A stretch of 64,000 nucleotides of DNA. Source: Candidatus Woesearchaeota archaeon. Lineage in GTDB: Archaea; Nanobdellota; Nanobdellia; UBA10117; ARS21. Both the position numbers and the translations under genes were made by a program. The notes beneath the pieces were generated by a model. It saw only the letters and a list, made by a program, of their open reading frames with translations. It was not told where the DNA came from and searched no databases. The stretch covers positions 5,604-69,603 of the forward strand of contig JAYPKL010000002.1 in assembly GCA_038128845.1 (NCBI GenBank). Reading direction: 5' to 3'. This document shows, one piece after another, positions 1-64,000 of this stretch. Position 1 is the first letter of the stretch, and the number at the start of each line of letters is the position of its first letter.

Positions 1-837
1 CTGGCTTGGAAAAATGCTACAATATCTGGACACGTACAAGATCCAAATGGTAAAAAAATGTCTAAATCAATTGGAAATATAATTGAACCACAAAAAATGA
101 TAGATAAATTTAACGTTGATGCATTAAGATATTTTGCAGGATCTAAAAAATTAGGTGATGACGCACCATTCCAAGAAAAAGAATTAAAGACTGGGGTAAA
201 ATTAATTAATAAATTATGGAATACATGTAAATTTATTTATTCTGAAAATAAAATTCCTTCATCAAATAAAAATTTAGAAATAGAAGATAAATGGATAATG
301 TCCAGATTTGAAATTGCATATAAAAATTATATTAAAAACTTTGATAATTATGAATCAAAATTTGCACTAGAATCTATTGAACAATTTTTCTATAAAGATT
401 TTTGTGACTTTTATTTAGAAATGATAAAAGGAAGAATTTATTCAAATGATAAATCAAAAATCTCTGCGCTATATACTGCAAATTTAATTTTTCAAAATTC
501 ATTAAAATTATTTGCACCGTTTATTCCCTTTATTACAGAAGAATTATATTCAAAAATAAATAAATCCGAATCAATTCATTTAGAAAATATATCTAAACTT
601 AAAACAACTTCCTATACTGAAGAATTGAAATTGGGAGAATTGGCTAAAGAATATATTACAAAGATTAGAAAATTAAAACAAGATAATCAAATAAAACTAG
701 GAGAATATATTGAATCAATAACAATTTCCTCACATAAAACAAAAGATATTCAAAAAATATCTGAAATTTTATGTAGAACTGCTCGAGTAAATGAAATTAA
801 ACTAACTACTGGAAAAGAAAATTTATTTCTTAATTGA
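1..837 (+). CDS. valS: Valyl-tRNA synthetase, C-terminal part (5' end cut by the window edge)
   Basis: Frame 1 is open from base 1. Translation reads ...ISGHVQDPNGKKMSKSIGN (class I KMSKS motif), followed by an anticodon-binding region with the DKWIMSRF and FCDFYLE pattern typical of ValRS. IleRS is not fully excluded. Confidence 0.6.
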   Translation: MAWKNATISGHVQDPNGKKMSKSIGNIIEPQKMIDKFNVDALRYFAGSKKLGDDAPFQEKELKTGVKLINKLWNTCKFIYSENKIPSSNKNLEIEDKWIMSRFEIAYKNYIKNFDNYESKFALESIEQFFYKDFCDFYLEMIKGRIYSNDKSKISALYTANLIFQNSLKLFAPFIPFITEELYSKINKSESIHLENISKLKTTSYTEELKLGELAKEYITKIRKLKQDNQIKLGEYIESITISSHKTKDIQKISEILCRTARVNEIKLTTGKENLFLN

Positions 838-1395
838 TTTTTTTCCATGCTTTGAATAAAATAAAAAGTGAAATTTATGGTGTTTCTTATTTTTCTTTGT
901 TAAAGGATGTTCAAAAAATATAGCTGCTCTTATTATTCTAGGAAATTTAGTAATATTATTATAAATCGCTAGAATTCTACTTGATCTGCCGGATAACTCT
1001 GCTTCTTGTACAATTAATCTGGCTCCGGCAGTTACACCTTTAAACTCGTGTGCAGCTGTTTGAGTAACTTTAATTGATTCTTCAGCAGGTAAAACTTTTG
1101 TTATTAAATAAGCCTCTTCAAATAGTCTAAAAATTAACATGAAAGGAAATATGGCCAATATTTCTAACCAATAACTTTTGAAATAAGCTTTCTTATTAGT
1201 AGCTCTCCTATATTTGAATATTAAATCAAAACCTAAAACAAAAGTTATTAGAAAAAATTCAAAAAATATAATTAAATCTTCATAATAATACAATTCTTTG
1301 TTATAAAATAATGTTGCAATAAAATGTAAGATAATAAACGCCAAAGAATAAGGTACTAACTTATCTATAATAACTTCCAGCTTTATATGTTTCAT
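823..1395 (-). CDS. Hypothetical multi-pass membrane protein
   Basis: 190-aa ORF with several hydrophobic helices and no recognisable catalytic motif. No K-channel TVGYG filter is present. Confidence 0.3.
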   Translation of the reverse strand: MKHIKLEVIIDKLVPYSLAFIILHFIATLFYNKELYYYEDLIIFFEFFLITFVLGFDLIFKYRRATNKKAYFKSYWLEILAIFPFMLIFRLFEEAYLITKVLPAEESIKVTQTAAHEFKGVTAGARLIVQEAELSGRSSRILAIYNNITKFPRIIRAAIFFEHPLTKKNKKHHKFHFLFYSKHGKKSIKK

Positions 1396-1467
1396 ATTAA
1401 TATAATTATTTTTTGTTTAAATTGTTTTTGAACAAAAGCCTTATAATTATTCTACCTAATTATTTTT

Positions 1468-2565
1468 ATGAACGAAAAAGAAAAATTTGAATTAAGTATA
1501 AAATTGAAGGAACTATCCGAATTCAAGGCAAGACATACGGAGCTAGTTTCTGTATATATTCCGGCAGATTTTGATATTCAGAAAGTTATTAATCAATTAT
1601 CTGAAGAACTGAGTTTAGCAAGAAATATTAAGTCATCTTCAACAAGAAAAAATGTTATGGATGCTCTTGAAAAAATGATAAGAGGTCTTAAAGATTTTAA
1701 TAAAACTCCCGAAAACGGACTTGCAGCTTTTGCAGGTAACGTTTCTGCAAGAGAAGGACATAGCGATGTTCAATTTTGGTCAATTATTCCTCCGGAAAAA
1801 ATGCAAATTCGGAAATATAGATGTGATCAAAAATTTTTACTTGAACCTCTTGAAGAGTACTTAGAAGATAGTGAATCTTATGGATTGGTTCTATTAGATA
1901 GAAGAGAGGCACAAGTTGCAGTACTAAAAGGTAAAACAATTAATACAATTTATACAGACACATCCGCAGTTCCAGGTAAATACAAGGCAGGTGGTCAATC
2001 TGCAGCAAGATTTGCAAGAGTTAGAGAAAATTTAGCAAGAGCCTTTTATCAAAAAGTTGCAGATGTAGTTAATAATGAGTTTTCAACATCTGCTATTGAC
2101 GTTAAAGGTATAATTATTGGTGGGCCTGGACCTTCAAAAGAAGAATTCTATAATGAAAATTTTTTAACACAAGAAATTAAGAAAAAAGTAATTACTGTTG
2201 TTGATATTGGCTATTCTGGTGATCAAGGTATTAATGAACTTCTTGAAAAATCTAGAGATATTCTTGCTAATGAAGCAATAATTAAAGAAAAGAAACAAAC
2301 AGAGAGATTTTTTAACATACTTGGAAAAACACCAAACTTAGCAACCTATGGAAAACATGTAGAAAAAGCCATGGAAATGGGTGCAGTAGATACATTACTA
2401 ATTTGTGACTATCATGAAAATGATGAAATTAAAAGACTGGGTAATCTATGTGAAAATCAAGGTGGTGAATGGATGATTATTGATTCAACATCAAGAGACG
2501 GTGAAACATTGAGAGGGTTGGGCGGAATTGGTGCAATTCTTCGATATAAACTAACTTTTAAATAA
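1468..2565 (+). CDS. prf1: Peptide chain release factor aRF1
   Basis: NIKS stop-codon recognition motif (ARNIKSSSTRKN) and GGQ peptidyl-hydrolase motif (KYKAGGQSAARFAR). ATG start at 1468. Confidence 0.85.
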   Translation: MNEKEKFELSIKLKELSEFKARHTELVSVYIPADFDIQKVINQLSEELSLARNIKSSSTRKNVMDALEKMIRGLKDFNKTPENGLAAFAGNVSAREGHSDVQFWSIIPPEKMQIRKYRCDQKFLLEPLEEYLEDSESYGLVLLDRREAQVAVLKGKTINTIYTDTSAVPGKYKAGGQSAARFARVRENLARAFYQKVADVVNNEFSTSAIDVKGIIIGGPGPSKEEFYNENFLTQEIKKKVITVVDIGYSGDQGINELLEKSRDILANEAIIKEKKQTERFFNILGKTPNLATYGKHVEKAMEMGAVDTLLICDYHENDEIKRLGNLCENQGGEWMIIDSTSRDGETLRGLGGIGAILRYKLTFK

Positions 2566-2582
2566 TAAATTATAACTTTTAT

Positions 2583-2762
2583 ATGATTTCAAAATCTAAG
2601 ATAGAAAATTATCTTCCAAACAAAGATATAAGGATTTCAAAAGAGTATATTGATAAATTAAATGATGAAATTAAAGAAATAATAGTTGAAAAATTAAATA
2701 ATTCATATAAATATGCTAAATATAACGGAAGAATAACTCTAAAAAAAGAAGATTTGAAATAA
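2583..2762 (+). CDS. Small histone-fold protein (59 aa), absent from the ORF track
   Basis: ATG at 2583 and TAA at 2760-2762. Translation MISKSKIENYLPNKDIRISKEYIDKLNDEIKEIIVEKLNNSYKYAKYNGRITLKKEDLK matches the archaeal histone/NF-Y fold pattern (...A...A...GRKT.K.EDI). Confidence 0.4.
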   Translation: MISKSKIENYLPNKDIRISKEYIDKLNDEIKEIIVEKLNNSYKYAKYNGRITLKKEDLK

Positions 2763-2798
2763 GATAAACCTTTTAAATCTCTCTTTCTATCAATTTTT

Positions 2799-3194
2799 AT
2801 GTCAGACGTTTCTATGAGCGAAATAGGTAAAATGAAAGTAGGTCGATATATTGTTCTTGACGGACAACCGTGTCAAATTACTTCGATGCAAAAATCAGCA
2901 CCAGGTAAGCATGGTCATGCAAAATATCGAGTAGATGCTAAAAATATATTTACTGGAAATAAATCTAATGTAGTTATGACTGCACATTCTCATGTTGAAG
3001 TTCCAAATTTAAAGAAACAAAATGCACAAGTATTATCGGTAACAGATAACATGGCTCAAATAATGGATATGGAAACATATGAAACATTCGATATTGAAAT
3101 ACCCGAAGAATTAGAAGGTCAAGTTGCTTCTGGCAATGTTGTAATGTACTGGGAAATAATGGGAAAAAGAGTCCTTAAACAAATTGTATCATGA
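2799..3194 (+). CDS. eif5a: Translation initiation factor 5A (aIF5A)
   Basis: Hypusine-site motif SAPGKHGHAKYRV, OB-fold C-terminal half, 131 aa. Stop codon is TGA. Confidence 0.85.
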   Translation: MSDVSMSEIGKMKVGRYIVLDGQPCQITSMQKSAPGKHGHAKYRVDAKNIFTGNKSNVVMTAHSHVEVPNLKKQNAQVLSVTDNMAQIMDMETYETFDIEIPEELEGQVASGNVVMYWEIMGKRVLKQIVS

Positions 3195-3364
3195 AAATAA
3201 AAGAAGCTGAAGTCAGATTATTTAATAGAGTATTTATTTGCCGTAAATGTAATGCTAAAGTTAGGTCTAGTCCTAACAGAATTAAAGAAAAACTTATTGT
3301 TTGTCCAAAATGCCAAAGCAGAGCATTTAGAGCAAAAGTTAAAGAAAAGAGAGTTGCTAAGTAA
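3191..3364 (+). CDS. rpl40e: Ribosomal protein L40e (57 aa), absent from the ORF track
   Basis: ATG 3191 overlaps the eIF5A stop. Translation MKIKEAEVRLFNRVFICRKCNAKVRSSPNRIKEKLIVCPKCQSRAFRAKVKEKRVAK has the C4 zinc ribbon and the EAE.RL.N.. ICRKC signature of L40e. Confidence 0.6.
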   Translation: MKIKEAEVRLFNRVFICRKCNAKVRSSPNRIKEKLIVCPKCQSRAFRAKVKEKRVAK

Positions 3365-3402
3365 ATACTTAAACTTTTTAAATTAAATTGGGGAACTATT
3401 AT

Positions 3403-4602
3403 ATGCTTCCTGAAATGAATATTGGATTAATTGGTCATGTAGATCATGGTAAAACTACTTTAACTTCTGCATTATCAGGAAAATGGACTGATACTCATTC
3501 TGAAGAACTTAAAAGGGGAATTACAATAAAATTAGGATATGCTGATATATCAATATATTCCGATGGTAAAACTTTTACAACACAAGAAAAAAATAAGTCT
3601 GGTAAAAAAAATAAATTAATAAGAAAAATATCTTTAATTGACGCTCCCGGACATGAAACTTTGATGGCAGTAATGATGTCAGGTGCAGCAATTATGAATG
3701 GTGCAATACTCATGGTTGCAGCAAATGAAGAATGTCCTCAACCTCAAACTGTTGAACATCTTACAGTTCTAAAAATACTTGGAATAAAAAATATAATCGT
3801 AGTACAAAATAAAGTTGATTTAGTTTCAGAAAAAGATGCTTTAAAAAATTATAATCAAATTAAATCGTTTGTTAAAAAAACACTTGGATTTGAAGTTCCA
3901 ATAATTCCTCTTAGTGCTCAGAGAAATGTTAATATAGACATATTACTGGAAGCAATTGAAAACTTTTTACCAACACCAAAAACACTTGAAAAGGAAGAAT
4001 TAAAGTTTACAATTGCTCGTTCATTTGATATAAATAAACCGGGAACAGAAATTCAAAAAATGACTGGAGGTATACTTGGTGGAACAATTAATTCTGGTAA
4101 ACTAAAGATAAATCAAGAAATATTAATCTCTCCTGGTCTAAAGGAGGATAATAAAGGAGTAATTTCATGGAAACCAATAAAAACAAAAATAACAAACATT
4201 GTATCTGGAAGCGAATCTGTTAAAGAGAAGGGTCCAGGAGGATCTATTGCAATTGAAACTGAACTTGATCCAAGTTTATCAAAAACAGATAGTTTAGTTG
4301 GTAATATTGTTACAACAGTAAGTCAAGCTCCAAAAATTTTAAGAGACTTGAACTTGAAAACAAATTTATTTGAAAATGTTCTTGGAACAAAAGAATCAAT
4401 AAAAATAAAACCGATTCAACCCAAAGAAATATTAGTTATTACTTCCGGAACTGCAACAACATGGGGTGTATGTTCCGTTACAAAAAAAGGAGTTTCTATA
4501 AACTTGAAAAAAGATATTGCTGCAGACAAGGGTGATGTTGTATCTATCTCAAGAAAATTTGGCGCAAGATGGCATCTTATTGGATATGGAGAAATTTTAT
4601 AA
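3403..4602 (+). CDS. eif2g: Translation initiation factor 2 gamma subunit (aIF2-gamma)
   Basis: G1 motif GHVDHGKTTL, DAPGHE, NKVD, then beta-barrel domains II/III. ORF-track start 3388 is TTG; first ATG is at 3403 (MLPEMNIG...). Confidence 0.85.
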   Translation: MLPEMNIGLIGHVDHGKTTLTSALSGKWTDTHSEELKRGITIKLGYADISIYSDGKTFTTQEKNKSGKKNKLIRKISLIDAPGHETLMAVMMSGAAIMNGAILMVAANEECPQPQTVEHLTVLKILGIKNIIVVQNKVDLVSEKDALKNYNQIKSFVKKTLGFEVPIIPLSAQRNVNIDILLEAIENFLPTPKTLEKEELKFTIARSFDINKPGTEIQKMTGGILGGTINSGKLKINQEILISPGLKEDNKGVISWKPIKTKITNIVSGSESVKEKGPGGSIAIETELDPSLSKTDSLVGNIVTTVSQAPKILRDLNLKTNLFENVLGTKESIKIKPIQPKEILVITSGTATTWGVCSVTKKGVSINLKKDIAADKGDVVSISRKFGARWHLIGYGEIL

Positions 4603-4623
4603 GTTAATAGTATTATTATAATT

Positions 4624-4992
4624 ATGAAAATTAAAAAAAATCACTTAAAAATTATTTTTATTATATTTCTTCTAACTTGTTCATTATTATATTTTACTAC
4701 CAAAGAAGATCCATATAAAACTTCACTAGCACAATATATGACAGAAAATAATGATGAAATGTACGGTGCCTTCTGGTGTGGAGCTTGTGCAAAACAAAAA
4801 GAAATCTTTGGTAATTCATTTAAACATATAAATTACATTGAATGTGATGAGCGAGGGAAAGATGCTCAACCTGAAAAGTGTAAAATAAATAATGTAGAGG
4901 CGTATCCTACTTGGATTATTAATGGTGAAAAAATTGTGGGTGTAAAAACAATAGAAGAATTAGCATCTTTATCAGGCTTTAATGAAAATTAA
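4624..4992 (+). CDS. Membrane-anchored thioredoxin-fold protein (CxxC)
   Basis: N-terminal hydrophobic anchor followed by YGAFWCGACAKQKEIFG (a CGAC redox motif in thioredoxin-like context). 122 aa. Confidence 0.45.
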   Translation: MKIKKNHLKIIFIIFLLTCSLLYFTTKEDPYKTSLAQYMTENNDEMYGAFWCGACAKQKEIFGNSFKHINYIECDERGKDAQPEKCKINNVEAYPTWIINGEKIVGVKTIEELASLSGFNEN

Positions 4993-5692
4993 AACAATTG
5001 GTATTTCCACAGCAAAGTATAGAATTTTTAATTCCGGAGCAGAAAAAGCACCATATATGATAAGAGATTTGATTAACGGATCTTTTGAAATATATAATTT
5101 TGAAGAAGAAAAATCTCAAATACAAATAAATAATAAAATAACTAAAATATACAAAAAATATCTAAATGAAAATATATTAACAATTGGAGGAGATCATTCT
5201 ATAACATATCCGATACTTAGAAGTCAAGAAAAAAAATTCGATGTATTTTGGTTTGATGCTCATCCGGATACATATGATAATTATAAAGGAAAATACAGTC
5301 ATGCAACAGTATTGAAAAGAGTTTCCGAATTACCAAATTGTAATAAAGTTTACTTAATTGGACACAGAGTTGAAGAAAAACCTGAAAAAATATTTTTAGA
5401 TGAAAGTAAAAAAGTTATTAGAACTGATTATAAAAACCTAAATAAAATTAAATCAGATAATTATTATATCTCTCTGGATTTAGATGTTTTAGATCCTTCT
5501 GTTATGCCTTCAGTTGATCACGCATTACCCAACGGAATGAGTTATGAAGATTTAATTAAATCATTAGATATACTAATTAAACCATCTTTATTTGGTATGG
5601 ATGTTGTAGAATTTGTACCGGATAATGACTCAACTGGAAAAAGTGAAAAAATTATAAAAAAACTTTTTAGTTACCTTAATAAAAAATTATGA
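4982..5692 (+). CDS. Arginase/agmatinase-family ureohydrolase (agmatinase-like)
   Basis: Mn-binding motifs of the arginase fold: GGDHSITYP, DAHPD, SLDLDVLDP. 236 aa. Stop TGA overlaps the next gene's start. Confidence 0.6.
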   Translation: MKIKTIGISTAKYRIFNSGAEKAPYMIRDLINGSFEIYNFEEEKSQIQINNKITKIYKKYLNENILTIGGDHSITYPILRSQEKKFDVFWFDAHPDTYDNYKGKYSHATVLKRVSELPNCNKVYLIGHRVEEKPEKIFLDESKKVIRTDYKNLNKIKSDNYYISLDLDVLDPSVMPSVDHALPNGMSYEDLIKSLDILIKPSLFGMDVVEFVPDNDSTGKSEKIIKKLFSYLNKKL

Positions 5693-6330
5693 ATATAATT
5701 CATATGAAAAAAGCTCTAATAACGGGTGGAAGTTCAGGATTAGGTTATGAATTAGTAAAAATACTAAATTCAGAATATAATTTTACGAATATTTCTAGAA
5801 CTAATTGCGATATTGCCGAACAAAACATATTATTGGATTTGAGTAATTCTAAAAAATTAGATACATTATTGGAAGAAATAGATTATGGTTATGATTTAGT
5901 TGTACTAAATGCAGGAGTATTACATTGGAAAAAACTGGGTGATTTTTCAAATAAAGAAATATTAGATGATTTTAATATAAATATAATAAGTCAAATAAAA
6001 ATTCTAAATAAAATAATAAAAAAATTAGAAAAAAAAGAAGCAACTATTATAATAGTTGGATCTGTTGCATCTTTCTATCCAATCCATGAAAAAGGTTCTG
6101 TTTATATCTCAACAAAGTCTGGAGTTAGAAGTTTAATTGATTCTATAATAAAAGATCATCCTAAAATTAGAACAATCGGAGTTCATCCTCGAGGTTTTAC
6201 ATCTTCTTTGCATAAAAAAAGTGGAACGAAAAGAAAAAATAAAAATAGACCATCTTCAAAAAATATTGCAGAAAAAATTATTGATATTCTAAAAAATAGT
6301 AATGATAATACCAACATTATATTGGATTAA
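5689..6330 (+). CDS. Short-chain dehydrogenase/reductase (SDR) family protein
   Basis: N-terminal Rossmann motif ALITGGSSGLGYEL, NAG motif (LNAGV), catalytic YxxxK (YISTK). Confidence 0.55.
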   Translation: MNIIHMKKALITGGSSGLGYELVKILNSEYNFTNISRTNCDIAEQNILLDLSNSKKLDTLLEEIDYGYDLVVLNAGVLHWKKLGDFSNKEILDDFNINIISQIKILNKIIKKLEKKEATIIIVGSVASFYPIHEKGSVYISTKSGVRSLIDSIIKDHPKIRTIGVHPRGFTSSLHKKSGTKRKNKNRPSSKNIAEKIIDILKNSNDNTNIILD

Positions 6331-6359
6331 TATTATATACTATAGAATACATAAAAATT

Positions 6360-7661
6360 ATGGCAATAAATACTCTGATTATGGGTGCAGCCGGAAGAGA
6401 TTTTCATAATTTTTTAACATACTTCAAAAACAATAAAATGTATAATGTAAAATGTTTTACTGCAAATCAAATACCAGGTATATCTGGTAAAAAATTTCCC
6501 AAAGAATTATCCGGATCATTATATAAAACTGGAATTAGTATTTATGATGAAAAAGATTTACCTAAATTAATAATATCAAAAAAAATTGAATTATGTGTTT
6601 TATCATATTCGGATCTTTCTAATTCTGAAGTAATGAATAAAGTTGCATATATTCAAAGTCTTGGATGTGATTTTATGCTATTAGGTCCAAATTCAACTCA
6701 AATTAAATCCAAGAGACCAATAATATCGGTTACTGCAGTAAGGACGGGATGTGGAAAATCTCAAGTAACAAGTCATATTTCAAAATTACTTCAAGACAAA
6801 AAAATAAAACATTCCATTATACGACACCCTATGCCTTACGGAATATTAAAAAATCAAATATACCAAAAATTTGAAAATTTATCTGATCTTAATAAATATG
6901 AATTAACAATAGAAGAAAGAGAAGAATTTGAAAAGCATTTAGAAAATGGAGCCATAGTTTATTGTGGAATTGATTATGATAAAATAATTAAAGATGCGGA
7001 AAAAAATTCTTCTATAATCATCTGGGACGGTGGCAATAATGATTTTGAATTTTATAAATCTGATTTAAAAATAGTTGTTTTAGATCCTTTGAGAGAAAAT
7101 AATGAATTAAACTATTATCCGGGACTAACGAATTTGATAAGAGCAGATATAGCCATAATAAATAAAATAAATAGTTCAAATAAAAAACAAATTAATAATT
7201 GTATAAATAATATTAAAAAAAATAATAAAAATTGTAAAATTATTTTAACAGAGTCAATTTATGAACTTCCAAAAACTAATAAAAAAAATATACTTGTTAT
7301 TGAAGATGGTCCTACTACAACTCACGGTAATATGAATTATGGTGTTGCATTTTTAGCAGCAAAAAAATTAAATAAAAAAATAATAAATCCAAAAAAATTT
7401 GCTACCGGATATTACAAAGAAGTTTATAAAAAATATAATAATTTAGAAAATATAATTCCTGCAATAGGTTATAGTAAAAATCAAATTATAGATCTTAAGA
7501 ATATTATTAATAAAATAAAACCGGAAGCAATATTTTCTGGATCTCCAATAAACATTAAAAAATTATTAAATTTAAATTATGAAGTTTTTGATATAAATTA
7601 TAAAATAAGAGATAAAAACAACTTAATTAAAAAAAATATTTATTCTTTTATTCGACGATAA
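6360..7661 (+). CDS. P-loop NTPase-like protein (COG2403 / cyclic 2,3-diphosphoglycerate synthetase-like family, tentative)
   Basis: 433 aa. N-terminal MGAAGRDFHNF and a central Walker-A-like TGCGKSQVT. Family assignment is from memory of motif layout only. Confidence 0.3.
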   Translation: MAINTLIMGAAGRDFHNFLTYFKNNKMYNVKCFTANQIPGISGKKFPKELSGSLYKTGISIYDEKDLPKLIISKKIELCVLSYSDLSNSEVMNKVAYIQSLGCDFMLLGPNSTQIKSKRPIISVTAVRTGCGKSQVTSHISKLLQDKKIKHSIIRHPMPYGILKNQIYQKFENLSDLNKYELTIEEREEFEKHLENGAIVYCGIDYDKIIKDAEKNSSIIIWDGGNNDFEFYKSDLKIVVLDPLRENNELNYYPGLTNLIRADIAIINKINSSNKKQINNCINNIKKNNKNCKIILTESIYELPKTNKKNILVIEDGPTTTHGNMNYGVAFLAAKKLNKKIINPKKFATGYYKEVYKKYNNLENIIPAIGYSKNQIIDLKNIINKIKPEAIFSGSPINIKKLLNLNYEVFDINYKIRDKNNLIKKNIYSFIRR

Positions 7662-8098
7662 GAAGGTCTATCTGAATTTATTTGTGGAAAAATCTTTATT
7701 TCGTTTATAAAATTATTATTTTCTATTCTGCTAAGTAATTTTTCTAAATGACTTTCTCCTTCAATTGATAACTCATTTTCTCCCTTTATAAATTCTGCAG
7801 TATAGTTGTTAATTTCTGAATCTAAATTTGGACGAATAATAACTTTTCCTAAAAGTTCTTTCTCCATATCCAGAGATTCGTATAATCTTGAACTCCATTC
7901 TGAAAAATATTTAGAAATTAAATTATTACCATTTGGATTATAGAATACATTAGCCTCAGTAAATTGTTCATTTGAACGAGGTGGTTTTCCAGATATAATT
8001 GGTTTAACTTCAAATTTAAATCCTTTAATTAAACTTCTCCAAATTTTACTTTGAGTTTTATCTCCAATTTGGTGTAATTGATATGCTGTTAATGACAT
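7640..8098 (-). CDS. Hypothetical protein (152 aa)
   Basis: ORF with no motif I can assign. Sits in an operon-like arrangement with the aminotransferase and permease genes. Confidence 0.3.
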   Translation of the reverse strand: MSLTAYQLHQIGDKTQSKIWRSLIKGFKFEVKPIISGKPPRSNEQFTEANVFYNPNGNNLISKYFSEWSSRLYESLDMEKELLGKVIIRPNLDSEINNYTAEFIKGENELSIEGESHLEKLLSRIENNNFINEIKIFPQINSDRPSYRRIKE

Positions 8099-8134
8099 CT
8101 TATTTTCTATACAAAAATATTTTTAAAACTTATT

Positions 8135-9280
8135 TTATGTATTTTTTTTAATACGATCTAATGCTTTTACAATATTATCTTTGGATGTTGCATAACTCAT
8201 TCTAATATGATTTTCTCCTGATTTTCCAAATTCTGTTCCAGGAATAGTTACAATTTTTTTATTTTTTAGTAAATTATCAGAGAATTTTTTAGAATTTGAT
8301 CTTATATTTGGAAAAACATAAAATGCACCTTGTGGCATTAAAGTCTTGTAACCAATTTTATTTAAACCATTAGTAATCAAGTTTCTTCTTCTATTATATT
8401 CAATTAACATTTTTTTTGTATATGCTCTTCCATAATCTAATGCATATTCTGCCATATATTGTGAAATAGTTGGTGCAGAAATTGTTGTGTTAATATGCGT
8501 TTCAGTCATCTCTTTAATTATATTACTTGGTCCAACTGCATAACCCACTCTAAAGCCGCACATTGCATGAGATTTGGAAAAAGATCTAAGAGTAATGGCA
8601 TGTTGTTTCATCCCATTTAATTTAGCAAATGAATTAAATTTGTTATTATCATATATAAGATCCACATAACATTCATCTGACATAACGAATAAATTATTTT
8701 CAACAACTAAGTCAGATAACTCTTCTAACATTTTTTTTGAGTAAATCATTCCAGTGGGGTTAGAAGGATTACATAAAATTATACCTTTGGTTCTCTTTGT
8801 TATAGTTTTTCTTATATCTTCCACATTTAAGTCAAAATTATTTTCCATTTTTGATCCCACTTCTTTTACTTTTCCATTCAAGAATTGTATAGTTGGTATA
8901 TATCCCATGTAACTTGGAGTGGGTAAAATTACTTCATCGTTAGGATCTATTGTTGAAATCAAACCCAACATTAGCGCTTCTTGTGATCCCGATGTAACAA
9001 CAACATTATTTGTATTATAATTCAAATTGTAGTTTTTTGATAGATCTTCAACAATCTTTTTTTTCAAACTTTCTCTACCACCGGGTGGAGAATAATGAGT
9101 CGAGTAACCTTTTGATAATAATTTGCTTCCGTAATCTAAAATTCTTTTACTTGTTTTGAAGTCGGGTTCACCTGGACCTAAAGAAATAACACTTTTATCT
9201 TCTACTGATCTTTTAAGATAAGATCCTACTATACCATGACGCATATTCTTTTCACGTTTTGAAAGTATAATCTTACTCAT
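8135..9280 (-). CDS. PLP-dependent aminotransferase, class I/II (aspartate aminotransferase-like)
   Basis: PLP-lysine region SFSKSHAMCGFRVGYAVGP, length 381 aa, fold-type I layout. Confidence 0.75.
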   Translation of the reverse strand: MSKIILSKREKNMRHGIVGSYLKRSVEDKSVISLGPGEPDFKTSKRILDYGSKLLSKGYSTHYSPPGGRESLKKKIVEDLSKNYNLNYNTNNVVVTSGSQEALMLGLISTIDPNDEVILPTPSYMGYIPTIQFLNGKVKEVGSKMENNFDLNVEDIRKTITKRTKGIILCNPSNPTGMIYSKKMLEELSDLVVENNLFVMSDECYVDLIYDNNKFNSFAKLNGMKQHAITLRSFSKSHAMCGFRVGYAVGPSNIIKEMTETHINTTISAPTISQYMAEYALDYGRAYTKKMLIEYNRRRNLITNGLNKIGYKTLMPQGAFYVFPNIRSNSKKFSDNLLKNKKIVTIPGTEFGKSGENHIRMSYATSKDNIVKALDRIKKNT

Positions 9281-9308
9281 AATAGAATTATAGTTTGTAA
9301 TATATAAG

Positions 9309-10577
9309 TTATTTCTTAACTAATTCATAAGAACCAAGGCCAATTAAAGTAAGTAAGAATCCGCCCATTAATATTTCGTGAGATAAGTACATCAAGAAAA
9401 ATCCTGAACTTAATATTCCAAAAACTGCAGGAATTGGTATATTATTGTAGCTGAGTGGAACTCTAAATCCTTTGCTTATTTTTTTCTCTTTTTTACGTTT
9501 CATAATTAATGAATAGTTAACTAAAATAAAAGTTAAAAAAATTGTAAAGTTTGTCAGTTCTGCGATCTTGCCTATGTCTTCAATTAACAAAAATAACGAT
9601 GTTAGAATAAAAACGGTCAGTACAGAATTTGCCGGAGTTTTTCTAGTTTTAGAAACTTTTGATAAAAATTTTAGTTTTTTATAATATTTTGAAATTCCAT
9701 ATAGTTGTCTAGATCCTCCAATTAGAATTATTAAAACAGTGTTACCGGTTGAAAATAATGCTATAATTGAAAGAATAAGAAATGCTTTTGAACCCATTAC
9801 AATAGCTGCTGCATCTGCAAGTGGTGAAGAAGAAGCCGCTAATTGATCCCACGGCATAATCGATACAGCAGATATTGCTACTAGAATATAAATTATAGTT
9901 GATATGATTATTGAATAAATAATTGCCTTTGGAATAACTTTAGAAGGATTTATTGTTTCTTCACTCAATTTGGCAATACTTTCAAATCCAATATAAGCAA
10001 AAAATACTAATGATGCTGCAGAAAATATATTTGAAAATCCTTGAGAAAAATCAAAATAATTTACATTACCAAGATAGTTATATCCTAATGCTATTATAAT
10101 TAGTAATCCAATTGTTTCCAATATAGTAAAAAATATGTTGGCCCAAGCTGCTTGCTTTATATCATAATAACTCAGAAAAGAGAAAATAGAAATTAAAATA
10201 AATGCAATTAAAATTGGTTTAATCGCAACACCAATTAATTTTAGAAAATATCCTGAAAATCCTATTGCTACTGCGCTTGCAGAAATTATTGATGTTGAAA
10301 CAATAAGCCAACCCGTTAAATAAGCTAATCTATCTGAAAAAAAAGATTTTACAAAAGAATATTCTGCAGAGTCATTTGATTTACCTGATGTAAATTCAGC
10401 ATAACTCATTCCGGTAAAAATTGCAATTAAACTTGCTAATAAAAAACTTAACCATACTGCATTACCTGCAACACCAGATGCAACACCTATCAAAACATAA
10501 ATTCCGGCACCCAAAATTATTCCGATACCCATTAATGTTGTTTCTAACAAACCTAATGATCTTTTTAACTCAGACAT
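9309..10577 (-). CDS. Amino acid permease (APC superfamily)
   Basis: 422 aa with about 12 predicted TM helices and an N-terminal GxGIxxGAGIYVLIG motif typical of APC transporters. Confidence 0.7.
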   Translation of the reverse strand: MSELKRSLGLLETTLMGIGIILGAGIYVLIGVASGVAGNAVWLSFLLASLIAIFTGMSYAEFTSGKSNDSAEYSFVKSFFSDRLAYLTGWLIVSTSIISASAVAIGFSGYFLKLIGVAIKPILIAFILISIFSFLSYYDIKQAAWANIFFTILETIGLLIIIALGYNYLGNVNYFDFSQGFSNIFSAASLVFFAYIGFESIAKLSEETINPSKVIPKAIIYSIIISTIIYILVAISAVSIMPWDQLAASSSPLADAAAIVMGSKAFLILSIIALFSTGNTVLIILIGGSRQLYGISKYYKKLKFLSKVSKTRKTPANSVLTVFILTSLFLLIEDIGKIAELTNFTIFLTFILVNYSLIMKRKKEKKISKGFRVPLSYNNIPIPAVFGILSSGFFLMYLSHEILMGGFLLTLIGLGSYELVKK

Positions 10578-10605
10578 AATTATTATGTCAATTTTATTTT
10601 ATAAA

Positions 10606-11913
10606 TTATATAGATGAAATATCTAAATCTCTTATTAAGGCAGAAGGAACTTCGGCAGGTATACTTGATTCCCAGTTAACAATTGATTCTTTCTTATTCG
10701 ACATTTCTTCAATATTTTTTAATACGTCTAACATATTTCCAGAAATTCTAATATCTTTAACAGAATTAATTATTTTTCCATCTTTAACTACAAATATTGC
10801 ATCTCTTGGAAGTAATGAAAAATCTCCAGTCATATAATTTTGATATCGATGATACCAAGAATTTGTTATTATTAATCCGTTATCCATATTTGAAATTAAT
10901 TTATCTGTTGATTTTTTTCCAATTGGTACAACTAAATTTGTTGGGCTGACAGATAATATATTTGAATTTCCTGTTGCTTTCAAATCATATTTCAAATTAT
11001 GTGATGTAGTTGTAAGATAATTCTTCAATATACCCGAACCAATTATTTCTGTAGGTTTTGTAGGTCGTCCTTCATAATCAAAAGGTATTGAACCAAATCC
11101 ATTATTTAAATTTCCAACATCGTATAACGAGAAATTTTTTGATGAAAGGGAATTATCTTTTTTATTTGACAAAAATGAAAATCCTGCTAAAACATTATCA
11201 TAACAAGCAGATCTTCCAACTTCATTTATCAAATTAGCAAATGACATTGGATAAAATACACAATCATATTTTCCAGATTTTAATTTTTCAGGATAAATTG
11301 CTTCTTTAGCTTCATTAACTGCTTCAAGTATTACCGGTCTATAATTAAAATTTTTCTTTGAAGTTGAAATCTTAACTTTGTGAGAAGATGCATCTTCTTT
11401 CATTATTCTAGTTGATAAATTAATATTTGAATAATTATAAGATCCTTCAAAACCTTCTGATGTAATTTTTTCTACAGTTCCCCATCCGTGTTCTAAAACT
11501 CCTCCGACTCTATCTGCACCTTTTTGTAAAGAAAGATCAATAACATCTCTCAATATACTTGATACATTTAGATTTTTTATATCTGGATCGTAAATTGATT
11601 TAATTTCTTTGAACTTTTTATTTTCATTATAAATGCCCAAATAATTTTCATTAACTGGATTGTTTTTTGTAAAATTTATTAGATTCTTAATTTGTGACTT
11701 TACATCATTATTGATATTTATATCTGTATTTCCTACTTTGTAACCATTGCCCGATTTCATTGCAATAAAAACATCATAAGAATCTTGGTTCCAATTTTTA
11801 TTTATTACAACATTATTATTGGCAATTTTTGATTGATTCGAAGTTCCGTTATTTCTTGTAATAACATAATGATCAACATTTCCTTCAATTATTTTTCGAA
11901 TTTCTTGAATCAT
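10606..11913 (-). CDS. TldE/PmbA-family metalloprotease subunit
   Basis: 435 aa. Paired and overlapping with a TldD homolog. TldD/PmbA fold pattern (GSG...T..HN). Confidence 0.6.
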   Translation of the reverse strand: MIQEIRKIIEGNVDHYVITRNNGTSNQSKIANNNVVINKNWNQDSYDVFIAMKSGNGYKVGNTDININNDVKSQIKNLINFTKNNPVNENYLGIYNENKKFKEIKSIYDPDIKNLNVSSILRDVIDLSLQKGADRVGGVLEHGWGTVEKITSEGFEGSYNYSNINLSTRIMKEDASSHKVKISTSKKNFNYRPVILEAVNEAKEAIYPEKLKSGKYDCVFYPMSFANLINEVGRSACYDNVLAGFSFLSNKKDNSLSSKNFSLYDVGNLNNGFGSIPFDYEGRPTKPTEIIGSGILKNYLTTTSHNLKYDLKATGNSNILSVSPTNLVVPIGKKSTDKLISNMDNGLIITNSWYHRYQNYMTGDFSLLPRDAIFVVKDGKIINSVKDIRISGNMLDVLKNIEEMSNKKESIVNWESSIPAEVPSALIRDLDISSI

Positions 11914-13367
11914 CTGTGCTTAATTCCTCTCAATAATAAACTTGGACCGCCCATTGAAACAGGTACTCCTTGCATTGGTTGACCTTTACCGCATGTAGCA
12001 GATGTTAAACCATATGAAGCTTTATTTCCCACTCCGTCAACTGACGTCCACAACTTTAATGTATCAACTTCAAGATCCGGAAATAATAATGGATGTTTAA
12101 TCTCTCCATTTTCTATTAAATATGCTTCACTGCCTTTTGCTTTGAAATTATATCTTTTATCATCAATATTCCATTCCATAAAATTTTTCATATAAATTCC
12201 TTTTTTTACATCTTTAATTAAACTAGATTCTGATGCTTTACCGGGTTTTACAAACGTATTAGACATTCTAATTAATGGTTCATTTGAATTATTATCAATT
12301 CTTGCAGATGCATTTGATTTAACTCCGAATTGTTTTGCAGTTTGCCGGTCATGATAAAATTCATTTATCAATCCGTCTTTTACTAAAACTCTGTTTCTGG
12401 CTTTTTGACCTTCTTCATCATATAAATAATAACCAGCAACATTTTCAATTGTTGGATCATCATATATGGTTACATAATCTGAACCGACTCTTTGACCCAT
12501 CATATCTTTTTTGATAAAGGATTCTCCTGCTTGTGCAGATTCTCTTCCTAAAATTCTATCTGCTTCATAAGGATGACCAACAGATTCATGGACCATTATT
12601 CCTGCAACTTCGCTGCCAATAACATAATCATAAACTCCTGATTTAACTTTTTTAGCAGTCTTCAAGTTGGTTGTTATAGTGTCGACTTCTCCAGAAATTA
12701 CTTTATCTAATTTCCAATTATCAAAAATATCCCAACCGCCTACGCCGTTATAAAAATTCATTCTTTGTGCAGTCTTACTATTTGATTTGCATGTTAAAAA
12801 ATAAAAAAAATCAATATATGGAATTGTAGAATTAATTGATGTGCCTTCGGTATTCATATATGATTTTTTAATTAAATTTGTACTTAAAGATATATTTGAA
12901 TTTAGAACATTGTCTCCTTTCAAATTAGAGATTATAGGTTTTAATCTATTGATATAGGAGTCAATATCTGAAAAATTAATTTTTGTTTTTTGTTTAACTG
13001 TATAATTTTTTTTATTAACTTCTCCCTCTGCTAATTCAATATCGTTTCTATTTATTGAATTTACAGATTTTACTAATTTAACTTGATCTTTTATTTTTTT
13101 TGTAATAAATTGATTTGAGAAATCGCTATTAATGAAAACTGATGACATTGAATTTCCAATTTTAAATCTTACATACAAAGATTTATCTGATCCAATAAAA
13201 TTGTTCGAAAGTACATTATTTTCATAACTTATACCCGATCCATTTGATTCAACAAATCTTGCTTCGGCCCATTCAACACCTAATTCATTACATAGATTAA
13301 TTGAGAACTTCAAAAGATCATCCATAGATATATTGTAGGGAAATAAATATAAAATAGTTGTTATCAA
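11910..13367 (-). CDS. tldD: TldD-family zinc metalloprotease
   Basis: HExxxH motif HESVGHPYEADR and a C-terminal GxC motif. 485 aa. Overlaps the TldE gene by 4 nt. Confidence 0.75.
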   Translation of the reverse strand: MITTILYLFPYNISMDDLLKFSINLCNELGVEWAEARFVESNGSGISYENNVLSNNFIGSDKSLYVRFKIGNSMSSVFINSDFSNQFITKKIKDQVKLVKSVNSINRNDIELAEGEVNKKNYTVKQKTKINFSDIDSYINRLKPIISNLKGDNVLNSNISLSTNLIKKSYMNTEGTSINSTIPYIDFFYFLTCKSNSKTAQRMNFYNGVGGWDIFDNWKLDKVISGEVDTITTNLKTAKKVKSGVYDYVIGSEVAGIMVHESVGHPYEADRILGRESAQAGESFIKKDMMGQRVGSDYVTIYDDPTIENVAGYYLYDEEGQKARNRVLVKDGLINEFYHDRQTAKQFGVKSNASARIDNNSNEPLIRMSNTFVKPGKASESSLIKDVKKGIYMKNFMEWNIDDKRYNFKAKGSEAYLIENGEIKHPLLFPDLEVDTLKLWTSVDGVGNKASYGLTSATCGKGQPMQGVPVSMGGPSLLLRGIKHR

Positions 13368-13411
13368 AAAGTAACTAATAATCTATTTATTATAACAAAC
13401 ACTATTTTTAT

Positions 13412-14365
13412 ATGACTGTTCAAAATTTGACCATAAAAGGAAAATTTAATGAAAATTATATCAAATCAACCATATTAGATATATATCTTAAATGGAAAAT
13501 ACCCGACAATATTGAAGAGATTCTTATAATTGATGATAAAAAACATTTCTCTGCAATATCTAGAAGAATCCCGAAACACCTAAGAAAAGAGTTTAAAGAA
13601 ACTTATATGAATGACCCAACTTCATTATCGATAACTGCAGGTAATTTTGATTTAATTATTATATCTATTACTCAACCAAATGAACAATATCTTAAGAAAA
13701 ACAAGAAGGCACTAGAAGGACTTATAGCACATGAATTAATGCATATTGAATTAAGACGTATGGGTCTTGATTTAGATATTGAAAATATTGGTCAAAGAGT
13801 ATTTCAGAAGTTTATTAAAAAAAATCTAAATCGTTCTCAATCAATAAAATACAAACATGTATTTGAAGAAATAAAAAATCAATGTAGCTATGTTCTAAAA
13901 GATATAGTTACAAATGCAAATTTAATTGAAATAGGATTTGGAGACGAAATGTTTGAAGATTATTATCAATATTATATTAATCAAAAAACTCTGAAAACTG
14001 CTAACTTGAATATTAGTGCAGTTAAAAATTCGAATCTTTGTTCAACTGTGTCTAAGAAAAAATGTAAAGAACTTTATGAAAAACAATTAGGAGTTGATGT
14101 TGGAACAAGTATTCTTTTTGAACTTAGTTTGTTACCAGTCATAATACCTTACGGAAAAAAATGGATAAACACAAAAGAAAGAAAAATTAAACATTTAATC
14201 AATTTTATTGGAGACAATTACGAAATATTAGTAAGCGATATTGCTAAAGATGCTGATAGACTTATTAAAAAAAGCTTTACTTCAAAATTTGATAAAAAAT
14301 ACTTTGAATATTTCTTTGAATATTTTTTCAAAATGGCACATAAAAAAATGCTAATTGACCAATAA
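13412..14365 (+). CDS. Hypothetical protein with HExxH motif (putative zinc-dependent hydrolase)
   Basis: 317 aa, AHELMHIELRR. No further family-level assignment is possible. Confidence 0.3.
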   Translation: MTVQNLTIKGKFNENYIKSTILDIYLKWKIPDNIEEILIIDDKKHFSAISRRIPKHLRKEFKETYMNDPTSLSITAGNFDLIIISITQPNEQYLKKNKKALEGLIAHELMHIELRRMGLDLDIENIGQRVFQKFIKKNLNRSQSIKYKHVFEEIKNQCSYVLKDIVTNANLIEIGFGDEMFEDYYQYYINQKTLKTANLNISAVKNSNLCSTVSKKKCKELYEKQLGVDVGTSILFELSLLPVIIPYGKKWINTKERKIKHLINFIGDNYEILVSDIAKDADRLIKKSFTSKFDKKYFEYFFEYFFKMAHKKMLIDQ

Positions 14366-14399
14366 ATAACGAATAAATTTATTAATTAAGTCAATTTTA

Positions 14400-14639
14400 T
14401 TGAATATGGCAAGTGTAACAATCTATACTACTAATGTGTGTCCCTGGTGTCACAAAGCAAAAGACTTTTTTGATGAAAATGGAATTAAATACTCTGAAAA
14501 AAATGTACAACAAAATAGAGAGTATCAAGCAGAATTACTGGAAAAATCTGGTCAACTAGGTGTACCTGTAATAACCGTTGATGATGAAACTGTTATCGGT
14601 TTCAATAAAGAAAGATTAAAGAAGATATTAGACTTATAA
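14400..14639 (+). CDS. Glutaredoxin-like protein
   Basis: 79 aa, CPWC active site (TTNVCPWCHKAKDFF), thioredoxin fold. Confidence 0.65.
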   Translation: MNMASVTIYTTNVCPWCHKAKDFFDENGIKYSEKNVQQNREYQAELLEKSGQLGVPVITVDDETVIGFNKERLKKILDL

Positions 14640-14643
14640 TACT

Positions 14644-15882
14644 ATGGCCAATCCTTTTGATCAAGCAAAGAAGCAAATCTCTTCTGCATCTAAATTATTA
14701 AAATTAGATTCAGAAACTACTGCTAAATTAATGATTCCAGATAATTTTCATTCATTCTGGGTCAGAATAAGACTTGATAATGGACGAAGAGCAAGATTTA
14801 GAGGTTTTAGATCTCAATATAATAATGCATTAGGCCCTTACAAAGGAGGAATTAGATTCCATCCTGAAGAAACTGCAGACACTGTACTTGCTCTATCTGC
14901 ATGGATGACTTGGAAATGTTCTCTTGCCGGAATACCTTATGGTGGCGGAAAAGGCGGAATTATTTGTAATCCCAAAGAATTATCTAAATCAGAACTTGAA
15001 AGACTTTCAAAAGAATATTCAAGAAAAATTTCAAAATTTATTGGAGTAGATCGAGATATACCTGCTCCTGACGTTTACACAAATCCTCAAATAATGTCTT
15101 GGATGTTAGAAGCTTATGAACAAAAAATGAATATTTCTTCTCCAGTAACTTTTACAGTAAAACCAATTGAACTTGGTGGTCATACGGTATGAATTGAATC
15201 GACCGGTTTAGGTGTGGCAATAAATGTTAGAGAAGCTGCCAAAAAATTAAAATTAAATATGAAATCAACAAAAGTTGTAATTCAAGGATTTGGTAATGTA
15301 GGTCAATATGCTGCCAAACATCTTGACAAAATGGGCGCAAAAATAATTGCAATATCGGATTCATCGGGAGGACTTTATGATTCTAAAGGAATTGATGTCT
15401 CTAAATTAATCAAATATAAACAAGAAGGAAATTCACTAATTAAATACAAAAACTATTCAAAAATAGATAATGAAAAATTACTTACACTAAAATGTGATGT
15501 TTTAATTCCATCTGCATTAGAAAATGCAATTGACAAATATAACGCGGATAAAATCGACACAAAAATAATTGTTGAAGGAGCAAACGGACCAATAACAACG
15601 GATGCAGATAAAATTCTTTTTGAAAAAAGTATTATTGTAGTTCCAGATATTCTTGCAAATTCGGGCGGAGTCGTTGGAAGTTATTTTGAATGGCTAATGA
15701 ATCGTTCAGGAGAAAGTTGGGAATTAAAAACCTATAACGCAAAATTAGATAAAATGTTAACAGATTCTTTTTCAAGAGTTTATAAAAAATACAACGAACT
15801 AAAAAATATTGACATGAGAAAAACAAGTTATATGATTGCAATAGAGAGAGTTGTAAAAGCAATGGAGCTTAGAGGAAGATGA
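14644..15882 (+). pseudogene. gdhA: Glutamate dehydrogenase interrupted by an in-frame TGA (15190-15192)
   Basis: One continuous frame encodes the GDH dimerisation domain (KGGIRFHPEETAD, GIPYGGGKGGI) and the NAD(P)-binding domain (GFGNVGQYAAKHL). The TGA sits where the conserved Arg of GGSxGRxEATGxGV is expected (ELGGHTV*IESTGLGV). The downstream half has only a GTG at 15214. Confidence 0.6.
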
Positions 15883-16781
15883 TTTATGATGTTATAATTA
15901 TAGGCGGAGGTGCAGCTGGTCTAGGAGCCGCTCTTTATTCGGCCAGATATAATCTAAAAACTTTAATTATTGCTAAAGAATTTGGCGGTACTGGAAATAT
16001 TGCACACAAAGTAGATAATTGGATTGGAGAACCTGGAATTTCTGGACTAGACTTAATGGACAAATTTATTGCACATGTTGATTCTTATGGTGTAGAAAAA
16101 GTCGAAGACGAAATTAAATCTATTAAAAAAAATAAAGAAATTTTTGAAGTTCAAGGAAAGAAAAAATATTCTGCTAAATCAATTATATACTCTCTAGGTA
16201 TGGTTCATAAAGAATTAGGAGTGGAGGGAGAAAAAGAATTTGCAGGAAAAGGAATTCATTATTGTTATACTTGTGATGGTCCAATTTATTCTGGAAAAAA
16301 TGTAATTATGGTCGGCGGAGGAGATTCTGCGGGATGGGGAAGTGTATTTCTTTCAGAACATGCAAAATCAGTTACAACGATGGTTCGAAGAGATATGATG
16401 AAAGCAGAACCAATTACTGTTAAACAAATGGAAGATAATCCGAAAATAAAAATAAAATATAATACAGAAATAAAAAAATTCTACGGAGACACTTTACTTG
16501 AAGGAGTAATTTTGAAAGATGGAACTGATATGAAAATAGACGGAGTATTTATTGAAATTGGTCATTTGCCGTTAAATCAAATTGCAAAAAATTGTAAAGT
16601 TAAATTAGATAAGTCTGGATTTATTAAAGTTGATAATCATCAAAAAACTAATATCAAAGGTTTTTGTGCAGCAGGAGATATAACAACAAGACATACTCTA
16701 AAGCAATTTATAACATCTGCATCAGAAGGATCGGTGGCAGCAGAATCAATTTATAATTTTATTAAAAATAAAAAATGGTAA
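15879..16781 (+). CDS. trxB: Thioredoxin reductase-like FAD/NAD(P)H disulfide oxidoreductase
   Basis: FAD motif DVIIIGGGAAGLGAALY, redox-active CYTCDG, second Rossmann motif VIMVGGGDSA. 300 aa. Confidence 0.65.
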   Translation: MIYDVIIIGGGAAGLGAALYSARYNLKTLIIAKEFGGTGNIAHKVDNWIGEPGISGLDLMDKFIAHVDSYGVEKVEDEIKSIKKNKEIFEVQGKKKYSAKSIIYSLGMVHKELGVEGEKEFAGKGIHYCYTCDGPIYSGKNVIMVGGGDSAGWGSVFLSEHAKSVTTMVRRDMMKAEPITVKQMEDNPKIKIKYNTEIKKFYGDTLLEGVILKDGTDMKIDGVFIEIGHLPLNQIAKNCKVKLDKSGFIKVDNHQKTNIKGFCAAGDITTRHTLKQFITSASEGSVAAESIYNFIKNKKW

Positions 16782-16978
16782 AGAATTATTTAATTATAGG
16801 TTATGGTATTTTAATTGCTGCAATATTATTTAATTTAGTTTTATCAAAGTTAGGTATTTCTTCTTGGTATGATTTTTTATTAGGTAATAAAGATAAATAT
16901 ACCTCTTATGTTGTTTTATTTATTGTATATCCGTTAATTTTAGGTTATGTTGCTCAAAAAGCTATTGAATTAATTTAA
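16775..16978 (+). CDS. Small membrane protein (67 aa)
   Basis: Two predicted TM helices. No assignable motif. Confidence 0.3.
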   Translation: MVKNYLIIGYGILIAAILFNLVLSKLGISSWYDFLLGNKDKYTSYVVLFIVYPLILGYVAQKAIELI

Positions 16979-18304
16979 ATTTTCTTCAATATACTTTTTG
17001 ATATCAAATTTTGATTTACAACCATTATAAGACATAAATCTTATTTTTCCAAAAACCGGTCTTTCAAACCATGCCCGATCATGAAGGCCTCCTATGGACC
17101 AAGCACATCCTACGTAACCATTGGGATCTCTTCCATCCAATTCATATTTATCATTTAGATAAATTGCAATCTTTAACGCATCTTTAGGCGATTTGGTCCA
17201 TTCAAGAATTTTTTTAGCCCAATACATTCTCATATATCCGTGCATTTTTCCTTTGTTTACCATTTCCATTTGTGCAGCATTCCATAAATCGTCGTGTGTC
17301 TTTGCATTTTCAAATTGTTTTAATGAATAAATATATTCTCGTTTATCTTTTGTATGTTCATTATGAGATTTTTTAGCCCAATCTGGAAATCCATCAAATG
17401 TGTCGTACTTTTCATTATAATAACAATAATTATCTGAAAGTTCTCTTCTTACAAATGCTTCTTCAATAAATGCATCTTTATCTGGTTTTTTTGCATTTGC
17501 TTTACTTACTTCGTAGACTGCTCTTTGGGGGGCCAACATTCCATAATGAAAATAAGGGCTTAAATGAGAAACTTGATTTAAAGGAGGATTATTTCTATTT
17601 GTTGAATATCCGTCTAAACGATTTTTGATGAATTCTTTTAGCATATTCATTCCTTCATCTTCTCCGGATTTTATCCAATCAACTGGTTTTACATTTTTGT
17701 CAACATTTGCTTTCATTAAATTTTCAAAATTATTTTTGTTTTTTAATTTGTTATAATTATTTTTCTTTAGTTTTGGAAAATCAGAAATATATTCGGGAAA
17801 TAGTCTATTTAATTTTGGTCTTATTGTATATGCTGCAAATTCTTGTTTTGGAGAAGTGATCCATACTGGTACTATATTATGAGCATCTACTTGAATAAAA
17901 GGAATTTTTAATTTTAAATTTAAATCATTGACCCATTTTTTTGCAATTCTAAGTGGTGAAAAATCAGTTACAACTAAACCAACATTATTTGTTTTTATGA
18001 ATTTAGAAATATCTGGAACAAAAGATTTTGTTAAAATAAAAAGAGGTATATTTAATTTTTCTAAATTAGTTTCTAGTACTTTTAATCCTTCTAACTTGAA
18101 CTTATGTTGTCTTAATCCTCCTCCGAGATATCCTATATCTAAATTATATACAACATATAATGGAACTTTGTTTTTTTCAGCAAGATCTGATGCATGCAAT
18201 AATGCCCAATTGTCTTGAGATCTTATTTCTCTATTACACCAATAAAGTATGGCTCCGGAACTATATTCTAAATCGTTTAATTTTCTAATTCTGTTTTCGT
18301 TCAT
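16970..18304 (-). CDS. phr: Deoxyribodipyrimidine photolyase, class II
   Basis: 444 aa. N-terminal region matches class II CPD photolyase (LYWCNREIRSQDNWALLHA), C-terminal FAD-binding region (GYMRMYWAKKILEW, GGLHDRAW). Confidence 0.7.
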   Translation of the reverse strand: MNENRIRKLNDLEYSSGAILYWCNREIRSQDNWALLHASDLAEKNKVPLYVVYNLDIGYLGGGLRQHKFKLEGLKVLETNLEKLNIPLFILTKSFVPDISKFIKTNNVGLVVTDFSPLRIAKKWVNDLNLKLKIPFIQVDAHNIVPVWITSPKQEFAAYTIRPKLNRLFPEYISDFPKLKKNNYNKLKNKNNFENLMKANVDKNVKPVDWIKSGEDEGMNMLKEFIKNRLDGYSTNRNNPPLNQVSHLSPYFHYGMLAPQRAVYEVSKANAKKPDKDAFIEEAFVRRELSDNYCYYNEKYDTFDGFPDWAKKSHNEHTKDKREYIYSLKQFENAKTHDDLWNAAQMEMVNKGKMHGYMRMYWAKKILEWTKSPKDALKIAIYLNDKYELDGRDPNGYVGCAWSIGGLHDRAWFERPVFGKIRFMSYNGCKSKFDIKKYIEENLN

Positions 18305-18921
18305 TTTAATAAGTATAAATCAATGAAACCGAATACTGCTTTTGAAAAAATTGGAAGTATTACAAAAAGAACATTGAAAGTTTCTAGAGATATAAAATTT
18401 AGCGGATACAAAATGAATACAAGAGGATATGCTAACCACTGAATTGTGAAATATTTTAATAAAAAATCATATTTCTTTTTGTTAACTGCCAGTTTGTAAA
18501 GATCTACCCAGATTATTTTTATAATTATTGCAAGTAAAAATAGACCTAAGTAAAAATATCTTAAGTCTGAAAAAACATCGGCAAATAATCCGGTTAATAT
18601 CACAATAGGTTGTAGAATTAATAGAGATAACATAAGAGTATAATTTCCTTTTTTATTTAGAATCGCTGTAAAGTAAAGTGCCATTAAAAGTAGTGGAGTT
18701 GAAACTACCCAATCAAAATATCTTGCAAGATCAGAAATTTCTGTTTGATAAGCAATAAATAAATACATCAAACCAGACCAACCTACAATTGTTGAATGTA
18801 AAAGTATGAAGTGTTTTGGAATTTTCCATTTTTTACCTAAATATAGAAATGAGGCTAGTGAAGTAAACATTACTAATGAGTAAAACATTTCGGCATTCAT
18901 AAAATATTTGTAGTTAATCAT
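18301..18921 (-). CDS. Microbial (type-1) rhodopsin-like 7TM protein, unusually short (206 aa)
   Basis: Seven hydrophobic helices. Helix C motif RYFDWVVSTPLLLMAL (compare bacteriorhodopsin RYADWLFTTPLLLLDL). Helix F motif WLAYPLVF (BR WSAYPVVW). Helix G motif PIFSKAVFGF (BR DVSAKVGFG) containing the Schiff-base lysine. Confidence 0.55.
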   Translation of the reverse strand: MINYKYFMNAEMFYSLVMFTSLASFLYLGKKWKIPKHFILLHSTIVGWSGLMYLFIAYQTEISDLARYFDWVVSTPLLLMALYFTAILNKKGNYTLMLSLLILQPIVILTGLFADVFSDLRYFYLGLFLLAIIIKIIWVDLYKLAVNKKKYDFLLKYFTIQWLAYPLVFILYPLNFISLETFNVLFVILPIFSKAVFGFIDLYLLK

Positions 18922-18946
18922 TTATAAGATTAATTAGATAAATTCT

Positions 18947-20344
18947 ATGGAAATATCTGTTATTCTTCCGGATCAAATAAATAAAAATAATCCTGTGCTT
19001 AAATTAAAAAATAAAATAATTATTCTTGAAGATAAAAGATATTTTGATGATTATAAATATAACAAAAAGAAATTAATTTTTCATCGAGCTTCTATGAAAT
19101 ATTTTTATGAATATCTGAAAAAGAGCGGACATAAAGTAGAATACAGCGAAAATAGTTTAGAAGATTATACTAAAGAAAAAATACATTTAATGGACCCAGT
19201 TAACAAAAAAATAACAAATAAATTCAAAAATTTAACAATATATGATAACGTAAATTTTCTTAATACTACAAAATACAATAAAGAATATTTTTCTAAAAAT
19301 AAATTTTTTATGGCAAGTTTTTATAAAGATCAAAGAAAAAAATACAAATTACTTTTGACATCTTCAGGAGGACCTGAGGGAGGAAAATGGAGTTATGATG
19401 ATCAGAATAGAAAAAAATTACCAAAATCAGAAAAAGTTCCAGATTTTAGAAAATTTAATAGTGAATATGTTAAAGAAGCAATTTCTTATGTTAATAAAAA
19501 ATATAAAAACAATTATGGAACTTCTGAAAATTTTTTTTATCCTACAACACACGAAGAAGCATCAAAATGGTTTGATGAATTCTTAAAAATTAGATTTGAA
19601 AAATTTGGACCTTATGAAGATGCAATATCTGATAAAGAATTTTTAATTTATCATTCTCTTTTGAGTCCTTTATTGAATGTAGGCCTAATTGATGTAAATT
19701 ATGTTTTAGATAAAGCAATTCAAGTACAAAAAAAACAAAAAATACCTATTAATTCTGTTGAAGGTTTTATTAGACAAATAATTGGTTGGAGAGAATTTAT
19801 ACGAGCAGTTTATGTTGAACTTTCTGAAAAACAAATAAACAATTTTTGGAAATTTAAAAATAAAATTAAAGAAAATTTTTGGAATGGAGAAACAAATATT
19901 TTACCTGTAGATAATGCAATAAAAAAAGCAATAGATTATGCATATAATCATCATATTGAAAGATTGATGGTTTTAGGAAATTATATGCTAATTACTGAAA
20001 AGAATCCGGATGAAGTTTATAATTGGTTTATGACAATGTATATTGATGCGTATGAATGGGTAATGGTTCCGAATGTTTATGGCATGAGTCAATATGCTGA
20101 CGGAGGATTAATTACTACCAAACCTTATCTTTCCGGTTCAAATTATATTCGTAAAATGTCTGATTACAAAAAAGAAGCTTGGTGCGATATTTTTGACGCA
20201 CTTTATTGGAGATTTAATATTAAATATGAAAAAGTTATTTCGAAGAATGCAAGATTATCTATTGTTGGAGCATTACTTAGAAAAATGAGTGATGAAAAGA
20301 AAAAAGGATACATTAAAATAGCTGAAAATCATATTAATAAATAA
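18947..20344 (+). CDS. Photolyase/cryptochrome-related protein (COG3046-like)
   Basis: 465 aa. C-terminal half reads HHIERLMVLGNYMLI...WFMTMYIDAYEWVMVPNVYGMSQYADGG, resembling the FAD-binding helical domain of the photolyase/cryptochrome family. Divergently arranged relative to the rhodopsin and photolyase genes. Confidence 0.5.
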   Translation: MEISVILPDQINKNNPVLKLKNKIIILEDKRYFDDYKYNKKKLIFHRASMKYFYEYLKKSGHKVEYSENSLEDYTKEKIHLMDPVNKKITNKFKNLTIYDNVNFLNTTKYNKEYFSKNKFFMASFYKDQRKKYKLLLTSSGGPEGGKWSYDDQNRKKLPKSEKVPDFRKFNSEYVKEAISYVNKKYKNNYGTSENFFYPTTHEEASKWFDEFLKIRFEKFGPYEDAISDKEFLIYHSLLSPLLNVGLIDVNYVLDKAIQVQKKQKIPINSVEGFIRQIIGWREFIRAVYVELSEKQINNFWKFKNKIKENFWNGETNILPVDNAIKKAIDYAYNHHIERLMVLGNYMLITEKNPDEVYNWFMTMYIDAYEWVMVPNVYGMSQYADGGLITTKPYLSGSNYIRKMSDYKKEAWCDIFDALYWRFNIKYEKVISKNARLSIVGALLRKMSDEKKKGYIKIAENHINK

Positions 20345-20345
20345 G

Positions 20346-20738
20346 ATGATTGAAGCAATGATTAACTTTATGGGTTATTTTTTGGTAATTGTTGCTATTT
20401 TGAAAATAATAGATTGGAAAAAATTTTCGGAAAATTTTTCAAAATATGACTTAATTGCAAAAAGAAGTCAAGCTTACTCTTTTTCTTATCCAATTATTGA
20501 ATTGGCAATCGGAATAAGTTTTTTGAATAATTTTTATGTTAGAGAAGTTGCAATTATTTTAGCAGCAATTATGTTTATTGGAGTAACTGGAGTTTTGAAG
20601 GCATTAAAGGAAAATAAAAAAGTTCAGTGTGCATGTTTAGGAAAATTAGGGCATAAATTAAACATCAAATTAACACAATTTACTTTATTTGAAGATATAG
20701 TTATGGGACTTATGGCCTTAGCAATTTTATTACTTTAA
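20346..20738 (+). CDS. Small integral membrane protein (DoxX/MauE-like, tentative)
   Basis: 130 aa, 4 TM helices, CAC motif in a loop (VQCACLGK). Confidence 0.3.
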   Translation: MIEAMINFMGYFLVIVAILKIIDWKKFSENFSKYDLIAKRSQAYSFSYPIIELAIGISFLNNFYVREVAIILAAIMFIGVTGVLKALKENKKVQCACLGKLGHKLNIKLTQFTLFEDIVMGLMALAILLL

Positions 20739-21127
20739 TTAACTTCTTTTAATCTCATTAAAGCAATTTCTGCAGATTCTGCCATTTCAATTTCAGGATC
20801 ATTTAGATATTTTTCTACAAAAGGAATGTATTCTTTTTTTCCAAGAGTTGCAAGAGCCAATATTGCTTCATGTCTAACAAAAATATTTGTGTCATTTTCT
20901 ACGGCTTTTATTAATGCTGGACCTGCAATTTCATTCCAAGCAGTTTCGCCAAGAGAAAATGCAAATTCATGTCTAACTATTGGTGAGGGATCGGTTTCAA
21001 GAGCTTTGCATAGTTTTAGAATATCGTCTTTATTTGTAGAATTTTCTAACTTAAATGCTGCTTGAATTCTTTCTTCTTTTGATTTAGTTAAGTCTAGTAC
21101 AATATCTGCTGGATGCATAAATTTCAA
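20735..21127 (-). CDS. HEAT-repeat protein (PBS-lyase HEAT-like repeats)
   Basis: 130 aa with repeated ...VRHE(A/F)A..LG... units (IVRHEFAFSLGE, FVRHEAILALATLG). Confidence 0.5.
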   Translation of the reverse strand: MKFMHPADIVLDLTKSKEERIQAAFKLENSTNKDDILKLCKALETDPSPIVRHEFAFSLGETAWNEIAGPALIKAVENDTNIFVRHEAILALATLGKKEYIPFVEKYLNDPEIEMAESAEIALMRLKEVN

Positions 21128-21150
21128 TAAAAAAGTTCTATTAAAAATGT

Positions 21151-21669
21151 TTATTTTCGTAAAATTATTGGCTCTTTTTCTGATACGTCAATAACTGTTG
21201 AAGCTTTACCTGATAATTTTCCTTCATCAATAACAATATCCACTTTATCTTTAATTTCTTTTTTAAGATTTTTAGGATCTACTAAGTGAGGTTCTCCGGA
21301 AATATTTACCGAAGTTGTTACAAAAGGTTTTCTTGTTTTTTTAACAAGTTTTGAAAATTCGCAATCAGGTATTCTGACACCAACTTTATCGGAGTATGAA
21401 ACATGCTTTGAAATTATTTTTTCATTTTTAGGTCTCATTACCAGTGTGTATGGTCCCGGTAATTTATCTAAATAAATTGGATGAATAATTTCAAAATTTT
21501 CTTTGATCCATTTTTTTGATGGAGCTATAATAGAAAATGGTTTTTCTTCTCTTTTTTTAATGTCTCGGATTTTTAGAACTAGTTTATCGTTTGTGGCGTC
21601 ACATCCAATCCCATAAATAGTATCTGTAGGGTATACGTAAACTTTTTCTAGATTTATTTGACTATTCAT
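21151..21669 (-). CDS. YrdC/Sua5-family L-threonylcarbamoyladenylate synthase (t6A biosynthesis), YrdC-only form
   Basis: YPTDTIYGIGCDATN signature of the YrdC domain. 172 aa. Confidence 0.7.
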   Translation of the reverse strand: MNSQINLEKVYVYPTDTIYGIGCDATNDKLVLKIRDIKKREEKPFSIIAPSKKWIKENFEIIHPIYLDKLPGPYTLVMRPKNEKIISKHVSYSDKVGVRIPDCEFSKLVKKTRKPFVTTSVNISGEPHLVDPKNLKKEIKDKVDIVIDEGKLSGKASTVIDVSEKEPIILRK

Positions 21670-21702
21670 AATATATATAAATCAAATTAGAATAAAAATT
21701 CT

Positions 21703-21819
21703 ATGAAAAAACCGGATTTGATGAAGCAAGCACTTAAAATTTTAGGAAAATATAGAGAAAAAACACCAAAACAAGATAAATTTGATGAAGAACCCTGTTG
21801 TGCAGGAGATCATGAATAA
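21703..21819 (+). CDS. Small Cys-containing peptide (38 aa), not in the ORF track
   Basis: ATG 21703. Stop overlaps the ATG of the ferredoxin-like gene. Sequence ...DKFDEEPCCAGDHE. Speculative. Confidence 0.2.
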   Translation: MKKPDLMKQALKILGKYREKTPKQDKFDEEPCCAGDHE

Positions 21820-22064
21820 TGGCTAAATATAAGATTAATATTAACTTAGATGATTGTATAGGAGCTTATGCTTGTGCAGCAGTATATCCTGAGATGTGGG
21901 AAGTTGATGCAAAAGGTAAGGCTCATCCTAAAATAGGAACACTTAAAAAGGCAGATTCAAGTGAGTGGATTATATTGGATGAATCAGAGTTTGACTTGGA
22001 GCTTGCAAAAAGATCTGCCGAAGTATGCCCTGTTAATGCAATAAAAATAGAGAAAATAAAATGA
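21819..22064 (+). CDS. Ferredoxin-like single-cluster protein (3 Cys, Pyrococcus-Fd-like)
   Basis: DDCIGAYACAAVYPEMW...AEVCPVNAIKIE. Layout matches single [4Fe-4S]/[3Fe-4S] ferredoxins, but the second ligand position is Ala. Confidence 0.5.
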   Translation: MAKYKININLDDCIGAYACAAVYPEMWEVDAKGKAHPKIGTLKKADSSEWIILDESEFDLELAKRSAEVCPVNAIKIEKIK

Positions 22065-22585
22065 TAACAAAAGACATGACAATTGGTGATGTAATTAAAG
22101 AATACCCTGAAACTATCGAAATTATGTTATCTTATGGTCTTCATTGTGTTGGATGTTCAGTTCAATATTGGGAAAGTATTGAAGGCGGATGTAAAACTCA
22201 TGGTTTTGAAGATGAAAAAATTGAAAAAATGATTAAAGAAATGAATGAGGCGCTTATTTTAGACAAAGAAGAATTTACAGTTACAGATAAAGCAATTACA
22301 AAAATTATTGAAATGGCTGAAAAACAAGAAAAAAATCCGATTTTAAGAATAAATGTTATATCTGGAGGTTGTTCCGGATTTCAATATCACTTTGATTTTG
22401 ATGAAATTAAAGAAAATGATGAAAAAATGGAATTAAACGGTGTAACTTTTGTAATGGATTCAGAATCAAAAAACATGTTAAACGGTTCAAAAATGGAATA
22501 CATTGATACATTAAATGAATCTGGATTTAGAATTTCAAATCCAAATGCAAGCGAATCTTGTGCTTGCGGGAAGAGTTTTAATTAA
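22061..22585 (+). CDS. Fusion of a DUF1858-like redox-disulfide domain and an A-type Fe-S carrier (IscA/HesB)
   Basis: N-terminus: DVIKEYPETIEIMLSYGLHCVGC (hybrid-cluster-protein-associated disulfide domain). C-terminus: ISGGCSGFQYHF ... SCACGKSF (IscA/HesB signature cysteines). Confidence 0.6.
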   Translation: MITKDMTIGDVIKEYPETIEIMLSYGLHCVGCSVQYWESIEGGCKTHGFEDEKIEKMIKEMNEALILDKEEFTVTDKAITKIIEMAEKQEKNPILRINVISGGCSGFQYHFDFDEIKENDEKMELNGVTFVMDSESKNMLNGSKMEYIDTLNESGFRISNPNASESCACGKSFN

Positions 22586-22586
22586 A

Positions 22587-23006
22587 ATGGAAAATTTATT
22601 TAACACTTTTTATGATCAAATAGAAAAAGTAGATATTCAGTACAAATTACTTTTAGAAAATCATCAAGCTTGGAAAGATTTCTACATGGAAGGAGATCGT
22701 GATTCTGCAAATAAAATATATGAACAAAGAAAGCCTATTGATGAAATTCTTAATTTTGAACTAAATTTAGCAGCAAAAACTGCCGATAAAATTATAAAAG
22801 AATATAAAGGAAATAAAAAACAAGATATGTACCTGGATTTTGCAATAAATAAAAAAATTGAAAATTTTGGTTCGTATAAAGATTTTTTAGATGAAGTATT
22901 AAATTACTCTGCGCTTCAATCAGATATTATTTCTTCAGAAATTGAAATAACAATGGAAAATTTTCCAAAACTTAATTCTCTAGAATTTATTATGGATAAT
23001 ATTTAG
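22587..23006 (+). CDS. Hypothetical protein (139 aa)
   Basis: The ORF-track entry 22515..23006 overlaps the preceding gene by 70 nt. The first non-overlapping ATG is at 22587 (MENLFNTFYDQ...). Confidence 0.4.
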   Translation: MENLFNTFYDQIEKVDIQYKLLLENHQAWKDFYMEGDRDSANKIYEQRKPIDEILNFELNLAAKTADKIIKEYKGNKKQDMYLDFAINKKIENFGSYKDFLDEVLNYSALQSDIISSEIEITMENFPKLNSLEFIMDNI

Positions 23007-23039
23007 AAAATTTTATATAATAATAAACAATTAAATTAC

Positions 23040-23351
23040 ATGGGTAAAGATTCTTCTTATGAATTTCAATTAAGTGCATTAACTACCAAACAAAATGTAT
23101 TACGTCAACGTTTAGAAAGATTTCAAAAATTGAAAGAAGATGTTTTAGCCGACAATGAAAGATTAGTAAAATCTGCAATTGAACTTAAAGAAGTTATGAA
23201 TCAACAAGAAGAAACAATAGACTCTGTTAGAAGATCTCGTGGAAGAAAAGGCGATACAAATAAAATATCCGGATTTGAACGTGATTTAAATAATGTAAAA
23301 AGACTCGTTGGACCTTTGGTTGAATCAATAATAAGAAAAAGATCTGAATAA
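23040..23351 (+). CDS. Hypothetical coiled-coil protein (103 aa)
   Basis: Heptad-rich, charged sequence. No motif. Confidence 0.3.
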   Translation: MGKDSSYEFQLSALTTKQNVLRQRLERFQKLKEDVLADNERLVKSAIELKEVMNQQEETIDSVRRSRGRKGDTNKISGFERDLNNVKRLVGPLVESIIRKRSE

Positions 23352-23396
23352 ACTAAAAAATAAATAATTTTATTAAGTTGTTTTTCATAGATTTAT

Positions 23397-23921
23397 ATGA
23401 AAAATCTTTGGCACGATATATCTTCTGGTTCAGAAGATAAATTAAATGTTATTATAGAAATTCCGAGTGGTTCCAAAGATAAATATGAGTTAGATAAAGA
23501 AACTGGATTAATTATGCTTGATAGAGTTCTTGAAGTTTCAATGAGTTATCCTGGAAACTATGGATTTGTTCCTCAAACTCTTTGTGAAGATAAGGATCCT
23601 TTGGATGTTATTTTACTTACTCATTCTTCATTACATCCTGGTGTTTTAGTTAAAGCAAGACCAGTAGGACTACTTAATATGGTTGATGGTGGAGAGGCTG
23701 ATGAAAAAATTTTAGCAGTTCCTGCAGATGATCCAAGATTTAATGAAATGAACGATATCAAAAATGTGCCAAAAGCATTTTTAGATGAAATTTATCATTT
23801 TTTCTTAAGATATAAAGATCTCAGAAAGGGCGAAGTTCAAATTGGTAAATGGGGAAATGCTAGACAAGCAAAAAGAGCAATTAAAAACTCAATTAAACTT
23901 TATCAAAAAACTTACAAATAA
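23397..23921 (+). CDS. ppa: Inorganic pyrophosphatase (family I)
   Basis: EIPSGSKDKYELDKETG, DPLDVIL and DGGEADEKILAV match the family I PPase active-site ladder. 174 aa. Confidence 0.8.
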   Translation: MKNLWHDISSGSEDKLNVIIEIPSGSKDKYELDKETGLIMLDRVLEVSMSYPGNYGFVPQTLCEDKDPLDVILLTHSSLHPGVLVKARPVGLLNMVDGGEADEKILAVPADDPRFNEMNDIKNVPKAFLDEIYHFFLRYKDLRKGEVQIGKWGNARQAKRAIKNSIKLYQKTYK

Positions 23922-23950
23922 ACTTATATTTCTATACATAACTATTATCT

Positions 23951-24628
23951 ATGGACTCAATTATCAAATTAGATAAAGTTTGGAAAATATATGATATGGG
24001 TTCTTCTAAAATTTATGCAAATAAAGATATATCACTTGAGATAACAAAAGGCGAATTTGTTTATGTTGTTGGAAAATCGGGTTCTGGTAAATCTACTTTA
24101 TTAAATATGATAGGTAGTCTAGATTATCCTTCTAGAGGAAAAATTTTTTTAGATAATAAAAACATAGCAGATTTCTCAGAATCGGAATTAGCACAACTTA
24201 GGGGAAGTAAAATTGGATTTGTATTTCAATCATTTAATTTGATATCTAGTATGACTGCTTTAGAAAATGTTATGTTACCTATGACATTTCAAAATAAAAA
24301 TAATGAAGAAAAAATTAAACGCGCAAAAGAACTACTGGATATGGTTGATATGGGGCATAGGTACAATAATTTACCTGGAGAATTATCGGGAGGAGAAAGA
24401 CAAAGAGTTGCGGTTGCAAGATCTTTAGCAAATGACCCTGAAGTTATAATTGCTGATGAACCAACTGGAAATCTTGATTCAAAAACAGGTAAAATTGTAA
24501 TGCAAATGTTTGAAAGAATTAATCGTGAAGATAAAAAAACAATAATTATTGTTACACATGATACTGATTTAGTTAAAAGAAAAAGTCATCATAAGATATA
24601 TAAAATATCGGATGGAGAATTAGTATGA
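23951..24628 (+). CDS. ABC transporter ATP-binding protein (MacB/LolD-like)
   Basis: Walker A GKSGSGKST, ABC signature LSGGERQR, Walker B IIADEPTGNLD, H-loop. Confidence 0.8.
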   Translation: MDSIIKLDKVWKIYDMGSSKIYANKDISLEITKGEFVYVVGKSGSGKSTLLNMIGSLDYPSRGKIFLDNKNIADFSESELAQLRGSKIGFVFQSFNLISSMTALENVMLPMTFQNKNNEEKIKRAKELLDMVDMGHRYNNLPGELSGGERQRVAVARSLANDPEVIIADEPTGNLDSKTGKIVMQMFERINREDKKTIIIVTHDTDLVKRKSHHKIYKISDGELV

Positions 24629-25521
24629 AAAAACTAATTACATTGATATTATCTTTATCATTACTTGTTTCAGTATCTTTTGCAGCAACTACGCTAAAAT
24701 TACCAGACATTTCTGGAGGAAATATTATTATAGAGAGTTCTACGTATGATCCAGCACCTGCAGAACCTGGAAACTACTTAGATTTATACGTAACAATAAA
24801 AAATAATGGAGGAAATTCTATAAGAAATTTAAATTTACAACTTGAAGACAGATATCCCTTTACTGTTGTTGATTCAATAGATAATGAAATTAAAGATTTA
24901 GTTAATGGAAGAGAAAAATTAGTTAGATATAAAATTTATATTTCTGAAGATGTACTTTCTGGAGATTATTCAATTCCAATAAAGGCGTGTACAAATCAAG
25001 ATTGTTCAAACATAATTAAAGAATCGAATATAGAAATATCCGTTAATGCAGGCTCAAGTCCAATAATGGAATTGGGAATAGATGATTACGATTTAATTAC
25101 TCCTGGTTCTCTGAATGAAATAATTATAACTTCAGTAAATAAAGGAAAACAAGGTGTTCAATTCTTAACCATCGAATTATTAGATACAGAAGATTACACC
25201 GTAATATCGAGTCCAAGAAAATACATGGGAGAATTATTAACAGATGATTTTGAAAGAGAAACATATAAAATTCATATTTCTGAAAATATTGAATCCAGTA
25301 AATCTATGGAATTAGATTTATTAGTTGAATATTCTGACATGAATTATAAAAAATACTCTGAAAATGAAAAATTAACAATTAATGTTTATACTCAAAAAGA
25401 TGCGCAAAAAATAGGACTTGCTCAAAAAAGTAACGGAGCGTTATATTCTGTACTATTTTTAGTAATTAGTTTCTTTACTTATAGGTACTATAGGAGAAAT
25501 AAGAAACGAAATGCTAGGTGA
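24625..25521 (+). CDS. Secreted, C-terminally membrane-anchored protein associated with the ABC transporter
   Basis: Signal peptide, beta-rich body, C-terminal TM helix plus basic tail (YRYYRRNKKRNAR). Overlaps both neighbours. Confidence 0.4.
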   Translation: MKKLITLILSLSLLVSVSFAATTLKLPDISGGNIIIESSTYDPAPAEPGNYLDLYVTIKNNGGNSIRNLNLQLEDRYPFTVVDSIDNEIKDLVNGREKLVRYKIYISEDVLSGDYSIPIKACTNQDCSNIIKESNIEISVNAGSSPIMELGIDDYDLITPGSLNEIIITSVNKGKQGVQFLTIELLDTEDYTVISSPRKYMGELLTDDFERETYKIHISENIESSKSMELDLLVEYSDMNYKKYSENEKLTINVYTQKDAQKIGLAQKSNGALYSVLFLVISFFTYRYYRRNKKRNAR

Positions 25522-26704
25522 ATATATTAAAATATCTTTCAATAGTCTAAGAAGAAGAAAACTTAGAAGTTGGCTTACGATTATTGGTATCATTATAGGT
25601 ATATCTGCAATAGTATCTCTGACATTAATTGCTCAAGGTACTGAGAATGCCGTAAATGAAGCATTTGAACAATTTGGTACTGATGCAATTTTTGTACAAG
25701 GTGGTGCAACATTTGCAAGACCTACTCCCGGTGAATATGGTATGAGTGATAGGGACATGAATTTTTTTGAAACATTTAGTGAAGTAGAATTTGTAATACC
25801 TTTTGCCTATGATACTCAAGAAGTTGAATATAAAGATGAAAAAAAATATCCTTTAGTTTATGCGATTGATACTGCATTATGGGACGAATATCTAAAACGG
25901 TCAAATTTCAAAGTAGAAAAAGGACGTAATCTACAAGATGGAGAAACGGGATCTGTTGTAGTAGGTTGGAAATTGAATCAAGACTATTTCGAAAATAAAG
26001 TTGATTTGAAAAGTAGAATAAAAATTAGTGGTAAAACATTCAAGGTTGTTGGAGTATATCAGAGAGTTGGAAATGACGGAGATGATACTGCAATAGCAAT
26101 GGCATTAGATGATGCAAGAAAATTATTTGCACCTCAAGGTAAAATTACTGCATCTCAAGTAATTGTAAAAGATGGAGTTGATATAGATAAATTTGCAGAA
26201 TATCTAGAGGAAGAGTATGAAGATTATAGAGGAGATAAAAATTTTGTACTAAATACTTCAACTGCAATATTAGAGCAAATAAATAATGTCTTGGGAATTC
26301 TTCAATATGTTGTTGTTGGTATAGCAGGAATTGCGTTAATAGTTGGTTCAGTCGGTATTGCTAATACTATGTATATGTCAGTTCTTGAAAGAACAAAGGA
26401 AATAGGAATAATGAAATCAATTGGTGCAACAAATAATGCAATCTTAACTATGTTTTTAATTGAATCTGCATTTTTTGGAATAGTAGGCGGAATTATAGGC
26501 TGTATAATAGGAGTCCTTATGGCAATCCTAGCAAAAGTCGCAATAGAAATTTTTGCTCCAGGAATTCCATTTTTAATATTAATAGATCCAACAGTTATAT
26601 TTGGAGCGTTATTATTTTCTGCAATTTCTGGAATAGTATCTGGAATTTTACCTGCAAGAAATGCATCAAAACTTAATCCAGTTGACGCACTTAGATATGA
26701 ATAA
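25511..26704 (+). CDS. ABC transporter permease, FtsX/MacB-like
   Basis: N-terminal TM, large extracytoplasmic domain, C-terminal 3-TM FtsX-like domain. 397 aa. Confidence 0.7.
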   Translation: MLGEYIKISFNSLRRRKLRSWLTIIGIIIGISAIVSLTLIAQGTENAVNEAFEQFGTDAIFVQGGATFARPTPGEYGMSDRDMNFFETFSEVEFVIPFAYDTQEVEYKDEKKYPLVYAIDTALWDEYLKRSNFKVEKGRNLQDGETGSVVVGWKLNQDYFENKVDLKSRIKISGKTFKVVGVYQRVGNDGDDTAIAMALDDARKLFAPQGKITASQVIVKDGVDIDKFAEYLEEEYEDYRGDKNFVLNTSTAILEQINNVLGILQYVVVGIAGIALIVGSVGIANTMYMSVLERTKEIGIMKSIGATNNAILTMFLIESAFFGIVGGIIGCIIGVLMAILAKVAIEIFAPGIPFLILIDPTVIFGALLFSAISGIVSGILPARNASKLNPVDALRYE

Positions 26705-27712
26705 TCAAGGATATGCTTCTTCAATTATTTTTTGTTTATTTTTGAAATGTTTTTGAATTGTTATAAAATATTTTTCAAAATAATTAGAAACTGAATTTTT
26801 TAAGTCGGCCGGATGTATATTTCCGGACTTATAATCTTTGTATATGTCATCAATATTATTATATTTTGAATTACTTCCAAATTTCGGATTTCGAGAAATG
26901 ATAAATTCATTTTCAACCGGTAAAATAATGAATTTAACAATATCAAGTAAACCATTTGATTCTATATTTTTTTCTGGACAATATGATGAATTGATTTTTT
27001 TTCTCATAGATTTAATTGAATCATGTATGGTTATCACTTTATTTTTATCTGATGCTGACATTTTAGAACCGTCTTGGTTTAATCCAATTAATGGTAAAAA
27101 TATACAAATTGGTTTATTATGACCAAGAGATTTTACTTCTTCTCTTGCCAACATGTAGATTTTTCTTTGATCAATTCCGGAAAGGGCAATATCTGCACCA
27201 ATATGATGAACATCGATTGCTTGCATTAAAGCGTAATTTAATGAACCTAGATCTGGGTTTTCAACTTGTCTAACAACTTCTGAACTTGCTCTTAAAGCTC
27301 GCTTAACTTTGACTTTACCCATTAAACTATATAAGTCAAATATATAATCTGGTTTTTTTTGGAAAGATGAACCTAAAACAAATTTTATTTTTTTTGTGTC
27401 TACATTTAATGATTTTAGTATTGCAGTCATAGCTTCTTTATAATATCTTGATCTTGCTTTAGTTAATTCCATAGGTGATTTTCTATCATCTAAATAAGCA
27501 TGAATATCTGCCAATAAATATTTAAAATTCATACCGGATTCAACTAAATCTTTAATTTTTGCAGCTTGTAAAAAATAACCAATATGAACTTTACCTGTGG
27601 GCGCTGCTCCAAGGTAAGCTGTGGGTTTTTTCTTAGATTTTACAAGATTATTCAGTTCTTCTTCAGTTGTAATTTCAACTGAATTACGCTTGATTAAATC
27701 TATCTTATTCAT
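26705..27712 (-). CDS. tyrS: Tyrosyl-tRNA synthetase (archaeal type)
   Basis: AYLGAAPTGKVHIGYFLQ...LLADIHAYLDD closely parallels archaeal TyrRS (M. jannaschii AYIGFEPSGKIHLGHYLQ...LLADLHAYLN). KMSAS variant of KMSKS. 335 aa. Confidence 0.7.
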   Translation of the reverse strand: MNKIDLIKRNSVEITTEEELNNLVKSKKKPTAYLGAAPTGKVHIGYFLQAAKIKDLVESGMNFKYLLADIHAYLDDRKSPMELTKARSRYYKEAMTAILKSLNVDTKKIKFVLGSSFQKKPDYIFDLYSLMGKVKVKRALRASSEVVRQVENPDLGSLNYALMQAIDVHHIGADIALSGIDQRKIYMLAREEVKSLGHNKPICIFLPLIGLNQDGSKMSASDKNKVITIHDSIKSMRKKINSSYCPEKNIESNGLLDIVKFIILPVENEFIISRNPKFGSNSKYNNIDDIYKDYKSGNIHPADLKNSVSNYFEKYFITIQKHFKNKQKIIEEAYP

Positions 27713-27785
27713 ACAAATAGTTACAATATCTTTTTAAAAGAATTTTCTAAAAAGGGATAATGCTTATATAGTAACAGCTCATTTT

Positions 27786-27983
27786 ATGAACATGAAAGCA
27801 GATTTAAATACAATAACAATGTGGTTAGTGGTTATTGGTGCTTTAAATTGGGGTACAACTGAATTAGGTTATGACTTAGTTGCTATGTTATTAGGTTCAG
27901 TACCAATGTTAGCATCATTAGTTTACTACTTAGTAGGACTATCCGGATTGTATGTTGGATACAATATGGTTTCCGGTAAATAA
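27786..27983 (+). CDS. Small membrane protein (DUF378-like)
   Basis: 65 aa, two TM helices. WLVVIGALNWG pattern of the DUF378 family. Confidence 0.4.
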   Translation: MNMKADLNTITMWLVVIGALNWGTTELGYDLVAMLLGSVPMLASLVYYLVGLSGLYVGYNMVSGK

Positions 27984-28011
27984 ATTTATTACTGGAAAAA
28001 TTAATTTTACC

Positions 28012-28036
28012 GGGGATCTATATCCCCTACTTTTTT
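28012..28036 (+). terminator. Hairpin plus T-run downstream of the small membrane protein gene
   Basis: GGGGAT-ctat-ATCCCC stem-loop (28012-28027) followed by TTTTTT (28031-28036). Confidence 0.35.
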
Positions 28037-28059
28037 AAATTTAAATTTTTAATAATAAT

Positions 28060-29262
28060 ATGAAAAATAAAATAATTCAATTGACTTTAGAAAATGCTGT
28101 TGAATTTGGTGGAAAGGCGAACAAAAAAGCTGTAATTAACAAAATTATTCCTTCAATTAAAGATAAATCTAAATTGGGTGATATCAGTAAAGAAGTTGAT
28201 AAAACTATAGATGAAATTAATAAACTATCAGTTGAAAATCAAATTAAAAAATTAACTAAAATAAATCCTTCTTTTTTTGAAAAAAAAGAAAAAATTAAGA
28301 AAACAATCATTGACTTACCTAATTTAGTTAAAAATTTTAAAGTTAGGTCTGCACCTTCTGCTTCAGGTCCATTACATATTGGTCACGCATTAGTTCTATC
28401 AATAAACAAAATCTATAGGGACTTGTATGAAGGTAAACATGTTCTCAGAATTGAAGATACGAATCCTGAAGGAAATTTCAAGGAATTCTATAAAATGATT
28501 GAAAAAGATTTTACATGGCTTGTTGGTAAACCTGACGAGTTGTATATTCAATCTGATAGAATTGAAATTTATTATAAGTTTGCTGAAAAATTAATTAAGA
28601 AAGGTAAATTATATTTCTGTAATGAAGATACCGAAGAAGTAAGAAACAAAATTAGAAAAGGAATTAAGCCAATTGGTGCATCTAGATCGGTTAAAGAAAA
28701 TTTAGAAAATTGGAAAAAAATGCTAAATGGAGATTATGAAACTGGAGAAGGAGTGATCAGAGTAAATACTCCGGAAAATCTTAAGAATCCTGCTTTAAGA
28801 GATTGGATTGCATTTAGAATTAATAAGTCCAAGCATCCGAGAGTAGGTAAAAAATATTATGTATGGCCAATGATGAATTTTTCTGTTGCCGTTGACGATC
28901 ACGAATTAAAAATTACTCATGTAATACGAGGTAAAGATCATGAAGACCAAACAAGAAGACAGGCAAACATATTTGAATTTATGGGTTGGAAAACGCCCGA
29001 ATATATACATCTAGGTAGAATAAACTACGAAGGTATGAATATTTCGGCTTCTGAAATAAGAAAAGGTGTTGAATCTGGAAAGTTTTCTGGATACGACGAC
29101 AAATCTGTTGAAACTTTGGCTTCACTAAGAAAGCGAAAATATAAACCTGAAGCAATTATTAAATTCTTTTATGAAATTGGTCCAACAAAGCGAGACAAAA
29201 CATTCAAAAAACAAGAAGTTTACAAAACACTAGATTCTTTCAATAGAAAAATAATTAATTAG
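28060..29262 (+). CDS. gltX: Glutamyl-tRNA synthetase, archaeal type, ending without an anticodon-binding domain
   Basis: Archaeal N-terminal GatB/YqeY-like segment (EFGGKANKKAVINKI, cf. Mj KYNGKADVKAVMGKV). Class I core SAPSASGPLHIGHA and VLRIEDTNPE. The ORF ends at 400 aa, where archaeal GluRS (~550 aa) would continue into the anticodon-binding domain. Confidence 0.65.
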   Translation: MKNKIIQLTLENAVEFGGKANKKAVINKIIPSIKDKSKLGDISKEVDKTIDEINKLSVENQIKKLTKINPSFFEKKEKIKKTIIDLPNLVKNFKVRSAPSASGPLHIGHALVLSINKIYRDLYEGKHVLRIEDTNPEGNFKEFYKMIEKDFTWLVGKPDELYIQSDRIEIYYKFAEKLIKKGKLYFCNEDTEEVRNKIRKGIKPIGASRSVKENLENWKKMLNGDYETGEGVIRVNTPENLKNPALRDWIAFRINKSKHPRVGKKYYVWPMMNFSVAVDDHELKITHVIRGKDHEDQTRRQANIFEFMGWKTPEYIHLGRINYEGMNISASEIRKGVESGKFSGYDDKSVETLASLRKRKYKPEAIIKFFYEIGPTKRDKTFKKQEVYKTLDSFNRKIIN

Positions 29263-29578
29263 AAGAATTATACAATTCTTTTTGTTTTTTTAGTCCTATA
29301 TTTCTAAGAATATATTTGGGTATAAGAAAATTTTGTGAAATTTTATCTTCATCACTCATAACTTCTAATATTTTATATACGTTCATTTGAGCTTCTAAAT
29401 CTAAATGATCATTGACTAAGTTATTAATAACGCCTGTTTTTGAAGGATATACTGGTAAATTATCTTGTAATTTTTCCAAAATTTTATCAAGTTCATTATT
29501 TTGAGATTCAGTTAGATTAGAAATAGTTTGATCATATTTTTTCATTCTATCAACTAAAGAATCAATCATATTTTCCAT
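29255..29578 (-). CDS. Hypothetical protein (107 aa)
   Basis: ORF only. Overlaps the 3' end of gltX by 8 nt. Confidence 0.25.
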   Translation of the reverse strand: MENMIDSLVDRMKKYDQTISNLTESQNNELDKILEKLQDNLPVYPSKTGVINNLVNDHLDLEAQMNVYKILEVMSDEDKISQNFLIPKYILRNIGLKKQKELYNSSN

Positions 29579-29665
29579 TTTTACAATAAGTATTGGATAA
29601 ATAATAAAGTTTTTAAATGGATTGAGATAACCAGATATAACCGATGAGGTTAACGAGGTTAAATA

Positions 29666-30097
29666 ATGGAATTAACAAAAGAAATTATTGAAAGAATTTA
29701 TTCACTTATAGAGAAGTCTAAAACTGACGGAAAGATAAGAAAAGGAGTAAATGAAGTTACTAAAAGCCTAGAAAGAGGCGAAGCAAAGTTATCAGTTTCT
29801 GCTGAAGACATCAGTCCCGCAGAAATAACAGCACACTTACCAACACTTGCAAAAGAAAAAGGAATTGTTCATGTTACTGTTCCTTCAAAAACAGAACTTG
29901 GTGCAGCAGCAGGTTTACCTGTGGCAACAGCATCAGTTGCAGTAGTAAGCGGTGATTCAAAATTAATTGATGCATTACTAAAAGATATTAAAATTATAAC
30001 TGAAGGTAAAGCAAAACCTAAATCAGAAGAAAAAACTGAAGAAGCTCCGGCAGAAGAAAAAACTGAAGAAGCTCCGGCAGAAGAAAAAACTGAATAA
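29666..30097 (+). CDS. rpl7ae: Ribosomal protein L7Ae with a Lys/Glu-rich repeat tail
   Basis: VNEVTKSLERGEAKL ... VPSKTELGAAAG is the L7Ae/L30e K-turn-binding core. C-terminal extension EEKTEEAPAEEKTEEAPAEEKTE. Confidence 0.85.
   Translation: MELTKEIIERIYSLIEKSKTDGKIRKGVNEVTKSLERGEAKLSVSAEDISPAEITAHLPTLAKEKGIVHVTVPSKTELGAAAGLPVATASVAVVSGDSKLIDALLKDIKIITEGKAKPKSEEKTEEAPAEEKTEEAPAEEKTE
30026..30094 (+). repeat. 27-bp perfect tandem direct repeat (2.6 copies) within the L7Ae 3' end
   Basis: gaagaaaaaactgaagaagctccggca occurs at 30026-30052 and 30053-30079, with a partial third copy to 30094. It encodes EEKTEEAPA repeats. Confidence 0.8.
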
Positions 30098-30348
30098 TGG
30101 CAACAAATGAATCTAACTTCGACGAAAGTGGTAAATTACCTAGAGCAGTTGCTGCAGAAATAACTGAATTAATTGCAAGAGAAGGAAGTAAACAAGTAGT
30201 TACTTTAGTTAGATGTAAAGTACTTGAAGGAAAAGATTCTGGAAAAATTTTAAGAAGAAATGTATATGGTCCAACTCGTATTGGAGACGTAATCATGCTT
30301 ACTCAAACTGAAATTGAAGCATCCTCTAACAAAGGAGGAAGAAGATAA
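30097..30348 (+). CDS. rps28e: Ribosomal protein S28e
   Basis: AEITELIAREGSKQVVTLVRCKVLEGKDSGKILRRNVYGPTRIGDVIMLTQTE matches the S28e OB-fold. Start overlaps the L7Ae stop. Confidence 0.75.
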   Translation: MATNESNFDESGKLPRAVAAEITELIAREGSKQVVTLVRCKVLEGKDSGKILRRNVYGPTRIGDVIMLTQTEIEASSNKGGRR

Positions 30349-30548
30349 TGGTTAATTGTTCATTTTCAGGAAAAGAACTACCAAAAGGGAAAGGTAGAAT
30401 GCTTATAAGAAATAATGGAAGAATTCTATATTTTGTAAATAGTAAAGCAATGAAAAACTTTCTCAAATTAGGAAGAAAAAGTCTTAAAACCAGATGGACT
30501 GCAGATTATAAAAAAAGTAAAGAAATTAGATTATCAAATAAAAAGTAA
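30348..30548 (+). CDS. rpl24e: Ribosomal protein L24e (Cys-less variant)
   Basis: Position and length fit the archaeal L7Ae-S28e-L24e cluster. MVNCSFSGKELPKGKGRMLIRNNGRILYFVNSKAMKNF aligns to L24e, but three of the four zinc-ribbon cysteines are replaced. Confidence 0.6.
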   Translation: MVNCSFSGKELPKGKGRMLIRNNGRILYFVNSKAMKNFLKLGRKSLKTRWTADYKKSKEIRLSNKK

Positions 30549-30723
30549 TGAATAATAATTTAGAAAACCTTGAATCTATACTAAATAAAAATAAGTTGAT
30601 ATTAAAATCAAAACGATTAACAAATGATTCTATATTATATCAACTGGCACATGAAAAATATTTCATATTGTATAAAACTCCTTATAATAAAAACCTTTAA
30701 TTAATTACAAAATTTAACTTATT

Positions 30724-31044
30724 ATGAAAGCATTATTACCTACTTTGAAAGAAAACCCAAGATACATTCAATTCAAAGTAGAATCAAAAAATAATTTTTC
30801 AAAAGATGAAATGAATAGATCTATCATTTTTGAATGTAAAAAATATCTCGGAGAATTAGGTTTAAATAAATCAAATTTAAAATTTATTAAATACGATACA
30901 AAAAATTCAATTGGGATAATAAAAACTAATTCAAAAATGTTAGAAGAAACTAAAATGGCATTATTATTAATTCAAAAACTAAATAAACAAAAATCAAAAA
31001 TAATTATACAGAAAGTAAGTGGAATAATTAAAAAATTGGATTAA
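30724..31044 (+). CDS. rnp2: RNase P protein subunit Pop5/Rpp14-like
   Basis: 106 aa. Begins with PRYIQFKV and ends with the IIQKVSGIIKKL motif characteristic of Pop5. Sits at the head of the proteasome-exosome superoperon, where Pop5 is normally found. Confidence 0.5.
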   Translation: MKALLPTLKENPRYIQFKVESKNNFSKDEMNRSIIFECKKYLGELGLNKSNLKFIKYDTKNSIGIIKTNSKMLEETKMALLLIQKLNKQKSKIIIQKVSGIIKKLD

Positions 31045-31093
31045 TGAAACATTTAAAAACACATAATATAACATATGAATAGAGAGAAATAAA

Positions 31094-31783
31094 ATGCAAT
31101 TTGTACCAAATCAAACAATGGGTTATGACCGGGCAATTACAGTTTTTAGTCCGGATGGGAGAATACTTCAAGTAGAATACGCAAAAAAGGCTATAGATGC
31201 AGGTTCTCTAATTGTAGGTATAACAACTAAAGACGGAGTAGTATTAGCTGCGGACACATATAGAACAGACCCATTACTTGCAAAAGATTCGATTTCTAAA
31301 ATAGAAGAAATAACTGATAATTTAATTATGACATCAGCAGGATACATAGGAGATTCAAGAGTATTACAAAGAAAAGCAAGATTAAAAGCTCAAGAATACA
31401 AAATTTCTTACGGCGAAGATATATCTCCGGAAGAATTAGTTAAATACATATCTGACTTATGTCAAAGTTTTACTCAATATGGAGGAATAAGACCTTTTGG
31501 TGTTAGTATGCTAATTACAGGAAATACTGAAAATGGACCTGAACTATTTTCAACAGAACCTGCTGGAATATATTTTAAATATAATGCTAAAGCTATAGGT
31601 GCTAATTCCGTTGAAGCAAATAAAATTTTGGAGAAATCTTGGAAAAAAGATTTGACTTTGGATCAAGGAATTGATTTGATAAAAGAAATTTATAAAAAAG
31701 TTTTATCTAAAGATTACAAAGATTCAAGATTGCAAATTGTTGCATCAGGAAAAAGCGGTATTAAAAAAATAAATGCAAAATAG
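31094..31783 (+). CDS. psmA: Proteasome alpha subunit
   Basis: YDRAITVFSPDGRILQVEYAKKA N-terminal signature. 229 aa. Confidence 0.9.
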   Translation: MQFVPNQTMGYDRAITVFSPDGRILQVEYAKKAIDAGSLIVGITTKDGVVLAADTYRTDPLLAKDSISKIEEITDNLIMTSAGYIGDSRVLQRKARLKAQEYKISYGEDISPEELVKYISDLCQSFTQYGGIRPFGVSMLITGNTENGPELFSTEPAGIYFKYNAKAIGANSVEANKILEKSWKKDLTLDQGIDLIKEIYKKVLSKDYKDSRLQIVASGKSGIKKINAK

Positions 31784-32474
31784 AACTTACGACAAAGAAA
31801 AGATATCATTTACTCTCGCAAGATTAAAAAAATCTGGAGAAAATTTTGAAATAGTTATTTCAGACGTAGATAATGCTATAAAATATAGAGAAGGAAAAGA
31901 AATATCTTTGAATGATTTTTTACAAAGTCAAACTATTTTTGAAAATGCAAGTAAAGGTATAAAAGCATCAGAAGAAAAAATTAATTCAATTCTTAAAGAT
32001 AATCCGATTGAAATGATACTAAAGCAAGGAGAACTTCATTTAACTTCAGAACAAAGACAAAAAATGTCCGAAGATAAAAGAAATAAAATTATTGAAAAAA
32101 TACAAAGGGATTCTGTGGATCCAAAAACCGGAAATCCTCATCCTCGTCAAAGAATAGAATTGGCAATGGAACAAGCAAAAATAAAAATTGATTATTCCGA
32201 TAATATTGACAAAAAAATGGAACAAGTAATATTGGAAATAAGAAAAATTATTCCAATTTCTTTTGAAAAAGTTAGACTAAAAATAACAATTCCTTCAAAA
32301 TATACTGGATCAACTTATTCAGCAATAAGAAATAGATTCAATAAATTAAATTCAGAAGAATGGTTAAATAATGGTGACTTGAAGATTGAACTTGAAGTAA
32401 CTGGCGGTCAAAAAACAGACCTTTATAATTTAATAAATAAATTAACAAATGGAGAAGCAATAATAGAAGAATGA
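31773..32474 (+). CDS. sdo1: SBDS/Sdo1 ribosome maturation protein
   Basis: FTLARLKKSGENFEIVI...KYREGKEISL matches the SBDS FYSH domain. 233 aa. Expected superoperon position. Confidence 0.8.
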   Translation: MQNRTYDKEKISFTLARLKKSGENFEIVISDVDNAIKYREGKEISLNDFLQSQTIFENASKGIKASEEKINSILKDNPIEMILKQGELHLTSEQRQKMSEDKRNKIIEKIQRDSVDPKTGNPHPRQRIELAMEQAKIKIDYSDNIDKKMEQVILEIRKIIPISFEKVRLKITIPSKYTGSTYSAIRNRFNKLNSEEWLNNGDLKIELEVTGGQKTDLYNLINKLTNGEAIIEE

Positions 32475-33148
32475 AAGAAAAAATGAATATAAAAGAAAAT
32501 GAAATAGTAGTTCCGGGGCAAATTTTAGCAACTGGTAAAAAATTTATACCTTCTGGCAAGTGTATAAGAATAGATGAAAATATAGTATCAACAGTAGTTG
32601 GTGCAGTAACTATAAAAGATGAAGTTATTAAAGTAAATTCAAATTCTAATAATTATAGTCCTGAAATTGGAGACAAAATTATAGGAAAAATAATAAGTAT
32701 GAATAATTATGGATGGAGAGCAGATATTGGATCTAACATGGTTGTTGAACTAGATCTAAGAGATGCATCAACTTCATTCATTGAATCTGGTAAAATGGAT
32801 AAATTTATGTCAGTAGGAGATACTATTTACGCAGAAATAACAAGAAAACATAGAGAAAATTTCAAAATATCAACAAAAAATAAACCATTTAGAAAATTAA
32901 TTCCAGGTAAATTGATAAATGTTAAAAACTCATCAATTCCTAGAATAATCGGAAAGAGCGGAAGTATGATAAATATGATTAAAGAAGCTTCAAACTGTAA
33001 TGTTATAGTTGGGCAAAATAATATGGTTTATGTGCAAAATGATAATATTGAAAATATTTTCAAAGTACAAAATGCAATTAAATTAATAGAATCGGAAGCT
33101 AATTCTTCCGGATTAACTGAAAAAATTAAGGAGATGTTAACAAAATAA
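32471..33148 (+). CDS. rrp4: Exosome subunit Rrp4 (S1 + KH)
   Basis: N-terminal domain VVPGQILATG, S1 domain, C-terminal KH with the GKSG loop (IIGKSGSMINMIKEASNCNV). Confidence 0.8.
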   Translation: MKEKMNIKENEIVVPGQILATGKKFIPSGKCIRIDENIVSTVVGAVTIKDEVIKVNSNSNNYSPEIGDKIIGKIISMNNYGWRADIGSNMVVELDLRDASTSFIESGKMDKFMSVGDTIYAEITRKHRENFKISTKNKPFRKLIPGKLINVKNSSIPRIIGKSGSMINMIKEASNCNVIVGQNNMVYVQNDNIENIFKVQNAIKLIESEANSSGLTEKIKEMLTK

Positions 33149-33149
33149 A

Positions 33150-33863
33150 ATGGCAGGAAAATCAAGTGAACCTTTACTAGTTAAAGGAAAAAGACTAGAT
33201 GGTAGAAAACCATCTGAATTAAGAAAAATTACTGCAGAAGTTGGAGTAATTGAAAAAGCGGTTGGATCTGCAAGATTCACTATGGGTGAAACTGTTGCAG
33301 TTGCATCAGTTTACGGACCGATGGAAGTTCATCCAAGACATAAAGAAAAATCAGATAGAGCAATATTGAAAGTTAATTATGCAATGTTACCTTTTTCTAC
33401 AAGTGACCGGTGTAGACCTGGACCAAGTAGAAGAAGCAAAGAAATAAGTAAAGTTATATCTGAAGCACTTGAAGCAAGTATATTATTAGAAAAATATCCT
33501 GCAAGAATGTTTGAAATTGACGTAGTAATATTAAATGCTAATGCTGGTACAAGAACTGCTGCAATTAATGCGGCATCATTAGCATGTGCAGATGCAGGAA
33601 TTGAAATGAGAGATCTAGTTTGTTCAGTGGCGGCAGGTAAAGCTGAAGACACTGTTTTACTGGATTTATTCCAACCTGAGGACAATTACGGTCAGGCAGA
33701 TTTGCCTATGGCAGTATTACCTAACTTGGGTGAGATATCTTTAGTCCAAATGGATGGAGATTTAAGCATAAAAGAATTTAATGAAGGATTTGATATGATT
33801 TTAGAATCTGCAAAAGAAATTTATGAAATTCAAAAAAATGCATTAATGGAGACACAAAAATGA
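33150..33863 (+). CDS. rrp41: Exosome subunit Rrp41 (RNase PH-like, catalytic)
   Basis: RLDGRKPSELR, GSARFTMGETVAVASVYGP. 237 aa. Stop codon is TGA. Confidence 0.85.
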   Translation: MAGKSSEPLLVKGKRLDGRKPSELRKITAEVGVIEKAVGSARFTMGETVAVASVYGPMEVHPRHKEKSDRAILKVNYAMLPFSTSDRCRPGPSRRSKEISKVISEALEASILLEKYPARMFEIDVVILNANAGTRTAAINAASLACADAGIEMRDLVCSVAAGKAEDTVLLDLFQPEDNYGQADLPMAVLPNLGEISLVQMDGDLSIKEFNEGFDMILESAKEIYEIQKNALMETQK

Positions 33864-34642
33864 GTGAAAATAATTATTTAAACGAATTAATGAAAAATAA
33901 CTACCGAGATGATGGTAGAAAATTAGATGAATATAGAGAAATAGAAATAGAAACTAATATTGTAGGACAAGCAAATGGTTCTGCAAGAGTAAAAATTGGT
34001 AAAACGGAAGTTATTGCTGGAGTAAAATTTGGTACAGGTGCTCCGTATCCGGACACACCCAATGAAGGTATGTTTATGGTTAATATGGAATTACACCCTA
34101 TGGCAAATCCGGACTACAGCCATGGTCCTCCTAGTCCCGAAGCAATAGAAATATCGAGAGTTATTGATAGAGCAATTAGAGAATCTAAAACGGTAAACTT
34201 TGAAGATTTATGTATCAGAGAAGGAGAACTCGCTTGGAGTCTTTCCGTTGATATTTACCCGATAAATGCTGATGGAAACTTATTTGACGCAGGAGTAATA
34301 GCTGCGCTTTTAGCAATTAAAAATGCTAAATTTCCTGAAATTGAGGCTGAAACTGACAAAGTTTTACATGATACAAGAACGGATAAAGGTTTAACTCTTC
34401 AAAATATACCTGCAATGGTAACAATTGCAAAAATAGGAGACAATTTAATTGTTGATCCTAGCTACGATGAAGAGAAAATTATGGATGCAAGAATACATAT
34501 AGCTACAATCGATAATGGTAACATTTGTGCTATGCAAAAAGGCGGAAGCAAATCTATGAAAATCGAAGAACTTAAAAATGCTATAGAGTTATCTGGTAGT
34601 AAGGGAAATGAGCTTAGAAAGCTTATTAAATCAATCAAATAA
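33860..34642 (+). CDS. rrp42: Exosome subunit Rrp42 (RNase PH-like, non-catalytic)
   Basis: [34 protein letters not shown]. 260 aa. Confidence 0.8.
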
Positions 34643-34845
34643 TGGAATTAACAAAATTTGAAAGAGCAAGAATTATTGGTGCCAGAGCATTACAAATCTC
34701 AATGGGTGCTCCATTACTAATTAAAAGACCGGATAATGTTTATAACGTAATTCAACTTGCAAAAGAAGAATTAAAATCCGGAGTTCTTCCAATTACAGTT
34801 AATAGACCAAAACCAAAGAAGAGGGAAAGAAGATATGACGAATAG
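34642..34845 (+). CDS. rpoK: RNA polymerase subunit Rpo6 (RpoK)
   Basis: [24 protein letters not shown] is the RPB6/RpoK signature. 67 aa. Confidence 0.75.
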
Positions 34846-35413
34846 TAATTTAGTTGCAGTAGAACAATATTTAGAATCAGGTATACAAATTGGAACTAAA
34901 TATAAAACAAAAGATATGAGTGAATACATTCATAAAGTAAACCCTCAAAACGGAGTTGCTATTTTGGATATTCAAAAAATTGATGATAAGTTAAAAGATG
35001 GAATTAAATTTTTGACGCAATACAATGCAGAAGATATTTTAGTTGTTTGTAGAAGAGAAAATGGTTGGAAAGCAGCTAAAAAATTTGCAGAAAGTATTGG
35101 AGCTAAATACTATGTGGGTAGATATCCTGCAGGAGTAATTACAAATCCTCAATTAAAAACTTTCATTGAACCAAAATTAATATTTGTTGCAGACCCTAGA
35201 ATGGATAAAAATGCAGTAAAAGACGCATATTTAATGAACTTACCAGTTCTTGCATTATGTGATTCAAATAATACATTTCAAAATATTGATATGTCAATTA
35301 TCTGTAATAATAAAGGTTCAAAATCATTATCATTAGTCTATTGGTTATTAACCAATGGCTACTTAAAAAGTAAAGGAATTAAAAAAGAAATACCTTTGGA
35401 GTCATTTCAATAA
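34835..35413 (+). CDS. rps2: Ribosomal protein S2
   Basis: [36 protein letters not shown] matches the S2/Sa N-terminus, and [28 protein letters not shown] matches the conserved core. Confidence 0.8.
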
Positions 35414-35709
35414 TGTATAAAAATAGTATTTTTGGTTTAATGTTTAAAAAACCAAAAACTATTATGATGACTTCATTAAAGGAATCAATTTTTTTTTCTT
35501 CAATACATACTTTTTTTGTATTCAAACCAATAGATGTAATATGGCTGGATAATCAATATACAATTGTTGATTATAAAACGGTTAAACCATTTAAATTAAA
35601 TGTTAAACCAAAAAAACCAGCAAAATATATAGTAGAATCTTATGAAGGTTTTATTAAAAAAAATAAAATAAAAATAGGTGAAAAATTTGAGTATAAAAAT
35701 AGAGTGTAA
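35413..35709 (+). CDS. DUF192-like small protein
   Basis: 98 aa, GLMFKKP ... PIDVIWLD pattern of the DUF192 (COG1430) family. Confidence 0.4.
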   Translation: MYKNSIFGLMFKKPKTIMMTSLKESIFFSSIHTFFVFKPIDVIWLDNQYTIVDYKTVKPFKLNVKPKKPAKYIVESYEGFIKKNKIKIGEKFEYKNRV

Positions 35710-36943
35710 CGGCGGATTTAGAGAAGTAGGAAACAATGCAGTTATTTTTGATAACGGTAAAGAAAGAGTTTGTTTTGAATTTGGATTTAATGTATCGGAT
35801 AGTCTTAGTCCTTTAATTCCCGATAAAAAAGTAGATTATTTATTGGCGTGTCACGGGCATTTAGATCATGTTGGAAGTATTCCAGAATTATACAGTAAAT
35901 ATAAACCGAAAATTTATGGAACTAAACCTACAAAAGATCTTGCTGAATTAGTTTTATTTGATAGTATTAAAGTTGGTAAAATAAAAGAAAAACCAAGAAA
36001 TTTTACAAGAGACGATGTAAAAAATGTACTTAATAATTGGACATTAAAAAAATACAATGAATCATTTAAATTAGGATCTTCAAAAGTTACTTTTTATAAT
36101 GCGGGACATATACCTGGAAGTTCAATGGCATTATTGGAAATGGATAATAAAAAAATACTATACACATCAGATTTTAAGTTAAATGAAACTGCATTATTGA
36201 AAGGTGCAGATATAAGTAAATTAAAAAATATTGATATGATGATTATGGAAACAACTTATTCCGACAGAGATTTAGATAAAAGAGAAAAAATAGAAAAAGA
36301 GTTCATTGATACAATAAATCGGACTGTAGAACAAGGTGGAATTGCATTAGTACCTTCTTTTGCTATTCGTGCACCAGAATTATTAATGGTATTGGAAAAA
36401 TATAATGTTAAACATAATATCTTTGTAGATGGAATGGGTAAAGCAGCAACTGAGATATCTGGAAAAAATTTAGAATATATTAAAGATGGAAAAATGTTTA
36501 AGAAGGCTCTAAATAGAGCTTCATTTGTTACTAATCATGCTCAAAGAAAAAAAATAATTAAATCACCGTGTGTTATAATTACAACCGGTGGCTGTATGGA
36601 TGGAGGTCCAGTCGCAGAATATATAAAGCATATTTTTAGAGATGAAAAATCAAGTTTAATTTTAACAGGTTATCAAATACCTGGTACTGCCGGAGCATAT
36701 CTGCAAGATACCGGTAGATATGTAACTGATGAACTTAATTTAAAATTAACTTTACCAGTTTACAAATATAGTTTTACTGCACATGCAACTAGATCTGAAT
36801 TAATGGATATGGTAAAAAAAATAAGACCTAAAAAAATAATGTGCATTCATGGAACAAATACTGTAAGATTTGCTACAGAAATAAGGTCAAGTTTCGGTAT
36901 TGATGCAATTGCACCTAAGCAAGGTGAAATTATTGATTTTTAA
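35678..36943 (+). CDS. Beta-CASP metallo-beta-lactamase ribonuclease (aCPSF2-like)
   Basis: HGHLDHVGSIP (HxHxDH), beta-CASP motifs, 421 aa with no N-terminal KH domains. GTG start at 35678. Confidence 0.7.
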   Translation: MKNLSIKIECNGGFREVGNNAVIFDNGKERVCFEFGFNVSDSLSPLIPDKKVDYLLACHGHLDHVGSIPELYSKYKPKIYGTKPTKDLAELVLFDSIKVGKIKEKPRNFTRDDVKNVLNNWTLKKYNESFKLGSSKVTFYNAGHIPGSSMALLEMDNKKILYTSDFKLNETALLKGADISKLKNIDMMIMETTYSDRDLDKREKIEKEFIDTINRTVEQGGIALVPSFAIRAPELLMVLEKYNVKHNIFVDGMGKAATEISGKNLEYIKDGKMFKKALNRASFVTNHAQRKKIIKSPCVIITTGGCMDGGPVAEYIKHIFRDEKSSLILTGYQIPGTAGAYLQDTGRYVTDELNLKLTLPVYKYSFTAHATRSELMDMVKKIRPKKIMCIHGTNTVRFATEIRSSFGIDAIAPKQGEIIDF

Positions 36944-37460
36944 TTTTTAATATCTTATAAACCGGATTTAAATTTTCTCGATAATCAGTTTTATTTTTTG
37001 AAAAATTATGAACTTTTATTTTACATTTATATTTGCTACATAAATTTACGTTTTGTTGAATTCTACCCAATAATTTTGCTTTATTTTTAGCATGTAAAAT
37101 TGAAGAGAAATTTATGAAATAAGTCTTATTATTTTCTTTAATTATTTTTGCAATTACTTGATTCATATTGCTTCTTCTATAATGGGTATGATCTGGACCT
37201 TTATCTGATTCTATATCAACAATACCATAAATTTTTTTATGTTCAACTAATTTTCTTATTATTTTTTCATCCCGGGATGTTCCAATAATTATACAATCAA
37301 ATTTTTTTAATATGCCGAAGTCGGTAGTTTTTGGTTGAAACAAAATTCCTATATTCTCATCGGGATGATTATGTATAATATCTTTATAATCATCAATAGA
37401 AACTAACTTTAATCCAGGTAAGCTCATTGTTTGTTTATTAAATAACTGAATATCTTCCAT
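36930..37460 (-). CDS. Hypothetical protein, possibly a PHP/Rpp30-like RNase P subunit
   Basis: 176 aa. Weak resemblance to the Rpp30 TIM-barrel layout (IVDIESD ... Asp/His-rich strands). Low confidence. Confidence 0.25.
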   Translation of the reverse strand: MEDIQLFNKQTMSLPGLKLVSIDDYKDIIHNHPDENIGILFQPKTTDFGILKKFDCIIIGTSRDEKIIRKLVEHKKIYGIVDIESDKGPDHTHYRRSNMNQVIAKIIKENNKTYFINFSSILHAKNKAKLLGRIQQNVNLCSKYKCKIKVHNFSKNKTDYRENLNPVYKILKIKNQ

Positions 37461-37472
37461 TATAATTTATAT

Positions 37473-37808
37473 ATGATAGTATATATAATATATATGGTAA
37501 AGCAGAAAAAGCAGAAAAAAAACAAAATAAAAATTTCAGATATTGTTGATTTTATAGAATTGCTTATTGAGCTTGTGCCAGGAAGAGGTCTTACTTTAAT
37601 GTTATTATTGGGTGCAGTTTGCGGAGGATTAATTGGTTATGATATGGGATTTAATTCGGTTGAAAAAACTGATTGTCCGATAGTGGAAGAATGTCCTATT
37701 CAAAAAGAATGTGAAATTTGTGAAGAATGTAAAAATCTGGATGATTATTCTGAAGAAGAATTAATTACGGCATTAAAACCCAAATATTATTGTAATATTA
37801 TTGATTAA
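37473..37808 (+). CDS. Small membrane-anchored Cys-rich protein
   Basis: One TM helix followed by CPIVEECPIQKECEICEECK. 111 aa. Confidence 0.35.
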   Translation: MIVYIIYMVKQKKQKKNKIKISDIVDFIELLIELVPGRGLTLMLLLGAVCGGLIGYDMGFNSVEKTDCPIVEECPIQKECEICEECKNLDDYSEEELITALKPKYYCNIID

Positions 37809-38130
37809 TTTTTGTTAATTTTGATTCAAGTATATCTATGGATTCTGGTTTTTTAATATCGCCAATATATCTTATATGAATAATTTGATCTCCAATTTCT
37901 ATAGATTCATAAATACTATTCGGTCCTTTAAAATTAATAAATTCAGTGCCAGATTCATTTTCTCTCTGAATTATGTCCAATAAACAAAATGTATTGTCTT
38001 TAGATTTAATTTCTATCTTATTTTCTTTAATAATATAGTTTAATTTATTTTTATTATCGTATAAATTTAGTTCCATTGCAATAGCATATTTTTTGTTTAA
38101 TTTATAAATATTACTTATCGTCATCAACAA
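37798..38130 (-). CDS. Hypothetical protein (110 aa)
   Basis: ORF only. TTG start in the ORF track. No motif. Confidence 0.3.
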   Translation of the reverse strand: MLMTISNIYKLNKKYAIAMELNLYDNKNKLNYIIKENKIEIKSKDNTFCLLDIIQRENESGTEFINFKGPNSIYESIEIGDQIIHIRYIGDIKKPESIDILESKLTKINQ

Positions 38131-38207
38131 TTCCTAGAATTATTTTTGCAGATTCTCTCGACATGCCTTTGTCCATTAATTCTTTAATCTTTGATTCGTT
38201 ATCCATA

Positions 38208-38444
38208 TTATATACTAAATGCTTTCTTAATTTCAGAAATTAAATACTCCAAGTTTTTATTATTTATTGTTCCTTTTTTAATATCATTAATTGATTCAGA
38301 AATTATTGAACTATAATTATCTAAACAAAATAATTCTTCATCATTAACAAAATATTTAATTTCAAAGATATCGGATTTTTGATCATAATTTATTTCTGAT
38401 TTAAGAATTACCGATTCATTAATATTATATGACTCCATTATCAT
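38208..38444 (-). CDS. Hypothetical protein (78 aa)
   Basis: ORF only. Confidence 0.25.
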   Translation of the reverse strand: MIMESYNINESVILKSEINYDQKSDIFEIKYFVNDEELFCLDNYSSIISESINDIKKGTINNKNLEYLISEIKKAFSI

Positions 38445-38478
38445 AAAATTATTTTTTATATTTTATTTATAAAATTAT

Positions 38479-39690
38479 CTAAGTTAAAGAAATTTGTCTA
38501 TATTCTTTTTTTATAAAATAACTTGTCATTAATGTTACCGCTAACGTTGTTATTGGAACTGCAGGAGCAAATATATCAAATGTATCGTAATTAGAAAAAA
38601 TACCTAAATTTATGGCAGCTAAAATAATAATAAGACTTTCTACATCTAAACTAAGCATTGAGGATGCTATAGTTCCAGGTGCTTTTAATGAAAAATTCTT
38701 TGATAGTATGTATGTAACTACAAATTTAGTAAATATACTAGCAAAAATAAATAAAATTGCAATAGAAAGATATTCATAAATTAAAATTAGATTAAGATTA
38801 AGTCCAAACCAAACAAAAAATAATGGAATAAAAAAACCATTTGATATAGCTTCAATTTTATTTGTGTATAATTTTTTCTTAGCAAAATTTGATTTAGATA
38901 TAACTATTCCTGCTATGAATGCACCAATAATAACTGATAAACCAATTAATTCTGAAAGAAATGCTAATAAAAATAGTAAAATAAAAGTTAATGTAATTTG
39001 AGATTCTTCTCTTGTTGAAGATTTAAACTTATTAATCTTATCTGTAATTTTATTTATTGATATAATAAAATAATAGATTAATATTACAAATATTGTAGAA
39101 AAAATTAATTTAAATATTAACTCGGATGAACTTTGATTTAAGAAAACTGATGCTGCAGATAAAATTAATAATCCAATTAATATGTTAGACATTGACATAT
39201 TTATGAAAGATTGAGCAAATCTTTTTGAAAGTAATTTTTTGGATGATAATAATTTCAAAGGAACAAATATATCTACTACAGAATATGCTAATGCTAGAAA
39301 TAAAGATTGTTGAAAGTTAAAAAATAAATTAAATACATATAACATAACTGCAAATGTTGATAATAAAACTATAACTCCAATTGCTAAGCTTTTGCTATCT
39401 TTAAGATCAAATTTATCTGTTTTTTTATTGATGCCTGCTGTAAATAAAATTAAAATACTACCTATTATTGCAAAGGGTTCTATTAATTCGGGATTTACAA
39501 AATTTAATAAAGATCCTCCAAGTATTATTCCCGCGGTAATCTGACCAATAAGTTCATTTATTCCTATTCTTTCAAATAATTCTCCTAAAAAAATGTATAA
39601 AATAAATATTGAAAAAAATGCCAATAATAAATTGTCAGTCTGACCTAAATTAAGTCCATATTTTGTTAGCAAAGATATATTTTCGTTCAT
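38479..39690 (-). CDS. Monovalent cation:proton antiporter (Na+/H+ exchanger family)
   Basis: 403 aa, about 11-12 TM helices with CPA-like layout. Confidence 0.6.
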   Translation of the reverse strand: MNENISLLTKYGLNLGQTDNLLLAFFSIFILYIFLGELFERIGINELIGQITAGIILGGSLLNFVNPELIEPFAIIGSILILFTAGINKKTDKFDLKDSKSLAIGVIVLLSTFAVMLYVFNLFFNFQQSLFLALAYSVVDIFVPLKLLSSKKLLSKRFAQSFINMSMSNILIGLLILSAASVFLNQSSSELIFKLIFSTIFVILIYYFIISINKITDKINKFKSSTREESQITLTFILLFLLAFLSELIGLSVIIGAFIAGIVISKSNFAKKKLYTNKIEAISNGFFIPLFFVWFGLNLNLILIYEYLSIAILFIFASIFTKFVVTYILSKNFSLKAPGTIASSMLSLDVESLIIILAAINLGIFSNYDTFDIFAPAVPITTLAVTLMTSYFIKKEYRQISLT

Positions 39691-39724
39691 ATAATCTATG
39701 TTCTATATACTATATAACGTTTAA

Positions 39725-41149
39725 TTAAATTTCTTTAATAATATCATACATTGCCAAAGTATCCATTCCACAATACTCTAAAAGTGCATTTCTTGAAACT
39801 GTGTCTTTATTTAGATAATATTTATTATAATATTGAGTGAATGCTTCTGAACCGTCTTGTACATCCAAATGAGAATAATTTTTACCAGTTACTGCGGGTA
39901 AAACATATTTAATTGAAGCACTACCTTTTTGTTCCGGATGATAATAATTAAAATTTTTAAAAATAATATATAAATCAACAATTCTGTCGTGTATATTTTT
40001 TAATTCTTCTTCATATTTTGGAAACTTTAAAGCAAGATTTTTTATTACACTTTTCTCGAAAGCCATGTTATATGTAACGATACTTCCTTCATTCGGAATA
40101 TCTTTAATCATATTTTTTATCAAATTTTCTCTTGGATCCATATTTGATTCTTCTAAAAACTCTTTATGAATTAATTTTTTACCATCATCAATATGAACAG
40201 AATATTGAAATGGAAATTTTTCCCAGGGACTTAGATTATCATGTAGTGGAACTGGTGTTGCCAATGTTTCAAAATCAAAGTATGAAATTGGATATTTTAA
40301 TGAGCTTTTAAATTTATTAATTTCCTCTTCATTCTTATGGATATTTTTATTTTTTAAAGTATTTTTTTGAATTACATGTTTATGGGATTTTAAGAATTCG
40401 TCAGGTAAATCTAGAATAGATAAATATCCTTCTTCCATCAAAGGTTGTGCTTGAGTAAACCAAATTCCGTGTAATTGTAATATATTATGCTCCGGTAAAT
40501 GAGACCAACATATTTCTCTAACGTCGCAATTTTTTGGATTATTACAAAACTTATGCTTATCTTTTGGTAACTCTTTTGATACAAAATTTATAATTCTTTC
40601 AATATTTGAATCAATTTTACTACTCATTTTTGAAACATTATCTGTGATGTCTTCTTCTTTAAATAAATCTTTTAGTTTAATATTACCTGATCTAGTATAT
40701 TCTTTGTTTGCGTGTAATAAATAACAATTATTTATTTTTAAACCGCAAAGTTCCAAAACATATTTTTGAAATGCAACATCATCATAATGTTCTTTTTTTA
40801 CTTTACTTGATGATTTAACTTCAATAATATCCCATCCGTTTTTTGATGGTCTTAAAATATCTACCTTGCAATATAATTTGCTTGTTTCAAATGTTGCTTC
40901 AAAGATCGGTTTATTATATTCTAATGCCGATTCAGTGTCTTTAGATGCATTTGAATAATTTTTATATGAAGAGTCAATTAAAATACCATCTTCATAAAGT
41001 TTTTGTGCTAATTCTCCGAATTCAACACCGCGTTCTACAGCAAATTTTCCTGAAAGCGAAGGTAATTTAGATTTATCATTAAATTTATGCCAAACAACAT
41101 TTAGACATTTTAATGAACTTATATAATCGGACTTAGATATTTTTTTCAT
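39725..41149 (-). CDS. Cas4/RecB-like PD-(D/E)xK nuclease fused to a DnaQ-like (DUF2779-like) exonuclease domain
   Basis: N-terminal domain: lone Cys (SSLKCLNV), DILRPSKNGWDIIEVKSSSK (D...EVK core), and a C-x5-C-x5-C cluster (CNNPKNCDVREIC) as in Cas4 Fe-S nucleases. C-terminal domain: YFDFETLA (Exo I-like DxE), TYNMAFEKSVI (Exo II-like) and YCGMDTLAMYDI (Exo III-like). Confidence 0.5.
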   Translation of the reverse strand: MKKISKSDYISSLKCLNVVWHKFNDKSKLPSLSGKFAVERGVEFGELAQKLYEDGILIDSSYKNYSNASKDTESALEYNKPIFEATFETSKLYCKVDILRPSKNGWDIIEVKSSSKVKKEHYDDVAFQKYVLELCGLKINNCYLLHANKEYTRSGNIKLKDLFKEEDITDNVSKMSSKIDSNIERIINFVSKELPKDKHKFCNNPKNCDVREICWSHLPEHNILQLHGIWFTQAQPLMEEGYLSILDLPDEFLKSHKHVIQKNTLKNKNIHKNEEEINKFKSSLKYPISYFDFETLATPVPLHDNLSPWEKFPFQYSVHIDDGKKLIHKEFLEESNMDPRENLIKNMIKDIPNEGSIVTYNMAFEKSVIKNLALKFPKYEEELKNIHDRIVDLYIIFKNFNYYHPEQKGSASIKYVLPAVTGKNYSHLDVQDGSEAFTQYYNKYYLNKDTVSRNALLEYCGMDTLAMYDIIKEI

Positions 41150-41192
41150 AAAAATAATTATATTGGTTATATATAAAATAAAGTATTATATT

Positions 41193-41588
41193 TTAAACAA
41201 CTAAATCTTCTTCTTTTGAGGTATTTAATTCTAGTACAAAAGTTTTTTCATCATTTTTCATAAATTCTTCATGATTCTTTTTTAATTTAGCAATTCTATT
41301 TTCTAAATTATCTTGACCCAATTCGCTTTCTAAATAATTTTTTATAGACTTAGTTAAATCTCTTTTTTCTTTTACGGATTTATAGGTATTACCGTCCCAA
41401 TTACGATTTGGTAAAATTACTGATCCTGCAATACATTTTTTAAAATCAATACTAAGATAGGGAACTAAGAAATCTCCTTGATGGAAACTATTATTTTCAA
41501 TAATTGTTACATAAGGTTCATTAGGTAAACCATTATTTTCTTTAACATAATTATTTAATTCTTGTTTTGTATAAATTGGTATTTTCAT
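41193..41588 (-). CDS. Hypothetical protein (131 aa)
   Basis: ORF only. Confidence 0.3.
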   Translation of the reverse strand: MKIPIYTKQELNNYVKENNGLPNEPYVTIIENNSFHQGDFLVPYLSIDFKKCIAGSVILPNRNWDGNTYKSVKEKRDLTKSIKNYLESELGQDNLENRIAKLKKNHEEFMKNDEKTFVLELNTSKEEDLVV

Positions 41589-41628
41589 TTTAAACAGAAT
41601 GTGTTTAATTAAACACTTATAAGTTTTT

Positions 41629-41925
41629 TTAACTTAACAAATCTTCTAAAGTTTTTGAAGAAAATTCTCTTTTTAAAATATCTATAACATTTTCAAATTC
41701 ACTTTTATCAAAATATAAATTATTTCCTTCAGGTTTTAATGGTTTGTTATCATCATGTGTAATTAAATAAGGTATAACTACTCCGGAAAGCATTTCATTT
41801 CCGCTTTTATCATAGGATGTAAATATATGTTCTGATCCGTTTCTTCTTAATAGCACATAAGGTATTTCAACTTCCTTACTTTGTTGTTTTAATTCATATA
41901 AATCTAATTCACTATAAACTTCCAT
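41629..41925 (-). CDS. Hypothetical protein (98 aa)
   Basis: ORF only. Confidence 0.3.
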   Translation of the reverse strand: MEVYSELDLYELKQQSKEVEIPYVLLRRNGSEHIFTSYDKSGNEMLSGVVIPYLITHDDNKPLKPEGNNLYFDKSEFENVIDILKREFSSKTLEDLLS

Positions 41926-41940
41926 AATAAAAAAAGGGAA

Positions 41941-42282
41941 TTATTTAATTTCCCTCAATATAATTTTAAAATTTAATACTTTGCCTGCAAGAGGTCCCGC
42001 AGTATAAGCATCATTTCCAGATAATTCAACAGTTTTTTCATCTCCGACTTTCATACCAATTACTGCTTTATCAAAACCAGGTATTACTTGTCCTGCTCCA
42101 ACAGTGAATTCAAAAAGTCCTCTTCCTTCTGAAGTATCAATTTGTTTACCGTCTACAGTTAACCAATAATCAACCGCAACTGTATTTCCAGATTCTACTT
42201 GTGCCATAATTTTATTTAATCCAAAAAGAATTATAAATGATACTATTAGGTAAAATATTAATTTATTTTTTTTAATTTTCAT
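41941..42282 (-). CDS. FKBP-type peptidyl-prolyl cis-trans isomerase, secreted or membrane-anchored
   Basis: N-terminal signal/anchor. FKBP core VAVDYWLTVDGKQIDTS ... FEFTVGAGQVIPGFDKAVIGMKVGDEK. Confidence 0.75.
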   Translation of the reverse strand: MKIKKNKLIFYLIVSFIILFGLNKIMAQVESGNTVAVDYWLTVDGKQIDTSEGRGLFEFTVGAGQVIPGFDKAVIGMKVGDEKTVELSGNDAYTAGPLAGKVLNFKIILREIK

Positions 42283-43030
42283 AACTTAATTTATCTCTCT
42301 TACTTATTAATTTTGATTTTATATTATTAAAACTATAGGGTCTTTTTATTAAATCGTTCATTCCTTGTAAAATTTTTTCTTCTTCTGCTATTAAAATTAA
42401 GTCGCATTCATTTCTTGATTGTTCATCTTCATCTAAAATAAATTCTAAATTTCCATAAGAATTTGGTATATTTATACTACCGTTAATATTAACTCTTGGA
42501 AATATCATTGATCCAGGAATTGCTTTACCCAACATTTGTGCAAAATATTCTTCTGGAATTATACCATTTGTTTCTTCATTTAACTTTGAATTTAATGAAA
42601 CTCTTCTTTTTCCTTTACTTTTTAATTTTCTAGAATACCAAGATCTATTTTGAACTGGAGCAATAATTTCGGGAGTTAAAACTGAATAAATTTCAGAATG
42701 TTTTTTTTCTTTTCTAATATTATTTAGTATATCCATCAAAGATGCAGCTTCAAATTTATTTGTTCCGTAAATATAATCAAGTTTATCTATCTCAGGTAAA
42801 TTTAAATCAGAAACATGATGATTTTTTTCAAATCCAACTAAACCGGAATATAAAATTGGATCTTCTATATCTCTAGATAATAAATAATTATCAAGAGTAT
42901 TTGTTCTTTCGTGTGTTTTTTTAATAGAAGAATCTCTGACTGATCCTGTTTTAACTTCAAATGCTAAAAAAGCTAATTGATTTTTTAAGGCTTCATCAAA
43001 TGTTGCTGCTAGTTGTTTAGAAAATGCCAT
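42272..43030 (-). CDS. Hypothetical protein (252 aa)
   Basis: ORF only. Overlaps the FKBP gene start. Confidence 0.3.
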   Translation of the reverse strand: MAFSKQLAATFDEALKNQLAFLAFEVKTGSVRDSSIKKTHERTNTLDNYLLSRDIEDPILYSGLVGFEKNHHVSDLNLPEIDKLDYIYGTNKFEAASLMDILNNIRKEKKHSEIYSVLTPEIIAPVQNRSWYSRKLKSKGKRRVSLNSKLNEETNGIIPEEYFAQMLGKAIPGSMIFPRVNINGSINIPNSYGNLEFILDEDEQSRNECDLILIAEEEKILQGMNDLIKRPYSFNNIKSKLISKRDKLSYEN

Positions 43031-43081
43031 ATAAAAATTTGTATGATTTTTTTATAAATTAATGTTGTATGTAAAAAACAA

Positions 43082-43585
43082 TTATAATCCTCTAGATTTT
43101 TTTCCTGCAGAAGTTAAACCTCTAAATACTCTGCTTCTTTTGTTTGTAATCCACGATAAAGTTTTGTCTGCTTTTATGGAAGGATGATCTCTATCCACCA
43201 TGATAACTTCGTACCATACTCTTTTTCCATCTTCTCCAACCCAGTAAGAATTTAAAACTTCCAGATTAGGATATTTTCTTGCAGCTCTTTTTTCAATTAG
43301 GTTTTGTTTTGATTGTGCTCTTGTACCTCTTCTTGAATATCTCTTTGGTCTTCTTCCACCAGTAAATTTTGGATCTTTGGTTGTACCTTTTCTCATACTT
43401 CCTCTTACAACTATAACTCCTTGTTTAGCTTTGTAACCTAATGCTCTTGCTCGGTCTAATCTTGTTGGTTTTTCAATTCTTTCAAAAGCAGGTCTAGATC
43501 TTAATTCTACTAACCAGTTTTTCCAAGCTTCTTTACCAAAATGTTCTTTTGGTTTTTTCCAAAGATTTCTAATGTAATTGTACAT
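43082..43585 (-). CDS. rpl15e: Ribosomal protein L15e
   Basis: MYNYIRNLWKKPKE..RLDRARALGYKAKQG ... LNSYWVGEDGKRVWYEVIMVD ... RGLTSAGKKSRGL aligns to L15e. The true ATG is at 43583-43585. The ORF-track entry (to 43747) adds 54 spurious upstream codons. Confidence 0.8.
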   Translation of the reverse strand: MYNYIRNLWKKPKEHFGKEAWKNWLVELRSRPAFERIEKPTRLDRARALGYKAKQGVIVVRGSMRKGTTKDPKFTGGRRPKRYSRRGTRAQSKQNLIEKRAARKYPNLEVLNSYWVGEDGKRVWYEVIMVDRDHPSIKADKTLSWITNKRSRVFRGLTSAGKKSRGL

Positions 43586-43655
43586 AAAGTATTCTTTGGA
43601 ACAGCTTTTATAAAGGTTTTCAAAAACAATATAAGGATTTAGCTTTAAATAATAT

Positions 43656-44279
43656 ATGAATTTCATAAGTCTTTCTGAAATTATTGATGTATTAATATTA
43701 ACTGCAGCCCTAGGATATATTTTTTCAGATATGATTAAGAAACCCAAGGAATTTAGTTTTTTTGGAAATGATTTTAATGATTTTAAATATGCTGCTTTAA
43801 TTGTAACTCCGGCAGTACTTTTACATGAACTTGCTCATAAAGGAGTTGGAATCTATTTCGGATATGAATCAATATTACAAATTAGTCTTTTTGGTCTGGG
43901 ATTGGGAGTTTTGTTAAAATATGTAAATTCTCCTATTATTTTCTTTGTACCTGCTTATGTAATTAGTAGTGGTGCATTTGCAAATCCTGAAAATTTTGCT
44001 CTTCTTGCTTTAGCCGGTCCCGCTGCAAACTTTGCATTATATTGGATATCTGATTTTCTATTAATATCAAGAAAATATCCAAAATATAATCATGCATTCA
44101 TTGTTTCTAAAAAAATAAACTTGATCTTAATGGCATTTAATATGATACCATTTGGATTTTTTGATGGGGCAAAAGTACTCTCCGGAAATCCCGTTTTATA
44201 TTGGAGTTCTTTGATTATTGGCGGAATTCTGGTTTATAAAAATGAACAAAAATGGAAAAATTATGCAATGAAATTCTAA
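43656..44279 (+). CDS. Membrane zinc metalloprotease-like protein (HExxH within a TM helix, M50/S2P-like)
   Basis: 207 aa, several TM helices, LLHELAHKGVGIYFG motif. Confidence 0.4.
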   Translation: MNFISLSEIIDVLILTAALGYIFSDMIKKPKEFSFFGNDFNDFKYAALIVTPAVLLHELAHKGVGIYFGYESILQISLFGLGLGVLLKYVNSPIIFFVPAYVISSGAFANPENFALLALAGPAANFALYWISDFLLISRKYPKYNHAFIVSKKINLILMAFNMIPFGFFDGAKVLSGNPVLYWSSLIIGGILVYKNEQKWKNYAMKF

Positions 44280-44316
44280 TTAGTTATATTTTAAAATTTT
44301 TATAATTAGAAATAGT

Positions 44317-45294
44317 ATGAAAACTTTGGATAATATATTAATAAAAAATCCTGAACCCAATTTGGAATTTAGCTCAAGTGGATTAAAAACTTTAACAAAA
44401 GCACAACAACAAAAAAGTTTACTAAGAAATATTCATACTACTGTTGATAACGGATTAAAAAATATTACTGGATTTTCAAAAGATAATATTCCATTAAATT
44501 TTGAAAAACTTGATTTTGAATATGGAGATATATCTGGAAGAGTTGAATCTAAACCAACCAGCAGTGTTTCATATAAACCCGTTATGGAAGAATTATGTAG
44601 CTATTTAAAACATAGAAAGGAAAATTTTAAGTTAATTAAAGTCAAAGATTTAATTGGTAAATATTATTCTCTTGTAGATAATAATAAAAGAGAAACTATT
44701 GAACAAAAAATTTATTTTGATGATGAATATAGTATTATGGATGAAATCGGATTTAGTGATGATTTACTTCCTCGAGAAGCACTATTTTCAGTTAATATGA
44801 ATAATTATCAAAATTTGAATAAAGGATCTTTACTAGATAGATTTAAAGCAAAAAAAATGGAAGAATATCTTGATAAAGAAATAATTAAGCCTTTTAACAA
44901 TTTAATTGAAAATCGAACTCTTGAATATTTGGGATTTGATAAAGATAATTTGGAAGAAACTATTGGATCAACTCTTTCAGATGGAGAAATTGCCATAGAT
45001 ACTAAAATCATATCTCGAGAAACAGTAGGATATAATGCAATACTGAAAACGCTATTTAATGAACAAAAAAGTAGAAAAACAAATAGATCGGGTGAATTAT
45101 ATTCATTAATTGATGATAGAGTAGAAAATACTGAAGACTTAGATAAATTATTTGAAAGACAAAATAGAAATGGAATGCCTTATGTTTCTATAGAAAGCGT
45201 GTTATCAAGACTAGATGATATAATATATGATAATACTAAAAGATCAAAAAGACTTGAATGGAAATTTAATCCGATTCATGATTTCTCAGAATAA
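44317..45294 (+). CDS. Hypothetical protein (325 aa)
   Basis: ORF only, hydrophilic, no motif. Confidence 0.3.
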   Translation: MKTLDNILIKNPEPNLEFSSSGLKTLTKAQQQKSLLRNIHTTVDNGLKNITGFSKDNIPLNFEKLDFEYGDISGRVESKPTSSVSYKPVMEELCSYLKHRKENFKLIKVKDLIGKYYSLVDNNKRETIEQKIYFDDEYSIMDEIGFSDDLLPREALFSVNMNNYQNLNKGSLLDRFKAKKMEEYLDKEIIKPFNNLIENRTLEYLGFDKDNLEETIGSTLSDGEIAIDTKIISRETVGYNAILKTLFNEQKSRKTNRSGELYSLIDDRVENTEDLDKLFERQNRNGMPYVSIESVLSRLDDIIYDNTKRSKRLEWKFNPIHDFSE

Positions 45295-45438
45295 TCGGTT
45301 AAAAACAAGTTACTGAATAATATTAATAATTCACGACTTATTAAGACTAAAATTTATTATTTTAATTAAGTAAAAACAATATTATTTTGTTAAAACTATA
45401 AACCAATATAAAAGAATCTTAGTTCAAATATATTACTT

Positions 45439-48400
45439 ATGGAAGAATATACTGAACAGAGAGAGATTACTAACGGACTGGTTATTGACAGAAAATTTAC
45501 AAAAGAAGATGTATCTGCATATGATATGTTTAATTATGATTTGAGAAGTTCAGTTATACGTAATCCTGATGGATCGGTAGTTTTTGAAATGAATAATGTT
45601 GAGGTTCCATCTTTTTACTCGCAAATTGCGACAGATATTCTTGCACAAAAATATTTTAGAAAAAGGGGAGTTCCTACAACTGATGAAAATGGAAATCCCG
45701 TATTAGGATCAGAAAATAGTATAAAACAAGTTGTAAATAGAATGGTCGGATGCTGGACAAATTGGGGTAAGGAATACAATTATTTTAATTCTACAAAAGA
45801 TGCAAAAGCGTTCTACGAAGAAATGTCATATATGATGTTGAATCAAATGGCAGTTCCTAATTCTCCGCAATGGTTTAATACAGGATTATATTGGGCATAT
45901 AACATAGAAGGTAAACCTCAAGGACATTCTTTTGTTAATCCTAAGACAAGTGAATTAGAATATTCAAGAAATGCATATGAAAGACCTCAACCTCATGCGT
46001 GTTTTATATTATCCGTTAAAGATGACTTAGTAAATAAAGGCGGAATTTTTGATTTAGTAACAAGAGAAGCTAGAATTTTCAAATATGGTTCAGGAGTTGG
46101 AACAAACTTCTCTACAATTAGAGGAAAAGGTGAACAACTTTCTGGAGGCGGTACCTCGTCTGGTTTAATGTCTTTCTTAAAAATAAATGATGCTGCAGCG
46201 GGTGCAGTTAAATCCGGTGGTACTACTAGAAGAGCAGCTAAAATGGTTTGTTTAGACATTGATCACCCTGAAATTGAAGAATTCATAAAATGGAAAAGTG
46301 AAGAAGAAAATAAAGTAGCAAGCTTAGTATCTGGTAATGAATCTTGTAAATTACATGTAAATAATATTCTAAAATGTGCGGTTTCTGGTGGAGTAGATTT
46401 ACAAAATAATATTGAATTAAGAGATAGTATCCGTGATGCAAATAATGCTAATGTTCCTGTTCAAATGATTGTAAGGGCTATTGAATTGGCAAAACAAGGA
46501 ATAGCTAAATTTGATTTTAAAAAATTAGATACTTATTATGAAGGTGAAGCTTATGGAACTGTTTCTGGTCAAAACAGTAATAACTCTGTAAGAGTAAGTA
46601 ATGAATTCTTTAAATCTTTAACAAATAATGAAAACTTTAACTTAACTAATCGGACTAATGGAGAAGTTTTCAAAACGGTATCTGCAGACAAATTATGGAA
46701 TGATATAGCAATGAGTGCGTGGATTAGTGCAGATCCAGGTCTACAATACGATACAACAATTAATGAATGGCACACTTGTCCATCTAGTGGTAGAATTAAT
46801 GCAAGTAATCCTTGTTCAGAATATATGTTTTTAGATGATACTGCCTGTAATTTGGCAAGTATAAATCTAGTTAAATTTTACGATGAATCAACAGGTACAT
46901 TTGATATAGAAAGATATAAGCATGCAGTAAAATTATGGACAATAACCTTAGAAATTTCTGTATTGATGGCACAATTTCCTAGTGAATCTGTTGCACAAAG
47001 AAGTTATGATTTTAGAACATTGGGTCTAGGTTACGCGAATTTAGGTTCTCTTTTAATGAAAATGGCTTTACCCTATGATTCAGAAAAAGGTAGAGCTATT
47101 GCAGGTGCATTAACATCAATTATGTGCGGAGAGTCTTATGCAACATCTGCAAAAATGGCTCAAGTTCATGGAGCCTTTGCAAGATATGAAGAAAATAAAG
47201 ATCATATGCTAAGAGTTATTAGAAATCATAGACGTGCAGCATATAATGCAACAAAAGAATCTTATGAAGGATTAACAGTTTTACCAATGGGATTAGATCA
47301 AGATCTTGTTCCAAAAGATATGCTATCTGCAGCACATCAATCTTGGGATAATGCATTGGAATTAGGACAAAAATTTGGATATAGAAATGCTCAAACTACG
47401 GTTATTGCTCCAACAGGTACAATTGCATTAATTATGGATTGTGATACAACGGGTATAGAGCCGGATTTTGCTACAGTTAAATTCAAAAAATTAGCAGGAG
47501 GCGGTTATTTTAAGATTGTAAATAATTCAATAAAACCTGCATTGATTAAATTGGGTTACTCTGAAGAAGAAATAAGATCAATAGAAAAATATTGTGTAGG
47601 TCATGGATCTATTAGAGACGCACCTTATATTAATTTTGAATCATTGAGGTCCAAGGGTTTTGGAGATGAACAATTAAATGCTCTAGAATCAAATGCAAAA
47701 GGCGCATTTGAAATTAAATTTATCTTTAATAAATTTGTACTTGGTGAAGATTTCTGTAAATCTTTAGGTTTTTCTGATGAAAAAATGAATGATCCGAGTT
47801 TTAATATGCTAAAAGAATTGGGTTATTCCAGCTCAGAAATAGCTGCAGCAGATGAATACTTGTGTGGAACAATGACACTTGAAGGTGCACCTCATCTTAA
47901 AGGAGAACATTACAAGATATTTGATTGTGCAAATAAGTGTGGTAAAAAAGGTACAAGATATATACATCACGATGGACATATTAAAATGATGGCAGCAGCA
48001 CAACCTTTTATTTCTGGAGCAATCAGTAAAACAATTAACATGCCAAAAGAAACAACCATAGAAGAAATTAAATCAGCATATTTTGATAGTTGGAAATATA
48101 TGGTTAAGGCAGTAGCTCTATACCGAGATGAAAGTAAACTAAGTCAACCTTTGTCAACTTCGTCAGGAATTAGTGGAGAATTAGACACAATATTTAATGA
48201 AGATAAAAAAACAGTTACTCTAACAAATGAACCAATTGTTCAAGAATTGGTTGAAAATATTGCTCATCACAAAGTAGGTCCTCAGGATCTTTATATACAT
48301 AGTTATAATAATCCTTCAGGTAATTTAGCAAAAATTAAACTTGTTATGCCTAAAACAACCCCAAGTAATCAAGAATTATTAGACTTTGTTGGAACAACAA

Positions 48401-48714
48401 TAAGTTTTGCCTTGATGAGAGGGTATTCCACTAGAGATATATTGGATGAATGTTTTGCTGAGTGGAGAGATCATCCTATTTTGAGAAAAATAGAATCTGT
48501 ACTTAAAGGAGAACAAGAAAATAAAGTAATTCAGACTAAATTGGGTTCAACAGCGGATCAAAATATAACAATTGAAGAACCTGAAGAAGAAGATGCTATA
48601 AAGGCAATGGGCTATACGGGAGCAAAATGTAATGATTGTGGTGCAAGTATGATGCGACAAAATGGAGCATGCTTATTGTGTGATGTTTGTGGTGCAACTA
48701 CTGGTTGTTCATAA
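45439..48714 (+). CDS. nrdJ: Ribonucleotide reductase, class II (adenosylcobalamin-dependent)
   Basis: 1091 aa. Ten-stranded barrel region with active-site stretch [20 protein letters not shown] and C-terminal Zn-ribbon tail [22 protein letters not shown], typical of monomeric class II RNR. Confidence 0.85.
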   Translation: [1091 protein letters not shown]

Positions 48715-48716
48715 TT

Positions 48717-49256
48717 ATGTCAATTTCAACTAAGACTGGAGATTCTGGAAATACATCCTTGTTTGATGGTAGTAGAATAGGTAAAAATTCTACAAGTATT
48801 GAATCGGTTGGCACTTGTGATGAATTAAATTCTTTATTAGGTATAATTCAATCAAAGTATAAATTAGATAAATTAACTATACTTCAAAATGAATTATTTG
48901 TTGTTGGATCAGATATAGCAACACCTATGAACACAATTCATGAAGATAGAACAAAAAGAATAAAGCAAAGACACTTAGAACGAATTGAATCTGAAATATT
49001 AAATCTTGAAAATAAAATGGGTCCAATAACTAATTTTGTACTTCCTGGTGGACATAGCATTTCTGCAAAATTACAATATGCACGTACAATTTGTAGAAAA
49101 TTAGAAAGAAATGTAGTAAATCTTAGTCTAGAAAGGGATATTAATAAGATTTTAATCAAATATATAAATAGATTATCGGATTACATATTTTTGTTAGCAT
49201 TAGATATAAACAATGAATTTGGAGTTAAATCTGAGGATGTTAATTTTGAAATTTAA
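48717..49256 (+). CDS. PduO-type ATP:cob(I)alamin adenosyltransferase
   Basis: MSISTKTGDSGNTSLFDGSRIGKNSTSIESVGTCDELNS matches the PduO N-terminal signature (TGDxGxTSL ... DELNS). ATG at 48717 lies immediately after the nrdJ stop. Confidence 0.75.
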   Translation: MSISTKTGDSGNTSLFDGSRIGKNSTSIESVGTCDELNSLLGIIQSKYKLDKLTILQNELFVVGSDIATPMNTIHEDRTKRIKQRHLERIESEILNLENKMGPITNFVLPGGHSISAKLQYARTICRKLERNVVNLSLERDINKILIKYINRLSDYIFLLALDINNEFGVKSEDVNFEI

Positions 49257-49400
49257 AGGAAACTAATTAATCCTTTGTACAAATGTATTATCATAATGGT
49301 TTTTAATAAAATATTAATAATTGCTGAATCAAAACTAACATAAAGTAAAAAAAATGCAGCAAATAAGTCTGCCAATCCGAAGATTCTAACTAACATAAAA

Positions 49401-50849
49401 TTATTTTAAGTCTTTAATTTTTATTCTTTTCTGTATCATACTATCTCTATCTCTAATAGTTACAGTATTGTTTTCCATCGATTCGTAATCTATGGTTATA
49501 CAATTTTTTGTACCAATCTCGTCTTGTCTTCTATATCGCTTTCCAATCGAACCAGATATATCAAAAATTATATTAGAATCCTTTTTTCTCAAATTATTGA
49601 ATACTTCTTCTGCCTTTTCTAAAAGACCATCTTTTTTTTGTAAAGGAAATACTGCAAATTTGTACAATTGTAAACTTGAAGGTAATTTCAAAACAGTACG
49701 TGTATCGTTTTCAACTTCTTCTTCTACTAAAAATAAATCAATTAATGAATAAACAAGTCGATCTGTACCGAAAGCTAACTCCATTATATGCGGAATTTCA
49801 CCCTCTGCATCCAACTTTTTATTAGATTTATTTTGATGTTGAGTTAAATCATAATCTTTTCTATCGTGAATACCTGCTACCTCGATCCAAGATTGAGTTT
49901 TTGTTAATATCTCTAAATCCCATGCATCTTCTGCATAAAATGCCATTTCTGAAGGATTATGTTGTCTGAATCTTAATTTTTCTAATGGAATTTCAAATTC
50001 GGATATAATTTGATTTGCTAAGAACATAGCTTTTGCAAATGATCTGCTCTTAAATATACCTTTTTTTAGACATGTTTCAATTTTAATTAATTTTGCAGAT
50101 TTCTTTTCTTCTTGATCTTGATAACTAAACAATTTAATTTCTGAATTTAAAATGTCTTCAGATAATTCTATTTCTCTTTTTTGATTTTCTGTATAAAAAA
50201 TTTGAGCTTCTGCTTGAGTAAATTCTCTACCTCTCAATACACTATTTCTAGGAGAAATTTCATTTCTGAAGGCCTTACCTATTTGAAATACTCCGAAAGG
50301 TAATTTTTTTCTAAAAAATTCATAATATGATTTAAATGGCAGATAAGTCATCGTAGCAGTTTCTGGACGATTAAACGCTCTTCTATCAACTGAAACTTTA
50401 GTTTCCATCATTAAATCATGATCCAAAATTTCTTTTTTTAATTCTAGACCGTTTGGAGCTTTTATTTTTTTATCAGATATAAATTTCAAAAGTTCTTTTT
50501 TATTCATAGAACCGATATTGTAATTATCAGGTGAGTCTTTATTTCTAATTAAAAATTCTTCAATTAATTTATCAACTCGATAAACGTTGCCTTTTTCATC
50601 TTTGATAAGTGGATCTGTAAACTTTCCTAAATGACCTGATGCTTCCCAGACAATTTCTGGTGCAATTATTGGAGTTTCTACTTCAAGAATATTATTTTCA
50701 TTAAATTTTTTTCGTAATATAGACTCAACATTATTTTTTAATTTTTTTCCGTTTGGACCATATGTATATAAACCTGCAATACCGTCGTATATTTCTGGTT
50801 CAGGACCCCAAATAAATCCATTTTTCTTAAGATAGGCATGAATATCCAT
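49401..50849 (-). CDS. glyS: Glycyl-tRNA synthetase (archaeal/eukaryotic alpha2 type)
   Basis: N-terminus KKNGFIWGPEPEIYDGIAGLYTYGPNG parallels archaeal GlyRS. Class II motifs present. 482 aa, shorter than the ~570 aa typical. Confidence 0.8.
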   Translation of the reverse strand: MDIHAYLKKNGFIWGPEPEIYDGIAGLYTYGPNGKKLKNNVESILRKKFNENNILEVETPIIAPEIVWEASGHLGKFTDPLIKDEKGNVYRVDKLIEEFLIRNKDSPDNYNIGSMNKKELLKFISDKKIKAPNGLELKKEILDHDLMMETKVSVDRRAFNRPETATMTYLPFKSYYEFFRKKLPFGVFQIGKAFRNEISPRNSVLRGREFTQAEAQIFYTENQKREIELSEDILNSEIKLFSYQDQEEKKSAKLIKIETCLKKGIFKSRSFAKAMFLANQIISEFEIPLEKLRFRQHNPSEMAFYAEDAWDLEILTKTQSWIEVAGIHDRKDYDLTQHQNKSNKKLDAEGEIPHIMELAFGTDRLVYSLIDLFLVEEEVENDTRTVLKLPSSLQLYKFAVFPLQKKDGLLEKAEEVFNNLRKKDSNIIFDISGSIGKRYRRQDEIGTKNCITIDYESMENNTVTIRDRDSMIQKRIKIKDLK

Positions 50850-50923
50850 ATAATATGTTATTGATTAGATTATTAATACTTTCTTTACAAGAAAATTTAT
50901 ATATAATCAAATTAAAAATTAAT

Positions 50924-51310
50924 ATGGTGGAAATATTTGGTCCAATTATTATGACAATTATTATTGGCGCTATTGATTTATTTTTTATGGTAAAAGATTT
51001 ATCTGGAGATGCAAAATCCACAATCGGTCATGCTTTTGGTGCATTAATTCCAATAGGAATATTGAATGCAGTAGCATTTAATATGAGTTTACTTGAAGGA
51101 TTGGGAATCGGATTTCTATCAAATCAATATATAGTATTATTTTTACTTGCAATAATTGCTGCAATAATAGTTCATGCTAAATCTGCAGCATTTAAGGGAT
51201 CAAGAGGAGTTGGATCACATGAAACTTGGGCACATAGTTTCATTATTGGTATTTTAATTGCTGCCTCTCCGTTTATTTATCCTTTAATTGAAGTTTACTT
51301 ACCTTTCTAA
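50924..51310 (+). CDS. Small integral membrane protein
   Basis: 4 TM helices. ATG chosen at 50924 (MVEIFGP...). Confidence 0.3.
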   Translation: MVEIFGPIIMTIIIGAIDLFFMVKDLSGDAKSTIGHAFGALIPIGILNAVAFNMSLLEGLGIGFLSNQYIVLFLLAIIAAIIVHAKSAAFKGSRGVGSHETWAHSFIIGILIAASPFIYPLIEVYLPF

Positions 51311-51314
51311 TAAA

Positions 51315-51902
51315 ATGAAAATTCTAGAAGATATGAACATACCTTACTTGGTTAAAGATACATATTCAAATAAAGTAAAATTAGAAATTAATGAATCAGG
51401 ATTATTAATAACTGCAAATTTAAAAAATCAAGAATTTTTAGAAAATTTTATTTTAACTAAAAAATATTGGATAAAAAATAATTGGAAAAAATACGAATTA
51501 ACTATTGGAAAAAAAATATTTTTAGGAAAAGAAAATTCCGATTTAAATAATTTAAATGATGTTGAATTAAAAAAATTTTACAAAAAAGAAACTGAAAGAA
51601 TAGTAAAAGGTCTGGTAGAAATCTATAATGAAGGTAATAAATTTAAAATTAAAGATATACGTATAAAAAATCAAAAAACAAGATGGGGTTCATGCTCAAG
51701 TATCGGAAATTTAAATTTTAATTGGAAGCTATCTATGGCTCCATATGAGGTTATAGAATATGTAGTTATTCATGAATTATGTCATAGACTTCAGATGAAT
51801 CATTCTAATTTATTTTGGAATGAAGTTAAAAAACTTTGTCCGGATTATAAAAAACATTCAAATTGGTTAAAAGAAAATCACTTTAGACTGAATTTACTTT
51901 AA
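51315..51902 (+). CDS. YgjP/DUF45-family metal-dependent hydrolase (WLM/SprT-like HExxH)
   Basis: RWGSCSSIGNLNFNWKL ... VIHELCHRLQMNHSNLFW, the characteristic DUF45 signature. Confidence 0.55.
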   Translation: MKILEDMNIPYLVKDTYSNKVKLEINESGLLITANLKNQEFLENFILTKKYWIKNNWKKYELTIGKKIFLGKENSDLNNLNDVELKKFYKKETERIVKGLVEIYNEGNKFKIKDIRIKNQKTRWGSCSSIGNLNFNWKLSMAPYEVIEYVVIHELCHRLQMNHSNLFWNEVKKLCPDYKKHSNWLKENHFRLNLL

Positions 51903-52092
51903 TTACCCATTGCGTTATCAAATTTGGATCTAAGGAAGGTTTTGTTCTTTTTATATTATTATAATTGAAACTTTTTCTGCATATTCTACAAGATATTCTA
52001 GTTTTATTAGAAAAATTATTTGAAGATGAGGCAGTAGCTCTTTTACAATTGGGACAAATCCAGCCTATATATTCCATTATAATTTTTTCCAA
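51883..52092 (-). CDS. Small zinc-ribbon protein (69 aa)
   Basis: CPNC ... CRIC four-Cys ribbon. Confidence 0.35.
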   Translation of the reverse strand: MEKIIMEYIGWICPNCKRATASSSNNFSNKTRISCRICRKSFNYNNIKRTKPSLDPNLITQWVIKVNSV

Positions 52093-52544
52093 GAAATTTC
52101 AAAATAACTAATACCGTTTTCAGAATCTAAATATGCTAGTATTATATTCTTTTTTGTAGAGTTAGCTAATCTATTCATTGCAGAAAAATCTTTTTTTGAT
52201 ATTTTATCTTTAGTTATAACATTTAGCAACCATTTTGAATGTTCATTAAATTTATTTTTATCGTAAACCCTAAAATCTGATCCAAACTTTAATCCGCTCT
52301 TTAATATATATCCTTTTTTTCTTAAATCAGAATAAATTATGAATTTATTATAGATGTTTTTACTAAATTTTAATATAGCAGTGTCAAGAGAATAGTTTGT
52401 TTTTATTTTATTATTTGAAACTAAATATAGAAATTCTTCTGGCATTAAAACTAATTTTCCATACTCAATTATACCGAAGTTTTTTTGATGTAAATTTAAA
52501 TTATCGGTAATAACCTTATCTCTAAATACTTTAATTTCATCCAT
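52077..52544 (-). CDS. endA: tRNA-splicing endonuclease (EndA), short form
   Basis: YSDLRKKGYILKSGLKFGSDFRVYDK ... HSKWLLNV ... KNIILAYLDSENGISYFEISW matches the EndA catalytic domain (Y..LR..G..V..G.KFG.DF..Y, catalytic His-Lys region). Confidence 0.7.
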   Translation of the reverse strand: MDEIKVFRDKVITDNLNLHQKNFGIIEYGKLVLMPEEFLYLVSNNKIKTNYSLDTAILKFSKNIYNKFIIYSDLRKKGYILKSGLKFGSDFRVYDKNKFNEHSKWLLNVITKDKISKKDFSAMNRLANSTKKNIILAYLDSENGISYFEISWKKL

Positions 52545-52583
52545 AAAAAATTAGTTTTTTATAGCTTTAAAAATTATCTAAAT

Positions 52584-53492
52584 ATGAAAATACGTATATT
52601 AGGAACATCTTCTGCATTTCCTACAAAAGAAAGAAATCATTCTGCAAATATGATAAATTATTCGGGAGATAATTTATTATTTGATTGTGGAGAGGGAACT
52701 CAAAGACAAATTAGAATTGCTAAAGAGAATCCTCAAAAAATAAATGCAATATTCATTTCTCATTGGCATGGAGATCACAGTATGGGATTACCGGGATTAA
52801 TTCAAAGTATGGGTATGAATAGAAGAACAAAAAAATTATTATTTTTTGGTCCCAAGGGAAGTGAAAAAAAACTAAAAGCATTATTAGATGTTTTTGATTC
52901 CGATAAATTATCTTATAAAATTGAAGTTAATGAAATTGATCCAAAAGGAATAGAAACAATAATGGAAACATCTTCTTACAAAATTAATTGCATTAAACTA
53001 AATCATACAGTCGACTGTCTCGGATTTTCTTTCATTGAAAAAGATAAGATTCGAATTAATACAGATTATTTAAAATCAAGAAAAATTCCAATTGTACATC
53101 CTGAGTTAAAGGGTCTTTCTCAAGGAAAAGATATAGAAATAGATGGTAAAAAAATAGAATATAACAAATCAACATATACTGAAAAAGGTAAAAAAATAAC
53201 GATTATTTTAGACTCATCATATGATGAAAATTTAATTAAACTAGCAAAAGATTCAGATATTTTATTATGTGAGTCTACTTTTTCAAACAAAGTAAAGGAA
53301 TCTGCAAAAAAAGGAGGTCATATGACTTCCAAAGAAGCAGCAAAACTTGCTAAAATATCTGATTCAAAAAAATTAGTTTTAACTCATTTTTCACAAAGAT
53401 ATAAATCAACAGATGAGCTATATTCTGAAGCTAAATCCATATATAAAAATGAAATTATTATGGCTAAAGACTTTATGGAAATTAAAGTCTAA
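52584..53492 (+). CDS. rnz: Ribonuclease Z (tRNA 3' endonuclease)
   Basis: MKIRILGTSSAFPT and HWHGDHSMGLPGL (HxHxDH). 302 aa. Confidence 0.8.
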   Translation: MKIRILGTSSAFPTKERNHSANMINYSGDNLLFDCGEGTQRQIRIAKENPQKINAIFISHWHGDHSMGLPGLIQSMGMNRRTKKLLFFGPKGSEKKLKALLDVFDSDKLSYKIEVNEIDPKGIETIMETSSYKINCIKLNHTVDCLGFSFIEKDKIRINTDYLKSRKIPIVHPELKGLSQGKDIEIDGKKIEYNKSTYTEKGKKITIILDSSYDENLIKLAKDSDILLCESTFSNKVKESAKKGGHMTSKEAAKLAKISDSKKLVLTHFSQRYKSTDELYSEAKSIYKNEIIMAKDFMEIKV

Positions 53493-55711
53493 TCTTCTTC
53501 TAACCAATCTAAGAATCTATTCCAAAGAGATTTTTTATTTGAATTAGATTTTTTATTTGTTATTTTTTTTGTTTTTATTTTTTTATTTTCTGATTTTGAA
53601 TCTTCATCTAACCAATCTAAGAATCTATTCCAAAGAGATTTTGAATTTTTAGGAGTTTGTTCTTTTTCTAACCATTTGAAAAATCCATCTTTATAATTTT
53701 TAATTATATTTAATCTATTTTTATTAACTTTAGTTTTTGGTTTCTTTATTGTTTTTTTAATAACTTTATTTTTATTCTTCCAAGAGTTTATTTTTGAATA
53801 TATTTCTTTAAACTTATTTGATTTATTTTCTTTTTCATCTAACTCTTTTTCAAGTAAGTCTAAATCATATTTCCAATTTTTATTTAGCATATAAGTATAT
53901 CCAAATAATCCAATAATTAAAATCAAAAATACATACCAGAAATCAAGTAGTCTATTATTAATTCCAGATAAATAAGTTGATAATTTATTATAATATTCAT
54001 CCATTTGTGTAGTGGTATAATTAAATAATTGATAAAATGAATCCGATACATTATTATTTATAGTATTTATATTATTTTTAATTATAGATAGTCTTGATTC
54101 TTTTGTTTGAATTAATAAATTATTATTTGTTTCTTTTCCAAAGTCAGAATTAGAAACTAATTCAATAGCATATTCTTCATTAACTGAATCTCTTGGTACA
54201 GATATGAATAAAGATTCGGTGATTGATTGTTTAGAATTTAGCTCTATTTGTGCAGAAGATAAATCAGTGAATGAAATTGCATCTCCAAAAATGTCCAAGT
54301 TTAAATTTATGTTTCTTAAACCAGTGTTTGATATTTGGATTGGAATCATATTTGAAGATCCTGAAGTTAATTCAACAGAATTTCTTAATTCAATATCATA
54401 ATTATAACATGATTCAAATGGAAGTACACTTAATTTCATAGAATTTTCATGAACTTTCTCTGAATTTGGAAATGATGTAGAAAAATCAATATCATAAATT
54501 CCCGAACTTAAAGAGTCTGGTATTTTGATATCATAATTAAGTTCTTTTACGTTCTTTGAATTTAATAAAAACTCATTATTTTCTAATTTTAAAGTATCAA
54601 TTGAATTAACGTTTACTTTAACCCTTTCATCAAAAGAACCATCATTAGATATTGTTAATTTATTTGATATTTCGTCTCCTGGACAAACTTCAAAAAATTC
54701 TTTTTCAATAGTAGTACTTGATTGTCTACAATCTAATATATTTAGTAGTAAATTTACTTCTTCTTCTCTATTATTTGATTCTGAAGTTGCTTTTAATGAT
54801 ATTTGATATTCACCAACATCATCTAATTTTGGTAAAAATAATAAATTACCATTTGAATTTGAATTTGAATTTACAAATAAATTTTCTTTTGATAATGAAG
54901 CCCAATTTGGTTCACCCAAAAGTTCTAAATTATATTCATCATTTTCTGATCCAAAATTTTCTATAAAATATGGCACTGTTATTTCGGAATTACTACATGC
55001 GCTAATTAAATCTTCATCAACAGATAAATCAAAATTATAGCAATCAATTGAATTAACTCTTAAATTTGAATTTATTTCATTATTATTGTATTCTGATACA
55101 ATTTCAAAATCGTAAGTTCGAATTTTATCTGTTTTAAAAAATACATTAAATGAATTTGATTCTCCTGATTCTACAAATAAATTATTTTCTGAAAAAGATA
55201 TTTTATCTGAAAATTTATTATTGGAAAAAACAGAATAACTATTTGTCCAAATACCTTCATTTGTAATTAATCCATTAAAATCTGCTGTATCTCCAACACA
55301 AACAGTTCTTTCATAATTATCAAAAGTTAAAGAAGACGTATCACAATTATTTACATTTATATTTACATTTATTTTTTTACTTCTTTCATTATTTGAAGAA
55401 ACTATTATTTCTAATTCATAATTTCCTGGTTTAACATATTGATTTGGACTTACATAAATTTTTGATGATCCAATGGAATTTGAATCTAAACTAAATCCAT
55501 TTTGAGAAATAGAAGTAAAAGTTGCAGCGCTACCTGCAGTTGATAATGTAAATAAGTCTTGACTTCCGTAATTTAATAAATTCAAATTAATAACTTCAAA
55601 ATTACTTGGACATACAGAAACTGAACTTACATCAGTATCAATTTGATAGTCTGCGATTACTGGTGAAAATAATACTAATAATATTAATGAAAGATACTTT
55701 TTCATAAACAT
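53489..55711 (-). CDS. Large secreted surface protein with C-terminal TM anchor and repeated cytoplasmic tail
   Basis: 740 aa. Signal peptide, Asn/Ser-rich beta-rich ectodomain, TM helix (FWYVFLILIIGLFGYTY), then tail with two KSLWNRFLDWL(D/E)ED repeats. Confidence 0.5.
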   Translation of the reverse strand: MFMKKYLSLILLVLFSPVIADYQIDTDVSSVSVCPSNFEVINLNLLNYGSQDLFTLSTAGSAATFTSISQNGFSLDSNSIGSSKIYVSPNQYVKPGNYELEIIVSSNNERSKKINVNINVNNCDTSSLTFDNYERTVCVGDTADFNGLITNEGIWTNSYSVFSNNKFSDKISFSENNLFVESGESNSFNVFFKTDKIRTYDFEIVSEYNNNEINSNLRVNSIDCYNFDLSVDEDLISACSNSEITVPYFIENFGSENDEYNLELLGEPNWASLSKENLFVNSNSNSNGNLLFLPKLDDVGEYQISLKATSESNNREEEVNLLLNILDCRQSSTTIEKEFFEVCPGDEISNKLTISNDGSFDERVKVNVNSIDTLKLENNEFLLNSKNVKELNYDIKIPDSLSSGIYDIDFSTSFPNSEKVHENSMKLSVLPFESCYNYDIELRNSVELTSGSSNMIPIQISNTGLRNINLNLDIFGDAISFTDLSSAQIELNSKQSITESLFISVPRDSVNEEYAIELVSNSDFGKETNNNLLIQTKESRLSIIKNNINTINNNVSDSFYQLFNYTTTQMDEYYNKLSTYLSGINNRLLDFWYVFLILIIGLFGYTYMLNKNWKYDLDLLEKELDEKENKSNKFKEIYSKINSWKNKNKVIKKTIKKPKTKVNKNRLNIIKNYKDGFFKWLEKEQTPKNSKSLWNRFLDWLDEDSKSENKKIKTKKITNKKSNSNKKSLWNRFLDWLEED
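53493..53642 (-). repeat. Two near-identical 42-nt copies (1 mismatch) about 108 nt apart in the 3' end of the 740-aa gene
   Basis: tcttcttctaaccaatctaagaatctattccaaagagatttt at 53493-53534, and tcttcatctaaccaatctaagaatctattccaaagagatttt at 53601-53642. Confidence 0.8.
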
Positions 55712-55755
55712 GATTTAATAAAATCAGTATATAAAGATTTATGCTTTAAAATCTA

Positions 55756-55786
55756 TAAAAAAAGAAAAAAGAGGGGAAAACCCCTC
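55756..55786 (-). terminator. Intrinsic-terminator-like hairpin plus T-run after the 423-aa surface protein gene
   Basis: On the minus strand: GAGGGG-TTTT-CCCCTC stem-loop directly after the TAA, followed by TTTTTTCTTTTTT. Confidence 0.45.
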
Positions 55787-57058
55787 TTAGTAATATTTCT
55801 TTGAACTTTTTCTTCCTCTTGATGAGGTTGAAGTTGCTCTTGAAGTTGCTCTTGAAGTTGTTGGCATTAATCCTCTATTAGAAACTAATAGGTAAACAAC
55901 TAATAAACCTGCAACTAACCATCCTAATGATAAATCATCAAAACCGTTGTTGTTTCCTTGGTTTAATCTTGCTTCTAATAATGCTGCAACTTGTTCTTCA
56001 GTTAATGAAGCTGCTTGGTTTCTAGCTTCAACATTTACAGTTGTGCTAGATGAAACAGAAACATCTTCATTTGCTACTGCAACAGTAACTAATTCATTTC
56101 CGGATGCTCCGGAAGGAAGAGTTAATGTAAAGTATCTAACTAATTCTTCATCTTCTTCAACAGTGAAGTAATCTGAAGTAACTGTTTGACCAGCTACAGA
56201 TAATGAAACTAATACATTATCTTCATCAGTTTGACCATTGTTTAAGATTGTAACAGCTACATCAACAGTTTCACCTGCTGCTGCATTGCTTACTCTTAAA
56301 TCAGTAACAACTAAACTGTGTTCATCTCTTTCAACAGTAATACCGTAAGTTTCTTCGAATAAAGTTCCTTCATCAGAAGTTGCTACCACATAAATTTGGT
56401 ATGTTCCTTCATCTAAATCTTCTTCAACGTCGAATTCCATTGTTACTACTTCTTCTTCTTCAACACCTAAGTTAAAGTCACCAGTTTCTTGAATATCTGA
56501 AACTCTTAATCCATTTCCATCAATTAAGTAAGCTTCTAAACTTACGTCATTGTAGATTGTATTACCGTTTTCCAATTCTAATTCAAGAACTATAGTATCT
56601 CCCGGAGATACTTCATCTTCATAATCGTTATCAGCAACTAAATTTGCTTCTAATTCATCAACAGTTTCTGGATTAACTGTAATATCTACAGAAGATCCGT
56701 TTAAGCTAGTGTATACACCACTAGTAGCACCATTTGATACTGCAAAAGTCAATGTTGCTCCATTTGCAACAGTACCTGCAACGAAAGTAGCGCTTGCTAC
56801 ACCGTTACCACCCGCAGTAACTGGACTTAAACTAACTGTTTGTGTTTGAGTAGCTACACCTGTACCTGAAACTGTTAAATCTAAAGTTTCAGCAGTTGTT
56901 ACACCTGTATAGGTGAAAGAAACTGTAAAAGTATCATCGCCATTTTCAATAGCTGCAATACTTGGTGTGCTTACTTCAGTTGCAGCACTAACTGGTATCA
57001 TTAAAGTTAATAATACCAAAAATGCTGTCATTGTTTTTCTTACTAAATTTTCCATCAC
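55787..57058 (-). CDS. Thr/Val/Ala-rich secreted surface protein with C-terminal TM anchor
   Basis: 423 aa. Signal peptide, low-complexity T/V/S/G/A-rich body, TM helix (GWLVAGLLVVYLLV) and basic tail with TSRATSRATS repeat. Locally higher GC than surroundings. Confidence 0.5.
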   Translation of the reverse strand: MMENLVRKTMTAFLVLLTLMIPVSAATEVSTPSIAAIENGDDTFTVSFTYTGVTTAETLDLTVSGTGVATQTQTVSLSPVTAGGNGVASATFVAGTVANGATLTFAVSNGATSGVYTSLNGSSVDITVNPETVDELEANLVADNDYEDEVSPGDTIVLELELENGNTIYNDVSLEAYLIDGNGLRVSDIQETGDFNLGVEEEEVVTMEFDVEEDLDEGTYQIYVVATSDEGTLFEETYGITVERDEHSLVVTDLRVSNAAAGETVDVAVTILNNGQTDEDNVLVSLSVAGQTVTSDYFTVEEDEELVRYFTLTLPSGASGNELVTVAVANEDVSVSSSTTVNVEARNQAASLTEEQVAALLEARLNQGNNNGFDDLSLGWLVAGLLVVYLLVSNRGLMPTTSRATSRATSTSSRGRKSSKKYY

Positions 57059-57090
57059 GTTTCACCTCCGAAGTACTTCGGAACGGAGTA

Positions 57091-59061
57091 TTATTTTCTC
57101 TTTTTTGACGCTTTATTGTTTGACTTTTGAACCATTTTGTATTCTCTTATTCCAATGTAAGCCATTGCTATAATTAACAATGCTAATACTGGGTTTGATT
57201 CGCTTTGTCTATTTGAAGATCCGCCAAATAGAGATCTTATACCTGTTTGAGGTAAGTTCATTTCTAAATTTTTAGATAATACTGTTTTTCCATTTTGATT
57301 TATATCTAAAGTCAATGAATTTGATTCTTGTGCATTTTCACCAGGCATTACAAATACGTCGAATGATGTTGTTGCACCAGGTTGTAATGTAACTGAAGTT
57401 GGATTTACTATTGCAGTACCCCAGTTAAATTCATCAACTGCTAAATCATATTTAACAGCAATATCTTTTCTGTTTGTTAACGAAAGAGTATATTTTGTTT
57501 GTGATCCAGATTTACCTTCTTCGGAAGTTTTACCTGTAATCATAATGTCCGAATTATCGGATCTGTCATTTCCGCAATCTAAATTAAATGTCTCACTTAA
57601 TTCTGATCCGTCTTTGTTTGAATTTGAATTTCCATCATGTTTAGAAGTAAGGACAATTGAATAAAGTCCATCTGCAGTATTTTGAGGTAATTCTAATTCT
57701 ATTTCTAATTTTTCTGTATCTTCTGAATCAATTGAATCATTAAAGTAATGCCATTCAGATATATCTAATTCCGAAATCTTTACTCTAACATATATATCGT
57801 CGTCTTCATCCAAATCTGATGTACCAATGTTAGTTAAATCAACAACTAAAGTCGGATTTGAAGTACATGAATCTAATAATTTAAATCCAGTTGGAATTAC
57901 ATGTCTAGAATCTCTATCTACATTAAATGTTTCATAATGTCTATTGGATATTTCGTCACCATCATTCGGATCATCTGAAGATATTTCACCTGTAACAATA
58001 ACTTCAACAATATAATCGCCAGATTCTGCATCGTATGGTACTTGGAATTCGATATCAAAATTATCTGTATCTTTATCTTCTTCTAAATCGAAACTTTCAG
58101 AATATTCTTCTTCAATTATATCATCTCCATCAGATACTCGGTAAACATTATATTCAACAGTTATATCTTCGATACTTTCATCTTTATCTGAATATTTATT
58201 GTCTATATTTATATCTGAAATTCGGATATAATCTCCCGGATATGTATCTTTATCATCATTTGTTATATCTTCTAATTCAAAGTTTAATTCCAATTCATCA
58301 TTATGCGATTCAGGTAAAACAAATAATTCTAAAGTTCCGGTAGATTTATTTATTCCATTTGCAGAATATGTTAAAATTCCATTATACTTTCCAAATTCTG
58401 TTGAAGCGTTAGTTGAATAATTAATAGATATATTATTTTCAGAACCTGCATTAATTGTAAATGTAGTCTCATTCGCCAATCCTGTTAAATTTAATTCATT
58501 ATTTTTATTTAAAATTAATTCTGTATCCAATATTGTTACATTATAATTTAAATTACCAGTATTATTGAATTTTAAAATTGCATTTTCGCTTGTACTTGGT
58601 TTTTTTATTTCTAATGTATTATCAAAAAAATTAGTATTTAATGTATCATCAGTATCTACAGTGATTGATAATAAGTGAATATACTCGTCTGCACCATTAG
58701 ATTGATTTTCATAAGTTAAAGTATAATTATATTCTCCTGGGGCAGTATGTTCAGAAATATTAAAAATATATGTTAAATTTTTTTCGTTATTTGTAGAATT
58801 TAATTCAAAATCATAATCGTTTAAAGTTAAAAAATTTGCATTTGTTGGATAACTAATATCAACTGGATCAAATTCTATACTACCAGAAGTAGCATTAAAT
58901 GTAGCATTAAATGTAAAATTATATTCTTTTCCGTGATTTAAAATTGTGGAATTTGGATCTGTTCCTGATAAAGAAAAATTATTTTGAACGGATGCGCCCA
59001 AAACAGCAGTTATACTTAGTAATACTAAAAAGGTTAAAATTGAATTTTTTATTATTTTCAT
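57091..59061 (-). CDS. Sequon-rich secreted surface (S-layer-like) glycoprotein candidate with C-terminal TM anchor
   Basis: 656 aa. Signal peptide, very dense N-x-S/T sequons (NFS, NST, NFT, NAT, NAT, NLT, NIS, NYT, NQS ...), acidic D/E-rich middle, C-terminal TM plus KKRK tail. Confidence 0.5.
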   Translation of the reverse strand: MKIIKNSILTFLVLLSITAVLGASVQNNFSLSGTDPNSTILNHGKEYNFTFNATFNATSGSIEFDPVDISYPTNANFLTLNDYDFELNSTNNEKNLTYIFNISEHTAPGEYNYTLTYENQSNGADEYIHLLSITVDTDDTLNTNFFDNTLEIKKPSTSENAILKFNNTGNLNYNVTILDTELILNKNNELNLTGLANETTFTINAGSENNISINYSTNASTEFGKYNGILTYSANGINKSTGTLELFVLPESHNDELELNFELEDITNDDKDTYPGDYIRISDINIDNKYSDKDESIEDITVEYNVYRVSDGDDIIEEEYSESFDLEEDKDTDNFDIEFQVPYDAESGDYIVEVIVTGEISSDDPNDGDEISNRHYETFNVDRDSRHVIPTGFKLLDSCTSNPTLVVDLTNIGTSDLDEDDDIYVRVKISELDISEWHYFNDSIDSEDTEKLEIELELPQNTADGLYSIVLTSKHDGNSNSNKDGSELSETFNLDCGNDRSDNSDIMITGKTSEEGKSGSQTKYTLSLTNRKDIAVKYDLAVDEFNWGTAIVNPTSVTLQPGATTSFDVFVMPGENAQESNSLTLDINQNGKTVLSKNLEMNLPQTGIRSLFGGSSNRQSESNPVLALLIIAMAYIGIREYKMVQKSNNKASKKRK

Positions 59062-59133
59062 ATCTAGAGTTCCTCTAATTTTTTACCTCTGTCGAGTAAC
59101 ACTTAAAAAGAGTTTGAAAATTCAATTCGATAA

Positions 59134-59144
59134 TTTTATAAATA
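59134..59144 (+). promoter_or_regulatory. TATA-box-like element upstream of tRNA-Arg
   Basis: ttttataaata ends about 25 nt upstream of the tRNA 5' end, the archaeal TATA spacing. Confidence 0.3.
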
Positions 59145-59168
59145 AAATCTAAATGAACTAATCATTAC

Positions 59169-59243
59169 GGGTCCGTAGCTCAGTCTGGATAGAGCGACAG
59201 CCTTCTAAGCTGTAGGTCGCGGGTTCGAATCCTGTCGGACCCG
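59169..59243 (+). tRNA. tRNA-Arg (anticodon TCT)
   Basis: Cloverleaf: acceptor stem GGGTCCG/CGGACCC, D arm GCTC-AGTCTGGAT-AGAGC, anticodon stem ACAGC/GCTGT with loop CTTCTAA, T arm GCGGG-TTCGAAT-CCTGT. No encoded CCA. Confidence 0.85.
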
Positions 59244-59284
59244 TATTTTACTAAGAGTTAAAAACTTTAATTAATTATTTTTTT

Positions 59285-61714
59285 ATGAATAAATTTACAA
59301 AAATAGAAAAAAAGTGGCAAAAAATTTGGTCTGATGAAAAATGTTTTGAAAGCAAAAAAAATAAAAAACCAAAATTTTACAATTTAGAAATGTTTCCTTA
59401 TCCTTCGGGTACGGGATTACATACAGGTCATGCAAGAAATTTTACAATTGGAGATTCATTATCAAGATATAAAAGATTGAAGGGTTTTAATGTTCTTTAT
59501 CCGATGGGTTGGGATTCTTTTGGATTGCCTTCAGAAAATGAAGCAATAAAGCGTGGTGTTCATCCAACAAAAAGTATTGCTCAAAATATTAAAACATTCA
59601 AAAAACAGATGAGTGCATTAGGTTTAAGTTATGATTGGAATAGAGAAGTTACAACACATCATCCAGATTATTATAAATGGAATCAATGGTTATTTTTACA
59701 ATTATACAAAAATGGACTTGCTTATCAAAAAGAAAGTTTAGGTAATTGGTGTCCAAGTTGTAAAACAACACTGGCAAATGAAGATGTAAAAGATGGTGAA
59801 TGTTGGAGATGTGATTCGGAAGTTGAGCAAAAACAAATTAAACAATGGTTTTTCAAAATAACTGAATTCTCGGAAGATCTTCTAAAGGGTTTAGATAAAA
59901 TAAATTGGTCGAATCATCTTAAGACTTTACAAAAAAATTGGATTGGAAAAAGCGAAGGAGTAGAAATAAATTTTAAATTAGAAAATAATGAAAAATTAAA
60001 TGTATATACTACTCGTCCAGATACCATTTATGGTGCAACATTTTTAGTTTTGGCTCCAGAACATGAATTAGTTAAAAATCTAATTAAAAAGAATAAACTT
60101 GAAGAATATAAAAAATTCAAAAATAAAGTATCTAAACAAAACGAAAGAGACAGAATATCTAAAGAAAAAATTGGAATGTTTACGGGAAGTTATGCAATTA
60201 ATCCCATAACTAATGAAAAAATACCTATTTACTTAGCAAATTTTGTACTATTAGGTTATGGTACGGGTGCAATAATGTCCGTTCCAGGACATGATAAAAG
60301 AGATTTTGAATTTGCAAAAAAGTATAATTTGAAAGTAAAATATGTTATTGATGGAGAAAATAATGCCGGTGTAATTAATGGTGACGGTACAATAATTAAT
60401 TCGGATAAATATAACGGATTATCATCAATTGAATTTAAAAAACAAATAACTGATTTTATTTTGAAAAATAAACTAGGAAAAATAAGAAAAAACTACCGGA
60501 TTCGTGATTGGAATGTTTCTAGACAGAGGTATTGGGGTACTCCCATTCCTATAATTCATTGTGATGATTGTGGTATTGTCGAAGTTCCGGAAAAAGATTT
60601 ACCTGTTGAATTACCAAAAAAAGTTGATTATAATAAACCTGCAAGATCGCCGCTAGACACTAATTTAAATTTTGTAAACGTAAAATGTCCAATTTGTAAA
60701 TCTAAAGCAAAAAGAGAAACTGATACAATGACCACTTTTGTTGATTCTGCATGGTACTTCTTGAGATACACAGATCCAAAAAATAATTCTAAAATATTTG
60801 ATAAAAATAAAACAAACTATTGGATGCCAGTTGATCAATATATCGGAGGAATAGAACATGCAGTCGGACATTTATTATATTCAAGGTTTATAACAAAATT
60901 TTTGAAAAAAATTGGATATCTTAATTTTGATGAGCCTTTTACTAATTTATTAAATCAGGGAATGGTTCTTAAGGACGGTTCAAAAATGTCTAAATCTAAA
61001 GGCAATGTTGTTGATCCTCTTGAAATGATTTCAAAATACGGTTCAGATTCTCTGAGAACATATTTGTTGTTTATTGCGGCACCAGAATCTCCATTTGAGT
61101 GGTCAGATAAAGATATACAAGGAGTAAATAAATTTTTATTAAAAATATTAAATATACCAAAATTAAAACTTAATAAAAACATGAATGAATTTATGAATTC
61201 TTTAACCTCAAAAAAAATAGATGAAATCGAAAAACATTATGATAATAAAGAATTTAATCGAGTAATAATATCGCTTATGGATTTTTTTAATTTTATTGAA
61301 AAATATCCTTCAAAATATTCAATCAATTCATTTTTATCGATGTTATATCCTATTGCACCGCACATTTCTGAAGAAATTAATGAAAAATTAGGAAATAAAA
61401 AAATAATTGGAAAAAGTAATTGGCCTAAAATTAAATATAAATTTAATAAATCGGATTATGAAAAAGGAATGCAAGTTGAAAAATTAGTTTCAGACATTAA
61501 TAATATTGAAAAATTAGTTGATAAAAAAATAAAAAAAGTTTATCTCTACGTAATTCCGCCTGAACTTAAACAATACTCTGATTTAAAAAATATTTTAGAA
61601 AATAGGTTGAATAAAAATTTCATAATTGAGTCTATTTCTTCAAAAGATCTATATGATCCTGAGAATAAATCAAAAAGAGCTAAATTTGGAAAACCTGCAA
61701 TTTATGTTGAATAA
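59285..61714 (+). CDS. leuS: Leucyl-tRNA synthetase (bacterial-type architecture)
   Basis: HTGHARNF (HIGH), RDWNVSRQRYWGTPIP (bacterial-type LeuRS motif), KMSKSKGN. 809 aa. Confidence 0.9.
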   Translation: MNKFTKIEKKWQKIWSDEKCFESKKNKKPKFYNLEMFPYPSGTGLHTGHARNFTIGDSLSRYKRLKGFNVLYPMGWDSFGLPSENEAIKRGVHPTKSIAQNIKTFKKQMSALGLSYDWNREVTTHHPDYYKWNQWLFLQLYKNGLAYQKESLGNWCPSCKTTLANEDVKDGECWRCDSEVEQKQIKQWFFKITEFSEDLLKGLDKINWSNHLKTLQKNWIGKSEGVEINFKLENNEKLNVYTTRPDTIYGATFLVLAPEHELVKNLIKKNKLEEYKKFKNKVSKQNERDRISKEKIGMFTGSYAINPITNEKIPIYLANFVLLGYGTGAIMSVPGHDKRDFEFAKKYNLKVKYVIDGENNAGVINGDGTIINSDKYNGLSSIEFKKQITDFILKNKLGKIRKNYRIRDWNVSRQRYWGTPIPIIHCDDCGIVEVPEKDLPVELPKKVDYNKPARSPLDTNLNFVNVKCPICKSKAKRETDTMTTFVDSAWYFLRYTDPKNNSKIFDKNKTNYWMPVDQYIGGIEHAVGHLLYSRFITKFLKKIGYLNFDEPFTNLLNQGMVLKDGSKMSKSKGNVVDPLEMISKYGSDSLRTYLLFIAAPESPFEWSDKDIQGVNKFLLKILNIPKLKLNKNMNEFMNSLTSKKIDEIEKHYDNKEFNRVIISLMDFFNFIEKYPSKYSINSFLSMLYPIAPHISEEINEKLGNKKIIGKSNWPKIKYKFNKSDYEKGMQVEKLVSDINNIEKLVDKKIKKVYLYVIPPELKQYSDLKNILENRLNKNFIIESISSKDLYDPENKSKRAKFGKPAIYVE

Positions 61715-61765
61715 CTACTTTATAATTACAACTTATGATTTTATAGTATAATTTGGAAAATATAT

Positions 61766-62683
61766 ATGATAAAATCTTACAAAATATTAAAGTCAGGTCT
61801 CAAAAGAATTGAAACTGGTTCTGCTGACTGGATTCATTTAGATAATGGTAAATTAGTAGATTTTAGTCAAATAAGTAAATACAAAATAAAAAAACCAGAT
61901 TTTAAGGCAGCAATAGATAAATATGAGCGAGCAAGAATTGTTCGTAGAGAAAATTATATTATGATTGTATTAAACTTGCCTTCAGATGAAGCTAATTTGT
62001 CAATGGGAATTTATATCTTCAAAGATAAAATTATTACAATTCACGAAGAAAAATGTAAATTTTTGTCTGAAATAATAAATCATCCCGAAAATATAACTTC
62101 TCTAAACGTATTGCTCGTTAGATTAATTAAGGAAGTTTCAGACCTTTATGTTTCAAAAATAACCCAATTAGAAGATCAAATACTAACTCTTGAGGAGAAG
62201 GTTAATAGATCAACTTCTAGAAGTAATTTAAACAAAATATTCAGATTAAGAAAGGAACTTGTATTTCTGATAAAAGGAATAAGTGGTAATAGAGATGTTA
62301 TATATAATCTACAAAATTCTACAAGAGAAATTGGATTAACTAAACTTCAGTCACTGGAATTATCTGAATTACATACTGAACACATGCAAATTTATGATAC
62401 AATGACAATTTTTAGAGAAATACTGAGTAATAGTTTAGAAATTTATAATTCAAATCTATCTATTGAAATGAATAGAATTATACAGCGATTAACTATTGTT
62501 GGTTCATTTATATTGCTGCCAACTCTAATAGCAAGTATCTATGGTATGAACTTCAGACCAGAATCTTCAATATATAATATGCCGGAATTAACATGGAAAT
62601 ATGGTTATTTCTTTTCTTTGGGATTAATGTTTTTTTCAATTTTGGTAACTTATATGTACCTTAAGAAAAAGAAACTGGTATAA
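61766..62683 (+). CDS. corA: CorA-family Mg2+/Co2+ transporter
   Basis: C-terminal two TM helices with the YGMNF signature. 305 aa. Confidence 0.8.
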   Translation: MIKSYKILKSGLKRIETGSADWIHLDNGKLVDFSQISKYKIKKPDFKAAIDKYERARIVRRENYIMIVLNLPSDEANLSMGIYIFKDKIITIHEEKCKFLSEIINHPENITSLNVLLVRLIKEVSDLYVSKITQLEDQILTLEEKVNRSTSRSNLNKIFRLRKELVFLIKGISGNRDVIYNLQNSTREIGLTKLQSLELSELHTEHMQIYDTMTIFREILSNSLEIYNSNLSIEMNRIIQRLTIVGSFILLPTLIASIYGMNFRPESSIYNMPELTWKYGYFFSLGLMFFSILVTYMYLKKKKLV

Positions 62684-63197
62684 AATCTTCATATTTCTTT
62701 AAATGATTTTTTACTATTGACATTGATCCACCGGTATTTATACCAGTATTTACCTTATACTTATTGAACCTAGGTTCATATATAAACTCATAAATAAAGT
62801 GATGAATATAATCAACAAATTTACCTTTATTTGTAAAAGTATCATTTCTGTCTGTAAGAAGAGACGAGTCAATTGTTACAACAATATTTCCTTGATAAAG
62901 TGTTTTTAATTTACCTTCATTATTTTTTGCAGTTATTTTTTTACATCGTCTTGCTTTGATTTCAACATCAAATTTTGATTGAAAGTAATTGTCAATATTT
63001 TTCGCAAAATGAATTTTTGCATCCATTTTTATTCCCTTAGGTGTTTGAATTTCTAATAAATCTTCGTTTTTAAAAATATGATAACCTTGTTGCTTTGACC
63101 AAAATTTGAAAGATTCAATTAATTCGTTTAAATCAAATTTAGTATCTTTGAAAATAACTTTATTTCCTCTACCGATTTTATTATCTTTTCCTGGCAT
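62661..63197 (-). CDS. Hypothetical protein (178 aa)
   Basis: ORF only. Confidence 0.3.
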   Translation of the reverse strand: MPGKDNKIGRGNKVIFKDTKFDLNELIESFKFWSKQQGYHIFKNEDLLEIQTPKGIKMDAKIHFAKNIDNYFQSKFDVEIKARRCKKITAKNNEGKLKTLYQGNIVVTIDSSLLTDRNDTFTNKGKFVDYIHHFIYEFIYEPRFNKYKVNTGINTGGSMSIVKNHLKKYEDFIPVSFS

Positions 63198-63216
63198 AAT
63201 ATTAGTTTATATAATT

Positions 63217-64000
63217 CTATTTAAATTTTGAGATTAAATCTTTTATCTTGATTTTTTCAGATTTTCCTGTTTTTATATTTTTTAAAGATAAATTATTTGA
63301 TTTAATTTCTTCATCTCCAATTATTAATACATATTCAAAATTATTTTTATTAGCATAATTAATTGAAGATTTTATATTTTTTGACTTCAAATTATATGAT
63401 GTTTTAATTCCGTTTCTTCTTAATTCACGTATGATAGAATTTGCTTCATTATTTAAATCGATTACAAATATTTTTTTATCAAAATCTGGATTTAGTTTTA
63501 TTATTTCGGCAATTCTTGTTATTCCTACTGAAATTCCTACTCCCGTTATATCTTTATTGGAAATTCCTTTTATCAAATTGTTGTATCTTCCACCTCCTCC
63601 GATACTTAAACCTTTTCCGGAATCAATTTCCCAAACATTTCCGGTATAATAATCCAAACCTCTTGCTAAACTTAAATCAAAAACAACATTAATTTCATTA
63701 ATTTTTATTTCATTTAATTTTTTAATTAATGAATCAAATTCCTCAAGATTTATACCTAAATTTAAGTTTTCTAATTTTTTATTTACTGATTTAAAATCTC
63801 CTTTTATTTTTATTATATCAAAAAGTTTTTTTTCTTTTATACCAATTTTTTTTAATTCGGAAATTACTCCGGTATATCCAATTTTATCTAATTTATCAAT
63901 TGATCTAAAAATAGTAACAAATTGTGATTTTTGAATATTTAAATTTTTGAATATTTTTTCCATTATGGCTCTATTGTTTATTCTAAATGTTGGACTTAAA
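63217..64000 (-). CDS. hisS: Histidyl-tRNA synthetase, C-terminal part (gene continues beyond the window)
   Basis: Class II motif 3 region GGGRYNNLI and an anticodon-binding alpha/beta domain. Frame remains open to the window edge. Confidence 0.7.
   Translation of the reverse strand, partial: LSPTFRINNRAIMEKIFKNLNIQKSQFVTIFRSIDKLDKIGYTGVISELKKIGIKEKKLFDIIKIKGDFKSVNKKLENLNLGINLEEFDSLIKKLNEIKINEINVVFDLSLARGLDYYTGNVWEIDSGKGLSIGGGGRYNNLIKGISNKDITGVGISVGITRIAEIIKLNPDFDKKIFVIDLNNEANSIIRELRRNGIKTSYNLKSKNIKSSINYANKNNFEYVLIIGDEEIKSNNLSLKNIKTGKSEKIKIKDLISKFK

Follow-up and report, generated by a model that had tools for sequence, protein, structure and literature searches.

The window, by which we mean the whole 64,000-nt stretch of DNA that was analysed, has about 27% GC, is 94% coding, and contains a glutamate dehydrogenase (GDH) gene whose reading frame is broken once by an in-frame TGA. 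The frame runs from an ATG at 14644 through the mid-gene TGA at 15190-15192 to a terminal TGA at 15880-15882. The gene and its parts, in window coordinates, are:

14644..15882, forward strand: GDH reading frame (Glu/Leu/Phe/Val dehydrogenase family), 412 codons with one interruption, PF02812 and PF00208
14644..15192, forward strand: N-terminal fragment ORF, 182 aa (P0150)
15190..15192, forward strand: in-frame TGA at codon 183, in place of a conserved Arg; ancestral codon AGA
15259..15882, forward strand: C-terminal fragment as given in the public deposit, 207 aa (P0129)
15880..15882, forward strand: natural GDH stop TGA, overlapping the ATG (15879) of a thioredoxin-reductase-like gene in an ATGA coupling

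A GTG at 15214 is an alternative start of the C-terminal fragment, giving 222 aa. In Pfam, the N-terminal piece matched PF02812 (ELFV_dehydrog_N; E 1.6e-52) and the C-terminal piece matched PF00208 (ELFV_dehydrog; E 5.7e-77) in the identical frame, and no second interruption of that frame was found besides the TGA at 15190-15192. These matches bear out the original prediction that both GDH domains share one frame and that the TGA is its sole break. The window GDH is 97% identical in amino acids to an intact 412-aa protein (P0001) and 98.5% identical in nucleotides to the intact orthologues of three sister-strain contigs (L082, L083 and L084), and its homologues end at the residue that precedes its own natural stop (LRGR). 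The Gly-rich motif with the catalytic Lys (GGGKGG) in the N-terminal domain is present as PYGGGKGGI, in invariant alignment columns.

By domain content, the window gene is an ordinary member of the hexameric GDH family. The closest solved structures are the hexameric GDHs of Thermococcus litoralis (1BVU), T. profundus (1EUZ) and Pyrococcus furiosus (1GTM), to which an intact sister allele (P0122) aligned over its full length with E values of 1e-118 to 1e-122 and with which it shares the two-domain architecture of PF02812 and PF00208. Unlike these enzymes, the window copy has a stop at a conserved Arg and Val at Gly172 and Gly182, and its clade has GGH in place of GGS. The affected motif is TGKP...GG.xGR, in which G172, G182 and R183 are replaced in the window by V, V and the stop. 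Both glycines are conserved in 144/144 homologues, and codon 183 encodes R in 143 of the 144 and K in the remaining one, so that the TGA does fall, as predicted, on a conserved Arg position. The His at codon 180 (15181-15183) is a different matter: GGH is found in the Woesearchaeota GDH clade and GGS in most others (H in 48/144 homologues, S in 95/144), which marks GGH as a clade trait and no sign of decay.

Directly downstream of GDH and the thioredoxin-reductase-like gene, a cluster of light-related genes occupies 16970-20344:

16970-18304, reverse strand: DNA photolyase
18301-18921, reverse strand: bacteriorhodopsin-family protein (PF01036 on the L082 orthologue)
18947-20344, forward strand: photolyase-related DPRP protein

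This cluster suggests a DPANN archaeon of sunlit water. An apparent length difference of 271 nt relative to L082 at 19995-20367 looked like an indel and proved to be a scaffold gap in L082, where positions 15353-15452 are 100 consecutive Ns; in this region the DPRP C-terminus is complete in the window.

The closest homologues of the GDH come from Woesearchaeota and Nanoarchaeota MAGs, and among GTDB species-representative genomes there was no relative closer than 61% identity. Clustering at 90% identity gathered 25 members from NCBI, JGI, ENA and Logan; all 13 of the listed members that span the affected segment read SSPGTFTGKPIELGGHTGRTES, where the window has SSPVTFTVKPIELGGHTV*IES. The original prediction had proposed orthologous GDH genes in sister genomes as a check, and this comparison found the gene intact with AGA or AGG at codon 183 in six of six close relatives. 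The sister-strain contigs L082, L083 and L084 are gapless and syntenic with the window over up to 15 kb, and a more distant relative, L001, likewise has AGA or AGG at this codon. The change is therefore AGA to TGA, an A>T transversion, and not the single C-to-T transition from CGA that had been proposed.

Nor is the TGA a lone change, as had been supposed. It is one of six substitutions private to this assembly that lie within 49 nt (15146..15194, forward strand), as seen against L001, L082, L083, L084, L085 and L086; four missense changes and one synonymous change beside the stop had been missed. The six are:

15146, G>T: G168V
15158, G>T: G172V
15186, T>G: synonymous
15188, G>T: G182V
15190, A>T: R183*
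15194, C>T: T184I

They fall at codon positions 2, 2, 3, 2, 1 and 2, and five of the six are nonsynonymous. This ratio (5:1) departs from that of the window's other private SNPs (20:63; Fisher P 0.006), as does the share of third-position changes, which is one in six (position 3 vs others, P 0.005). Five of the six are changes to T (P 0.013), and five are transversions (P 0.08). With about 3e-4 differences per nt as the same-strain background, the Poisson probability of at least six differences in a given 49 nt is about 1.6e-14; the patch therefore arose as one event and not by gradual decay. We rejected clustering as evidence by itself, since SNP clusters are common in all these strains, where they are almost all third-position and synonymous and probably come from recombination. 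What distinguishes the patch from such ordinary clusters is its nonsynonymous, to-T character.

Private changes of the window lineage in GDH number 10 nonsynonymous to 5 synonymous, compared with 15:59 in 12 neighbouring genes (P 0.0007) and with 0 nonsynonymous to 5 synonymous among the sister strains' private GDH changes. Beyond the patch, the nonsynonymous changes are conservative ones at positions that vary, and the intact L086 allele shares those of codons 250, 266 and 344, so that there is no gene-wide relaxation of constraint; radical changes are restricted to 15146-15194. As the invariance of Gly172 and Gly182 in the homologue alignment suggests, read-through of the stop would probably still give an inactive product. 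The patch changes have never been exposed to selection, which fits an artefact and a brand-new mutation alike.

An independent assembly of what appears to be the same strain was particularly informative. It was reached by an exact look-up of the neighbouring hypothetical protein at 13412-14365, which bears the window-private change Q279K, and it is a Logan contig of run SRR26337526 (L086). L086 aligns without gaps to window positions 3412-16315, with 18 mismatches in 12,904 nt and 5 mismatches in about 11.7 kb outside GDH. A second Logan contig of the same run (L089) is identical to window positions 30065-41095 at 11,029 of 11,031 nt, so that the two contigs together differ from the window at 7 sites in about 22.7 kb outside GDH. 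There are no mismatches between L086 and the window 3' of 15247, and L086 thus has the same strain-specific SNPs as the window across the 3' half of GDH (15384-15846). At the six patch sites, L086 reads G, G, T, G, A and C, which is the wild type at every site, and its GDH is an intact 412 aa. To judge from these sequences, the same strain assembled INDEPENDENTLY carries an intact GDH, although L086 could come from a near-identical sister population instead of the same DNA as the MAG. An uninterrupted ORF of about 410-425 aa is thus found in L086 and in all relatives and is lacking in the window. The original prediction held that reads showing CGA at this site would reveal an assembly error, and the result comes close to that: what the independent same-strain assembly has is indeed an Arg codon, but it is AGA.

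The mismatches between L086 and the window are themselves unevenly placed, with 13 of the 18 in one segment:

14901..15247, forward strand: strain-variable GDH segment, with 13/18 window-vs-L086 mismatches over 12.9 kb

Within this segment alone, L086 has SNPs that elsewhere belong to L083 and L001 (among them those at 14901, 15180 and 15213), and it has two private amino-acid changes there, K115N and S116T. This mixture indicates that co-occurring strains have recombined or that the assembly took a mosaic path through GDH. Together with the concentration of mismatches, it marks this part of GDH as strain-variable, a place where assemblies take different paths.

Searches of public data were consistent with a truncated allele that is private to its source. 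In a collection of about 15 billion proteins, P0150 and P0129 each occurred on one contig only, the 86,662-nt NCBI contig, and exact look-ups of the truncated products returned that source contig and no other. Intact GDH alleles occurred on many contigs from NCBI, JGI, ENA and Logan. When JGI metagenome contigs were scanned with a pattern that either allele would match, a single contig turned up, and it had the wild-type sequence. The exact "repaired" version of the window GDH was absent from the protein collection. The patch is thus private, clustered, contradicted by a same-strain assembly and unfiltered by selection, and privacy together with contradiction by an independent assembly of the same strain is a feature of local assembly errors in MAGs.

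Given these results, we consider it probable that the TGA arose from a local fault of consensus or assembly, at a place in a Woesearchaeota MAG where strains vary. The TGA would then belong to a 49-nt stretch of wrong consensus in one metagenome-assembled contig, produced by a local assembly or base-calling fault where co-occurring strains differ in GDH and the assembly is prone to bubbles. The real gene would be an intact 412-codon GDH with GGA, GGA, GGA, AGA and ACT at codons 168, 172, 182, 183 and 184. Among possible technical causes are the poor-quality tail of a read and a graph path that the assembler kept without support. The bias of the patch between G and T and towards T may resemble known Illumina base-calling biases. 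Counting against this explanation, the contig is 86.7 kb long, the window is otherwise clean (94% coding, with no other broken gene) and it differs from L089 at 2 positions in 11 kb; general low quality is accordingly not the cause. De Bruijn assemblers also normally prune single-read errors.

Errors of this kind have been described. Local assembly errors in MAGs are stretches of consensus without perfect support from even one read (Chen et al., 2020, Genome Res, PMC7111523); they corrupt protein genes in public databases, and 13 were found in one 1.13-Mb genome (PMC7111523). The patch resembles them in being a short consensus stretch that corrupts a protein gene, in one assembly and in a strain-variable region; the class itself is defined by lack of read support (PMC7111523), and the patch fits it in the features that a comparison of assemblies can show.

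A sister MAG has a comparable lesion. Gene calling on GCA_038110725.1 (L083, contig JAYNKA010000008.1) gave TldD/PmbA as two pieces of 265 aa and 130 aa, and the break is a private AAA>TAA change (K131*) that lies in a 49-nt patch with L115I, V117L and I125F:

L083:6756-6804, equivalent to window positions 11523-11571, reverse strand: TldD/PmbA patch

Read on the coding strand, most changes in this patch are transversions to T, and its span and character match those of the GDH patch. The window, L082 and L086 each have an unbroken TldD/PmbA. The 100-N scaffold gap in L082 points to a short-read scaffolding pipeline as the source of the sister MAGs.

The patch may instead be real, and we regard this as possible though on balance unlikely. 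In that case GDH codons 168-184 would have been hit in a subpopulation by one event of clustered multi-nucleotide mutation, for instance in error-prone patch repair or through a templated switch, and the MAG would have caught a newborn pseudogene. The TGA does stand in the deposited 86,662-nt NCBI contig (with P0129 and P0150), which is long and otherwise clean, the GDH of the window lineage has the excess of nonsynonymous changes described above, and the patch in the sister MAG could reflect a real mutational process. There is also a hint, if only that, in the repeats at the site: several of the changes perfect short local repeats, as templated mutation would. They perfect the 6-bp inverted repeats TCATAC.G.GTATGA and TTTTAC.A.GTAAAA and create a TGAAT-TGAAT tandem repeat. 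Matched random sets of N>T changes, however, perfected repeats equally well in 6-9% of trials (P 0.06-0.09), and since this signature is not significant we make no claim of templated mutation at quasi-palindromes or direct repeats. Also against a real null allele are its absence from every independent assembly searched and the lack of gene-wide decay, the changes outside the patch being conservative and in part common to intact L086. Like a unitary pseudogene formed by nonsense mutation, the window GDH is a single-copy gene, otherwise conserved, with an early stop; unlike such a pseudogene, it has no gene-wide relaxed constraint, its lesions lie within 49 nt, and the independent assembly of the same strain lacks them.

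A real patch would amount to an ordinary null allele private to one strain, of further interest only for the mechanism of clustered mutation. A bolder version would have the 49-nt patch come from one clustered event of error-prone or templated patch synthesis and, taken with the TldD/PmbA patch, would point to recurrent mutation showers in natural marine Woesearchaeota populations that kill genes in one step. This we hold to be improbable.

Programmed recoding of UGA, whether by selenocysteine insertion, read-through or a UGA-sense genetic code (table 4 or 25), would yield a full-length GDH from the sequence as deposited, and we give it almost no credence. In its favour are two halves that lie in frame in a gene that is otherwise well conserved, with no other support. 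TGA is a normal stop in the window: of the 79 ORFs that reach 100 aa or more, 18 end in it, and an ATGA stop/start overlap joins eight pairs of neighbouring genes, the pair of GDH and the thioredoxin-reductase-like gene among them. When ORFs were called again across the window with TAA and TAG as the sole stops, so as to expose mid-gene TGAs, no other long conserved ORF had one (0 in ORFs of 1101, 820, 742 and 664 codons), and those that remained were confined to spurious antisense or overlapping frames. These observations confirm that TGA is a genuine stop here, as originally stated, and they rule out table 4 and table 25, with TGA ending ORFs normally and no scattered in-frame TGA. Selenocysteine fares no better. 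The search for a downstream SECIS-like element was negative, with no match to SECIS or any other Rfam element in 14400-17000 at the gathering threshold or at E<=10. Folding of the 90 nt that follow the TGA is no more stable than that of shuffled sequence (z = -0.07), and the sole tRNA in the window is Arg-TCT, with no tRNA of anticodon UCA and no suppressor or Sec tRNA. Moreover, the site aligns with Arg, whereas selenoprotein UGAs are expected to align with Cys or Sec, and TGA was found at codon 183 in no orthologue, that of same-strain L086 included. A read-through product would still have Val at two invariant Gly positions. The gene thus resembles known UGA recoding systems (selenoproteins, codes 4 and 25) in having an in-frame UGA within a conserved enzyme and differs from them in that its UGA is a normal stop at an Arg site, without a SECIS and without conservation. 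Of the outcomes that the original prediction had left open, a recent pseudogene and a sequencing or assembly error both retain support, with error favoured, and rare recoding is rejected.

A functional split gene, in which the N-terminal substrate/dimerisation domain and the C-terminal NAD(P)-binding domain are translated separately and assemble into an active enzyme, is just as poorly placed: the break does lie near the boundary of the two Pfam domains, and an in-frame GTG (15214) and ATG (15259) follow the stop, but a restart at these codons would remove conserved residues (ESTGxG), the invariant glycines adjoining the break are mutated, inspection of the sequence found no convincing ribosome-binding site 5' of either restart codon, and the split is private to one assembly. 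We looked for relatives with two separately translated half-genes, which the original prediction had named as grounds for abandoning it, and saw none. Among more than 140 relatives there was no split GDH, the shorter proteins being contig-end fragments only; every full-length relative is a single ORF of about 412 aa, which rules out a conserved split. Recoding and a functional split gene are both effectively excluded.

With a local assembly or consensus error as the preferred explanation, this Woesearchaeota population should be credited with an intact GDH. The main value of the case is one of caution. A premature stop in a MAG can mimic gene loss or recoding, and in this case GDH would be wrongly dropped from the metabolic reconstruction of a DPANN archaeon. 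Comparison with an independent assembly of the same strain resolves the question without reads.

The comparison of assemblies also turned up differences elsewhere. It stops short of the window's last third, where an exact look-up of a 740-aa protein (53492-55711) gave no match. The only two differences from L089 in 11 kb, at window positions 31201 and 31368, are both in the proteasome alpha-subunit gene; one is synonymous and the other is L92Q (CTA>CAA). Dense radical differences between the window and a further contig, L088, were seen in a 98-aa hypothetical protein at 41629-41925 on the reverse strand (among them S47F, L46P, R27L and I21R). There are no stop codons in it, and it may be a fast-evolving gene.

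Follow-up and report, generated by a model that had tools for sequence, protein, structure and literature searches.

The stretch of DNA that we analysed (64 kb; hereafter the window) belongs to a marine Woesearchaeota-like DPANN archaeon of 27% GC and carries a gene for a type-1 rhodopsin of the xenorhodopsin (XeR) family with a photolyase-family gene on either side (Table 1). Directly downstream of the rhodopsin, on the same strand, lies a class II CPD photolyase gene, whose product matches PDB 2XRY (deposited as deoxyribodipyrimidine photolyase) with E = 6e-147. The two reading frames are joined by an ATGA at 18301-18304, in which the rhodopsin stop codon TGA overlaps the photolyase ATG. The divergent gene on the other side encodes a (6-4)-photolyase-like protein that matches PhrB (PDB 4DJA; E = 9e-69) and PDB 7YKN, deposited as '6-4 photolyase (FeS-BCP, CryPro)' (E = 9e-67). 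In the short region between the divergent genes, the palindrome TTATAA is possibly a shared archaeal TATA element, a putative assignment made from its sequence. A neighbouring glutamate dehydrogenase gene is split in the window.

Table 1. Genes, intergenic region and key rhodopsin codons in the window (positions counted from its first letter).
Feature	Position	Strand	Evidence
Class II CPD photolyase gene, directly downstream of the rhodopsin	16970..18304	minus	NCBIfam TIGR00591 phr2, 610 bits (cut-off 550)
Xenorhodopsin-family type-1 rhodopsin gene	18301..18921	minus	ORF, ATG start, 206 aa
D201, helix G cytoplasmic Asp (NsXeR D220, ASR D217, BcXeR D214)	18319..18321	minus	Alignment; PoXeR D216 by literature
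K194, retinal Schiff-base lysine (BR K216, NsXeR K213)	18340..18342	minus	Invariant in 39-sequence alignment A1; inside model helix 7
P190 at BR D212 position (NsXeR P209, ASR P206, BcXeR P203)	18352..18354	minus	Alignment
A81, non-carboxylate at BR D96 donor position (NsXeR A87, BcXeR A84)	18679..18681	minus	Alignment
D70, single carboxylate beside the Schiff base (BR D85, NsXeR D76)	18712..18714	minus	Invariant in alignment A1
R67, Arg at BR R82 position (likewise in ASR and BcXeR; NsXeR W73)	18721..18723	minus	Alignment
H42, equivalent to NsXeR H48; Ala in ASR and BcXeR	18796..18798	minus	Alignment
25-nt AT-rich stretch between the divergent genes, with a palindromic TTATAA next to the rhodopsin ATG	18922..18946		Sequence
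FeS-BCP/CryPro-type (6-4)-photolyase-like gene, divergent	18947..20344	plus	Pfam PF04244 DPRP, E = 7e-42

Reading frame, fold and key residues

An in-frame TAA directly abuts the ATG of the rhodopsin reading frame on its 5' side, so a longer N-terminus is impossible. M8 (codon 18898-18900) or M12 could be the true start, in which case the protein would be shorter, not longer (199 aa from M8). The chain is short beside the solved structures of NsXeR (232 residues), BcXeR (229) and ASR (261), and the loops in the model comprise only 2-7 residues. Uncharacterised XeR-like relatives measure 185-209 aa; the short length is therefore real, yet not unique.

The Pfam profile Bac_rhodopsin (PF01036) recognises the protein at a level well beyond chance (E = 2.6e-27; 96 bits, the cut-off being 24.6). 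None of the NCBIfam models matches it. The AF2 model has seven helices and is very confident (pLDDT 94.7, pTM 0.90); it places K194 midway along helix 7 (residues 179-205). The family motifs read R67-Y-F-D70-W71-V-V-S74-T75-P76-LLL-M-A81-L in helix C, W162-L-A-Y165-P166 in helix F and L-P190-I-F-S193-K194-A-V-F-G-F-I-D201 in helix G. Residue equivalences were taken from an alignment with BR, NsXeR, BcXeR and ASR, which reproduces the published correspondences of BR T46 with NsXeR H48, of D96 with A87 (PMC13093656) and of D212 with P209. All of the hallmark residues (H42, R67, D70, S74, A81, P190, K194 and D201) are found in the rhodopsin, giving a motif RDSAPK where NsXeR has WDSAPK, and P190 is kept in all five orthologues described below. 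D201 lies seven residues past K194, and the chain ends five residues beyond it. The retinal pocket is kept (W71, T75, L78, G111, W162, Y165 and P166), with F123 at the position of BR W138, where other XeRs have Tyr, and F169 at that of BR W189, where they have Trp. The loops predicted to face the cytoplasm are rich in Lys and Arg and the outer ones in Asp and Glu, a distribution in the model that fits a type-1 orientation with the N-terminus outside.

These results bear out most of a preliminary description made from the sequence. Reading frame, profile and model agree with its account of a 206-aa type-1 rhodopsin with motifs in helices C, F and G; the fold is that of a rhodopsin with the lysine on helix 7, and the profile search assigns the protein to the rhodopsins, not to another 7TM family. 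The alignment likewise upholds Ala as the equivalent of BR Asp96 and Pro rather than Asp four residues before the Lys. No alternative upstream start had been seen, which the in-frame TAA confirms, and the divergent gene lies exactly 25 nt away, as described. One point needs amending. The helix G motif had been spelled SxKxxFGF; the lysine motif is present, but S193 and K194 are adjacent, so that it reads SKxxFGF. The protein had also been called unusually short with very short loops, and both statements stand, with the relatives of 185-209 aa as company in size.

Conservation and distribution of the locus

Orthologous loci were compared at five sites, comprising the window and the loci L001, L043, L048 and L049. 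The rhodopsin is exactly 206 aa long in every one, and dN/dS is 0.03-0.06 in nine of the ten pairwise comparisons (0.13 in the closest pair), with dS of about 1.3-1.7 among the loci; purifying selection on the gene is strong. The ATGA overlap of rhodopsin stop and photolyase start is likewise present at all five, as is an AATTAAT-N-TTATAA block in the intergenic region. The divergent (6-4)-photolyase-like gene stands 25 nt upstream of the rhodopsin at four loci, L043 having merely a 5' remnant of it. At four other sampled XeR-like loci (L041, L042, L044 and L046) we found no adjacent photolyase, and a general linkage between XeRs and photolyases was rejected on these grounds. The photolyase operon, found in five of five loci, is what sets this rhodopsin apart from ordinary XeR members.

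The clade is rare: a single cluster at 50% identity, out of 1.84 billion representatives, accounts for it, and the next relative is 41% identical. Relatives include Woesearchaeota RS366 (PBPJ01) and the contigs Ga0255784_10004373 and Ga0163110_10001436. An exact-sequence lookup of the protein returned no record, and a scan of GTDB at one genome for each species found no close relative of the rhodopsin. In IMG/VR, scanned with the family alignment, the only matches were giant-virus-type rhodopsins at a distant 26-28%, none of them a close viral XeR; a PHROGs scan of the virus-like contig that carries a short homologue (P0043) returned essentially nothing. We also considered recent horizontal transfer of the gene, for which composition gives no support: its GC content (26.4%) is close to that of the window (27.3%), and hence there is no compositional sign of such an event. 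Searches of the accessible literature turned up no report of XeRs in marine Woesearchaeota-like DPANN archaea.

Placement in the xenorhodopsin family

Xenorhodopsins are diagnosed by Pro at the BR D212 position together with a non-carboxylate at the BR D96 position (Ugalde et al., 2011; PMC3198991). The rhodopsin has both, in addition to the seven-helix fold with its helix G Lys, the Asp at the D85 position and, in D201, a helix G cytoplasmic carboxylate. With respect to the NsXeR-type subgroup, the His at the BR Thr46 position is present (H42), and the replacement of BR Arg82 by a non-Arg residue, Trp or Phe, is absent (R67). The top sequence matches in the PDB are NsXeR (6EYU; E = 7e-25), ASR (3e-22) and BcXeR (1e-21), which score 81-92 bits; the next best match scores 47 bits, and BR 26 bits. 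When the AF2 model was searched with Foldseek, the top 15 matches were all XeRs or ASR (TM 0.86-0.90). Phylogenetic placement, proposed in the preliminary description, was carried out with an NJ tree, in which the XeR/ASR clade including the rhodopsin has a bootstrap of 90 against BR-like outgroups; within the clade the rhodopsin joins a His-bearing NsXeR-like branch with a bootstrap of 26, a weak placement. We regard membership in the XeR/ASR clade as highly probable. At 31-36% identity to any characterised XeR, the rhodopsin is a compact, divergent branch of an already named family.

The earlier suggestion of a sensory or uncharacterised clade holds in its first half, since ASR belongs to the same clade and the sensory resemblance is real, but not in its second, the residue pattern being diagnostic of xenorhodopsins. 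The accompanying view that the pattern is not that of an outward proton, chloride or sodium pump proved sound, with D212 replaced by Pro and no NDQ, NTQ or TSA motif. The two carboxylate counterions that characterise BR, PR and DTG outward pumps are thus not both present. Assignment as a heliorhodopsin or a schizorhodopsin was rejected on the basis of topology, motifs and weak scores, with P190 and the weak match to SzR4 further opposing the second. As to an ASR-type photosensor, there is no ASRT among the scanned ORFs and no cytoplasmic C-terminal extension. Schizorhodopsins (e.g. SzR4, PDB 7E4G) are compact like the rhodopsin (about 200-210 aa) and pump protons inward, but SzR4 is only distantly related by sequence (E = 1.2e-4); the likeness is one of convergent function in another family.

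Comparison with characterised xenorhodopsins

NsXeR is the best sequence match among solved structures (31% identity, TMq 0.87). Residues common to the two (NsXeR/rhodopsin) are D76/D70, S80/S74, A87/A81, P209/P190, K213/K194 and the pair H48-D220/H42-D201, and both proteins have DPANN hosts and a short B-C loop. They differ at R67, Q104 and F197, which are W73, E111 and Y216 in NsXeR. Deletions in the E-F and F-G loops and the lack of a C-terminal tail leave the rhodopsin 26 residues short of the 6EYU chain (232 residues), and neither H94 nor E228, the surface release pair of NsXeR, is matched, because the chain stops five residues after D201. The host is marine with 27% GC, whereas NsXeR is from a hypersaline setting. 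In structure the closest match is BcXeR, an inward proton pump from the bacterium Bacillus coahuilensis (PDB 7ZMY and related entries), with TMq 0.89-0.90 and 34-36% identity. Its core R-D-S-A-P-K and helix G Asp are identical in the rhodopsin; it differs in having Ala38 for H42 and S211 for G198, longer B-C and E-F loops and a bacterial host. Anabaena sensory rhodopsin (ASR, PDB 1XIO; E = 3e-22, TMq 0.88), which is regarded as a photochromic sensor and not a pump, has the same fold and shares Pro at BR D212, Arg at BR R82 and the helix G Asp (D217/D201), but lacks the His (A40 against H42) and has Ser at BR D96, where the rhodopsin has A81. ASR has in addition a C-terminal extension (261 aa) and a co-encoded ASRT transducer (PMC3198991); the rhodopsin has no such extension, and no ASRT turned up among the scanned ORFs of the window. 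The neighbourhoods also differ, in that the gene is linked here to a photolyase while nanohaloarchaeal XeR genes adjoin a Na+/H+ antiporter (PMC3198991).

Predicted function and mechanism

Clade membership leaves the function unfixed, because ASR, a fellow member that shares the Pro and the Asp, is taken to be a sensor and not a pump. The XeR residue pattern, the best matches to NsXeR, BcXeR and ASR and the H42/D201 pair nevertheless make light-driven inward proton pumping, from the outside to the cytoplasm, the most likely function, and we consider it probable. Counting against it are the two altered pocket aromatics (F123 and F169), the missing equivalents of H94/E228, the weak placement within the clade, the low identity to characterised XeRs and the lack of retinal-synthesis genes among the scanned ORFs. 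Inward pumping is common to PoXeR, NsXeR, RmXeR, BcXeR and GhXeR (PMC13585137), and the family members assayed to date, with the exception of ASR, are light-driven inward proton pumps (PMC5609834, PMC13585137).

A mechanism may be transferred from NsXeR, BcXeR and PoXeR. All-trans retinal would be bound to K194 as a protonated Schiff base with D70 as the only carboxylate nearby, because P190 stands in for the second BR counterion, D212; the Pro at this position is described as crucial for pumping (PMC5609834). Following photoisomerisation, the Schiff-base proton would leave towards the cytoplasmic side through a water chain to H42/D201 and from there to the cytoplasm, with no BR-type proton donor since A81 occupies the D96 position. 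The pairing of H42 with D201 is predicted by homology with H48-D220 in NsXeR, a putative acceptor pair in which H48 is the proposed primary cytoplasmic proton acceptor (PMC5609834, PMC13093656) and where pumping is lost in the D220N mutant (PMC5609834). PoXeR D216 and ASR D217E serve as acceptors, and pumping by BcXeR rose 1.7-fold once His was introduced at the H48-equivalent position (PMC13093656). After re-isomerisation the Schiff base would be reprotonated through D70 from the extracellular side, a donor role putatively assigned to D76 in NsXeR (PMC5609834). The rhodopsin would be expressed in one operon with the class II CPD photolyase, as part of a small 'light island' in the genome of this archaeon.

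A role as a light sensor or regulatory partner, either ASR-like or as a TfHeR-like modulator of the co-translated class II photolyase and perhaps of the (6-4)-like neighbour too, appears unlikely to us. Gene order favours it, in that the stop-start overlap has persisted at all five loci despite the high dS and a second photolyase-family gene lies in close divergent orientation at four, but the linkage may just be co-regulation of light-related genes, and the four XeR-like loci without a photolyase show that it is not a family trait. Ugalde et al. speculated on a link between XeRs and DNA repair in low-GC, high-light organisms (PMC3198991), a description with which the GC content here agrees. 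The closest precedent is TfHeR, a heliorhodopsin of Trichococcus flocculiformis whose gene likewise shares an operon with that of a class II CPD photolyase; TfHeR binds this enzyme through basic loop residues (Kd 21.7 uM) and increases repair about 3-fold (PMC9769723). The cytoplasmic loops of our rhodopsin are Lys-rich, but at 4-7 residues and with no C-terminal tail they offer scant docking surface. As TfHeR belongs to a separate family with inverted topology, the precedent is only an analogy, and the photolyase interaction, shown by experiment there, is hypothetical here. Among the approximately 55 ORFs of the window scanned with Pfam or NCBIfam (some 22 others, mostly recognisable housekeeping genes, lay outside the scan), neither an ASRT or Htr transducer nor a second rhodopsin turned up, and conservation of the pump-type H42/D201 pair further argues for inward pumping over a sensory role.

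Two further readings are very improbable. The first takes the protein for a relic, decaying or chromophore-less, that serves no light function. The reduced genomes of DPANN archaea, the reduced size of the protein, the split neighbouring gene and the absence of carotenoid- or retinal-synthesis genes among the scanned ORFs of the 64-kb window could be read in this way; however, the low dN/dS, the unchanged length, the Schiff-base Lys with its whole retinal pocket and the confident model all point to a maintained protein, the gene survey covered 64 kb of the genome only, and retinal can be obtained by scavenging. The second, an outward proton pump or else a chloride or sodium pump that resembles XeRs, would be in keeping with D70 and R67, retained as in outward pumps, and with the DTG/DTS rhodopsins, which are reported to pump outward with no D96-type donor (PMC8927995), but the XeR hallmark Pro, the missing ion-pump motifs, the much weaker matches to the DTG rhodopsin 7W74 (E = 1.8e-8) and BR (9e-5) than to NsXeR and the nesting within the XeR/ASR clade all oppose it.

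Discussion

The locus extends the range of XeRs to marine Woesearchaeota-like DPANN archaea. Its rhodopsin clade is among the smallest XeR scaffolds with the full NsXeR-type His/Asp pair, and is of interest for optogenetic tools. Should the linkage to the photolyase reflect co-regulation only, the rhodopsin would simply add one more ordinary member to a family already known.

What natural inward proton pumps do for the cell was still called an open question in 2026 (PMC13585137). A more speculative reading, to which we give little credence at present, is that, in this marine DPANN lineage, the minimal XeR (199-206 aa) and the class II CPD photolyase work together as one unit coupled in translation, with the (6-4)-photolyase-like gene at its flank, acting either through direct binding and activation, as in TfHeR, or through a light-dependent local acidification of the cytoplasm or voltage change that aids photorepair. 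The conserved sharing of an operon with photolyases, in a genome of 27% GC, makes the 2011 speculation on XeRs, UV and DNA repair experimentally tractable. Were the coupled unit real, an inward proton pump would for the first time be assigned a physiological role, that of protecting a genome which is extremely AT-rich and UV-sensitive.

Identification of the window protein as a xenorhodopsin

The rhodopsin ORF begins at an ATG directly preceded by an in-frame TAA, and 25 nt separate it from the start of its divergent neighbour. The N-terminus therefore cannot be longer, in agreement with the preliminary description, which had seen no upstream start; translation might alternatively begin at Met8 or Met12. 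All of the motifs listed in that description were found in the sequence and alignment: R67-Y-F-D70-W71-VV-S74-T75-P76-LLL-M-A81 in helix C, W162-xx-Y165-P166 in helix F and P190-I-F-S193-K194-AVFGF-I-D201 in helix G. Only the spacing of the last needed correction (SKxxFGF, not SxKxxFGF), and the remaining description of the rhodopsin was accurate.

The Pfam Bac_rhodopsin profile matches residues 14–205 (E = 2.6e-27). An AlphaFold2 model calculated from a 39-sequence alignment (mean pLDDT 94.7, pTM 0.90) contains seven helices (10–31, 36–57, 63–87, 94–117, 120–140, 148–171 and 179–205) joined by loops of just 2–7 residues, with K194 in the middle of helix 7. The position of this lysine and the profile family were the two points on which the preliminary identification had been staked, and neither refutes it. 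The predicted cytoplasmic side is rich in basic residues and the outer side in acidic ones, which fits the usual type-1 orientation.

When the protein was compared with all PDB sequences, the best match was Nanosalina xenorhodopsin (NsXeR, 6EYU; E 7e-25, 92 bits), followed by Anabaena sensory rhodopsin (ASR; E 3e-22, 83 bits) and Bacillus coahuilensis xenorhodopsin (BcXeR; E 1e-21, 81 bits). The next match scored 47 bits, and bacteriorhodopsin (BR) and schizorhodopsin 4 scored 26 bits each. The top 15 Foldseek matches of the model in the PDB are all BcXeR, NsXeR or ASR (TMq 0.86–0.90, 31–36% identity), with other rhodopsins scoring lower. In a neighbour-joining tree of 46 sequences, a clade of NsXeR, BcXeR, ASR and the window protein separates from BR-like outgroups with bootstrap 90. 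Within it, one further homologue (P0010) clusters with the window protein and the Tara relatives (bootstrap 100), the placement of this cluster in the clade being weak (bootstrap 26). Every xenorhodopsin (XeR)/ASR-clade feature that can be tested from sequence or structure is present; the sole trait lacking is the non-Arg residue at BR R82 typical of the NsXeR subgroup. The window protein is a compact, divergent xenorhodopsin, an addition to an already known family.

Four more orthologous loci (L001, L043, L048 and L049) occur in marine metagenomes, one of the assemblies being from Tara Oceans. Each encodes a rhodopsin of exactly 206 aa, and pairwise dN/dS is 0.03–0.06 in nine of ten comparisons, even with dS ~1.3–1.7 (0.13 for the closest pair). 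Compactness is thus a conserved property under selection, and the claim of an unusually short protein holds for all five loci. The constant length and low dN/dS rule out an assembly or annotation artefact.

Active-site residues and proposed function

Equivalent residues were numbered on a BR sequence whose numbering reproduces the literature equivalences BR T46 = NsXeR H48, D96 = A87 and D212 = P209.

Aligned residues of the window protein and reference rhodopsins
Window protein	BR	NsXeR	BcXeR	ASR
H42	T46	H48	A38	A40
R67	R82	W73	R70	R72
D70	D85	D76	D73	D75
S74	T89	S80	S77	T79
A81	D96	A87	A84	S86
P190	D212	P209	P203	P206
K194	K216	K213	K207	K210
D201	L223	D220	D214	D217

Ugalde et al. defined xenorhodopsins by their clade, a missing D96-type donor and a universal Pro at the D212 position (PMC3198991). 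What had looked anomalous is thus the standard signature of an established family. The preliminary description rightly set the protein apart from classical pumps and pointed to relatives regarded as sensors, but missed its xenorhodopsin identity. In P0010, the closest outgroup (~48–55% identity; 158-kb archaeal contig, 42% GC), the D212 position is Ser, and several other short XeR-like homologues align Ala or Ser there; the wider XeR-like radiation thus includes members that lack the 'universal' Pro. A frameshift, probably a fault of sequencing or assembly, interrupts the P0010 ORF (~193 aa once reconstructed).

The NsXeR motif is WDSAPK (Shevchenko et al., PMC5609834). The window protein has RDSAPK, sharing its Arg with ASR and BcXeR and its His-Asp pair with NsXeR. 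In NsXeR, P209 is crucial for pumping, D220N abolishes it, and H48-D220 was proposed as the cytoplasmic acceptor (PMC5609834). Later FTIR work retains His48 as a candidate primary acceptor, and adding the His to BcXeR (A38H) raises pumping 1.7-fold (PMC13093656). The retinal pocket is conserved save two conservative aromatic changes, F123 at BR W138 (Tyr in other XeRs) and F169 at BR W189 (Trp in other XeRs).

By homology, retinal on K194 would form a protonated Schiff base whose sole counterion is D70. After isomerisation, the proton would exit towards the cytoplasm via water and H42/D201, and re-isomerisation would be followed by reprotonation from outside through D70. Overall, protons would most likely be moved into the cell, as they are by PoXeR, NsXeR, RmXeR, BcXeR and GhXeR. 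The main caveat is ASR, a member of the same clade with the same Pro and Asp that is nevertheless regarded as a sensor.

Host, distribution and gene content

Features of the window and of related loci
Feature	Coordinates	Strand	Product or length
Split glutamate dehydrogenase, first ORF	14644–15192	+	182 aa
Split glutamate dehydrogenase, second ORF	15214–15882	+	222 aa
phr2	16970..18304	-	class II CPD photolyase
ATGA junction	18301–18304		rhodopsin stop/phr2 start
Rhodopsin	18301..18921	-	ATG start, 206 aa
Divergent intergenic region	18922–18946		25 nt
(6-4)-photolyase-like gene	18947..20344	+	
MauE-family membrane and small HEAT/PBS-lyase-like repeat proteins	20346–21127		130 aa each
CPA2-family monovalent cation:proton antiporter	38479–39690	-	
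B12-dependent class II ribonucleotide reductase	45439–48714	+	1091 aa
Cobalamin adenosyltransferase	48687–49256		
P0010 rhodopsin	L042:6001–6580		
Deletion site	L043:2040–2148		
P0043 rhodopsin	L046:5001–5585, L047:5001–5585		194 aa

Among the genes of the window are archaeal ones for information processing (aIF2-gamma, proteasome, exosome, L7Ae, L15e and RNase P subunits). The aIF2-gamma shares 83% identity with its counterpart in the MAG Candidatus Woesearchaeota archaeon RS366, further matches at 50–57% being mainly Woesearchaeota or Nanoarchaeia MAGs, and the RS366 MAG is collinear with the window (79.5% nucleotide identity across 3.2 kb). The host can therefore be placed among marine, Woesearchaeota-like DPANN archaea. 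The GC content of the rhodopsin gene (26.4%; window 27.3%) agrees with that of the genome.

Searched exhaustively with HMMER, 1.84 billion cluster representatives yielded 24 with E < 1e-10. Only one, the protein's own cluster (P0001), exceeds 50% identity, and the next-closest relative has 41%. Several of these relatives are likewise short (185–209 aa), and compactness therefore recurs among uncharacterised XeR-like lineages. No report of xenorhodopsins tied to Woesearchaeota, Nanoarchaeota or Pacearchaeota was found in the literature searched. The XeR-like P0043 (32% identity) lies on 46–49 kb JGI contigs crowded with small ORFs without Pfam matches; a PHROG scan of ten ORFs from one contig gave essentially no matches. 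These contigs may come from a virus or mobile element with a mini-rhodopsin, or from a DPANN-like genome that lacks annotation.

Neither an ASRT or Htr transducer nor carotenoid or retinal-synthesis genes were detected among ~55 window ORFs scanned (the ~22 left out are mostly recognisable housekeeping genes), and the window holds no second rhodopsin. Nanohaloarchaeal XeR genes directly adjoin a Na+/H+ antiporter (PMC3198991), whereas the antiporter here lies ~20 kb from the rhodopsin. The two glutamate dehydrogenase ORFs match the N- and C-terminal halves of archaeal GdhA, the L001 orthologue being unbroken (412 aa); the split points either to a pseudogene or to misassembly. Family matches to the ribonucleotide reductase, which precedes the cobalamin adenosyltransferase gene, fall in two to five separate stretches; together with a weak YebC/PmpR-like match at residues 307–376, this suggests an internal insertion.

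Conserved linkage to photolyase genes

The rhodopsin stop overlaps the start of the next same-strand gene, a class II CPD photolyase (NCBIfam phr2, 610 bits, cut-off 550; PDB 2XRY, E = 6e-147). The divergent gene 25 nt upstream is FeS-BCP/CryPro-type (6-4)-photolyase-like (PDB 4DJA PhrB, E = 9e-69). The ATGA junction is kept in all five loci and the divergent gene in four, the exception being L043. There the (6-4)-photolyase-like and HEAT-repeat genes are gone, and the first ~30 nt of the former remain upstream of the rhodopsin, indicating a secondary, lineage-specific deletion. The HEAT-repeat gene, which like the MauE-family gene adjoins the light-gene cluster, is present in L048 and was not detected in L049 or L043. 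No photolyase was found near the other sampled XeR-like loci (0/4; L041, L042, L044 and L046), and the linkage is therefore specific to the window-protein clade.

A palindromic TTATAA lies directly against the rhodopsin ATG, within an AATTAAT-N-TTATAA block kept in all five intergenic regions. Its spacing, ~20 nt to the (6-4)-photolyase-like ATG and ~22 nt to the rhodopsin M8 codon, suggests that a single candidate archaeal TATA element might drive two leaderless mRNAs; the true rhodopsin start might then be M8 (199 aa).

The photolyase linkage is the only unexpected element of the locus, and co-regulation of light-related genes is its simpler reading. A functional partnership is a minority hypothesis that we consider improbable. 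Two publications are relevant to the linkage: a heliorhodopsin encoded together with a class II photolyase binds that enzyme and enhances repair (PMC9769723), and Ugalde et al. speculated that XeRs are tied to DNA repair in low-GC, high-light organisms (PMC3198991). The interest of the window rhodopsin lies mainly in its conserved photolyase operon and in a minimal scaffold that carries the His/Asp pair.

Follow-up and report, generated by a model that had tools for sequence, protein, structure and literature searches.

Cas4, AddB, EXO5 and MGME1 thread 5' single-stranded DNA ends and cut them in the 5'→3' direction with Mn2+ or Mg2+, and the Fe-S domains of the Cas4/AddB/EXO5 type are binders of DNA ends. 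MrfB/YprB, DnaQ and the proofreading domains of polymerases work in the 3'→5' direction by a two-metal mode. AddAB/RecBCD and Dna2/EXO5/MGME1 embody the concept that both polarities are attacked at one DNA end. The DUF2779 family is abundant in the Mollicutes and in DPANN archaea, where CRISPR is generally missing.

The two-nuclease architecture of DUF2779 proteins is already known, having been published in 2014 (PMC3985635) and in 2026 (PMC13621843). Majorek et al. placed DUF2779 in the RNase H-like superfamily as family F.17, predicted it to be a 3'-5' exonuclease, noted its fusion to DUF83/Cas4, and counted many RNases (RNase D, RNase T, Rrp6) among the DEDD nucleases (PMC3985635). In the later study, the equivalent D/E/K residues of the family were aligned to the metal ligands of Cas4 (4IC1), and of the matches to the C-terminal region of one DUF2779 member, MrfB (PDB 8UN9) scored highest. 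The same study found the homolog MMSYN1_0389 to be quasi-essential in the phage-free minimal cell JCVI-syn3.0 and argued for a role "beyond bacterial immunity" (PMC13621843). A transposon mutant of the M. bovis DUF2779 gene is growth-deficient in cell culture and was recovered beside replication/repair and nanoRNase mutants (PMC7373297). MrfB itself is a DEDDh DNA-repair exonuclease of the DnaQ superfamily (PMC11194089), and DEDDh trimmer-integrases have been described (PMC10284694). With thousands of bacterial and archaeal members, two intact nuclease sites and no partner proteins, the family is a worthwhile problem.

A DUF2779 protein with two predicted nuclease domains

The gene lies in a window of 64,000 nucleotides of Woesearchaeota DNA, the whole stretch analysed here, as a single ORF read from 41149 to 39725 with an ATG start (Table 1). 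The encoded 474-aa protein matches the Pfam profile DUF2779 (PF11074) with 142 bits against a gathering cut-off of 23.3 (E 1.5e-41, profile positions 2-126 of 126), the match covering aa 290-412. RNase_H_2 (PF13482) scores 28.7 bits against a cut-off of 22 over aa 304-472. Cas_Cas4 (PF01930) scores 26.3 bits against 22.7 over aa 94-216 and clears this threshold by a narrow margin only. The initial annotation had described a Cas4-like Fe-S nuclease fused to a DnaQ-like domain and had likened the protein to the functionally uncharacterised DUF2779 family. The fusion agrees with Pfam, with the conserved motifs and with the AlphaFold/Foldseek results; both PF01930 and PF11074 score above their gathering thresholds; and family membership, at 142 bits, and the uncharacterised status of the family are both borne out. 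The motifs KVD (95-97), EVK (110-112), FDFET (291-295), YNMAFE (360-365) and YCGMD (459-463) stand where they had been placed, and they lie far beyond chance expectation. The C-terminal half profiles to nuclease families, and the Cys and D/E/K residues align to Cas4.

Table 1 Features of the nuclease gene and its neighbours in the window.
Feature	Coordinates	Strand	Basis
DUF2779-family two-nuclease CDS, complete	39725..41149	-	474 aa + stop; Pfam, full-length homologs, dN/dS
Cas4-like PD-(D/E)xK nuclease domain, N-terminal, aa 1-216	40502..41149	-	Pfam, PADLOC profile, Foldseek
PD-(D/E)xK catalytic core D97 ... E110-V-K112	40814..40861	-	Conservation among 259 homologs
Cys15, candidate N-terminal Fe-S ligand	41105..41107	-	Conservation
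Cys cluster C202-x5-C208-x5-C214, candidate Fe-S ligands	40508..40546	-	Conservation, HMMER alignment
Helical linker between nuclease domains, aa 217-285	40295..40501	-	AF2 model
DEDDy 3'-5' exonuclease-like domain, RNase H fold, aa 286-474	39728..40294	-	Pfam, Foldseek
Exo I motif FDFET (D292, E294)	40265..40279	-	D292 and E294 each 258/259
Exo II-like motif YNMAFE (E365 at usual Asp position)	40055..40072	-	E365 258/259
Exo III motif YCGMD (Y459, C460, D463)	39761..39775	-	Each residue 258/259
131-aa ORFan, upstream neighbour	41193..41588	-	No family match; 2 homolog clusters
98-aa ORFan, upstream neighbour	41629..41925	-	Only 2 homolog clusters; dN/dS 0.25
Na+/H+ exchanger, downstream neighbour	38479..39690	-	PF00999, E 1.4e-41

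Two NCBIfam models delimit the assignment further. TIGR03491, the model of the TM0106 family of RecB-like putative nucleases (COG2251/TM0106), reaches only 22.6 bits against a cut-off of 97.45, which places the 474-aa protein outside that family despite the related architecture, a Cas4-like (DUF83) domain being present there too. The UU173 family of mycoplasma DUF2779 proteins (NF045869) gives 58.4 bits and misses its cut-off of 225, and its relation to the protein is distant only. Proteins of DUF2779 (PF11074; family F.17; MMSYN1_0389; Mbov_0804) have the same two-domain architecture in about 470-500 aa and agree with the 474-aa protein in the Cys set and in the signature residues of the two active sites. 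All four Cys persist in the archaeal protein; in the mycoplasma members, which are longer at about 650-700 aa, two of them are gone. Because of the subthreshold UU173 score and the two Cys missing from the syn3.0 protein, the mycoplasma phenotypes may not transfer to the archaeal protein.

Homologs are numerous, with 1,558 matches at 98-100% query coverage, full-length members spanning 36-98% identity, and at least 2,199 clusters at 50% identity (E<=1e-30) in bacteria and archaea. The cluster representatives are nearly all 470-500 aa long and align in one stretch over residues 1-473. Members are patchily distributed, with cross-domain identities of about 40%, and two copies sit in a single Nanoarchaeota MAG; together these suggest horizontal transfer. 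At least 596 family loci occur in 185,579 species genomes versus 35 loci in 2.9 million IMG/VR contigs. A phage origin was rejected in view of these few IMG/VR-catalogued loci and a PHROG match that is weak and leads to a Cas4-like family.

Conservation was counted among 259 homologs, and invariant columns were taken from a set of 57 sequences. All residues invariant in the family are found in the 474-aa protein (C15, E84, D97, E110, K112, D124, Q128, C208, C214, D292, E294, E365, D392, Y459, C460 and D463), and both catalytic sets (D97/E110/K112 and D292/E294/E365/Y459/D463) are kept in at least 98% of the 259 homologs. The gene is under strong purifying selection, with a dN/dS of 0.077 against the syntenic relative L121, similar to the values of the Na+/H+ exchanger (0.04) and of a 252-aa protein (0.07). 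The 474-aa protein is a typical DUF2779 member, without substantive difference from the family.

The Cas4-like domain

The PADLOC Cas4 model PDLC01447 aligns colinearly with the N-terminal domain, aa 14-217 falling on profile positions 15-160 of 161. In the PD-(D/E)xK core, D97 and K112 are found in all 259 homologs and E110 in 255, and the three are intact together in 256. Cys15 is invariant in the 57 sequences and a Cys in 251 of the 259 homologs; the corresponding counts for C202, C208 and C214 are 248, 251 and 232, and the four Cys occur together in 222 (86%). One Cys before the core and three after it, as had been proposed from the first reading, describes the conserved set of C15 and C202/C208/C214 correctly; taken literally the statement fails, as the protein holds eight Cys (15, 94, 135, 142, 202, 208, 214 and 460). 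The N-terminal domain, of the Cas4/RecB type, thus combines four Cys placed as in Cas4 with an intact D-ExK site.

Known Cas4 proteins (SSO0001 4IC1, Pcal_0546 4R5Q, type I-C 8D3L; solo-Cas4) share with this domain the PD-(D/E)xK fold, the D...ExK residues and the arrangement of one plus three Cys. In contrast to them, the 474-aa protein has no cas1/cas2 or CRISPR link and carries a second nuclease domain. The spacing of the Cys trio is C-x5-C-x5-C versus C-x2-C-x5-C in type I-C Cas4 (PDB 8d3l), with a 3-residue insertion in the HMMER alignment. This unlike spacing was counted against the explanation favoured below.

The DEDDy domain and the predicted structure

The DEDDy residues, including N361 and F364-E365 of the Exo II stretch, are all intact in 258 of the 259 homologs. 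By these residues and the structural model, the C-terminal domain is a DEDDy domain of RNase H fold with intact Exo I, Exo II and Exo III motifs. The third acidic residue, in Exo II, is Glu and not Asp, and D392 is a fifth invariant acidic residue beyond the DEDDy set; each of these features was also counted against the favoured explanation. For Exo II, the string "VYNQSFE" is found in 9qhs_A, a PDB chain whose deposited name is putative DNA polymerase I.

The AlphaFold (AF2) model of the 474-aa protein has a pLDDT of 94.1 and a pTM of 0.87, the latter indicating confident inter-domain packing. The two domains are joined by a linker with helices at 231-239, 256-267 and 274-283 (pLDDT 82-97), and the C-terminal half is modelled with strands at 288-296, 312-321, 326-332 and 356-359, followed by a C-terminal helix. 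The best Foldseek matches of the N-terminal half are Cas4 8d3l_I, Cas4 4r5q, MGME1, EXO5 and AddAB; those of the C-terminal half are the DnaQ domain 8h2f/8h18, TREX1, the DinG exonuclease domain 9kqh and ASFV PolB. The RNase H-like fold surmised for the C-terminal domain is thus upheld by model and Foldseek. When the PDB was searched by sequence, the full-length protein, the family profile and individual profiles of the N- and C-terminal domains gave only marginal matches, the useful one being the Cys-cluster alignment with Cas4 8d3l.

MrfB is listed as a relative since PF13482 matches the C-terminal half and 8UN9 was the best match in the published comparison (PMC13621843). MrfB/YprB and the PF13482 exonucleases share the DnaQ-like RNase H fold and the DxE, NxxF(D/E) and (H/Y)xxxD motifs. 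MrfB is a DEDDh enzyme with a partner helicase, MrfA, whereas the 474-aa protein is of the DEDDy type, carries Glu in Exo II and lacks a helicase partner.

Genomic context

The neighbours are as first described: two small ORFs without family and a Na+/H+ exchanger. Their reading as a sign of a defence role is not supported, there being no conserved partners and the slot being differently occupied in relatives of 60% identity. A search of 5.8 billion sequences yielded only 2 clusters of homologs of the 131-aa ORF, both on near-identical Woesearchaeota contigs; the length of the ORF is kept (dN/dS 0.39), it was not found in the 60%-identity relatives, and its AF2 model, built from 3 sequences, is uninformative (pLDDT 49). 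The 98-aa ORF gave no match in Pfam, NCBIfam, PADLOC or PHROG. Each is probably a real gene that stands outside any conserved unit with the nuclease. Both are fast-evolving, lineage-restricted ORFans that are replaced by unrelated ORFs in related lineages, including those of 60% identity. Comparison of the 98-, 131-, 78- and 110-aa ORFs and the 252-aa protein with one another and with small ORFs of relatives yielded nothing significant (best phmmer E 0.007 in an 18-sequence set). The Na+/H+ exchanger is unrelated to the nuclease, and in the relatives L001-L004 a Cys-rich protein of about 100 aa occupies its slot. The nuclease ATG is preceded, at a distance of about 25 nt, by the A/T-rich and TATA-like string TTTATATA; as the genome has 25% GC, it is no evidence of a promoter.

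The wider context in this marine Woesearchaeota lineage is one of housekeeping genes (L15e, FKBP, exosome, S2, aCPSF-like beta-CASP and RNR, with Rpp14 also nearby); the observation applies to this lineage, and the context varies elsewhere. No conserved partner was found at 84 family loci, where the commonest neighbour cluster recurs in 7, and 150 adjacent genes from 81 loci are spread over 224 Pfam families. The association with defence islands or NurA/HerA/Mre11 raised by the initial annotation did not emerge: no defence island was seen across the 84 loci, and the 25 commonest Pfam families of the adjacent genes and the 10 recurrent clusters include neither NurA/HerA/Mre11 nor cas genes. In PADLOC-DB v2, the 474-aa protein matches stand-alone Cas4 profiles only, and weakly, the neighbouring ORFs match nothing, and no component of a known anti-phage system beyond generic Cas4, with partner genes nearby, was detected. 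For the 150 adjacent genes at other loci, the PADLOC models matched most often are those of DNA methyltransferases, with 3-4 genes each. At about 5 of the 84 loci the context includes Dcm/Vsr modules, GmrSD, Mrr or recombinases, and this would also fit a role in defence or in mobile elements. Assignment as a CRISPR-associated Cas4 of an adaptation module was rejected on the grounds that the 64-kb window holds no CRISPR-like array, that cas families are missing from the 25 commonest families of the 150 adjacent genes and from the recurrent clusters, and that the neighbours are L15e, FKBP and the antiporter.

Possible role of the protein

The explanation that we favour, and to which as a whole we give slightly better than an even chance, is that the protein would be a motor-less, stand-alone DUF2779 enzyme with two active nucleases serving housekeeping DNA-end processing. 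As in characterised relatives, the Cas4-like domain would bind an Fe-S cluster and would thread and cut 5' single-stranded DNA ends in the 5'→3' direction, dependent on Mn2+ or Mg2+. The DEDDy domain would remove nucleotides in the 3'→5' direction by a two-metal mechanism in which Tyr459 would be the general base. With two opposite polarities in one polypeptide, the enzyme could shorten or degrade the two strands at a DNA end, or tails of either kind, without ATP. It may serve in repair or in the turnover of DNA that is linear or damaged, and in a DPANN archaeon with a reduced genome the recycling of nucleotides may be among its tasks. AddAB/RecBCD and Dna2/EXO5/MGME1 share with it an Fe-S or RecB-type PD-(D/E)xK nuclease for DNA ends; unlike AddAB/RecBCD, the 474-aa protein has no helicase/translocase, and its second nuclease is of the DEDD fold and not of the RecB fold. 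The lack of a conserved neighbourhood at 84 loci, the purifying selection and the housekeeping context together favour a place in core DNA metabolism over one in CRISPR or defence; a part in CRISPR adaptation, or in a system dedicated to stopping phages, is less likely.

A bolder proposal, which we regard as rather improbable, is that DUF2779 would be a single-polypeptide, motor-less enzyme of dual-polarity DNA-end resection and degradation that replaces RecBCD/AddAB or HerA-NurA in genome-reduced prokaryotes, namely DPANN archaea, Mollicutes, Dehalococcoidia and CPR. The 5'→3' Fe-S Cas4-like site and the 3'→5' DEDDy site would then act on the same end. If true, the proposal would explain the quasi-essentiality of the homolog in JCVI-syn3.0.

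It is unlikely, in our judgement, that the protein would instead be a stand-alone nuclease against mobile elements, a motor-less RecBCD-like "linear DNA shredder" of incoming phage or plasmid ends. Cas4-family nucleases do recur in defence, as ACE1 with pAgo (PMC12094033), and UvrD-Cas4 fusions adjoin R-M systems (PMC5704561), whereas the PADLOC matches here are confined to stand-alone Cas4 profiles. A minority of loci do have Dcm (adjacent in 3, within 10 kb in 5), Vsr (4), GmrSD (2), Mrr (2), SLFN/AlbA_2 (2) or serine recombinases (4), and the patchy cross-domain distribution and the two-copy Nanoarchaeota MAG would also fit such a nuclease; yet neither a conserved partner nor an island is seen in the 84 loci. 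The position of the gene between ribosomal, FKBP and exosome genes in the source genome and its relatives, the strong purifying selection, and the quasi-essentiality of a homolog in a cell free of phage argue against such a nuclease.

A role in RNA processing or decay, in which the DEDDy domain would attack the 3' ends of RNA as RNase D does, with the PD-(D/E)xK domain serving as an endo- or 5' exoribonuclease, seems more doubtful still. RNases are many among the DEDD nucleases, but the nearest folds and profiles of the 474-aa protein are those of DNA enzymes (Cas4, MGME1, EXO5, AddAB, DnaQ, TREX1, DinG exonuclease, PolB exonuclease and MrfB), and Fe-S domains of its type bind DNA ends. The exosome, Rpp14, beta-CASP RNase and ribosomal protein genes near it in this lineage form a neighbourhood that is kept in close relatives only; a nanoRNase mutant was, for its part, recovered alongside the M. 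bovis DUF2779 mutant. An accessory of CRISPR adaptation, joining Cas4 and a DnaQ/DEDDh-type trimmer to trim prespacers from both sides, is very improbable and close to refuted: the N-terminal half best matches the type I-C Cas4 of a Cas4-Cas1-Cas2 complex (8d3l), the C-terminal half best matches 8h2f (deposited as a DnaQ domain of Streptococcus thermophilus DGCC 7710 and, we assume, a CRISPR-associated DnaQ trimmer), and DEDDh trimmer-integrases exist, but the window is free of arrays, cas families are not among the frequent neighbours, the family abounds in lineages generally without CRISPR, and the syn3.0 homolog is quasi-essential.

The 474-aa protein brings no new kind, belonging to a catalogued family of published architecture; with four Cys and both sites intact it is a good archaeal representative of DUF2779, and the results on neighbourhood, selection and context may aid the future characterisation of the family. 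The two-domain model also resembles over its whole length the "YprB RNase H-like domain" proteins of giant viruses (CroV E3T4R0, Faunusvirus and Yasminevirus), with query-normalised TM-scores of 0.58-0.65 and E values of 1e-12 to 1e-15; these proteins share only 12-15% identity with it, are longer (471-892 aa) and are of eukaryotic-virus origin.

Domain architecture and active sites of the DUF2779 protein

The initial annotation read the ORF at 39725-41149 as a Cas4-like nuclease fused to a DnaQ-like exonuclease, and the reading frame, motifs and Pfam matches confirm that observation. Every motif it had named was found in its place: KVD (95-97), EVK (110-112), FDFET (291-295), YNMAFE (360-365), and YCGMD (459-463). 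Since there are eight cysteines in all (15, 94, 135, 142, 202, 208, 214, and 460), the reported pattern of one cysteine before the nuclease core and three after it fits the conserved set and not the raw sequence. Three families exceed the curated Pfam thresholds. Furthermore, the PADLOC Cas4 profile is colinear with residues 14-217 (profile positions 15-160 of 161), a span running from the first through the last conserved cysteine. The related NCBIfam families TM0106 and mycoplasma UU173 differ, with the protein scoring far under both cut-offs. No solved structure was detectable when the PDB was searched by sequence.

Features of the window and of the loci of relatives
Feature	Position	Strand or source	Description
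DUF2779 gene	41149 to 39725	minus	one ORF, ATG start, 474 aa
DUF2779 (PF11074)	residues 290-412	Pfam	142 bits, cut-off 23.3, E 1.5e-41
RNase_H_2 (PF13482)	residues 304-472	Pfam	28.7 bits, cut-off 22, E 1.5e-06
Cas_Cas4 (PF01930)	residues 94-216	Pfam	26.3 bits, cut-off 22.7, E 8.9e-06
N-terminal domain	~residues 1-216	AlphaFold2 model	alpha/beta
Linker	residues 217-285	AlphaFold2 model	helical
C-terminal domain	residues 286-474	AlphaFold2 model	RNase H-like
Na+/H+ exchanger (antiporter)	38479-39690	minus	
131-aa ORF	41193-41588	minus	
98-aa ORF	41629-41925	minus	
252-aa protein	42272-43030	minus	between L15e and FKBP; no Pfam match
Ribonucleotide reductase (RNR)	45439-48714	plus	1,091 aa
Cobalamin adenosyltransferase	48687-49256	plus	next gene, overlapping RNR
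325-aa ORF	44317-45294	plus	no Pfam match at E<=1e-4
740-aa ORF	53489-55711	minus	no Pfam match at E<=1e-4
423-aa ORF	55787-57058	minus	no Pfam match at E<=1e-4
656-aa ORF	57091-59061		weak Ig-like/MG2 matches
Tandem repeat	30024-30094		27-nt unit, 2.6 copies, 100% match
ORF overlapping the repeat	29666-30097	plus	
ORF overlapping the repeat	30018-30296	minus	
Cys-rich ~100-aa protein, locus L001	7463-7759		
Cys-rich ~100-aa protein, locus L002	7463-7774		
Cys-rich ~100-aa protein, locus L004	7456-7761		

In an alignment of 57 sequences (36-82% identity), C15, E84, D97, E110, K112, D124, Q128, C208, and C214 are invariant in the N-terminal half and D292, E294, E365, D392, Y459, C460, and D463 in the C-terminal half, with C202 and C142 kept in at least 90% of the sequences. 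Of 259 full-length homologs, 256 retain an intact D-ExK triad, 258 an intact DEDDy set, and 222 all four candidate Fe-S cysteines. Judged by the alignments, the window protein carries a Cas4-like four-cysteine set. The cysteine trio of its C-terminal cluster is spaced C-x5-C-x5-C, whereas type I-C Cas4 (PDB 8d3l) has C-x2-C-x5-C, and HMMER aligns the trio with a three-residue insertion. In the DUF2779 family the Exo II position holds Glu instead of Asp (NxxFE), D392 is a fifth invariant acidic residue, and an invariant Cys adjoins the catalytic Tyr (Y-C-x-x-D-T). Residues 260-309 of PDB 9qhs_A, a solved structure labelled 'putative DNA-directed DNA polymerase I', matched residues 335-382 of the window protein and carries the unusual Exo II string of the family in the form VYNQSFE, also with Glu and not Asp, which suggests that the DUF2779 exonuclease domain lies nearest to one particular polymerase proofreading lineage.

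Predicted structure

The AlphaFold2 model built with the family alignment is very confident (mean pLDDT 94.1, pTM 0.87), and the two predicted nuclease domains pack against each other confidently. Foldseek matched the N-terminal half in the PDB to Cas4 (8d3l, 4r5q), MGME1, EXO5, and AddAB, and the C-terminal half to the DnaQ domain of a S. thermophilus DGCC 7710 protein (8h2f, 8h18), TREX1, the DinG exonuclease domain, and ASFV PolB. Collectively, the Pfam matches above threshold, the conserved sites and the fold matches confirm both structural claims of the initial annotation: the C-terminal domain falls into nuclease families, and the cysteines and the D/E/K triad align to Cas4 positions. 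Conservation and the model together show two intact nuclease active sites of different predicted folds on one chain. The whole two-domain model was also matched by models of five giant-virus proteins in BFVD (query-normalised TM 0.58-0.65), so the Cas4-like and DEDD fusion is present in Nucleocytoviricota too. These come from Faunusvirus (A0A3G4ZWN9), Yasminevirus (A0A5K0U8I2), CroV (E3T4R0, a "YprB RNase H-like" protein), a Megaviridae sample (A0A5J6VIM9), and Sylvanvirus (A0A3G5AGZ9).

Family distribution and earlier descriptions

The family is large and uniform in layout. An indexed search with the window protein gave 1,558 matches. At 50% identity, 7,429 clusters were recovered at E<=1e-3, 4,998 at 1e-10, and 2,199 at 1e-30, their members almost all 470-500 aa long and aligned end to end. 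GTDB species genomes hold at least 596 matches, and those listed include Dehalococcoidia, Verrucomicrobiota, Omnitrophota, Actinomycetota, Woese-, Nano-, Pace- and Micrarchaeota, Heimdallarchaeota, and further groups. NCBI labels members, including those of Woesearchaeota, "DUF2779 domain-containing protein". The two-nuclease architecture is already published: Majorek et al. (2014; PMC3985635) placed family F.17 (DUF2779) in a 3'-5' exonuclease clade and noted its co-occurrence with DUF83, the Cas4-like PD-(D/E)xK domain, and a 2026 study reports that MMSYN1_0389, the quasi-essential homolog in JCVI-syn3.0, has both sites intact with Tyr in the h position (PMC13621843). The window protein is an ordinary representative of an established but uncharacterised family, so its novelty is low. 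No biochemical characterisation of a member was found in the literature searched, and the family as a whole is a reasonable target for biochemistry. Full-length members are encoded on two different contigs of one Nanoarchaeota MAG (Modern_marine.mb.67), so paralogs can coexist in one genome unless the pair reflects binning contamination.

Local neighborhood and the small ORFs

The window is very AT-rich (GC 22-33%) and nearly identical to a contig of the marine Candidatus Woesearchaeota MAG GCA_038110725.1, which has the same order of L15e, 252-aa protein, FKBP, 98-aa ORF, 131-aa ORF, DUF2779, and Na+/H+ exchanger. The DUF2779 gene lies within a co-directional housekeeping cluster, downstream of L15e, the conserved 252-aa protein, and FKBP. 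Also near are exosome subunits, S2, Rpo6, an aCPSF-like beta-CASP protein, RNR with cobalamin adenosyltransferase, two aminoacyl-tRNA synthetases, and CorA.

The 98-aa and 131-aa ORFs each form two clusters among 5.8 billion sequences, on near-identical contigs only; neither has a family match across four profile libraries or a detectable relationship to the other or to nearby proteins, and AlphaFold gave an unusable model for the 131-aa ORF (pLDDT 49). Compared with the syntenic relative L121, their dN/dS is 0.25 and 0.39, respectively. The nuclease, at 0.077, experiences strong purifying selection, and values for L15e, the antiporter, and the 252-aa protein lie at 0.03-0.07. Both keep their exact length despite fast evolution and are probably real, fast-evolving ORFan genes. 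Their non-synonymous rate is 4-20 times that of their neighbors (dN 0.10-0.14 versus 0.005-0.03). Relatives with a 60%-identical nuclease have unrelated 87-aa and 33-aa ORFs where these two lie, and instead of the antiporter they encode a Cys-rich ~100-aa protein; the two ORFs and the nuclease are not a conserved unit. The Cys-rich protein is conserved among relatives with 60-64% identical nucleases, in which it is encoded in the same orientation as the DUF2779 gene and 46 nt downstream of it; it has multiple CxxC-like pairs and no Pfam match. The window lacks it and has the exchanger in that position.

Family-wide context and proposed function

Across 84 loci with flanks of up to 10 kb (1,188 ORFs clustered all-against-all), no neighbor cluster was present in more than 7. 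The 150 immediately adjacent genes match 224 different Pfam families, none in more than 4 apart from generic TPR proteins, and DNA methyltransferase models are their most frequent PADLOC matches (3-4 genes each). Recurrent clusters (TPR, ABC ATPase, SF2 helicase, beta-CASP, Dcm, Vsr, histidine kinase, and serine recombinase) occur in 4-7 loci each at varying positions. Inferring a defence or end-processing accessory role from these small neighbors and the exchanger did not hold, as other genes replace them in relatives and no neighbor cluster exceeds 7 of the 84 loci; of the initial reading, the architecture stands.

We favor, with moderate confidence, a core function in DNA repair, end-processing or turnover, because of the housekeeping context here, the retention of the family in reduced genomes, the quasi-essentiality of the remote homolog MMSYN1_0389 in a minimal cell free of phages, and the lack of a defence partner. 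The authors of the MMSYN1_0389 study likewise argue for a role beyond immunity (PMC13621843), and a transposon mutant of the Mycoplasma bovis DUF2779 gene is growth-deficient in cell culture (PMC7373297). By analogy with Cas4, AddB, EXO5, and MGME1, the Cas4-like domain would bind an Fe-S cluster through the candidate ligands and attack 5' single-stranded DNA ends 5'->3' with Mn2+ or Mg2+ (background in PMC5704561). The DEDDy domain, as in proofreading domains and MrfB/YprB (PMC11194089), would act in the 3'->5' direction, releasing nucleotides through two-metal catalysis in which Tyr459 serves as the general base. The protein contains no ATPase or helicase domain and has no conserved partner in the 84 loci; combined, the two domains would enable a single motor-less protein to trim or degrade both polarities at a DNA end.

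A stand-alone nuclease against mobile elements is an unlikely but plausible reading: the sole hint of island-like placement is a Dcm-Vsr or restriction-type neighbor in roughly 5-9 loci. Viral contigs seldom encode a relative (35 of 2.9 million in IMG/VR). An RNA-processing enzyme is rather improbable: the exosome and beta-CASP genes nearby speak for it, the fold matches to DNA nucleases such as AddAB against it. Prespacer trimming for CRISPR is very improbable: the Cas4 likeness speaks for it, the lack of any CRISPR-like array in the 64-kb window against it.

Five loci (L006, L025, L059, L064, and L071) have a Dcm C5-methyltransferase no more than 10 kb from the DUF2779 gene, adjacent in three; three of the five also have a Vsr endonuclease, and serine recombinases occur in four other loci. 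Some genomes may thus carry the gene in variable or mobile regions.

Other features of the window

In the relatives with a 60%-identical nuclease (L001-L003), the 252-aa protein is conserved at 26% identity (phmmer E 1e-17) and syntenic. With a dN/dS of 0.07, which indicates strong purifying selection, it ranks as an uncharacterised protein conserved in this Woesearchaeota clade. The overlapping RNR and adenosyltransferase genes are consistent with a B12-dependent class II RNR, and two separated Ribonuc_red_lgC matches in the homologs of L001 and L002 hint at an insertion inside the catalytic domain. The window contains a single tRNA. The 740-, 423-, 325-, and 656-aa ORFs, the last adjoining the large Pfam-less ORFs, may be lineage-specific surface proteins. 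The tandem repeat sits in the overlap of two ORFs on opposite strands.
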